Source of the DNA: Blastocystis sp. Blastoise
Lineage: Eukaryota; Protista; Bigyra: Opalinata
NCBI GenBank assembly: GCA_039096225.1
Contig: JBBPEB010000021.1
Coordinates: 558,001 to 622,000 of the forward strand
Direction: 5' to 3'
Length of the DNA stretch: 64,000 nt
The translations under genes were made by a program, and so were the position numbers. The notes beneath the pieces are model-generated. The model made no database searches and was not told where the DNA came from. It saw only the letters and a program-made list of their open reading frames with translations. Numbering within the stretch: the stretch's first letter is position 1; the number at the start of each line of letters is the position of its first letter. Shown here piece after piece: positions 1-64,000 of the stretch.

Positions 1-2169
1 GATTATTAGTAGATGATACAGAATATTATGATATTCTTGCAAATGAAGTAATAGATGCTACTCCTTGGCAATTAAGACAATTATTTGGTTTACTTTGTTC
101 TTATTATCCTATTACTGATCCATTATCTATTTGGAATACTTATAGGAATGATATGATAGATGATTTCTTTCATCAATATATAAATGAATATATAAGTATA
201 GATAGACAAGATGCATATGTATTAGATTCAGAAGATAATGAAGTGAATAGAATAATAGAAGAATATTGTATACCTAGAGCATTAAATCATATAAGAAGTG
301 TTATAGATACAAATAAACATAATGGAGGATATCAAAGTACTAATTTACCACAATTTGATAATAATACTAATATGATAGATTATGAATCTGAAGGAATTAA
401 TTTTGAAGAAGATCATAGAATAGCCGAAAGAAATATAAGTTTATTGAATGAAGGACAAAGAAGAGTATATGAATCAATAATGGAATCAGTGAATAATAAT
501 GAACCTCATAGAAATAATATGTTTTTTATAGATGGACCAGGAGGAACTGGAAAAACATTTCTTTATAATACAATAATTAAATCAATAAGAAATAATATAG
601 ATGATGTGATAGCAGTTGCATGGACAGGTATTGCAGCTACTTTATTATGTGGAGGAAAAACATCTCATTCACAATTTGGATTACCTTTTGAATTAAATGA
701 ATCTTCTTCTTCTTCTATTTCAAGAGGATCTCCAAGAGCAGAACAAATTAAGAAATGTAAAATAATAATATGGGATGAAGCTCCTATGGCTTCTAAATAT
801 GCTTTAAAAGTAGTTGATCGATTATTAAGATTCTTATATAATGATGAGATAGATATTCCATTTGCAGGTAAAACAATAGTATTAGGTGGAGATTTTAGAC
901 AATGTTTACCAGTAGTAGCTCATGGAAAAGAAGCTGATATTGTTCCTTTATGTATTAAATATTTAGATATTTGGAATGAATTTAATCAATTTCAATTGAC
1001 AGAAAATATGAGAGCAAATGCAAATGAAATAGAATTTAAAGAATTCTTATTGAAGATAGGAAATGGTGAGAGATGTAATAATGAATTAAGATTATTATCA
1101 AAAGATAAAGTACATATTCCAAGAGAATGCATTTGTGATGAGAATATAGGTGAAGAGATATTTCATGAATTTATTAATGATTCAAATACAGATATATATA
1201 GACAGAAATTAGCTTCAAATTGTATATTATGTGCAACAAATGAACAAGCATATTTAATTAATGAAAGAATTCAAAATATGATAAGATCAAGTTCTCATCA
1301 TTATTATAGTCATGATGAATTAGCAGAAGAAGTAGAAGATATAGATGAAAGAGATGCTTATAGTACAGAATATTTAAATAGTTTAATTCCTCAAGGATGT
1401 CCACCTCATGATTTAGAATTGAAAAGAGGTTCAGTTATTATGTTATTAAGAAATTTAGATATAAAGAGAGGATTATGTAATGGAACGAGATTAGTAGTAT
1501 TAGATACAAAACCAAATGTAATAAGAAGTCAATTATTAGTAAGAACTGATAATATGTTAGAAGGACAAGATATAGTATTGATTCCAAGAATTAAATTTAT
1601 AGTAGATGATAGTGATTTACCATGTAAGTTAAGTAGAAAACAATTTCCTGTCAGATTAGCTTTTGCTATGACTATTAATAAATCACAAGGTCAAACATTT
1701 CAAAATGTAGGTATTTATTTAGAAAGACCTGTATTTAGTCATGGTCAATTATATGTTGCTTTAAGTAGAGTACGTTCTTTTCACGGTATAAAAATGTTTA
1801 TAAAGAATGATAATATTAATCAAGGTCAATTAATCAGAAATAGTAATGAATGGTATACTAAAAATTGTGTATTTAATGGAGTATTATAATTTATTTTTGT
1901 TGTTGTATTTTGTTATATGTTTTTTTCGATTTTCTAATTTTTCTAATTTTTCTTATTGTTTATGAATACTTTTTGTTAATTTTCAATTTTAAATTGTATA
2001 TTTGTTTATTTTTATTTGTTAATAATTAATTCTTAAAATTTATATTGTTTAGTTTATAATTCTTTATCATTATCAAAAATAAATAAATAAATAACAAAGA
2101 ACAAGAAATAATTGACTGAAATAGACTTAATAGATACATAGCATCGGCGAAGCCGATGCCACCCGCTAG
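1..2169 (+). mobile_element. Helitron-1, 3' part (5' end outside window)
   Basis: Pif1-type helicase ORF followed by hairpin GCATCGGC-GAA-GCCGATGC (2141-2159), then CTAG (2166-2169) and T: a canonical Helitron 3' terminus. Confidence 0.93.
3..1889 (+). CDS. Helitron RepHel, C-terminal Pif1/SF1B helicase domain (5'-partial)
   Basis: Frame is open from base 3 (LLVDDTEYY..TPWQLRQLF). Motifs: IDGPGGTGKTFLY, IIWDEAPM, LGGDFRQCLPV, LCNGTRL, RKQFPVRLAFAMTINKSQGQT, FSHGQLYVALSRV. Confidence 0.95.
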   Translation, partial: LLVDDTEYYDILANEVIDATPWQLRQLFGLLCSYYPITDPLSIWNTYRNDMIDDFFHQYINEYISIDRQDAYVLDSEDNEVNRIIEEYCIPRALNHIRSVIDTNKHNGGYQSTNLPQFDNNTNMIDYESEGINFEEDHRIAERNISLLNEGQRRVYESIMESVNNNEPHRNNMFFIDGPGGTGKTFLYNTIIKSIRNNIDDVIAVAWTGIAATLLCGGKTSHSQFGLPFELNESSSSSISRGSPRAEQIKKCKIIIWDEAPMASKYALKVVDRLLRFLYNDEIDIPFAGKTIVLGGDFRQCLPVVAHGKEADIVPLCIKYLDIWNEFNQFQLTENMRANANEIEFKEFLLKIGNGERCNNELRLLSKDKVHIPRECICDENIGEEIFHEFINDSNTDIYRQKLASNCILCATNEQAYLINERIQNMIRSSSHHYYSHDELAEEVEDIDERDAYSTEYLNSLIPQGCPPHDLELKRGSVIMLLRNLDIKRGLCNGTRLVVLDTKPNVIRSQLLVRTDNMLEGQDIVLIPRIKFIVDDSDLPCKLSRKQFPVRLAFAMTINKSQGQTFQNVGIYLERPVFSHGQLYVALSRVRSFHGIKMFIKNDNINQGQLIRNSNEWYTKNCVFNGVL

Positions 2170-2170
2170 T

Positions 2171-2434
2171 TTAAATAACAATAACAGCAAAAATCTTAGT
2201 GATTTACAACTAAGTTATTGTAGAAATATGTTACTTTATATAGATGATCCTGTGATTCATCAACGTCTTGAAATGCTATTGGATAAACAATATATGAAGA
2301 ATGAGAATCAATATCAAGATGATAAAAATCTTATTCAACCCAATAATATGTTTATGCCAACTATGAAAAGTAATCAACAACAAAATCAATATCAAAATAA
2401 TAATAATAATCTATCTTTCTTACCTTTTAATTAA
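2171..2434 (+). pseudogene. Probable 3' remnant of a gene cut by the Helitron-1 insertion
   Basis: An 87-codon open frame starts right after the Helitron CTAG/T junction and ends tail-to-tail with the recombinase gene (66-nt gap). The ORF-track ATG (2156) lies inside the Helitron hairpin and is spurious. Confidence 0.45.
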
Positions 2435-2500
2435 TTTTTATATCCTTTTATTACTAGTTGTTTAGTTATTAAAATTATTAAACAAAACAAATATTAAAAA

Positions 2501-3436
2501 TTATTCAATTAATTTTTTAAATAAATTATTATTTTCTAAAGATACATAAGAATTAATATGTGTATAATCATTATGACATAAAGCAGAAGCAGAATTTTCT
2601 ATATCTTGGAATGTATTGGTTGTAGTTGTAGCATATAATTTTCTTAATGCATTAATGGTTAATTTTGGATGGATTTGTTTTAAATGCTTATTCACAAACC
2701 AATCAAATGCTTTAGTAGTAAATCCAGTTCTTACAGAAGATTCAAATATAAATTTACGATTTGGATTTCTTTTTAAGAGTAATTCTAGATCTTCAATCAA
2801 TTCTTTTGGTGCATCTAATTGAATTGTAGAGTATTTACCAGCAGTTTTATAATCATTCAATAGAATAGAACCAGTGTGTTTCTCTTTATCATAAACAATA
2901 TAATTCTTATGAATAACTGGATCAATAGTATCTTCTGGAGTTAGAATGAATAATTGAGCATAATCAGCACGAGCAGGAGGAAGATAGGAGTAAAAATCTA
3001 ATATTAATCGTAATGGATTATAATTTTCTAATTTATCGTGATATTCATGTAAATATGGAGTCGTAATACCATCTTTAATAAGATCTTGAATCAAAGTACG
3101 TTTCTTATTATCCAGATATTTTTCATACATTGAATTGATAATCACATAAAATTCACACCATTTATTTAAAATACCTTCTTTATTTAATGAAGAAACATTA
3201 CGTATAATAAATAATATCAATTCACATAACGATTTCATTGGACTAATTTTGATTTTACGTTCATTTACCATATAATCCATGAATGAATAAGGATTCTTTA
3301 AGAATTCTGAGAACTTTTTAAATGGTAATGGGAAAATATATAAATTGAAATAATTGGTTAAACGTTTTTTCCAAATATCAGAATAATTTGAATTCTGTAT
3401 AACCAAAAGATACTTGTCATAATTTGTATTTTTCAT
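2501..3436 (-). CDS. Tyrosine recombinase/integrase, virophage/Polinton-like-virus style, intronless, 311 aa
   Basis: Catalytic pattern in the correct order: PPAR(A)DY (R), LNDYKTAGKY (K), INALRKLY (HxxR with H to N), ALCHN (H), THINSY (Y). First ATG is at 3436. Confidence 0.85.
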   Translation of the reverse strand: MKNTNYDKYLLVIQNSNYSDIWKKRLTNYFNLYIFPLPFKKFSEFLKNPYSFMDYMVNERKIKISPMKSLCELILFIIRNVSSLNKEGILNKWCEFYVIINSMYEKYLDNKKRTLIQDLIKDGITTPYLHEYHDKLENYNPLRLILDFYSYLPPARADYAQLFILTPEDTIDPVIHKNYIVYDKEKHTGSILLNDYKTAGKYSTIQLDAPKELIEDLELLLKRNPNRKFIFESSVRTGFTTKAFDWFVNKHLKQIHPKLTINALRKLYATTTTNTFQDIENSASALCHNDYTHINSYVSLENNNLFKKLIE

Positions 3437-3523
3437 TGATTTTCTCAAGTAGAATCTCTAAAACTTCTATTTTCAAAAGAATAATACATAAGAAAATCAA
3501 AATAAAATATCTAAGATTCTCAT

Positions 3524-3573
3524 GTTCTCGAATGTTCTAGAAGTTTCGAGAATGTTCTAGAATATTCTAGAAA
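3524..3573. promoter_or_regulatory. Array of 10 perfectly alternating nGAAn/nTTCn pentamers (heat-shock element consensus)
   Basis: TTC at 3525, 3535, 3545, 3555, 3565 and GAA at 3530, 3540, 3550, 3560, 3570, with variable spacer bases. Lies 88 nt upstream of the recombinase ATG. Confidence 0.7.
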
Positions 3574-4311
3574 ATTGATATACATGCCGCCACATAAAAC
3601 CACTGGAACACAATTAGTTTCCCCAGTTTCCCTATTATAATTGTGTTTTTGTGTTCCAAAATCCCTCATTTTTACAATTTTAAGCAATTTGATTGGACAA
3701 TTCACGATGACGCATCCTATTTCCATAACGGTTACCCTTGTTTCCAAAAGTCTCTCGTTATAATCGTGGTGGTGGGTACATCTTTTTACAAGACCACACC
3801 ACCACCAGCTTTTCTTTCACCCACTATAAATACATACCTTGATCACTTTACTCTTTTTATATAAATTTTTTTATGATTATCATGACTTTTTATATTATTT
3901 ATTGATCACTATACATACATTTTTATTTTTATATATTCCCGTGATTATTTTTATTATTTCTTTTTAGATAGAACCATCCATTTCATCTTTTCTCTATATA
4001 AAGGGAGGGTCGGGGTGTGTGTTTATTTAGCACATTCTGTGCTTCTTTTCGTATTTCTTTCTGTATTCCCGTGATTATTTTACTCACTTTACCAACGATG
4101 GAGTCATTTTCCATGAATATTCCCTGTAAAGGGGAGGGTTGGACTGTGTATTTTATTTCTTTTATGATTACTATGAGTTTCTCCTTGATCACTTTACGTT
4201 TCACGTTGGAATCGGAACACAAATAAATTAAAAATAAATAAACATGGGAAAAATAAATACACACACACACTACCCTACACTCCCATGGTTATTTTACTTC
4301 AGAAATGTTAT

Positions 4312-4430
4312 TAATTCTTCCGTCGAGAACAAAAAGGGGGATGTCTTCCCCGCTTATGGCTGCGCGCGTCGCGCAGACTCTATGCGGGGTTTGCATACCC
4401 CCTTCTGCAGTTCGAAGAACGGAAGAATTA
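4312..4430. other. ~120-nt GC-rich imperfect hairpin
   Basis: Nested arms: TAATTCTTCCGT 4312-4323 / 4419-4430; GAAC/GTTC; AAGGGGGATG / CATACCCCCTT; CCCCGC/GCGGGG; apex CTGCGCG-CGT-CGCGCAG 4360-4376. Confidence 0.9.
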
Positions 4431-5179
4431 TTAATATTTGCAGCGACAAATCTGAATTTGTGGTTTTTCGTCTCTTAGTAGATAGAAGCACATCCAACTA
4501 TTGTCGAAGTCGTGAATATCATTTTTTTTATTAATATCCTTAATTTAGTTCATGTAGCGTACGGTGTCTCACACACTTTCACTATTATTGACTTTGTTAT
4601 TAACTTTTATAAAATAAAAATAACATCATAAAATACGGAACACAATTCTGAAAATGACTGTTAAAGAAATTTTTCGAAAACTCTAAATTTCTGGCTAAAA
4701 AATGCAAAAAACCATTTTCGCACAAAATTTTAACCAAAATTATTGGATTATTTTTATTTTATCCAATATTTTTCATTTTTATAAAAACACTTATTTTTCG
4801 TTTTTCATTTTTTATTGTTTTCTTATTTTTCCTATATCACTTCACATACTCTATATTTATTTTTATAAAATTGACTTTTATTGACGGGTTAGTCTTATAA
4901 ATAGTTTTGACGGGTAAATTTGTTTATATTTACAACTTGACAACATATCAATACACACATCACTAACTATAAACTCTAAAATGGTTTCAGTTGTTATGAT
5001 ACTGACCTCAACTACTCTGAAACCACAATAATTCCTTTAAATAACAACAAAAGTCAAACTGATATCCGACACATTCCTTCTTTATAAACTTATTTGAGCT
5101 TTAATGTATTTATTTAACTCTGTATCCGTCATAAATATGTTTTATATTTTAATAATATGTTTTAATAAGAAAATATTTG

Positions 5180-6460
5180 ATAATAGAAATTTTGATGTTT
5201 TGATAGTATAGTTTGTTATTCGTCTTTCTCCTTGAGTTTTGGGTATTTTTTAAAAATAAAAGTATAATTATAATTAAGATAAGCTATTGCAGATACATAT
5301 TTTTTATTTCATCTAAATATTTAATATTGACTGAGAAACATTCATTTATATGAAAAACATAAAAATGAAAATTTTCAAAAAAGGGTATAGTTTGTTATTG
5401 TGATTTCTCAATCAATTCTTAATAAAATAAAAAAGTTAAAACATATTTAGAAACTAGACATGTCATAGCAGATACATGTTTTTCATTTTTTTAATTAATT
5501 GAAAACTCAGGTGACAAGAGTCAATAGTTGAACTCAATAAAAAATGACTTTCAAAAAATTTTCTTAAAAAGTTTTCATTTGTTTTTTGTTTATATTTTCA
5601 TCATTAACAATTTTATTTGACATTTGACTTTATATTTAAAAACTACATACCAAAATAAACATATTTTACAATTTTATTTTGTTTTTAAAAGACTTTAACA
5701 ACAGATCACCAGACAATGTTAACTTAATAAACTCTTAAAACGTTTTAATACGTGTTTAGAATCATTTATGGACACTGAATATGACTTATTTGAAAAAATT
5801 AAGACAACATGTTGAACTGATACTGACAATGTTTGCTTTAAAAAGTCAGTTATGAGTCTTTATGAGTTGTATATGTCATAAATAAGCTTAAAATAAATAA
5901 ATTTGTTTTTAATTGTCTTTAATTAGTGAAATAAGTCGTTTAAAAAGAAGAAAGCATTTTGGATACTATAGTTTATTTTGACAATTTCTCCATCAATATT
6001 AATTTAAATAAAATAAATAAATCTTATTTATAAACTAGACAACCTATAGTTTATATATTTATAAAAATATTATCAAAATATAAAATAACTTTTGAGATAA
6101 AAAATTATATATGCAAAACATAAAAAAATTAATTTTTGAAAAAAGGGTATACTTTATAACATTAATTTCTCAGTCAATATTTAATTATTATAAATAATTT
6201 TAGCAAATATATATAGAGAATAATATATATTAACGATATAAATTTTAACATTTAAAATTAATTAAGAAATGAGTTCAGTAGAGTCAATAGTATAACATGT
6301 TAAAAAACTGAAAATTGAAAAATCGTTTTTCTAAAAATTTTCCGAAAGTTGACAAATCAAATTCATATTTGACAAATAATTTTTATATATTTGATAACTA
6401 GACCTTATATGTATTGCATTTCTCAAAAAATTAGTCAAAAATAAGTTAGACGAGTGTATG
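5180..6460. repeat. Diverged ~762-bp tandem duplication with ~182-bp sub-repeats
   Basis: (G)TATAGTTT..TTTCTC blocks near 5203, 5384, 5964 and 6147; GAGTCAATAG near 5518 and 6281. Confidence 0.7.
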
Positions 6461-6559
6461 ATATATGCACATGTTGACTCATAATTTTGAAAAAAGTAGT
6501 TAAATATGTCCTAAACCACATATCAAAGCAATTCTATAAATATTATCACTTTATAATGA

Positions 6560-7300
6560 GTTTAAAGGGTAAAATAATTTTGAATTGTCTGTTTGACTGT
6601 CTTAAGTGAAGAGATTCAATACACTTTTTATAAAAATGAGTATTAGAGTGTTTAATGTTTATAATAATAAAAGAATTGTTTGAAATAAAGGTGGTTGTGT
6701 GTTTGACCAAAATGTTAAAATGAGTCTATTTTTCTAAAATGGTTACAATAAGTATATATTGAGTGTTTTTAGAGTGTTTCATATTAAAATCTACAATAAA
6801 TAAACATTTTAAGTTGTTTAAAAAATTATTTTTTTAGAATTACAATAGTTAAGTCAAGAGATTCAAGTCACTTTTTATAAAAATAATAAATAGACTTATT
6901 ATAGAATATAAAATATTAAAAATTAGTTTAATTAAACATGGTTGACTGTTTGATAGGAGTGTTAAAATGGGTAAAAAGATTTTAATTGTTTCTAAAACTG
7001 TATAATACGTTTTTATGTCACTAAATACAAAATTATTATTGTTTAAAGAATGTTTTTTGTCTTTCAAAAGAACTCATTTTTTTGTAATTGTGACTTTAAA
7101 CAAAAGAGATTCAAGTTATTTTTTATAAATTAAAATAACAAATTAAATATATGTGTATATGAATATAAAATTAGTTAAAATAAAAGTGAGTATATGTATT
7201 TAAAAACGTTTAAATCTTTTAGAGTTTTTTTATAATAACTTATTTGTTTTATAAACTATATTTTATGTATAATAGGTAAAGTTTCCAAAGTATTTAAATC
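6560..7300. repeat. Diverged ~248-bp tandem repeat (3 units), also present in Helitron-2
   Basis: GAGATTCAA core at 6611, 6858 and 7106, and again at 11509 and 11754, with shared downstream words (TAGACTTAT, ATGTGTATAT). Confidence 0.7.
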
Positions 7301-8080
7301 TATTTAGTTATGAAATGGAATGTAATTTTTGTTTTATATTTTAGTTTTTATTTCTTATTTCTAAAATGATTTTGATAACACTATAAAAATTAAATAAATT
7401 TGAATTAAGTAATTTAAAATAATGAAAAGATAATTTCTCTAAAAATAATCTCTTTTACTTATAACGAATAAATTCTATTAATGATAAATATTAAAATAAG
7501 ACTCTAATTTTTTTGTTTATTATATAAAGTAATAAATATCTTTTAATTATTAAGAGTACTTTTGTATTAATAATTCAAACTAAAATAAGTATAATAAAAG
7601 AAAAATTATAATATTTATCAAATAATATCAAGATATGATTACTATTTATATAATTAAACATTTATTAATTGAGAAAAGCTGTATAATAAAATTTCTAAAA
7701 TATTTATATAATAGTATATATAAAAGGAAAGGATAAAATATAAAAAAACAAATAGATATCAAAATTATAATATTTTAAAAATAAAACAAAACAATATATG
7801 AAAAGAATAAAAAAGAATATATAATATTTTTTTAGACAAGAGAATAAGCTATTTCTCACAATAATAATTATATAGACTAATTCAAATAAAACATAAATAT
7901 TTAAAGGTAGGGTATAAGTGATAATAATATGTTTTAAAAGAAAAAGTATTTTATAATCATATTGATATTATTTAAAATACTAAATATTTATAAAACTAAA
8001 TGAATTGATAAAATACATAGAAAGTTATAAATGAAATAACAAAGAAAAGTGAATTAATATTGAAAACTAAAAACTAAATA

Positions 8081-8236
8081 GAAATAGAAATAGAAATAGA
8101 AATAGAAATAGAAATAGAAATAGAAATAGAAATAGAAATAGAAATAGAAATAGAAATAGAAATAGAAATAGAAATAGAAATAGAAATAGAAATAGAAATA
8201 GAAATAGAAATAGAAATAGAAATAGAAATAGAAATA
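8081..8236 (+). repeat. (GAAATA)26 microsatellite
   Basis: Perfect hexamer run. Confidence 0.95.
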
Positions 8237-11200
8237 AGATCAAAAATAAAACGCAAGAGTTAATTAATTATCATTGATAAACAATAAATATATATAATCA
8301 ATAATAAAAATGGCTAAAAAGAATATTAAAAAAAAAGGAAATAATACTCAAAAACATATAGAATGTTAAGTAAGAATTATCAATATGTATGAATTAAATT
8401 ATTTAAAATACTAAATTGAAAATTAAGATTAGAAGATAACAATTAAAAGCAATTGAAATAATATTTTATAAAATATGAAATAGTTTTAATCCTAAAAAAA
8501 AATAAAAACAGAAATGAATAACAAAAACATAAGAATAAATATTCATTTTTTAAAATTCAATGTAAGATATAACAATTGAGAGATAATAATTATCTAAACT
8601 CAAGCGTAGGCTGGCGTAGCCAGTCGTGAAACGCTTGTAGCATCTAAATGACGTTCCATTTCTATATTTTATAGAATCATAACTAGTAAATTCATTTTCG
8701 TAAATATGCTTAAACCATATTAAAATCCTCTGGCATAGTTCTCTGTTATACATAAGTCTTTCCCATATATCATTAGAAGCCATATATAGTTCTTTAAAGA
8801 ATTCATTATTAATGAGTTTATTGAAATCATCATCATTGTTTACTAATAGTATATAAATTATTGATAATAATATTTCCCTCGAAGATTTGGGTTTTTCACT
8901 AGGATTTTCAAAAGTATAAGATCCACAATTTATATCGTAGCAATCATATATATCATCACCTGTAGACATTCCATTCTTAATTTCTTTACTAAATAAAGTA
9001 TATTCAATAACTTCTCTTGAAATCATTTTCAACAATACATGTGATCCAGGACTACGTTTGGTACTACATATTCTACCAGAAATTCCAAAAAAGCGTTCAT
9101 TGGTATAAGTATATTGAAATGATGGAACACATATATATAGTATTGATGTTAATAGATGAATCAAAATATGATCCTGAGTAGTAATTAATTCTTTAGGCAT
9201 ACACTTTTCTATTTTATATAATGTAAGATATATTCTTTTCTTAAATTCTAATAAGCAGTTAAGATCATATGGAATATTTATCGCCATAACATTATTAAGA
9301 ATAGAAAATAAGTTCTCTAGAAACACTATTAACTTCGAGTCATGATATGTATAATCATGCATTAGTGGAATAATATACTTCGAGAAAGCAATAAACTTAT
9401 TTTTACCGTTTAAGTTTGAGAAGAATGAAGGATTTAATATATCACAAAAGCCATTTTTATTAAATGATTTAAAGGAGTGAATGGAGTTTAATCTGACTTT
9501 TAATATATTAATATTATTCTCATTTAGTGAAATACAATTTGTACCAGAATTCTCATTATTAAGAATGTGAGAAGCTGTTTGTGACAAATAGTTTGTCGAA
9601 TTATTGAATAGATAAGTATAATATTCCTTAGATAAATTAATATTAAGATGCAACGAATCAGGATTCAATCCATATACCCTACTAATTTTAATACACGGAT
9701 AAAGTTCTATTACATTCTTCTTTTTATCTACTTCACTAATATCAACATAATGCAATATATCTTTTTCATAATTTTTCTTTAATGAATTTTCAACAATATG
9801 TAAATCACCATTTCTTGTAGAATTAGATAAATAGATAGGATTAGATTGTTTCTTAGTATATTTATTTTTCAATTTATTTAATCTAGGTTGATGAATGTCT
9901 TTAGAGGTACAGTTTGAAGATTTTTTTGTATACAAGGAAATACAATTATAATGATTATTATTATTACTATTTAAGGATTCATGATAAAAACTAACTGGTG
10001 TTGACTTATACTGAATCTGAAGACAAGAAATAGGAATTGAATCAATGGTTATATTTTTTTCGTTTATATGAAGTTCTGATTCTGTATTTATTATCTTATA
10101 GTGCCTTTTTATTATTTCATCTAAGAATTGAATACCACTATGAAGCATAGATAGACTTCGTTCTATAGATATGGAGCACCAATTACAAAAACTGTTAGAA
10201 GCTGAGGAAGAACCACCTATTACCGATCCTCCCTTATAATCAAAAGTATAATTAATTGGTAGGCATTGAATTTTAATTGATGAATCATTGTATTGTATTG
10301 TGTAACCATTAATAAGTATCTCAAATTCTTCATATAGAAATTGAATTAATGTGTGTAGATAGGAGGGAGGGCAGAATGTTATAGGTATACAGAATTGAGA
10401 TTCTGAAGATTTATTAGACTTTAAATTTAATATTCTAATTCCAACTGAGTTTAATAATACATGAGAACCTTGTATACTTCTATTATATACTGAGAATTCA
10501 TCAGTAAATATTCCACAAAATAATATAATATCTGCTTTAACCTTTTCTATAATATCTTTATATTGTTTCATGGCACAGCATAAATGAATATCATTGACAT
10601 ATTTATATTGACTTTTATAGTAATTTCTATCATTATCATTTGGAATACCATTATATATATAATGACCAATCAAACGGTCATCTTCAAAGAGATGATGAGT
10701 ATTAATTATCTCTATAACTTCATTATATTTGTATACAGAACAAACATTTTGATAAACACTACATTTTATCATGTTAGTAATTCTTGGAATTAAAGGACTA
10801 TACAACACTCTCTCCATTTCTTCTAAATATAATCATTACTATATATATGAGAATAGGCAAAAAAATTCCCATTGGTCAGTTTTTGGAAAATGCATTTGAT
10901 TGGCTACTATATACTCAAGTTTGTACCCACAACTCCTCTAAACTTACGGGAAGTTAACTTTTGGTTGAAACACAGTTCAATAGGATATAACGTGTAGTTG
11001 TGCACCGTATATTTGGTTAAGCGATATTATTTATAATTAAAAAGATATTAATAAAAAAATAGAAAACATGATTTTTGAGTCGTTTTTGATTGGCTCTTTG
11101 GGGTGACCCCGATAAAAATTGTTGACCAGACAATTGAAAAATAAACATGGGGTAAACTTGATTTTTTCTCAATCCCACAATATACGTTATCCGTGTTTAT

Positions 11201-12225
11201 TCTTTATATTTATCTATTTTTTAATACTTTTTCATATTGAACACGTGAGGCCTTAACGGTCAAATTTAGATTGTCAATTTGACATGATATTCTGATTCAG
11301 GAGGTCAAAAAACCTAGGTGTACCAATTTTGAGCTCCTGAGGACGATTTTTGAGTGATCCATATTTTCTTCGATCTTCTTATAATGGACTAATATTGTAG
11401 TATTGTAATCAATAGGTCCTCAAACTACTATGGTTAAAACAAAGTCTTAAAATAACGAGTTTAAAAGTGACAATTTTGAAAAATGTGAATTAAGTGGTCT
11501 TAGAGTGAGAGATTCAATATAATGACTTTTATTTAATAAACTAGACTTATAACTCTATACTATATTAAAAGGAGAGTCAAAATTATGAAGGTCAAAGTGT
11601 ATCGGCAAAATGTAAAGTATGTCTTAAAATGTTTAAAGTGTTAGCTGTTGTTTTTACTCATCCAAGTCAAGTCTACTCTTAAAATATTAGCTTTAACTAA
11701 TAAGTTAAAGGTTGTCAATTTGTCAAAATGTTTTAAACACTCTCTTAAACAAAGAGATTCAAGAAGTTGACTTTCATTTTATACATAGCATGTGTATATA
11801 AATACTTTCTCAAAAGAGCTTTGGAAAATATTGTGGATGAGTGTTTTGTCAAATGGTAAAGTTATATAAAGAGTGAATTGTTTCCATTCCTTTTTGTTTA
11901 AATCAATGTTTCGTGTTTACTCTATAAAAATAACTTTTTAATACTGAGTTTAAAGTTTAAAAGTCAACATGTGTGTTTGGTTTGTTTACTTTTAATTATT
12001 AAAATTGAGTTTAAATACATAAATTATGTCATACACGTCTATACTGATTGATTCAAACAGTTTTGAGATGACTTAGTTGTTTCAGTTAAAATGGATTTGT
12101 TCTCATTGTGACTGTTGTTGAGAAGAGGAAGTCTCAAAAAACTATAAACAGTTAGATATATGTATATAATGTCAAAATTTAAAAGGTATAATCTAAAAGA
12201 GATAAAAATAAGTTTAAAAAAAGAG

Positions 12226-12277
<52 letters not shown>

Positions 12278-12309
12278 GTAAAAAATATTAAAAAACAAGA
12301 AAAATAAGA

Positions 12310-12376
12310 CTTCATGTCAGGAATTGAACCTGAAAACAATCTATAATGATTGCTTCTCTCCTTCTAGAGCATAAAG
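12310..12376 (-). ncRNA. tRNA-like cloverleaf (pseudo-tRNA) inside Helitron-2
   Basis: Minus strand: acceptor CTTTATG/CATGAAG, D-stem CTCT/AGAG, CAATC-ATTATA-GATTG arm, T-arm TCAGG-TTCAATT-CCTGA. Spacing is non-standard and the anticodon loop is 6 nt. Confidence 0.5.
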
Positions 12377-12423
12377 GGAGTTTAAAGAGTAATAATAATA
12401 ATTAAATATATATATATATATAA

Positions 12424-12990
12424 TAAGAAGGAAATGAAGAGGAAGAAAGAAGTAGGAAGAAGAAGAAGGAAGAATTAAGGATGAAGAAGAAGGAAGAAGG
12501 AAGAATCAAGGATAAGGAAGAAGGAAGAAAGAAGAAGGAGGAAGAAGAAAGAAGGAAGCAGGAAGAATGATGAATGATGAAGCAGGAAGAAGTAGGAAGA
12601 AGAAAGAAGGATGAGGAAGAATGAAGAATCAAGGTGAAGAAGAATGAAGTTGGAAGAATAAGGAAGACGGAAGAAGGAAGAAGAATGAAGTTGGAAGAAT
12701 AAGGAAGAAGGAAGAAGTAAAATGAAGAAGGAAGAAGAAAGAAAGAATAAGAAGACTATTAAACCTATATACAATAAAAACATATAAACATATAAATAAA
12801 TAAATAATATAAATATGATAAATAAATAATATAAATATAATAAATAAATATAATAAATAAATAAATAAATAATATAAAATTAATAAATAAAATAAAATAA
12901 ATGAATAAATATAATAAATAAATATAATAAATAAATAAATAAATAAATAAACATATAAATAATAAAAATAATAAATAAAATATAAATATA
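12424..12990. repeat. Purine-rich degenerate (GAA)n tract followed by a (TAAA)n tract
   Basis: Low-complexity sequence; the overlapping ORF-track calls are artefacts. Confidence 0.85.
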
Positions 12991-13661
12991 TACCTATAAA
13001 TTAATCTGGAACCACAGATTAAAAAAGAAAGACATAAAAAAACGAAAACCACAACACATCAACAACATTTTCTTTCCTATAGAACAAAAAAAATAATAAT
13101 CCATTGAATAAATTATATATAAAGAAAAAATAAATAAAATACACAAATAAAATAATAAGTAAAACAGATGAATAGACAAATGAAAAAGAAAATATTATAA
13201 AAAATATATATATTTATATACCTGACAATAAATAAGCCATGTAGTACAACCAGGACCACTTCAAGAAGCTTCTATCACCACAACCAAGACAAATACAAAA
13301 GAATCCTATAGAAAAGTGTATTATTTTAAATAAATAAATTAATATATACAAATAAATATAAAAATAATAACTATACAACATCAAATTAATTAATAAAACA
13401 TACCCAGACAATCAATACAAACAAATAATTAAAAAATATAAGAAACTATAGTTTTTGGGTACCCAAAATGTTTTTAATAAAAAATGACCCAATTATCAGT
13501 TTAGCAATAAAAATTATTAAAATTCAAGGTTAATTATGATTCCTATTATTTTTAAAGGTACATATTTTAAATGTAGACCCTTTTTTTACAAAAGTTGAAA
13601 TCAAAATAAGATTTTGTATTCTCCATAAAAATACTTATTTTATAATTAGTTATTAAATAAG

Positions 13662-16600
13662 ATGCCTAAGAAGACTCGGATGTCGTCCAGGCGGAGGTCT
13701 TTGAAACAAAAGACCTATGTATCCCAGAAACGGTCAAGTATGTATTGTATTTATTTTTTTATTATACATATATAGGTTCTTCTACTCAGATGGATGCAAG
13801 CATGGATATCATTGATGGTGATGGTGCTTATCAATATGGTCTTGAAGGTATATATTTATACATTTCTTTTTGTTTTATTATTTTATATTATCTTAGATTC
13901 TTCTATGTCCATGGTGTCCTATTCTGATGATGGTGTAAGGTTATCGTGTGGTATTGAAGGTATGTTGGCATTCATTTGTTTTTATTTTTATATTTTTATT
14001 TATCTATAGGTTCTTCTATTGTTGTGGATTCTGTTGCTGGAGCTATTGATGATGATATACACTCCACTAATGGTCTTGAAGGTATGTTGTCAATCATTTA
14101 TTTTATTTTTTTTTATTTTTATTTATCTATAGGTTCTTATACTCATGATGATGTTGTTGCTGATGCTATTGATGGTGGTGTTAACTCGACTCATGGTCTT
14201 CAAGGTATATAATCATTCATTTATTTATTTATTTATTTTTAATTATTTCTTTTATTTCCTATTTATATGTTATTATAGGTTCTTCTGTTGCTATGAATGT
14301 TAGTGCTGATGTTATTCATAATGAAGGTATATATAATATATTTTCTTTTTCTTCTTTTTGATTTATACTTTTATTTTATAAATATATATAGGTCCTTCTA
14401 TTAATGGTAGTGATGCTAAAGGTATATAGATATTTATTCTTTTCTTCTTTTTTAATTTATTTTTAATTTATTACTCTTTTATTTATATATAGGTTCTTTA
14501 ACTCAGTTAAGACCTGGCTTTTCTTCAGCTTCTTCTTTAGAAGGTATATATATATATATTTATTATTTATATAAATATATATTATTATTATTATCTCTTT
14601 CATTGATAATATACAGGTGTGTCTTCTAATGTGAGAGAATATCATCCTGTTGGTGCTGATGTTACAAATATAACTATATCTAAAGGTATATATATATTAC
14701 ATATATTTATTTTATCTTATTTTAAATATATATATCTATGTCTTTTGTCTCTATAGGTGTTAGTGTGAGTGATTCTTCAGTTGCTGAAGGTATATATATA
14801 TTACATATATTTATTATATATTTCTTTTAATATATTATATCTATGTCTTTTGTCTCTATAGGTGTTGATGATAATAGTTCTTCAATGACTAAGGGTATAT
14901 ATATATTACATATATTTATTATAATATCTCTTATTATATATATATCTATGTCTTTTGTCTCTATAGATGTTAGTATTAATAATTCTTTAATTGCTGAAGG
15001 TATATATATATTACATATATTTATTATATACTTCTCTTATTATATATATATCTATGTCTTTTGTCTCTATAGGTACTAATAATGTGATGGGTATGTTAAA
15101 AATAATCTTTTAGTTTTCTTTTCTTTTGCTTATTATTATTTTGTTATTATTTTCTTTTCACAGATAATAGCTTTCTATTATCTGCTTTCTTATAGTGTCT
15201 ATTTATTTATTTAACTACTTCGTTTAGCTGTGCTACTTAGTATGTTAATATTTAATAGAATACTTTCTTTTGTTTTCTTTTTGTTTTGTTAAAATTGATT
15301 TATTTAATTTATATTGTGTCGAAAAAAAATGGTAAGGTTGTCGACTATTAAGATAATTCTTGAATTACTTAATATTGAATAGTGTGGAGTCTTTAAATAT
15401 TTGTATTAAATTATATTTAAAACATCTATTGATCGCCTGTGTGACTCATACTATTGTTGACTATTGTTCGCCTCTAATTCGATATAGCCTAACCGATGTT
15501 ATATACTATCGATGCTTGAGCTCTTATTAAGTGTTGAGTTTCTGCACTTACTCGCATTGTACATAGATATAAACTGGGTAGTTAGTGATATGTTTTAGAT
15601 ATGTTGTAACAAAGCACAATAGTTATAGAAGTCCGTTATGAGCGGATCTTAAGGATTGTTTAATAAATAATACAATATTAAATATCTATACTTATTTAAT
15701 ATTAGTTTTCATTAATTATAATATTATCTTTCATTATGTTTAATATTGAAGATAATTATTAATTAATAAAGTGTTTACTTTATGAATTGATAAATATTTC
15801 ATAGATACTCTATGATATATTTATATTAATTAGTAATTACTTCATTAACTATAATGAGACTTAATACACTTAATAAAATACTTATCATATCATTAACTTT
15901 ACCATAAATTATAATTAATATCTAACTATTAATATATATAGGTTCCAATAAGGATAAAATAAATAATAATGATTTATCTAAATCATTTGGTTTTAACTCA
16001 AAACCTTTAGCTTTGTTTTCGATTTTTAATATACAAAATAATATTCCTTTACAAAACATTCAAAACAATAATTCAAATAACAATATTGATATTGATATAG
16101 ATAATAGTTATTCACAAATAAATAATAATAATTCTATATTAAATAATGGTTCAAACCTACTTAATCAAATGAATCCAGTTAATCAATCAATTAATAACAT
16201 ATCTATTGTTCAAAGTCAAATTAATAATAATAATCAATCTATTCCTATATCAACTACTATTATACAACCTACAGAAAATAATACTTCTGTTTCTAATAAT
16301 AATAATGATTCTATTAATACTTCTTCACACTCTTTACCTGTTGTTACTACTATTCCAACTAATGTAAATATATCTAACAATAATAATTCTACAATCATTA
16401 ATGATAATACAAATAATTCAAGAAATAACACTAATACTAATAATAATGAAACAATAATACATAGAAATAATAGATCTATTAATTCCATCATGAATAGTTA
16501 TTTAACTATTCCTGATTTAAGTCCTATTCTTCCTCCTTTAAGTATTCTAACAAATATTCCTCATATTAATTTAAATAATGATAATGAATCAGAAATTATA

Positions 16601-19600
16601 ACAACAATACCTAATAGTAGTAGTAGTAGTAGTTCAAGTGATAGTAGTAGTAATAGTAGTAGTAGTAGTAGTAGTAATTTTTCTGATAATGATTCTGATT
16701 CTGATTATATTGATCCTTTTCCTGATATTAATAGTAATACTCAAAATAATGATGAAATACCAGTTGTAAGAACTATTAGAAGACCTATAACAGATAATAG
16801 TATGTTTTTTTATTATTTAAATATATTTATTTAATACTTTTTTATAGTTGAAGAAGACATAACTATTCATCCTATTATTAATAGAGGAAGAAGAAGAGCT
16901 TTAGATATTTGTATGCTATTTATATTTTATAATCCTTTATAAATAATTAAATAATAAATTATTTTTATAGATAATCAACAAAGATTATTATATCCTGGAT
17001 TACATAATTGTATTGCTTCTATTCAAAGAAGTATTTATATATATTTAATATTGATTTTATATTATTTTATATAGATTCTCATGGTGATTTTGTATTAAAT
17101 GAAGCATTGAATACTTATAAAGCTAATTATTTAGGTGATTTTAATGTTCATTGTGAATATTGTCATGCTAAACATTTTGAATTAGAGAAAGGAATGAATG
17201 ATAAGTTTTATACTTGCTGTGGTAGTGGTAAAGTAGTTCTTCCTGAGCTTCCTGATCTTCCTAATACTATTCGTTCTTTATTACAAAGAGATAATCCAGA
17301 TTCAAGAGAATTTATTAATAATATTATTCGATATAATAATTCTGTTGCTTTAGCTTCTTTAGCTGGAAATAATACTTCTGATGATGATTTAAGAAATTCT
17401 TCTGGACCTTTACTATTTAAATGTGGAGGTAATATATATCATACTTTTAAGAGTGCTTTAGATTTTGATGTGAATGATCCTACAAGACATCCTATATTCA
17501 ATCAATATTATATGATAGATGGAGATGAAGCTACTCATATGAGAAGTATGAATCGATATTTTTGTGATTTAAAACCAAATATTTTACAAATATTAGATAG
17601 TACAATAAGAGAATATCATCCATTAGCTCAAATATATAATTCACTTCGAGAAAGAGTAGATGAAGTAATAGAAGAGAATAGTCAAATGAATAGAAGTAAT
17701 ATTAATTTATTAATAGAATTTAAGAAACAAAGAAGAGAAGTACCTGATATAAGAAGATATAATACTCCTCAAGTAGATGAAGTAGCAGTAATATATCAAT
17801 ATAGAGAAGGAGGAGTAATGCCAGAAAGAAGTTATTGTTGTTTTCCTAGAAGTGGTATGGAAATAGTAGCTACTAATAGTAATAATGAACAGAATCGTTA
17901 TACTTCAGGTCAATATATAGTAATGAAGAATACTAATTCTTATATAGATTGTATGGTTTATCCAGTTATGTTTCCAACTGGAAGACAAGGTTGGTATCCA
18001 GATTTATTATCATTGAATCGTTCTAATCAAATAACTATTACTATGTTAGAATATTATAATTATATGCTTCAAATGAAAGATCCACCTTATGATAATTATT
18101 TATTAAAATATAAGAAATTAACTTTACAATATATTACTGATAATTATATACGAGTAGAACAAAATAGAATTAATTATATACGAAATAATCAAAATAAATT
18201 AAGAGCTTCAACTTATCAGAATATAAATAATATGTTAGAAGAGAGAGGAGATCAAATAAATGAGAATGATAGAAATATAGATAGAATAGGTAAAGCTATT
18301 ATATTACCTTCTTCTTTTGTTGGTAGTCCAAGAAATTTACAACAGAAATATATGGATGCTATGAGTGTAGTTCGAGAATATGGTAAACCTGATTTATTTA
18401 TTACATTTACTTGCAATCCAGATTGGCTAGAAATAAAGAATAATATTCCAGAAGGTTATACTGTTAATGAATTTCCAGATTTAGTTTCAAGAGTGTTTCA
18501 TTTAAAGTTGAAACAATTACTTTCTGATATAAAGGATAAGAATATATTTGGTACTGTAGAAGCTTTATTATATTCAGTGGAATTCCAAAAGAGAGGTTTA
18601 CCACATTCTCATATATTAATTATTTTAGATACGAATTCTAAATATAGAACAGAAGATGAAGTAGATAGTATAATAAGTGCAGAGATTCCTGATAAAGAAT
18701 CAACTCCTCTTCTTTATGAATTAGTTAAGAAACATATGATTCATGGTCCATGTGGTCCTGATTATGATACGAATTGTGTTTGTATTGATAGATCAACAGG
18801 TAAATGTAGTAAGAGATTTCCAAAAGAATATATAGAGCAAACTAATTGTCATTTAAATTCTTATCCTTTATATCAAAGAAGAAATATTCCTGATAGAACT
18901 ATTACTCTTATTCGTAGTCATAATACTTATACTATTGATAATCGTTGGGTAGTTCCTTATAATCCTTATTTATTATTGAAATATCAAGCTCATATTAATG
19001 TAGAAGTCTGTTGTAATATTCAAAGTACTAAATATATATATAAATATGCATTAAAAGGAAATGATTCTGTGATAGCTCAATTACGAAGAGTGAATGATAA
19101 TGGAATAGTAGACGAAACTCAAGCTTATTTAGATTGTCGATATGTTTCTCCTCCTGAAGCTTCTTATCGTTTGAATTGTTTTGAAATTACTTATAATTCT
19201 GTTTCAATTAATAGATTACCTATTCATTTACCTGATGATCCATATATATTATTTCGAGAAGGACATGAAGAAGAAGCATTAAGAAATAGTTTAGAGAAAG
19301 GTACTAAATTAACAAAATACTTTGATTTAGAGAAAGAAGTTCAGAATCAAAGAAAGATATATACTTATTATTATATAGAGAAGAAGCATGGTATTCGTAA
19401 TATGAATAATGTAGAAGAAGAAAGAGAATTGATTCAAGTTCGTTTAGAAGAGATAAATAGAATAAATAGTTATGAAGTAGATGATGATAATATATCAGAA
19501 GAATTATTGAAAATATTAGATGAGAAATATCCTATTTATGCTTATCATGAAATACCAAAATATTATGTATGGAAATCGAATACAAATACTTGGAATAGAC

Positions 19601-21687
19601 GTCAGAGAGATATAAAAGCTTTAGGAAGAATGTATTATGTGAATCCAAAAGATAAAGAACGATATGCTTTGAGATTATTATTATTGAATACGAAAGGAGC
19701 TGATAGCTTTGATTCTTTGAAGATAGTAAAAGGATTGAATAGTAATGAACCTTATAGAACCTTTAGTGAAGCAGCTATAGCAAGAGGATTATTGAATAAT
19801 GAGAGAGAAGTATTTGATTCATTTTCAGAAGCTATTGTTTTTGCTACTCCATGTCAATTGAGACAATTATTTATTACTTATATTTCAGAATCATTATTAA
19901 CAAATGTAAAAGAGTTTTGGATTCGATTTAAATCATTTCTTAGTGAAGATTATAAACATTCAATGCATAATAATGAAATAGATTATATAAATACTCCTTT
20001 AGCTCAAGATTTAGATTCATCAAGTGTTATAGAAGATGATACTAATACTGTTCTTCAAGATTATGAAATACGTACTTTACAAGATATAAAAGAGATGATG
20101 ATAAGTATAGGAGTGAATTATAATGATTTAGGATTACCTCAAGTAGAAGAACAACATCATTATAATGATTATAATTATAATCCTACTTTAGAATTACAAG
20201 AAGCTAATAGAGTAATAGAATTATTAAATGAAGAACAAAGAAATGCATTTGATAGAGTAATTCATTCAATAGAAAGTAGTAGAATAGAAGATAAGTTATG
20301 TTTCTTTTTAGATGGTCCAGGTGGAAGTGGAAAGACTTTCTTATATAATAGTTTATTAAGTTATTTACGTGGACATAATAAGAATGTATTACCTGTAGCT
20401 TCAACAGGAATTGCTTCTACTTTATTACCAGGTGGTAGAACAGCTCATAAACAATTTGGTATTCCTTTGAATGTTGATCCTGATTCTACTTCAAATATAG
20501 ATTTAGCTAGAGATAGAAGAAAAGTAGAAGAAATAAGAATAGCTGATTTAATAATATGGGATGAAGCTCCTATGATGAAAGGTGATTGTTTTATGGTAGT
20601 ACATAGATTATTATGTGATATAATGAATACAGAATTAGATATTCCTTTTGGTGGTAAAACAGTAGTATTAGGAGGAGATTTCAGACAATGTTTACCAGTT
20701 ATAAGAAAAGGAACTCAAGCTCAGATTGTTAGTTCTTCTATAAAGTTTTGTTCCTTATGGAATTCTATCAAAAATAATGTTATTCATTTATCAAGAAATA
20801 TGAGAGCTTTAGAAGGAGCAGATGATTTTAGACAATGGTTATTACAAGTAGGAGATGGTGTTCTTTCTAATAATTATACTATTAGTCATCATTTAGATAT
20901 AGATTATATTCCTATTCCTCCTCAATGTATTGTAAATGATGATTTATGTGTTACTGTATTTGGACATCGAATCAATACTTCTCTTGATTCTGATATCAAA
21001 CGATTAGCTTCTTCTGTTATATTAGCTTCTACTAATGATTGTGTTGGTACTTTAAATGATTTCATTGTAGATAATCTTCTTTCTGGAACTACTACTCCTT
21101 ATATCTCTTCTGATTCTATTCTTGATTCTGAAACAGATGATCCAGAATCAAATTATCCTATCGAGTTTATCAATTCTCAAACACCTTCTGGAATGCCTCC
21201 TCATATATTAAATTTAAAAATAGGTTGTATCATTATGCTTTTAAGAAATCTTAATCCTTCTAAAGGATTATGTAATGGTACTAGACTTATAGTTACTCGA
21301 TTAGGATCAAATAATATTACTGCTACTATTTTAAATCCTCCTCCTTCTCTTACTATTGATGAACGTACTGTTATTATTCCAAGAATCATCTGTAATTCAA
21401 ATCCTGAAGATCTTCCTATTATTATATCCAGAAGACAATTTCCTATTCGTTTAGCCTTTGCAATGACTATCAACAAATCTCAAGGACAAACATTTGAAAG
21501 AGTTGGTGTTTATTTAGATCGTCCTGTCTTCTCTCATGGTCAACTCTATGTTGCTTTCAGTCGTGCTCGATCTTTCAACGCTCTTTTTATTAAGGTAGTT
21601 GATAGTGTCTCTCAAGGTAAGATGATTAGTAGTAGTAATGAAATATTTACTAAGAACGTGGTCTTCAGGTCTACTTTAAATAATTAA
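13662..21687 (+). CDS. Helitron RepHel, predicted long spliced form (17 exons, 2087 aa)
   Basis: Exon 1 13662-13737, twelve micro-exons 13776-15090, then 15942-16799, 16848-16910, 16971-17030 and 17075-21687. All introns are GT-AG and phase 1; the total of 6264 nt is in frame. The micro-exon-to-15942 join is inferred. Confidence 0.65.
13776..15090 (+). repeat. Tandem array of 12 symmetric phase-1 micro-exons
   Basis: Exon lengths are 72, 63, 72, 72, 48, 30, 51, 69, 33, 33, 33 and 18 nt. Many start AG/GTTCTTCT or AG/GTGT and most end (G/A/C)AAG/GTAT. The last units repeat every 105-106 nt with near-identical introns. Confidence 0.88.
15318..15646 (+). ncRNA. Candidate multi-stem structured RNA element upstream of the RepHel exons
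   Basis: At least seven nested complementary segments, several needing G-U pairs on the + strand (listed in findings). Confidence 0.45.
17075..21687 (+). CDS. RepHel core exon: Zn-finger, HUH Rep (Y2) and Pif1 helicase
   Basis: CEYCHAKHF..CCGSGKV; GKPDLFITFTCNPDW; VEFQKRGLPHSHILI; YIYKYALKG; DGPGGSGKT; WDEAPM; GDFRQCLPV; AFAMTINKSQGQT; HGQLYVAFSR. Confidence 0.97.
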
Positions 21688-21988
21688 ATATTTTCTTTTC
21701 TCTTTTTTTCTTTTGTTTCTTTTGTTTTATTTGTTTTATATTGTTTTATTTGTTTTTTATTATTTATTTATATTTAACTTTTCAAATTTTAACTTTTTAT
21801 TTGTTCTAAAAATGTTTATAATAAATTTTTACTCTTTAATTTTTTACTTTTTATTTGTTTATAAAATGTTTATAATAATAAGCAAGGTTGTTTTGTTAAC
21901 TATTGTTTAATACATAATTTTAAAACCAAACTGCACAACGCAGCCGCGGCGCGTCGCCGTTAGGCGGTGCGCCAGCGGCGTTACCCTA

Positions 21989-22369
<381 letters not shown>

Positions 22370-22762
22370 TTTTATATACCTTTCTTATGAACACTATCAC
22401 AATAAATACATTTCATACTATCATTTATATTTCTTTGAAATGAAAATCCATATATAGCTGTGTTTTGTTTACACACATATAAATACGTTGGAATAAAAAA
22501 TCTATTTGGTATATCATGATATAAAGAACGGATATAATCTTGAGTATTACGAATCGGTAGTTCTATTGAATAATCATTATTAAATCTGTTCATAAAGGAG
22601 CGTAATGTTTCTATAAATACACCAAGATCAGCAGACGAAGCATTTGTTTTCACCATGTAGTTAAAAATGGAAACTTTAATAAATGTATCATCACTATCAT
22701 TACTGAGATCATTAAAATATAATTCCTTTTGAGAGTTCTAAGCATTATATAATATAGAAATT

Positions 22763-22831
<69 letters not shown>

Positions 22832-22849
22832 CAGAATATTAATAATATT

Positions 22850-23096
<247 letters not shown>

Positions 23097-23912
23097 TACA
23101 CAACGAGAAATAATGTGTAAAATAATTGACTTGAGCAAAATTCGTGGTGAATAGCCGTAATATATTTTCTTGAATTGTTTTATATCTTCCTTTATTTCCT
23201 CCACGTCAGACAACTCAATTTGAGAATTATTTATTTCATTGATTTCTTCTTCATCATAATCGAAACTTGAATCAATTTGATAATCATTATTAAAATCATA
23301 ATCAGTAGGAAAAGTGGTTGAAACATCTTTAGAAGCATCATTATTTGTATTTAAAGAATTTTGGGAATAATTTAGACCATTATCGCAGCAAACATCACAA
23401 TTTTTATTACATATGTAGACTTCACTTTCATGCAATGGCTCTGTGTAAACAATTTGGTTGTCAATATAATGTTTTTCAATAGATTTGCTAGTAGAACCAT
23501 CTTCAATTTCTGTTAATAAAAGATCTATTTAAAACAATAAAAGTTAAATAAGTTTCTTATTTAGAAAATTACCATTATTTGCACATTTTCCAGAATCAGT
23601 AATATTTTTTGAATTTTGTTCAATATCTTTACAGTTCTTGTTCATGTCTTCTACAAAATTCTTGTTGGCATATGTTTTAGGATGCTTACATACAAAAACT
23701 AAAATGATTAAGCATTGCTAGAAAAATAAAATATATAAATACACTTCTTGGGTGTTTTTCTTTGTCGTATTCGACCAGACATGATTAAATAAGTTATAAT
23801 TACTTATTGATAAGCAAATAATAGTTTGTTTAAAAGATTTTTAAAAAGTCTCTATTTATGGGAATTTATTTTAATTATTTGATAAGAAATTTATTGGTAA
23901 ATTTACGCTATA

Positions 23913-25423
<1,511 letters not shown>

Positions 25424-26119
25424 TCTTCTTATCTTTATTGCTTATATATATACATTTATATTCATATATTAACCATTTTTCTTTATCTCTTTTTTTAGCT
25501 TTTATTATTTATTATGTATGTATTAATATCTTTTCTTGGTCAACTCTTTATTTATAGCTTTTAAAAATGACAACTAGTGATTATAAATAATGTGATTATT
25601 ACAAATTAGATTATTGATAATTTTATTGTTTTTGTTTTCTTCTCTTGTTAGAGTAAAGAAGAAATTGTCTAGAGTATTTTATTCATGAACTTTAAAAGAA
25701 ATAATAAAAGGAAAAAAATGTTAATTTGTCCAAAATATTATTTTGATATTCTTAAATAAAGTACTTCTATAATGTGCCTACTAAGTGTTCTGGATACATT
25801 TAACTGCAAATTATATAATAAAAAAATAATTAACAAAATGTCGACATAATCATAGTATTATTTTTCATTGTTTTTAAGGTTATTCTAACTTTCCATACCA
25901 AAATAAACACAGTAGACATCTATATTCAACAGATTAGTACAATACTTTTTCCATCACTAGTAACTAGCTATTTCTAGAACATTTTCATATCAGTTACAAC
26001 TATCATCGACTTTCCAAACAACTCATAATGTTTTAATTCAAAATTATATACTCTAATACAAAATATTTATAAAAAAGAATTGTTGTGTTTGCTTTTTATA
26101 AAAAAATACACAAAATGAG

Positions 26120-26242
26120 TATCAAGCGCCAGTTGGTGGTCAAAAAGTGGAGCTAAGAAAAGATTTAAGAGCGTGTTCATTTTTTTTGGCGCTTAGGGGT
26201 ACCACCAAATGGGGCTACACGGGAAAAACCTGCCTTTCAGTG
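26120..26242. mobile_element. Candidate right terminus of the CACTA element
   Basis: GC-richer block with inverted motifs ending in CAGTG at 26238-26242 (CACTG on the minus strand), just before host genes resume. The partner terminus is not in the window. Confidence 0.4.
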
Positions 26243-26759
26243 AATGTGCGTGATTTAAAAACAATCATCAAGATATTGGATTTTTCTATGATATAGTTAT
26301 AATGTTTATAATATAGAATGATAAAAAAACTATGTTGTGTATATTTAGAATGTTTCATTATTTTTTGCATTCAATCAAATTATGGGTGAAGTTTGTCTGA
26401 GTTTGTTATTTGTGGTACAATAAAAGTCTGATGAATAGAAAACAAAAGACATGCATGAAAGACATTCATTAAAACACGAATAAATGCTAAAATAAAACAA
26501 AACACAAAATAATGAAATAGAAGAAGACGATAGGAAATAACTATAGTATATACGAACATAAAAGAGAGAAAAAAAGAAAAAAAAACATGAAAATAACCAC
26601 AGATAAAACAAGAACAAAAAAAAGAGAAAAACAAATGAATAAATAATTCGAAAATAATTAAATTTGAGAGATTTTGAAGTATATATAATGTTTATTTAAA
26701 ATAAGAATTGTTAGTGATATATATATATATTATATATATTTATATATTTATATATATAT

Positions 26760-29094
<2,335 letters not shown>

Positions 29095-29250
29095 ACTCTT
29101 AATGTTCAAATGTACTTTTAATCAAATTACAAAAATGAATGAAAATAACAGAAATTTTTTACCACGAAGAAAATCATTTCTAAAGGCAAATTTCATTCAT
29201 TGTTCTTGTTTTTCTGTTCACTTTTTATTTTTTCATTTATATATATAATT

Positions 29251-30436
29251 ATGGAAACTAATACATCAACTAATACTAATTATTCTTCTGTATGATGATT
29301 TCCTCTTTCGTATATAATTTTTATTCTAGATTGACACGATCCATATTCAAAATGACTTAAATATTGAATTATTATCTATATTTTTGAATCAACATCGAGT
29401 TGAACTGAACGAAAATCCTGTATTTTTTATATTCTAAAGTTTAATTTAGTTTTATAGAATATTATCAAGACTTGGTTCCAAAAGGAATCTCATCATTATG
29501 TCATGTCGACTGTGAAGGTTGATTATTTGGATTATTTACAAATAATGAAAAAGGTAAAAGAATAAATCTTTGTTTTTATATAATTAGAATACATATCTTG
29601 AGGATTCGATGAGTCAATTCTTTCAATTGTTGAATTATTTATATGATAAGTATTTATTCTTGAATAAGATAGTCCGTTTAATTCAAAATATAATCAATTT
29701 AAATCTTGATTCAATAATCAAAAATTATTATAACTGCTATTTATTAGGAATTCCTGAATCTAAAGTATATTTATAATTATTATTTATATTTATTATATAG
29801 TATATGTTTCCATCGATGAATGTTTATTTTCATTATATATTTTTATGTTTCTCTGAACAACCCACGTTGTCTTCTTTTGATTTTTTAAATTCTCAACAAT
29901 CTATACATCAAATTCCTTTTGATATTCAATTATTAATCACTAAATCGATTCCAAAAGAGCAAAAATATAGTGTATCGGTGATAAATAAAGATATATCTTC
30001 TGATTATTATATATATATTTGTAAAGAAATTGGCTGGAGTTCTTTTATTATATGGAAATTAATTAATATTAGTTTTTACTATGTATATATATGTTTTTAT
30101 TGTATTTATTATCTCTTATTTTGTATATATTATTTATATATAGTCAAAACAATTCTTTCAATTTTTAATATCCATTCGTGATCAAACCATTTTAGATAAT
30201 TCATTAAAGAATATTAAAGATTATGATTATGATTATGATTATGATAATAATAATAATAATAATATTAATAATAATAATAATAATATATATTCTCCTCCTA
30301 CTCCTATTTACGTACAACCTATGGATTCAGCCATTTCCATCCATGATCAGACTGTTTCAGTCACTCCTTCTATTCATGCTATCTCTATAACTGACAAAGC
30401 TCTAACGTCTATATCTTCTTCTAATACTACTACAAC

Positions 30437-30467
<31 letters not shown>

Positions 30468-30471
30468 TTAG

Positions 30472-30531
<60 letters not shown>

Positions 30532-31951
30532 GTAAAATGGTTATAAACAAACGAGATAACTATAATAATATTCATAAATCGGATCTTCATACATCTTTCA
30601 AATCCCCAGGATTATCTTTCCCAATCTCCCCAGATTCTCCTTTTTTCCAAGATTCTCGTCCATCTCTTACTCCTCCTCCTCGATTAATATTTTCTCCTTC
30701 TCTCTCTTCTTCTTCTTCTTCTATTCTATATACACCTTCTCCTGTTAAATATATAATCACAAATCAACACTCTTCATCAAAAAGAAGGAATTCCCGTGGG
30801 AATATTAATGAGTATTCTGCAAAAAAACAACGGAAATCTATTGATTTGTTTATTGATCCAAAAGACAAAACAATTAATAATGTTGAGGATATTAAAGATA
30901 TAGATATAGATATAAATGAAAATAAAGAAGAAAATATGATAAAAGAATCAAATAGAAAAATATCTTTATTTTTAAAAAGTATTAAAAAGAATTTATCTAT
31001 AGATATAGAGCGTTTTATTTCTAAATATAATTCTAACGACTGTAACACAAACATTAATTTAGAATGTAATCATGAATTCTCTAAAGTATATATAAATATA
31101 TATAGTTTATATTATATACATATATATTGTTTATAGTCTATATTACATTTGTATTTCCCCATGATTATTAATATTATACAAGGATATCCTCAAAAGTATA
31201 TATATATTATTTTTGTTTATATTATAATAATAATAATAATATTATTATTATGTAATTATTTTCTAATATATATTTAGTATGGAATTATTATAATAATTAT
31301 TTTATTATTATGTAATTATTTTCTAATATATATTTAGTATGGAATTATTATAATAATTATTTTATTATTATGTAATTATTTTCTAATATATATTTAGTAT
31401 GGAATTATTATTATTACTTAAAGAATGTTTATCAGAATCACGGGAATATACACCTTTTATGGATAATTATCATTATTATATAAAGGAAGAACTTTTTCAT
31501 ATATATATAGATACAAATATACTCTTAGATTTTTATATAAAATCTCTCTTTGTATTTTTATATAATACTATTCATTATTATATAATTTATATGACATATA
31601 TATATATATAGGTATTTCAGTATTTATCATTTCCTTCTCATTATAATCAAACTCTTTTTATACCCCTTGTTCATGTATATATATTTAATTATATAGATAT
31701 ATTATTATATAATATATATATAGTATATACATGACAGACCGGATGCTACACGGTGTGTCACCGAAATAATAACCATGAAAAAAGAAGAAGTATATAAATT
31801 ATATTATATATATGTAATATATAGTTTTTTATTATATATATATATATAGTTAGGATCTTCTTTCTTTTTGCAGTCTTCACTTCTTCAGGATACTAATAAT
31901 CCAGATAATATTGATATATTTAATATAAAAGTATATAGTTATTGTTATTGC

Positions 31952-31994
<43 letters not shown>

Positions 31995-32428
31995 GAATGA
32001 TAAGATTGATATCCTTCAAAGCTGTGTTAATATATTTGGTACAAAACATGTATATATTATTATTATTAATTTAATTTATTATTATCTTTATTATTATTTT
32101 TATTATTATTATAAATATAGGTGTTTTTACAGTCAATAGAGTCTTTATTTACGGATCATTTAATAACAAAACAAACTTATGATGTTATGACGTATATATA
32201 TATATAAAATGATAATAATAATAATCATAATATATATTTATATAGTAATTATAATTTATATAAATTCTTATGCCTTCGATTTGGTGAAGAAGATTTACAA
32301 AAGTGTTTTATTATGGTATATATATATAATTACATAGTATTATTAATATTATTATATAAAGATTCGTGATGTAAAACGTTCGGCATTAATTAATAATCAA
32401 ATATTATCTGTTTATAAAGGCATATATC

Positions 32429-32472
<44 letters not shown>

Positions 32473-33627
32473 TTTATCAATTCCTTTTTCGTCTATGATT
32501 ATTACAGAGTTCTATTGGAATAATATTACTGTATATATTTAGTAATATATATTTATATATATAGTCAGATGAATTCACACCTCATAAATCTATTAATTCA
32601 TATTTAAATAAATATAAAAAAGTATATATATATTTATATATATTATTATTTTTATTAATATTTATTATAGATATATCATAAATTACATACCCAAAAGTTA
32701 ATTCATTGGCTATATACCTATGGTACAATTGATGTATATTTATAATATAGAATAGTAAGAATTATTATTATTATCATTATATATATATAGATAGAAATAG
32801 AGATAGAAGACTATAAACATATATATTCAGTTACTCCATTCTTAGCTTCTATTATTCTCTATTTTATGGATAAAAGTATATATTATTATATTAGTAATAA
32901 CAACAAAATAATAATAAAACAAAATAATAATAATAATAATAATATATATATATTAGATCAATATACTCTTCAAGATCTTCTTCTTCTTCTTCGTTGTCCA
33001 CTCTCTCTTTTAAAAGATGGAATATCATACTGGATACAAGAAGTATATATACATATAAATAAATATATATATATATAATACAAAGAAAATCCATTAAAAG
33101 AACATTATAAACAACTCTATATATATAGCATATATTAATTGAAGATAAAAATGAAAGAGATATATATAGGGTAGTACAAAAGTATGTATATATATCAATA
33201 TATATATTAATATAAATAGATATGGAGAAGGAAATGATAATGAAGAAGAAATAGAGGAAGAAAAAGAATGTTCTTTAGAAGAAATTCAAAATAGAAATGG
33301 GATGATGGTAATTACATATATCTATTTATATAATGATTTATATATGTATTATTTAGATATATAAATCTTATGTACTTGATTCATTGGATAATTTAGGATC
33401 ATGTTCCATAGATACGTTACATAATACATTACGAAGATTTCTACGATTTGGAATTTATAAATGTACATATATATATCTATAACTATTTTTAAATACTTAA
33501 TATTATCATTCAAACATATATATATTCTTTAGATGAAAAAACTATTGACGATTTAACATCGTTTCTGAATTATTTGATTTCTATTGATTTAATTCAAGAA
33601 GAAAATGGACTCTATCATCGGAAATAA
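29251..33627 (+). CDS. ANAPC2: Anaphase-promoting complex subunit 2, cullin-like (multi-exon)
   Basis: Spliced exons give YIHDRPDATRCV, LCLRFGEEDLQKCFIMIRDVKRS and a C-terminal winged helix LDNLGSCSIDTLHNTLRRF..DLTSFLNYLISIDLIQEENGLY. Confidence 0.8.
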
Positions 33628-34467
33628 AATAATTTATTCATTGTTTTTCTATTCTAGAATTAATACTCCTACTATTATTATCTTTTTTCTTTGTTTTTAC
33701 TCATATAATTATATTTCTTTACATTCACAGCCTTTATATATCCATATTTTCTCTATTAAGAATTTTGAAACAGTTTCTTCATTTCCTTCTTCTTGTAAAT
33801 AGCATTTGCATACTGAAATACCATGAAACTATGGAATCCAACAAATTCCTTAGTTACAAAACTTTTCCCATATCGTTCATAAAATGCTTATGAAACAAGC
33901 ATCACTTCTCTATGCAAAAAAGTGATTGAAAAATTAAAAAATAATCTTTTTCCAGAGTTTTTAAAATTGATTTTTACATCTGCATAATAAGCAGACTTAT
34001 GACATTTAAGAAAAGTATTCCATAATGTTTTTTGACTCATTAAATAAAAATAGCAAATCTTCATTATACACAAATTGAATTGTAAAATACATATCAACAT
34101 TAGTGATATCAATATGACTATATCAAAACAATTATTAAGCAAAGAAAGTAATTGTACATGATAGAAACAAAAGAGCTAAAATATGATTATTTGGTTATTA
34201 TCGTGGGAATTCTAGTATTATGCTTTCTTCCGAAAAAAAATAAAAAATCTATTTATTATAAATTTCTATCCTAATTATTGGTTGGTTTCAATTCTTTATC
34301 CAGCCAATTTTTCACATAATTTGACTCTTTTATTCTTAGAATTTCTTTTGGTAAAACTTGCGGAAAGTTTTTTTTATTCCATAAACGAGTAATATTATAT
34401 ATCAGGAAATAAAAGAAAGTTTCCATAAATCCATTTCTTTATTATATCTCTTAGAATAGGCATTAAA

Positions 34468-35760
34468 ATGGCCTCATTGGCATTTTCGGCACTAGTACAA
34501 TTAGGCCTCTTATGTATTATTGGTTCTTTCTTCTTCCTTGTCATAAAGAAATATGAGTCTACGTTACAAATTGTTGTATTTAATCAATCTAAGAAATCAG
34601 TTGAGAAGAAAATAGCTGAAGCTGTCACAGGCAATAAATTTGTTATGAAAAAAATAAGAGAATATCATCAACCGATGTTTACAAAGTCATTAGTTCCTGA
34701 AAAGAAAGCGGTAAATGCTTCTGAAAGTTGTAAGTTTTGGTCTGTCGTGACTACTATTAATGCTCCTACGACTCTTATAAAACAATTGAGTGGTTTGTAT
34801 CCAAAGATTTGTACTGTTGTTGTTGGTGATAAGAAAAGTCGTGGTGATGATGAATATGTTCCTCTTCATGTTACTTTCCTTTCTTATGAGAAGCAAGTAC
34901 AAATAAATACTCAATTTGTGAAGCATACTCCTCCAAATCATTTTAGTAGAAAGAATATAGGTTTTATTTATGCTATTACTCGTGGTGCTGAAAAGATATT
35001 GGATATTGATGATGATAATGAGTTGATTAATTTAGATAAATTTGATGTATTATTGAAACAAGAGAATTTTACGAATTATTTGGAGATGGCTGATTATCAT
35101 TTTGTTGATAATACTTATTTACCTTTTAGTGATCCCAATACTATAGTTTGGCCTCGTGGATTTCCATTAGAAGAAATTATTCCTGGTTATGAACAACAAT
35201 CTAAAAAGAAATATAATATAGTTCAATCATCTCCTCGTGTTATTCAATATTTACAGCAAGTAAATCCTGATTTTGATGCTATTTATCGATTAACCAATAC
35301 TTTACCTTTTAATTTTAAAGTTGATAAAGAAGATAAATGTGTTATTTTAAAGAAGAATAGTTTTTGTCCATTTAATGCTCAATCTACTTTATTTTATAAA
35401 GATGCTTTTCCATTAATGTTATTACCTAAAACAGTTCATGGAAGAGTTTCTGATATTTGGAGGTCATATTTTATTGAAACAATATTATATTCGAAGAATC
35501 AAACTGTATCTTTCTGTTCTCCTCTTGTCAATCATATTCGTAATCAACATAATATTATTAGAGATTTTGATGCAGAACAACCACTTTATATGAAATCTTA
35601 TGAATTATTACAATTCCTGTCGAAATTTCAATTAAAATCTATAAATATCTTAGAAAAAATAGAAGAATTATATATTACTATGTATGAATATGGTATTATT
35701 GAATTAGAAGATATAGAGTATCTTATATATTGGATTAAAGAAATTGCTCCTTATCTTTAA
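34468..35760 (+). CDS. STELLO-like (DUF288) putative glycosyltransferase, type II membrane, intronless
   Basis: N-terminal TM segment; WSVVTTIN, VVVGDKK, RKNIGFIYAI..GA..ILDIDDDN, WPRGFPL, NPDFDAIYRLT, PFNAQSTLF, RVSDIWRSY. Confidence 0.88.
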   Translation: MASLAFSALVQLGLLCIIGSFFFLVIKKYESTLQIVVFNQSKKSVEKKIAEAVTGNKFVMKKIREYHQPMFTKSLVPEKKAVNASESCKFWSVVTTINAPTTLIKQLSGLYPKICTVVVGDKKSRGDDEYVPLHVTFLSYEKQVQINTQFVKHTPPNHFSRKNIGFIYAITRGAEKILDIDDDNELINLDKFDVLLKQENFTNYLEMADYHFVDNTYLPFSDPNTIVWPRGFPLEEIIPGYEQQSKKKYNIVQSSPRVIQYLQQVNPDFDAIYRLTNTLPFNFKVDKEDKCVILKKNSFCPFNAQSTLFYKDAFPLMLLPKTVHGRVSDIWRSYFIETILYSKNQTVSFCSPLVNHIRNQHNIIRDFDAEQPLYMKSYELLQFLSKFQLKSINILEKIEELYITMYEYGIIELEDIEYLIYWIKEIAPYL

Positions 35761-37345
35761 ATATAAAGATATATATATATGTATATGTATTTCTATTTTT
35801 TTTTTTAATCATTCTTTTTTATCAATTTTTTTTTGTAGTGTTATTTCTGTTTATAATTAATTATATATAATTATTAGTATTCTCTTTTCGTTATTCTTTT
35901 TTATAATATATATATATATATATTTTTCTACAAAATATTATGAAGAATCTTCCATCCATGGTTTTTTCTTATATATATATATATTATATATATATTATAT
36001 ATATATATACATCCTTCTTCAATTGTAGACATTTTCATATTTTGTCATGAATTGTTTTGTTTCCATGTTTTATTTTTCATTAGCACTGATTATTTAAGTT
36101 TTTATTGTTTGTTATCATATCAATTATGTTAGAAGACTATTTAATGAATATTTTTGTTAATTCTTCCACTCATTCCCTAAATAATATAGAGTATTTCATT
36201 TGAATAGCATTTTTTTAGAGTATTCAATATTAATCCAATAATTGTAAATGATAATATAGTATAATAGAGTATACAGAAATCAAAAAAAATGTCAAGAACT
36301 AAAATTCAGCATATATCTTGCATTAATATTTGTCGTCACCTACTTTCTCATATATTTAAATAAGCTTAGAACAATCAAATTATTCATTGAATACGAACTC
36401 ATTTTTATAATCACTTAGAATGGCAATATTGCATCATTTCTAACTACGATGTAAAACATGTATATCAATTAAAATCCCTAGAAAACCTAATAAAAAGAGA
36501 AAAAAACGATAAACTCAAAAATCGTTGATTCTTGTAGAAACACATTTACATTTCATATATATTATGTTTTCTTTTATACTCAACAACTTAAGCAACTTTA
36601 TATATAGAAATGACATCAAATACAAGTTTAAAAGAGCATGAACAAAAAGAAACACAAAAAAATCATGCTTAAACACAAAAAACGAATTATAGAGACTGAA
36701 TATATAAAAAACACTTATAATACAGATATAAATTATTATTTAAAATAGCACAATTTACTTAAAATGATGAAAAACAATGAAACATATATAAGTAATGGTG
36801 ATTATTGTTTCTAATAAATCCATCTAAAAAGAAATCATGCTTCAAGATTCTCCAAATGACTAACAAATCAAAGTAATGCCAAAAATAGAGAAAAAGATAT
36901 TTGCGAGTAATCCGAGTATTCATAGTTATTTTGTAAATAAACACGCAATTAAGAAAAATAATTACGATTATTACTCATTACTACGTGACCCAAATAATAT
37001 AATATAAAAGCCAATAAATGTTGACGATTCATTTTCGAAAGAACCATCAATTTCAAGAGCCAATAAAAATGATTAAAGCTTCAAATATGTCTTTTTTTGT
37101 GGCAACTCTCGTCACAAGAAAGACCCTTATCAATTGGTAGATTTTCTAGTATGTGTCCCAAAAAAAAGTCTCGATGTTCCTACAAATTTGATAAAAACAC
37201 CACTTTTTCGATTAAAGAAAAACAACTGTTTTTTAACGAATATTATTGGTTCTTCAAATGCGTCATTATTGACGCGTTTTCGTAATAGTATTAACTCTAA
37301 AAAGAATTATACATCATAAATAATTTATTTTTGTTATTTTGAACA

Positions 37346-38654
37346 ATGAAGTGTGTTTTTATTGCTCTTTTCATTGCTGCTGTATTTGCCTTAGATAATG
37401 GCCTTGCTCTTACTCCTCCTATGGGTTGGTTAGCTTGGGAACAATTCAGATGTGAAACTGATTGTGTTAAGCATCCTGATGCTTGTATTTCTGAAAAACT
37501 TTTCATGGATATGACTGATCGTTTAGCTGAAGATGGTTGGACTGATGCTGGTTACAACGTATATATATATTAATTTTTATAATATTCTTTTAAAAAAAGA
37601 ATTATATTTTTTTATATAATTATGTTAATAATAGTTTTATAAAAATAATAAAATCTATTATGTATACCGTATTAATGTTGATGATTGTTGGTCTACTAAG
37701 GAAAGAGATGAAAATAACGTTATGACTGCTGATCCTATTCGTTTCCCTTCTGGTATGAAAGCTCTTGCTAAATATGTCCATGATAAGGGTCTTCTCTTTG
37801 GTATTTACAACGATTATGGTACTAAGACTTGTGGAGGTTATATTGGTTCTGAAGGTTTCCTTATTAAGGATGCTGAAACTTTTGCTTCTTGGGATGTTGA
37901 TTCTCTTAAGATGGATGGTTGTTATTCTCAAATTTTAGATCAACAAGATGCTTATCCTGCTATGTCTTATTTCTTAAATAATACTGGTCGTTCTATTCTT
38001 TATTCTTGTTCTTGGCCTGCTTATGCTCTTGAAAAAGATAATTATGCTTATTATGAATATCTTCCTCCTTATTGCAATCTTTGGAGAAATTGGGATGATA
38101 TTGAAGCTAACTGGAAATCTATTAAATCTATTATCAACAAATTTGGTGATAATCCAGTTTGGGGTAAATATGCTGGTCCTGGTCATTGGAATGATCCTGA
38201 TATGTTAGTTATTGGTATGGAACCTGGTCTTAATAAGGAAGAATCTGAAACTCAAATGGCTATTTGGGCTATTCTTGCTGCTCCTTTATATATGACTAAT
38301 GATTTAAGAAATATTACTTCTTGGGCTAAGGAAATTCTTATTAATAAGGAAGTTATTGCTGTTGATCAAGATGTTCTTGGTAAACAAGGTTACAGAGTTA
38401 CTGCTACTGAAATCGATGCTCAAGTTTGGGTACGTGAACTTGCTAATGGTGAATGGGCTATTGCTCTTATGAACAGAGCTGATGAACCTATGGATATCAC
38501 TGCTACTTTCTCTGATTTCTGTAAAGTCAAATCTTTTGCTCTTCGTAATCTTTTCACTCATATGGATATTGGTGTTGCTACTGAAAAGTATACTGCTACT
38601 CAAATCCCTGCTCATGGTGTTGTTATGCTCCGTGCTGTTCCCCAAAGCTATTAA
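37346..38654 (+). CDS. GH27 alpha-galactosidase / alpha-N-acetylgalactosaminidase, secreted, 2 exons
   Basis: Signal peptide; [66 protein letters not shown]. Confidence 0.95.
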
Positions 38655-38954
38655 ATAAATTTTATCTCTTAAAGTTTATTATAGTTTTTTATACTATTAA
38701 TTTGATATAAAATATTTTTATTTTTTGTGTTTTGTTTTATTTTTAATAAAGTAATATTTTTTAAACATTTTTTTTTTTTTTAATTAATTAAAACTATAGG
38801 TACATATTAAGAACTTTAATAAATAGTAGTTAGATATTAAATGAAATAGGTTATTTAAAATAATAACAAACAATTTATTATTCATTCTTTTAATAAACAT
38901 AAATATATATAAATAAATATATAGAAAAGATAAAAGAGTTTTAAAATAATAGAA

Positions 38955-48617
<9,663 letters not shown>

Positions 48618-49260
48618 AGTGAACTCTATGTAAGAAAAACAAAAAAATTGAAATCAGTATGGTTTTTTAATTTCGCCTCTGTGAGTCTTTCGCTAGACGC
48701 TATTGACGGTTTTATCCTATTTACAACCTATTTTTCATAGAAAACCGTGATTATTTAAATGGTCATTAATTTGTTAATTATTCTTTATTCTTTGTGATTA
48801 TGTCATATATAAATGAAAATTAGGTGAATCTACTTTATATAAAGTAGTTTAAGACTAATGACGTAGTATTAGGCAAAAATAAGCAAAATAGAACAATGTT
48901 AATAATAACTCTTATGAGCAGTTGCATATATCTATTGTGTTTTGTATAATATATACATAATAAAAAGTAGTTTTTTATCAATGTAACACAGAATACCATG
49001 ATCACAATGTACTAGAGAAATGGACTAAAAAGCATCAACATGATATGTAGAGATCCTGTAGATCCAATAAAATAAATTGAGGAAATAGAATCTGATGAAT
49101 ATATTTTTTATGCACCATATAAAATATTTGTCAAGATTTTTGTTTTTTATGTTTGTCTTTTTATTTTATCTTCCAAATTTTTTTTATAATTTTAATAAAA
49201 TAGTAGTATGTTACTTATATTACCTATAGAGTTTATTTATATAGAATTAATCTATAAAGG

Positions 49261-49656
49261 ATGAGTCAAATCACAGAAGATCCAAAAGAAGAACCTTATT
49301 ATTATTCATATCCTTTTCAACAAGCTGACCCAGACACATTACCACCCGATTACTGTGCTTTGGCATCGCTATTATGTGGAGTAATCTCACTTTTTCTTAA
49401 TGTATGCATGTTTGTTGTTTGACATTTTATTATTTACGATTAAAGCTATTTATAGAAAGAACTATTTGCATGGATTAGCCTCTCATTATGCTTTGGATCT
49501 ATATCTAACTTAAAATTTTATGAAATTGATTACACTCAATGTTTTGTCACTATTGTGTATATTATTTTAATATTGATTTATTGAATGTATAGGTTTTCTA
49601 TTATGTCTATTGTAACTGCATATCTTGGTGGACTAGAATTCGCCCATAAATGGTAA
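49261..49656 (+). CDS. PAT complex subunit Asterix (WDR83OS/UPF0139), 3 exons
   Basis: Spliced product ..LPPDYCALASLLCGVISLFLN-KELFAWISLSLCFGSISN..DYTQCFVTIV-FSIMSIVTAYL: a small three-TM protein matching the family pattern. Confidence 0.75.
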
Positions 49657-49955
49657 TAAAAAATATAATATTATATATACTTTTTTTGTATTTATAATAT
49701 ATACAAATATATGTATACATTTTTCATAATTATAAAAAAATAATATATATGTATATATTTTTCATGTATTTATATAAATATAATATATTATATATGCATT
49801 TTTCATGTATCTTATGTTTGTTACAAAAAGCTAAAAAACAAAACACATTAATATTTTAAATATAATTATATATATTGAAATAAATAAACAAATAAGAATT
49901 GTGTGTGTGGTATAACAATTTTCCCCATTAATAGATTTATTTTATATTACATTGT

Positions 49956-50485
49956 TTACTGAAGAGAACGATTAAAAGGTAAGCCACCAGGAGCACTAAC
50001 ATTAATAGCTTGAGGTCCCTTTTCAGAATTCTTAATATCAAATTCAACCTATTTATAATATTTAATAAAATATAGTATCCTATTATAATAGCAAAATAAA
50101 ATTAAAATAAAATAAAAAAATAGAAAAAAAAATACTTCTTCTTCGTTCTTTAAGAATCTGAAGCCATCAGATTTAATAGCACTTTGATGAACAAAGACTA
50201 GAGAATAAATTGGATAATGATTATAAATTAAAAAAAATATATATACTTTCTCCCTTGAGATCAGCAGTAGGATTAGGAACAATGAAACCATATCTATAGA
50301 ATATATCATATATATATATATATAGAATTAAATAAATACCCTTTCTTGTTATTGAACCATTTCACTTTACCAGTGTAAATGCTTCTAAGAAGGGAAGCGC
50401 TCTTCTAAAAAAAGTAGATAGTTTTAAAGTTTAATGAAATACATACGAGGAGACTGACGTTATTAAATCTAGCGATGAAAGACAT
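49956..50485 (-). CDS. Cold-shock domain protein with a possible organellar presequence, 5 exons
   Basis: TGKVKWFNNKKG-YGFI, FVHQSAIKSDGFRFL, VEFDI..KGPQAINVSAPGG; N-terminus MSFIARFNNVSLL. Confidence 0.9.
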
Positions 50486-51226
50486 TATATATAAATAAAA
50501 AGAAAAATAATTAAATAATGTGACTTTGTAAGAAATGAGTGGAAATCACCCTAGTTGACCTGAATGTTTAAAGGTTGGAAATGAATTGATTTGGGGAATT
50601 TGAGACGAGGCTACCGCGGTAATCTGTTTGTTTCAGTAGACAATCATAAATTCTGTTATTCCAAATTCTCTATTTCAATTCCCACAATTATAGTAGAGAA
50701 AGTCTGTGAAAAACTGATGTTTTCTATAATTATTTGTATATTATGAAAATAAATGAATAATTGTGTTAAGTGATTCATCGTTATGATTGGATGAACGAAA
50801 TTATTGTTTTTATTGTTTGTAATTGATTCATTTGATTAATGATACTAGTAAATATGTTGAATGATAGAAAGACCGACTTATTGGCATATGTATATTATAG
50901 AGAAAATGAAGAGTATTTTATATGGTGAGTCTTATGGAAACAATATTCTTTAATTGCTTTTATTTTAATTTTATTAGGCTCATTTACTATGATTGAGTAA
51001 TTGAGAAATAGAATGATATATGAAAATTGTAATTATGTAGATGTTTTATGGTAAATATGATTGTAGAGTGACTTTAAAATGCTTTTATTTATACTGAAAT
51101 ATGTATATAAAAACTTGGAATAAACTAAATAATTACGGGACAACAGCAAATGTAAATAACTTTGAACATTGAAAAAGAGAAAATGAGTATAATAACTTAC
51201 ATAGAATACAACAAAAATAAATATTT

Positions 51227-52255
51227 TTAAAAAATAGAGCATAGAGAATTGAAACTACGAGGATAATTGTTAATAACACATTGATTATCTTCTCCAAAGA
51301 TATAGAAAGTCACTTCTGTTTCATGATATATTCCTACAAGTTTAGTAATTTCAACTGCTTTAATAATTAACTGTTGAGATAATAATTTACCAACATTTGA
51401 TTCTAATATCTAAATAAAAGAATAATATGGTTAATAATAATAATTTGGTTAATAATAATAATAATAATATATTATATAATAATAATACGAAACAAATCAT
51501 AAGTCTTTATAAATATATGTATACTTCATCTGATTGGTTAAAGAGTGAACGAGCAGATTCAGAAACCGAATTATTAAAATTGAAAGAAGGCATACTAACT
51601 CTATTTCCTTCAAATTTATTTGTTTGTTTTCCTTGAGCCGATTTTAATGATTTTTCATCTAAACCACTTTCATCAACAAATTTATAATTCGTTTCATTTG
51701 TATATTCACAACTAATCTATAAAATAAATAATATGATATATGTAAAATAATAAATAATAAAATAATAAACATAATAATCATAATAAACATAATAATAAAA
51801 CACTTACAGTTGTATATTCTTCTAATCGTCCACATCCTTGACATGCAAAACATGGTTGTGTTCCTTTACCATTACAATCAGGACATCTCACGTTTCCTTT
51901 ACCATGACAAGATGTACATAATTCACGTGCAGGTGATATATCTTTACAGGCAAAGCAAGTGATAACTCCATTACCCTGACATTTATTACATTTTGTTTGT
52001 TCTTCTGAATGACAATGGTAACAAGGAATTATAGTACTTGAATGAGGAAGAGGTAATGTATGAGAATCATTCTTATAAGGTCTAGGAAGAGGAAAGGAGA
52101 GAGACCATTTATCAGGAGAAGAACCAAATATACTACTATCTACCTATACATATATTGAAAAATAAATAAATAATTATTCTATGAATAATATTAATAATAA
52201 TAAATATAATAATAAATATAATAATAAAGAAATAATAATAATAAATATAATAAAG

Positions 52256-52301
<46 letters not shown>

Positions 52302-53240
52302 TAATATATATATACAATAGAACTAGGACAGGGACGAGTTGATGTATATGAAGAACGAGTTTCATAAAAAGTATCAAATGAAATAACATAACTTGTAAAA
52401 TGTTCAGGCTAAAAAAAAGAACAAATATAAAATAATATATATAACATATATTAAATGAATAAATAATAAATAAAGAATTAAAATATAATATATAAATAAA
52501 TACCATAACAAAAATATATATATATATATATATACTTTATTAAATTTCATTTCATTATAAGCATTCTTCTTAACAAACCACATAGAATCTATATATTTAC
52601 GTATAATAGATTCCATTTGATCTTGACTTATTGAACTTGTTTTTGGTATATTCAAATTAACAGTCATTGAGGGAATACTATTATTACATTGATTATTCTG
52701 TTGAATGTAGTTAGGTATATAGGAACTTGATGGTTGTGAATTATCAATAATAGGAAGAGGAACAACAGAAGGATTATTATTACATGAATTATCATTTTTA
52801 ACAATAGAAAGAGGAACAACAGAAGGATTATTATTACATGAATTATCATTTTTAACAATAGGAATGGCTTGAATTGTAGGATTTGATGATGGATTATTTA
52901 AAGGAATTGCTTGTGGTAAATTAGGATTAGTTGTTGAAGAATCTAATGGAATTGCTTGAGGCATATTTGAATTTGGAGGACAATAGGGAATAGCTGAAAC
53001 AATAGGTACTTGCTGATTTACTGAAGAAACAACAGAAGGATTAAAAGATTGATTAGTTGGATTTATTGAAGGCATGACAGAAATAGGATTGACTGGAATT
53101 GGTTCAGATGAACATTCATGAATAGGTTCAGGATACAAAGAAGGAAATATAGGTTGAGGTTTTTGTTCTTTTTCTTGATTCTTGTTAGGTTCACTCATAT
53201 TATTTTTTTCGTTTGACCAAAAGTAGTTGAGTATATTCAT
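51227..53240 (-). CDS. SSUH2-like protein with CxxCxGxG repeats (multi-exon)
   Basis: Pro/Asn-rich N-terminus, FYETRS, LPLPHSSTIIPCYHC, CNKCQGNG, CTSCHGKG, CPDCNGKG, CFACQGCG; ends YPRSFNSLCSIF* (CaaX-like). Confidence 0.78.
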
Positions 53241-53968
53241 TTTAATAAAATAATTATGTAGAGAGGGTTAATGATAAATCGGCTTAAAAAAATGGATTTT
53301 TGATGAACAGAAGTTATACGATTCTGTTTAGTTCAGTAAAGATTTCAGCTACTTTTCAAAATGGACATTTCAGTCATCTTCAGATTTATGTTTCATTTCA
53401 TTGAATTTTGATTCAAATAAAATATGTAATTTCTCATGGAAATTCTAAAGAAGTATTTGTTATTGTGACTTAAAGAATATCAGACTATTTCTATTATATT
53501 TATTTTTCACTAGCTTCTATAGGAATGTGGTTGCTTTTTTTATTTTATTTTGGTTATCAGGTTTGATGATCTTAATAAAATAAAGATTCTTATTCTAATG
53601 GGATCATTTTCTGACTGTGAATAATTTCTAAATAAAAGAAATAGAACGAAACAATGGAAATAACTAGGGTACAAACGCTTTATTTTAGAAAAAGAATACT
53701 ATGACATGAATACAAGAAAAAAAGGAAATTTATAAAAAAGAATGATTTATAAACAAGAAAAAACATTCAAATATATTCTAGACAAATATAAGTAGAATAA
53801 TCATTGACTGAGTTCATTATGAAATGAAGAAGAAATTAAAATAGCAACGCAAGCAATACCTTAATGAAGGTAAATAAATCTATTAGAATAGAAATAAATA
53901 TGTTACAAAAAAAACATAAGAATAATAAATGAAAAAAGTATATCTGAGGACTAATAACTATAGAAGAC

Positions 53969-54449
53969 TTAGTTAATCGTTTCCTTGATATATTTTACAA
54001 TTCTATTTAGAGATAAAGTATCTACAGGAATAATATGACCTGAAGGATGCGCAAGTATTTGACAATCCTAAAAATTATATATATATATTAGATATTAAAT
54101 AGAATATATAAAATATAAGATATAAAATAGAATAGAATATATAAAATAGAATATAAGATATAAAATAATTTATATACAAAGATATCATGTTTCATTGCCT
54201 CATATAATTCATTCGCTATATAGATATATATAATAACATAATAATAGATAGTTTATAATAGTATAAAAACAATAGAACATTATTAATATAGATAATGCAA
54301 ACTTATATACCAGAAGAAAAAGGAATAACTTGATCTTGTTTTCCATATATATGTAATGTAGAAATATCAGATATGAAATTAGTTGTATATAATTCTGGAT
54401 ATATCAATTTAGGTAGATTTCCACTATTTAAAATATATTTATTATAGAA

Positions 54450-54524
<75 letters not shown>

Positions 54525-54537
54525 GATAATAATAATA

Positions 54538-54574
<37 letters not shown>

Positions 54575-55066
54575 TATTATTATATAACTATTTACCTGAA
54601 TAAAATAACCATTTTAGGTTGCCAGTGTAATTCAGAGGACATTTCTTCTGATGATAATATAGATGCTAAAGCTGCACCTTGTGAAAAACCAATAATACCA
54701 TCAAATTTACGAATATCATTCAACTCAAGGTAATTAACAAGAGTTCCATGAATATAAGGAAAATTATCACGATTCGTTCCTGGCCACCAACCGCCTATAA
54801 AAAGAAAATGAATAATAAAAGTTAAAAGAAAAACAATAAATAAAATGAATACGATATTCATCTTCTACATCGCGGATAGAAGGTACTGAATGAACAAATC
54901 GATTTCCTTTCTTAAGAATTGGAGGTATGTCCACAAATGGACCATTCATAAAAGTAAATTCAATAGGTAATTTTGAACATAAATGTGACAATAGTGACAT
55001 TTTGGATTGAAACGTCTTTGCACATTGATATCTACCATGAAGACAAAGAATCCTATAGGGAGCCAT
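53969..55066 (-). CDS. FSH1/OVCA2-family serine hydrolase (multi-exon)
   Basis: RILCLHGRYQ, DGIIGFSQGAALA, LHIYGKQDQVIP, HPSGHIIP. Confidence 0.9.
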
Positions 55067-55537
55067 GAGAAATAAAACTTTAATTAAAAGGAAATAAAAA
55101 ATAGAGAGAAAAGTAGTTTATTAAAACAAATAAAAAATGAGTAGTCTTCTTTTATATTTTTCACCTTTTTGATGATTTCTTTGTTTTTTGACAAAATATT
55201 GGACGATCTTTTTGATTTCTCGTCTTTTTATGGGAGTCGTATATGTGTTTATCTTTCGCGTCAATGGTTGGCTTTTGCTGTCATATGACACTTCTTATTG
55301 GCTATTCTTTCTAATCATAAAGACAGTCTTATATTCAGTTTCTATTACTCTTTTCCTGATTTGAAACGTTTTATAAAGCTGACTTTTTACATATACATAA
55401 ATAGAAATCATGAAAGAAAAAGATATAGTGATATTGTGAATCTCAATTTGTATCTTTTTAAATCACACTTTTTGTTTCTTTTATAGTCGACAAACTTAAT
55501 GAGAATATTTTCCAATAAGAATAATAAAAATGAATTG

Positions 55538-55568
<31 letters not shown>

Positions 55569-55580
55569 GCGTAAAAAATG

Positions 55581-55653
55581 TGCGGGTTGTGAGGATCGAA
55601 CTCACGACCTTAGGATTATGAGACCTACGCTCTTCCATCTGAGCTAAACCCGC
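55581..55653 (-). tRNA. tRNA-Met(CAT), elongator type
   Basis: GCGGGTT acceptor, TAGCTCAGATGGAAGAGC D-arm, anticodon loop CTCATAA, GTTCGAT T-loop, followed by a T6 terminator. Confidence 0.96.
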
Positions 55654-56071
55654 TATATAATTCCTGTTGAATATTAGAGTTTATGAATCTAGATAGATTG
55701 TTTTCATTTTCTCTTTGATAACTTATGTATGGAAGATTAAAATACTATTATAAGTATGTATTCATTCAGATATAAACGTTTAGATGTGTATTATTATTGA
55801 AACTTAGTGAAAAGATTATCTATCAATTTTGTAATAAGCATATGAATCAGTTACCATTCTCAGAATTACATCCAATGTATTTTTGTCATCGCTATATCCT
55901 TCTAAAACACTTCAATATTATGAAAAAGAAATAAAAATGAATAATTTGAAAAAATGGTTATAAATATCATTATATTCGCGATAAAATTTGGTTTAAAAAA
56001 ATATACAAAAATTCGTTAGTTTAAATACAAAAAGTAGTTTTTAAGCTTATTCCTTCTTTGTATCGATCATA

Positions 56072-57756
56072 ATGAGTGATAATAGTGAGAGTTCTGATTT
56101 GGATATTCCTTTCGGTAGAGATTCGAATACAAGCACAAATGATATAAAGAATAACGCAGGAGGTCTTTTTGATTCTGAAGATGAAATAGAGGATGATCTA
56201 GACAATATAGATGATCCAGTACCAGTAGCTAGTGACAATGAGACTTCTAAACATGACGGTGAAGAAGAAGAGAATCATTCAAATACAGAAATTGATCAGC
56301 AATCTTCAGTAAAGCATGATTTTGGACTTGATTTAGATGAAAGTGATGGATTAGATGGTGATATTGATAAAAACGATTCTGAAAATGAATTATCTGATTT
56401 AAATCAGGATACTACTACAGATGCGAAAGGTCAATTTATGGATATTAACGATCATCCTCAGCATTTCTTATTACAAGAATATAATACACCTAAAGATCAA
56501 GCGGTATATATATTATTATTATTTTATTTTATATAAGTTCTATATAGAACTATTATGTTTATTGTATATGATTCTAAATTATAGATATTATTATTGTTAT
56601 ATTTTATTTTATCAAAGATTTAATATATTGATATCCTATGTATTATATACAATTATTTAATGTATACATATGATGATAATTATATCTATATATAGTTAAG
56701 TATGTTAAAATTAGGTAGTAATTTTGGTTTTATTCATAAACCCTTTGATCCTGTATTATATGATGTTAAAGAAGAAGAAGAACAATTGAAAAGTATATAT
56801 AGATTAAATAGAGAAGACTGCTTATTAAGATGGAGATGGAAACGTAATGAAAATGGAGAAATTGTAAATAGTTTTTGTTATTTATATTGTTATTTATTGT
56901 TTATTATTTTATTGTTATTTATTTATTATTTTATTATTTTATTTATTTGATTATTTTATTTCTTTTTATTATTTTTATTATTTTATTATTTTATTTGTTT
57001 TTATTATTTTATTTATTTGATTATTATTAAAATATAGAGTTGTATTATTTATATTTACATATATATACGTTTTTAATGATTAAAGTTATATCATTATATA
57101 TAGTTTTTTTTATACTTATTATATATATAGGTATATGACGCATCAGGTATCCCCCAGAGAGAAAGTAACGCTCATATAGTACAATGGGAAGATGGTACAT
57201 ATCACATGTTTGTGGGTGACAGTATTATTGGATTGGATATCGTTAAAGAAGATAGCCAATCACAATGTGTTCTTATTCCTCATGTATATATATATTCATA
57301 TATTACTATTCTTATTATTCATTTTATGTTTAAAATTATATATATATATTTGTAGAAAGCAGAAGATTCTTATGTTCATGGAAGATGTATATACTATTAA
57401 TATATATAAATAATAATTTTTATTTTTATCAAACTATTAAGAGTATACTATACTATATATATATATAGTTGAAAATATGTATGAGTCACATGGTATAATA
57501 GCAAATAAGATTCTTCCTCATACTATATCTATTACACATAAGAATTATAATCGTAATGTAAGCACTAGTCATACTTCAGAAGGAGCTTCGGTATTACCTG
57601 ACTATATTGTTCCTGAAGAAAATAAGACTACTGCTAAGAAGCCTCGTACAAAGCGTGTAAATAAAGCGATTGATGCGGAATTCATGGAAGAAGATCTGGA
57701 AAATGGAGATATTGGCGCTATTAAGAGAGACGCTAAACGTAAGAAGCAAGAAGCTA

Positions 57757-57819
<63 letters not shown>

Positions 57820-58153
57820 AAAGTTGATATTTATATTTCTTTTAAAATCAATATATATATATATTTTAAAATAATTTTTATTTTTTTTAACTATTAAAAA
57901 GATATTATATCAATTTTTAATTTTATTAAAAATAATCATTCTCATTACTATAATAATATAATAAATATAATATAATAATAAATATAATATAATAATGAAT
58001 ATAATATAATAATATATATATATAGAACAAACTCGTCGTAATAGTGATGATTATGAAGATGAAGATGAAGAGAGTATACAATATGAACAAGAGGGAGATG
58101 ATGAAGAAGAAGAACAAGCTTATAATTACGGGGATGATGAAGATGATGAATAA
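56072..58153 (+). CDS. LEO1: PAF1 complex subunit Leo1 (multi-exon)
   Basis: Acidic termini; FIHKPFDP, LLRWRW, RESNAHIVQWEDGTYHMFVG. Confidence 0.88.
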
Positions 58154-59163
58154 TCATCATCATAAAAATCTACTCAATAATCTATAACATAATATCATAT
58201 ATATAAAAATATATATGTTTTCAATTATTCTTATCCTATTTTAATGATTGCTAATTTTACAGAAAATTTCAAACAACCAAAATATTCTTGTCTATATTCT
58301 ATGTATATACTATTTTTTTTCAATCTTTTCTTTTTGCTTCTTTTGTTTTGTTTGTTGAGTAGAAAGTTATTAGATTCTAAAGAAGAATCTTCATATTTAT
58401 ACTATTATTCTTGTCAATAAAAAGAAATTAAGCAAAAAGAAACCAATTTACTTGTAATGAAACGAAATTACCAAAAATAAGTTTTCATTTTAATCATATA
58501 TTTATGTATATGCATTTATTAAATTTAAAAATATGAATTTGTCAAACATCATAAGCACAAAATTGATAATAATACTCATAAATTCTAAAAATACCCATAA
58601 ACTTCTAGATAGCAGCGTGAATGCAATACTATACATAAAATTTCATTTGAAACTCTATATTTAAAAGAACCTCTATATAAACTACATAAAATCATTTTCT
58701 ATGTAAGTTTTATTACATAAAAAAATGAAGATATCACAAGAAAACATGAATAATTATCATAATTAATCTTCATAGCAACTTAATTATAATATATACATTC
58801 TAATCATAATAAAAATAACCTATCTTTCATTAAAAATCAATTGAAGAGTCATAATCAGAAAAAAATGAATATCGTAAAAGATTCAAAAAATTGATGAAAG
58901 CATTAAACAATGATCTAATCCTATAAAACTCTGTTCATTATACTTAATTCAATGAATTCCAAACAAAAACTTGAATCATTTATTCTACAATTGTATAGTC
59001 ATGTAAATATAATATTTAATGGTGAATCTCTTAAATTTCCCACGATTCACCTAGTTTCCAGGAAAGAGTCGAAGAAAAGTTCTAAAAAAATGAAAAGAAT
59101 TTTTTACTATACTCCCTTATATTAAAGAGTTTAGATAATTGAATTAATATATATAAACAAAAT

Positions 59164-61676
59164 ATGGAAGTTGAATCTGAAGTAAAACCAACTATCGAAA
59201 ATGTATATTAAAATCATGTTCTTTTCATGGATTGTTTCTTGTGTTATAGAAGATTGATAATGAATCAGTTGATGTTAGTGTTGAAATTGAAACTGTATAT
59301 ATTATTTTAGTCATTTATACTGAAACTCCTCTAGGATAAAAATGTTATTCGTGATCATGCAAATGAAAGTTTAATTCATAATCTAGAAGTTCAATGTGCT
59401 GATTATCTGATAGAAAACAAATCGATTGATATGCTTCCTCAATTATCTGCACTTGAAAAAGATAATATTCCTAAAATCTGTCCTTATTTATTACGTATTT
59501 CTTCTTTTATTGATGATTCTGAAACCAAAGAACAACTTTATGAAGTATTTTTTTATTATTTATTATTTATATATTCTTTTTATTATTTATTCTTTTTATT
59601 ATTTATTATTTTTATATTATATATTTATTAAATAGATTACTTATGAATTATATATTAAATATAAATTCTATTATGAAGCTATGATTGTAGCCTTAAAAAT
59701 AGATAGCGATGAAAAAATATCTCAAATGTATATATTATTATATTTATTATGTGTATTATTTAATTATTATTATAAATGATTTTCTTTTGTATTGTTATTT
59801 AATTATTATTATTGTTTTTATTATATTATTATTATGTATAATTTAATTATTATATATATATGTATATATAGTTTTGAGTTTTGTAAGGATCCCTTGATGA
59901 TTAAACAATTATGTATATTACTAAGTCGACAACATTACTATGCATTCCATAGAGAAGAAGTATATATATATATATAATATTATGATTACAATGTATAATA
60001 CCTATATATATATAATATATAATATATATACCTATATATATAGTATGAATCTTTACTACGTAATTATAATTTATCCTCTATATATCAAACGGTTGCTGAA
60101 GAATTAGGAGTTAAAGAAGCTAAAACTCCCAAGGAAATATATAAATTTGAACCTCCTAATGGTTATACTATATCTTATGAAGGTGATTGTTATGTAAATG
60201 CTATCATAAATGCTGGTCATTGTAAGGATCGTTTTTCGATGGATGTTGCTGGTGAAACAATGTCTGGAATTCCCGCGGGAAAAGACCTCAAAACAATAGA
60301 TCTCTTTGAAGCTGCCGCTGGTCTTGGTGCTATTTATATGTGGAATATATATGATGGTTTGAATGTTCTCTCTCCTCTTCTTCATTCTTCTTCAGCATAT
60401 ACGGCTATTGGCGCTATTCTGGGAGTTGGTATCTGCTCTTCCCAAGTCTATATTGAAGATGAAGATATATCCATATATATATAACATAATAATAATTGAT
60501 AATAGTAATAATAACTATAATAATAATAATAATATATTTCTTTAATACTATTTTACCTTCCTCTCAATCTTTTATATTCATTTTTGAAGACAGTTCCGGA
60601 AGCAAATGCTAAAGATATAGATATCGATAAATACTGTTCCAGTCTTCTCGCTATCGGATTGGCTTATGCTGGAACACAAAGAGAAGATATCAAAGATCTT
60701 GTAATTTCTTCTTTAGAACATTCTAGTGATACTGTATATATATATTGTTTTTTTTTTAATAATTAAATTCTATTTATGTAAATAAAATTTACATTATATA
60801 TATATATATATATATAGGTAATAATGTGTTCTATGCTATGTATAGCTTTATTATATGTCGGTCATCCAGAAATTGAGGTCGTATCCTCTTTATTACAAAC
60901 GGCTGGGGGATTAACAGAAACACAAATGAAGGCGCCATTAGGTATTATGGCGGGATTAGCTTTAGCACTTGTTTTTATGGTATATATATATATATTTTAT
61001 GATTTAAATACATTTACATTATTTGTTTTTTTTTATTTACATCAAATCAATTTCATAAATATATATATATAATATATATTATATATTAATATAGAATTCT
61101 CGTAATCAATATGAAGATCTCTTTCTTCCTTTAATTACCGCGTTTGATCTCCCGCCATTATATTTATCCTATGTCTCTATATGTGTACGTTCTATGTGTT
61201 ATTTTGGTACAGGAGATATGAATATTATTCAAGAATTCCTTATTATTTTAAGTGATATGATTCCTAAAGAAGAAGATGGTATATATATAGTATTATATTT
61301 ATATTATTTATACACTATATAATATAAACTATATATTATTTATATGTTATATACTATATATTATATATATGTTATATGCTATATACTATTTATATGTTAT
61401 ATGTTATATGTTATATACTATATACTATATACTATATAGCTTTAGCTCAGAAGGCTTGTGTATTTGGTTTGGTATTCTTATGTATGGGTGAACCATTATC
61501 AACAAAGATGGTCTATAGACAACTTGAACTATTAATCACTCTCTCCTCTCCTCCTGTTAAGTATTGTTATATTGTTATATTGTTATATTGTTATATTGTT
61601 ATATTCTTATTTAGTTATATTTATATATTTTTATTTTAATGAAATATCTATTATGATTCTATTATTGAATTCTATA

Positions 61677-61713
<37 letters not shown>

Positions 61714-62821
61714 ACATAGTACCTCTTGCATATGCCCTTCTTTCTCCTTCTTCTCCTAATCCTTCTCTTATGGATATTATCATCAGAAAAACCGCGGGAA
61801 TCGACAGAGAAAAAGTATTTATATATATATTTTTTTAAAAGATATATATATTCTTTTATTACTACTTTGATAAATGATTATTATACTTATTATATTCTAC
61901 TTATTATTCTACTTATTATTTTATTACTCATTTATTATACATATTATTATACATATATAGCCTCTTCCTGAAGCGAAGCCTGCCTTATTTGCTTTAGGAT
62001 TAATGGGCGCGGGAACAAATGCCGCCAAAATATCAAATCATTTACGTAATTTAATGACAGTATATACAAATAAAAGAATTGATATCAAATATATTAAAAG
62101 AATTATGGGTATGGTCTATTTAGGAAAGGTATATATTATTATATATTATTATACTTATGTTTATTATTATATATTATTATAATTATTATTTATATTATTA
62201 TTTTTGATTTTTTCACTTATATGTTTTATTTATCATACATTAATAATAATAATTTATATATATAGGGATTATTATCTTTATCTCCTATTCATACAGATCG
62301 TCAATTATTATGTCCTACTTCTTTAGCTTGTTTATTATTACCTATATTCTATCAATTATGTACAATAGGTACAGTTCCTTTATATGAAAGTATGTTTTCC
62401 TATATGATGTTAGGAGCTGCTTATCCCAGTTGTGTTGCTTTATTTGATGAAAATGATAAAGTTGTGAAATCACTTGTTCGTGTTGGTCAAGCTGTATTTA
62501 TTTAATTATATACATATATCTTTACTATATATTAAATTAAATTCTCTTTATATCTCTTGTACTAAAATAATTTCAGTTATTTATTATTAAAATATCACCC
62601 TATTCTTTATGAATTTAAACTATATTTATTTATAGGTTGATATCACAGGTGTTGCTGGTAACCCAAGACCTATTTCTGGATTCCAAACCAATGAAGCTCC
62701 TCTTCTCATGAACAGTGATGAACGAGCCATCATAGTAGACAATCAAGGTATTCAAGGAATGACTGCATATTTAGAAGGTATTTGCTATGTAAAGAGTGTA
62801 GATACAAATCCTAAAAACTAA
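59164..62821 (+). CDS. RPN1: 26S proteasome regulatory subunit Rpn1/PSMD2, divergent (multi-exon)
   Basis: HNLEVQCADYLIE, KTPKEIYK, AAAGLGAIYMWN, IGLAYAGTQRED, ALGLMGAGTNAAK, VRVGQAVDITGVAGNPRPISGFQT. Confidence 0.9.
60467..60556 (+). other. U12-type AT-AC intron in RPN1
   Basis: 5' ATATCCAT, branch-like TTCTTTAAT, 3' TTTTAC; splicing gives in-frame EDED-LPLNLLYSFL. Confidence 0.8.
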
Positions 62822-63365
62822 AAAAAATGATCTTCGTTTAACATTTGGTCATTCGTCTTTTTTTATTTTGTTTTTTATAGCTATAATTTCAAATTTGTTT
62901 TGTTCTTATAGTGAGTATAAATATATTATTGTAAAATATATAACGTATATATTTTGAAAAAGAGAAAAACGAAAAATTAAAATAATTGATGACAGTATCT
63001 TCTCTTTTTTTTTTTGGATTTTCTTCCCAATCAATCGAATTCTTTTGTTCTTCATTAGACATCTGTTATAATTACCCTTGAAAAACATGATTTCCCGCGG
63101 AAGTTATCGAGTGATCTGGGGATTCATTTTTCTTCTTTGAAAACGAATTTAGTAGCTGAAGAGAAATATCTTTTCTAGTCGTTATCTTCTTTTTACAAAT
63201 GGTTCTTTTCCAATAAAGATAATAGAGTAACTTTATTACTTACATACTTTAATTATTCAGATGTATTTATTTATATAATTTTCTTATTGTGATCTTTTAT
63301 AGTAAGTGTGAAATCGTTACAATTGTGTTATTTTTGGGATTGTTGATTGTATTGCTGAAGAATCC

Positions 63366-64000
63366 ATGAATCGTAACCAATCTAATGATAGTAAAATACA
63401 AGAAAACTTTGAAAAGATCAAAACTGATAAACTATCAATTGATATGTTTGATTTAGTCAAATGTATTGGACATGGAGCCTACGGGGAAGTAATTCTATTT
63501 AATCATAATACCACTTATATTAATCTTATGTATATTTATATATTTATAGGTTTGGCTAGCGCAAAAGAAACAAAATAATGTTGTATTTGCTATTAAAGTG
63601 ATTAATAAACGAAATGTGATCAAAAGCAATACAATCAAACAAATTCTAACAGAAAAAGAAATCATGCAGGTACGCGCTGATGTTTTTTTATCGTTGACTT
63701 TTTCTATTTGATATCTTTTGCTAAATGTGATGGATATTATTATAACTAATTATATATATATATATAGACTGTGAAGAATCCATTTATTGTTCGATTACGT
63801 TATGCGTTTCAAGATAAAACTCATTTATATTTCGTTCAAGATTATTATAGCGGTGGTGATTTATTTACACTAGTGGAAAAACAACGTTATTACCGATTCT
63901 CTGAAGATCATGCTAAATTTTATATATCTTTATTGTTATTATTATTTTTAAAAATTGTATTCTGTATCTATTTATAATTTCTTAATGAATCTGAACGCTG
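63366..64000 (+). CDS. AGC-family Ser/Thr kinase (3'-partial, multi-exon)
   Basis: IGHGAYGEV-WLA, FAIKVI, ILTEKEIM, NPFIVRLRYAFQDKTHLYFVQDYYSGGDLF, AKFY-A. Confidence 0.92.
63924..63996 (+). other. U12-type AT-AC intron in the AGC kinase
   Basis: 5' ATATCTTT, branch-like TTTCTTAAT (63978-63986), 3' GAAC; splicing gives AKFY-A, matching the ARFYAAE consensus. Confidence 0.75.

Follow-up and report, generated by a model that had tools for sequence, protein, structure and literature searches.

A virus-type tyrosine recombinase, a heat-shock element array and a hairpin at what is probably one end of an integrative element in Blastocystis sp. Blastoise

The question raised by the locus

What kind of mobile DNA brings together a tyrosine recombinase, an array of heat-shock elements (HSEs), repeated motifs and a hairpin at the broken end of a transposase gene? 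The question arises from a 64-kb stretch of AT-rich eukaryotic DNA (hereafter, the window). A preliminary description proposed two answers: the module is either the end of an integrative element that inserted into a CACTA gene, or it belongs to a composite CACTA element and supplies its resolvase and res sites. It placed the module in less than 2 kb. Its components were confirmed, but these 1.9 kb appear to be only one end of a longer insertion.

We lean towards the reading that the locus is one end of a multicopy element of Polinton-like virus (PLV) or virophage origin, lying in a CACTA-like gene, with an HSF-induced recombinase and crossover at the base of the hairpin. This reading is drawn from one end of one copy.

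The recombinase and its family

The recombinase gene (2501..3436, minus strand, ATG at 3436) is intronless, as first described, and encodes 311 aa in a single open frame. The catalytic set R156-K197-R265-H288-Y297 is intact and includes N262-x-x-R265, so that the R-K-NxxR-H-Y pattern originally reported holds. The histidine of the HxxR motif is absent; where N262 stands here, the family has T in 72, N in 44 and S in 19 of 145 aligned members (hits shorter than 240 aa were excluded). P154, R156, K197 and R265 are invariant in all 145, while H288 is kept in 142 and Y297 in 143. The motifs PPARADY (153-159) and NDYKT (194-198), together with homology to a viral family, bear out the PPxRxDY/NxYKT signature that had suggested virophages and PLVs.

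Searches of the protein against Pfam and PHROGs gave only sub-threshold integrase matches. With HMMER, a full scan yielded 308 relatives (E<=0.001), and a 123-member profile matches solved integrases (E 2.3e-5), with PF00589 matched by 24 of the 123 members. Whether the protein would model as a tyrosine recombinase had been set as a check, which it passed: a structure model built from a deep alignment has pLDDT 96.6 (an earlier model from a shallow alignment had 51) and superposes on Cre with Z 13.0 (rmsd 4.1, 271 residues aligned) and on XerH with Z 12.9. In Foldseek, Cre, XerA and lambda Int head the list (best E 1.6e-3). Topoisomerase IB equals Cre and XerH on the catalytic domain alone (Z 12.9, 170 residues), which, like the missing HxxR histidine, we count against our preferred reading. 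The predicted fold has both the core-binding and the catalytic domain of the tyrosine recombinase superfamily.

The best viral structural match is a protein of Aureococcus anophagefferens virus (E 4e-11), and the Atlas clusters are 100% viral, most commonly Preplasmiviricota. The recombinase is of the virophage/PLV (OLV11-like) type, where the label OLV11 is taken from the available portion of PMC4642659 and not from an alignment to OLV11. According to the same partial source, OLV11-like recombinases occur in PLVs, Organic Lake virophages, PgVV and Aureococcus anophagefferens virus, whose protein there is possibly a different one from our structural match. No close relatives were found in IMG/VR, GTDB genomes, phages or plasmids, and in JGI metagenomes relatives are limited to one short distant contig. 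We retrieved 46 IMG/VR loci with two distant recombinase subclades and scanned 68 ORFs from 10 of these loci; a major capsid protein of virophage type is encoded in four and an A32 ATPase in one, while the remaining five have neither.

Cryptons are likewise eukaryotic DNA elements moved by a tyrosine recombinase; they have 4-6-bp direct repeats or none, and the word 'hairpin' does not occur in the text of PMC3212892 available to us. The present recombinase clusters with viral enzymes and may be distinct from theirs. It does not match DUF3504, GCR1_C or DUF3435, and none of the 123 aligned members has a Crypton-type Pfam match.

As a separate observation, three giant-virus contigs (L003, L004 and L006) carry a related recombinase beside or near a phosphoesterase gene of 1300-1450 aa. 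The phosphoesterase of L004 is SbcCD/Mre11-Rad50-like by Pfam, and this contig is an inverted duplication of the recombinase-phosphoesterase pair.

Interruption of a transposase gene

The neighboring gene encodes a CACTA-like transposase, with a weak DUF4218 match. One full-length paralog, P0193 (1102 aa), can be aligned with four pieces of the window. The last of them is a stretch of 30 codons at 4523-4434 (minus strand), 73% identical to residues 928-957 of P0193; the main piece lies at 8637..10823 (minus strand), and there are earlier exons at 22381-22737 and 23109-23513. For the paralog's further 145 residues, the window holds no credible match (best E 1.5). Because the paralog extends so far past 4434, the TAA at 4433-4431 is best understood as a product of the junction, and the module as an insertion. 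The preliminary description thus correctly had the transposase frame stop at this TAA, but the stop appears premature, made by an element/target junction at 4432..4434 (±1-2 nt), and not the natural end. Most likely, therefore, the module is inserted in the transposase gene, with a body that would extend left past a Helitron (1..2169). With one copy seen, it is also possible that the transposase tail was lost by deletion.

These observations also bear on the second of the original proposals, a Tec-like composite in which recombinase and repeats form the resolvase/res module of a CACTA transposon. Transposase and recombinase are indeed adjacent in the window, and in Tec1/2 a tyrosine recombinase occurs alongside a DDE transposase (PMC3212892, in the portion available). 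However, the transposase is 145 aa short at the module, leaving no intact DDE transposase beside the recombinase. Moreover, for the three long paralogs of the transposase that are annotated, the nearest listed recombinase is 32 or more accession numbers away; these numbers follow the order of locus tags, and the survey covered untruncated copies. Given the broken frame and the distant paralogs, the composite is largely refuted, and we regard it as highly improbable. The first proposal, of an integrative element's end, fared better, as the recombinase is multicopy (see below) and transposase homology stops at the hairpin.

Copies of the recombinase

Single-copy versus multicopy status had been named as a check on mobility. 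The closest database relatives of the recombinase are annotated proteins of Blastocystis sp. Blastoise itself, and the gene proved to be multicopy: the assembly has 10 near-identical sequences, at most 5 of 311 residues apart and with all catalytic residues intact. The cluster comprises at least 16 listed accessions, in addition to the window's own sequence, and three pairs share contigs; copy number and context are here inferred from protein accessions. Being multicopy with near-identical copies, the recombinase was probably mobile recently.

Two further families in the same assembly, at 41% and 31% identity, have 3 and 1 proteins (members P0027, P0185, P0186 and P0028). A single clade (support 0.989) unites them with the window's recombinase and with Logan/ENA proteins. 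The Logan/ENA proteins of this clade were found on many contigs, e.g., 89 for P0175. Among relatives of 40-42% identity, the largest contigs recur at about 16.25 kb (three proteins) and at 23.7-24.0 kb (five proteins). These recurring sizes fit discrete PLV-sized units; they could also reflect repeated assembly breakpoints.

Whether the element is PLV-sized with capsid genes or a capsid-less derivative seems to us about evenly balanced. Against a complete virus, the InterPro annotation of 8 Blastocystis proteomes contains not one A32 ATPase, versus 60 in Proteromonas. This is a weak test, since Cafeteria, in which endogenous virophages are known, also scores 0. Protein-primed PolB is annotated only in ST4 among the 8 proteomes. 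For 10 other Blastocystis assemblies, Table S1 of PMC10120064, in the part available, gives no capsid count.

Domain counts could also suggest a retroelement, as integrase-like domains number 36, reverse-transcriptase domains 20 and adenine-methylase domains 7 in the proteome of one Blastocystis from a tortoise. The locus would then be a DIRS/Ngaro-like element with a swapped-in viral recombinase, and the inner hairpin arm an internal complementary region. Heat-shock promoters would not be foreign to such an element, since Dictyostelium DIRS-1 carries them. Against this, the recombinase is the outermost gene and is directed inward, towards a convergent gene, the visible 2.3 kb contain no reverse transcriptase or RNase H, and the recombinase belongs to the virophage/PLV family. 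A retroelement is accordingly improbable.

Repeats and hairpin at the probable end of the element

Between the recombinase gene and the hairpin, the repeated motifs originally noticed were recovered. This region (3837..4297, plus strand) contains the 15-mer CCNTGATYAYTTTAC at 3837, 4069, 4183 and 4283 with 0-1 mismatch and at 3939 with 2 mismatches, as well as an imperfect direct repeat of about 100 bp (3928-4028/4058-4158) whose score of 74 compares with a shuffle maximum of 52. At 0-1 mismatch, the 15-mer is confined within the window to 3837-4297. It is important to consider that the consensus was derived from these same sites; independent evidence consists only of the exact repeats, i.e., the 15-mer at 3837 and 4183 and an 18-mer at 3934 and 4064, and of the 100-bp repeat. 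We regard the subterminal repeats as candidate protein-binding sites. A similar motif with 2 mismatches (11136-11150 and 4231-4247), which recurs on the minus strand at 11150, may be due to chance.

The imperfect hairpin, first estimated at about 120 nt, is a palindrome of 137 nt (4303..4439), of which 4303-4432 are element DNA and 4433-4439 transposase DNA. It folds at -39.1 kcal/mol (z -7.14; 0 of 200 shuffles), and is the best 130-nt fold in the window (-36.4, versus -26.7 for the runner-up). Rfam gave chance-level matches only for this region, and the hairpin pattern has no match in IMG/VR. The hairpin had been described as starting directly after the TAA, which is true of a perfect 12-bp arm, but the stem as a whole crosses the TAA and continues to 4439. 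It thereby reaches 7 bp into transposase codons, and 6 of these 7 positions are identical to the inner arm, a match found at 0.4-0.6% of background positions. That the stem runs into transposase DNA hints at crossover by the recombinase at the stem's base. Tyrosine recombinases usually exchange strands over 6-8 bp (PMC3212892, in the portion available), compared with 7 here. However, this match was seen only once, in DNA rich in A and T, and was picked out in retrospect, which we count against our preferred reading.

Could the hairpin instead be a separate miniature element or a chance neighbor, with the true end of the recombinase element elsewhere? The locus is a nest of independent insertions, and 12-bp inverted arms with such spacing are common in viral DNA (24 of 47 loci). 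Yet the final 15-mer repeat stops 5 nt short of the hairpin, which itself ends at the break in the transposase, and on the inner side no target duplication can be seen. We give this alternative little credence. A role of the recombinase as a telomere resolvase is a further possibility, although TelA ranks low in Foldseek and the arms of the palindrome are only 69% alike.

An array of heat-shock elements

The array of 10 pentamers reported upstream of the gene is perfect and unique in the window. It lies at 3524..3573, 89 nt upstream of the recombinase ATG, and its alternating nTTCn/nGAAn units form the only run of more than three in the 64 kb. By chance, about 4e-12 such arrays would be expected, and none appeared in 100 shuffles. 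An HSE is recognized by three or more alternating nGAAn units near a promoter, a number exceeded by the ten found here. All seven deviations from the 10-mer consensus fall at free 'n' positions (p ~0.0016). A neutral minisatellite origin was considered for the array and is disfavored.

Each of 8 Blastocystis proteomes has 2-3 HSF domains (PMC12129017 Table S5, in the portion available). It is likely that the recombinase is switched on by the host heat-shock system. No array of four or more units occurs in the 47 recombinase loci retrieved (46 of them viral), so HSEs are not a trait of the family. Farther upstream of the gene are a CCAAT-like motif (3692-3696, minus strand) and a TGACGCA motif (3708-3714), both read directly from the sequence, which we take to be possible promoter elements of host type.

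Proposed mechanism of integration

In our preferred reading, i.e., a virus-derived element ending at the hairpin, host HSF would bind the array under stress, and RNA polymerase II would transcribe the recombinase inward from the element's end. In the free element, the palindrome would be folded into a duplex, whether as a closed hairpin end or as a folded single strand. To this stem the recombinase would bind, perhaps with the aid of the subterminal 15-mers. Strand exchange would then take place with a site in the chromosome that is AT-rich and similar to the 7-bp segment of the stem, and the insertion would be completed by replication or repair. The Helitron would have inserted later, into the element's next gene.

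The layout has precedents, as integrases beside element ends and palindromes at the ends are described for related elements (PMC4642659, PMC11296320, PMC13236599, bioRxiv 10.64898/2026.07.28.741278, each in the portion available). The literature also suggests another route. The element would be excised in the form of a double-stranded circle, and its integration would be an ordinary attP x attB recombination that needs only a few bases in common; the palindrome would then be a replication primer, an origin or an accessory structure. A circular donor is the default assumption for PLV recombinases (PMC4642659), Phaeovirus EVEs, of which one end bears an inverted repeat and the other imperfect direct repeats, integrate through 2-5 nt of homology (PMC13236599), and terminal palindromes of Halocafeteria virophages and PLVs have been proposed to prime replication (bioRxiv 10.64898/2026.07.28.741278), all according to the available text of these sources. 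The circle alone leaves the inner arm's match to 7 target bases unexplained, unless the element's other end starts likewise. We consider the circular route the main alternative and a serious possibility, if on balance an unlikely one. Our full proposal, namely an HSF-controlled integrase combined with single-strand exchange at a folded terminal hairpin in an undescribed virus-derived family of Blastocystis, is more doubtful and is offered only tentatively.

Comparison with known elements

Several components are already known singly: the enzyme family, the layout with an integrase at the end, end palindromes and transposons that bear HSEs. PLVs and virophages with OLV11-like recombinases share with this locus the recombinase family and the position of the integrase next to an element end (PMC4642659, PMC12220804, PMC11296320, each in part), as well as the multicopy endogenous state in a protist, and relatives of the present recombinase lie on 16-24 kb contigs. 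Such elements span 15-40 kb, often with terminal inverted repeats, whereas one end is visible here, and in this visible part there is neither a terminal inverted repeat nor a gene for a capsid protein, ATPase or replicase. The phrase 'heat shock element' does not occur in the available text of the virophage and Polinton papers examined.

Virophages and PLVs of Halocafeteria seosinensis, whose host also belongs to the Bigyra, carry a palindrome right at the terminus once integrated (bioRxiv 10.64898/2026.07.28.741278, in the portion available). There, the palindromes (52 nt in subtype 5) lie in terminal inverted repeats beside target-site duplications and accompany particular RVE integrases. 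In Blastocystis, by contrast, the palindrome is 137 nt long, contains mismatches, neighbors a tyrosine recombinase and extends into target DNA. Phaeovirus elements of Ectocarpus (PMC13236599, in part) resemble the locus in a recombinase near the end, short target homology, and inverted and direct end repeats. They too are activated depending on temperature, by cold, and have genomes of about 350-400 kb and a CC core.

Caenorhabditis Helitrons carry HSEs (PMC6927752), and ONSEN and Macrostomum LTR elements are further HSE-driven transposons, according to the partial texts at hand. These are Helitrons and LTR retrotransposons, whereas here the array lies directly upstream of a viral-type integrase.

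An imperfect palindrome as a candidate folded recombination site is a feature shared with integron attC and CTX-phage attP. In those systems, an imperfect palindrome of roughly 60-150 nt acts as the folded site. They are bacterial and use other recombinases, and no R/L boxes or dif-like site were identified here.

Our searches of the open literature brought up neither this Blastocystis element nor any PLV-type integrase with an HSE array. The main text of the Blastocystis genome paper does not mention recombinases or integrases, and a literature search for Blastocystis and tyrosine recombinase matched a single paper, whose available text describes a PolB/rve virus. How OLV11-like PLV recombinases integrate DNA is assumed rather than shown in the literature examined, as far as its available text goes. 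The question can be tested directly at this locus, as its junction is nearly base-exact, a site is proposed, and the protist, which can be cultured, has many copies that are almost identical. If the HSE array works, the element would be mobilized by host stress, without a helper giant virus as trigger, and in a gut protist of cold-blooded hosts it could link genome change to temperature. If the folded-hairpin reading is true as well, the element would provide a eukaryotic counterpart of integron/CTX-type integration together with prophage-like stress induction. Recombinases that need only a short target may also be of use as tools.

The surrounding nest of insertions

The Helitron at 1..2169 (plus strand) is represented by its 3' part, with a PIF1 helicase, a terminal hairpin and CTAG at 2166-2169. 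It appears to be nested in the recombinase element and to conceal the remainder of it. An adjoining convergent ORF (3' part at 2170..2434, plus strand; 87 aa with a Q/N-rich tail) would lie inside the element and have been severed by this Helitron; no homolog was found in Pfam, PHROGs or protein searches, one of which covered longer proteins only. In one sequencing run (X1), two contigs start at 2170 with 17 unaligned bases, as Helitron-free copies would. Contigs of this run also span 2571-2927 and 2958-3251 in the recombinase gene. Because the type of the run is a guess, we draw no conclusion on expression, and the lack of coverage of the hairpin region there is not evidence.

The transposase gene is likewise split at 4524-8636 by a 4.1-kb AT-rich insertion without long ORFs, located in a T run and with a GC-rich hairpin near 8600-8635; this may be a non-autonomous Helentron/Helitron2-like element. 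An 11.5-kb intron of the same gene (10825-22379) has GT/AG ends that rejoin KK-EEM as in a paralog (P0192). It contains a second Helitron, with a Rep-helicase ORF at 17008-21687 and CTAG near 21986-21989, as well as further repeat-like DNA at 10860-11340. Upstream of that ORF, at 13660-15100 on the plus strand, are very short repeated exons with near-identical introns. A multi-exon gene at 39192-48214, which from its translation we take to resemble Prp8, a LAS1-like ORF (28519-29121) and an alpha-galactosidase-like ORF (37635-38654) are ordinary host genes beside the transposon nest.
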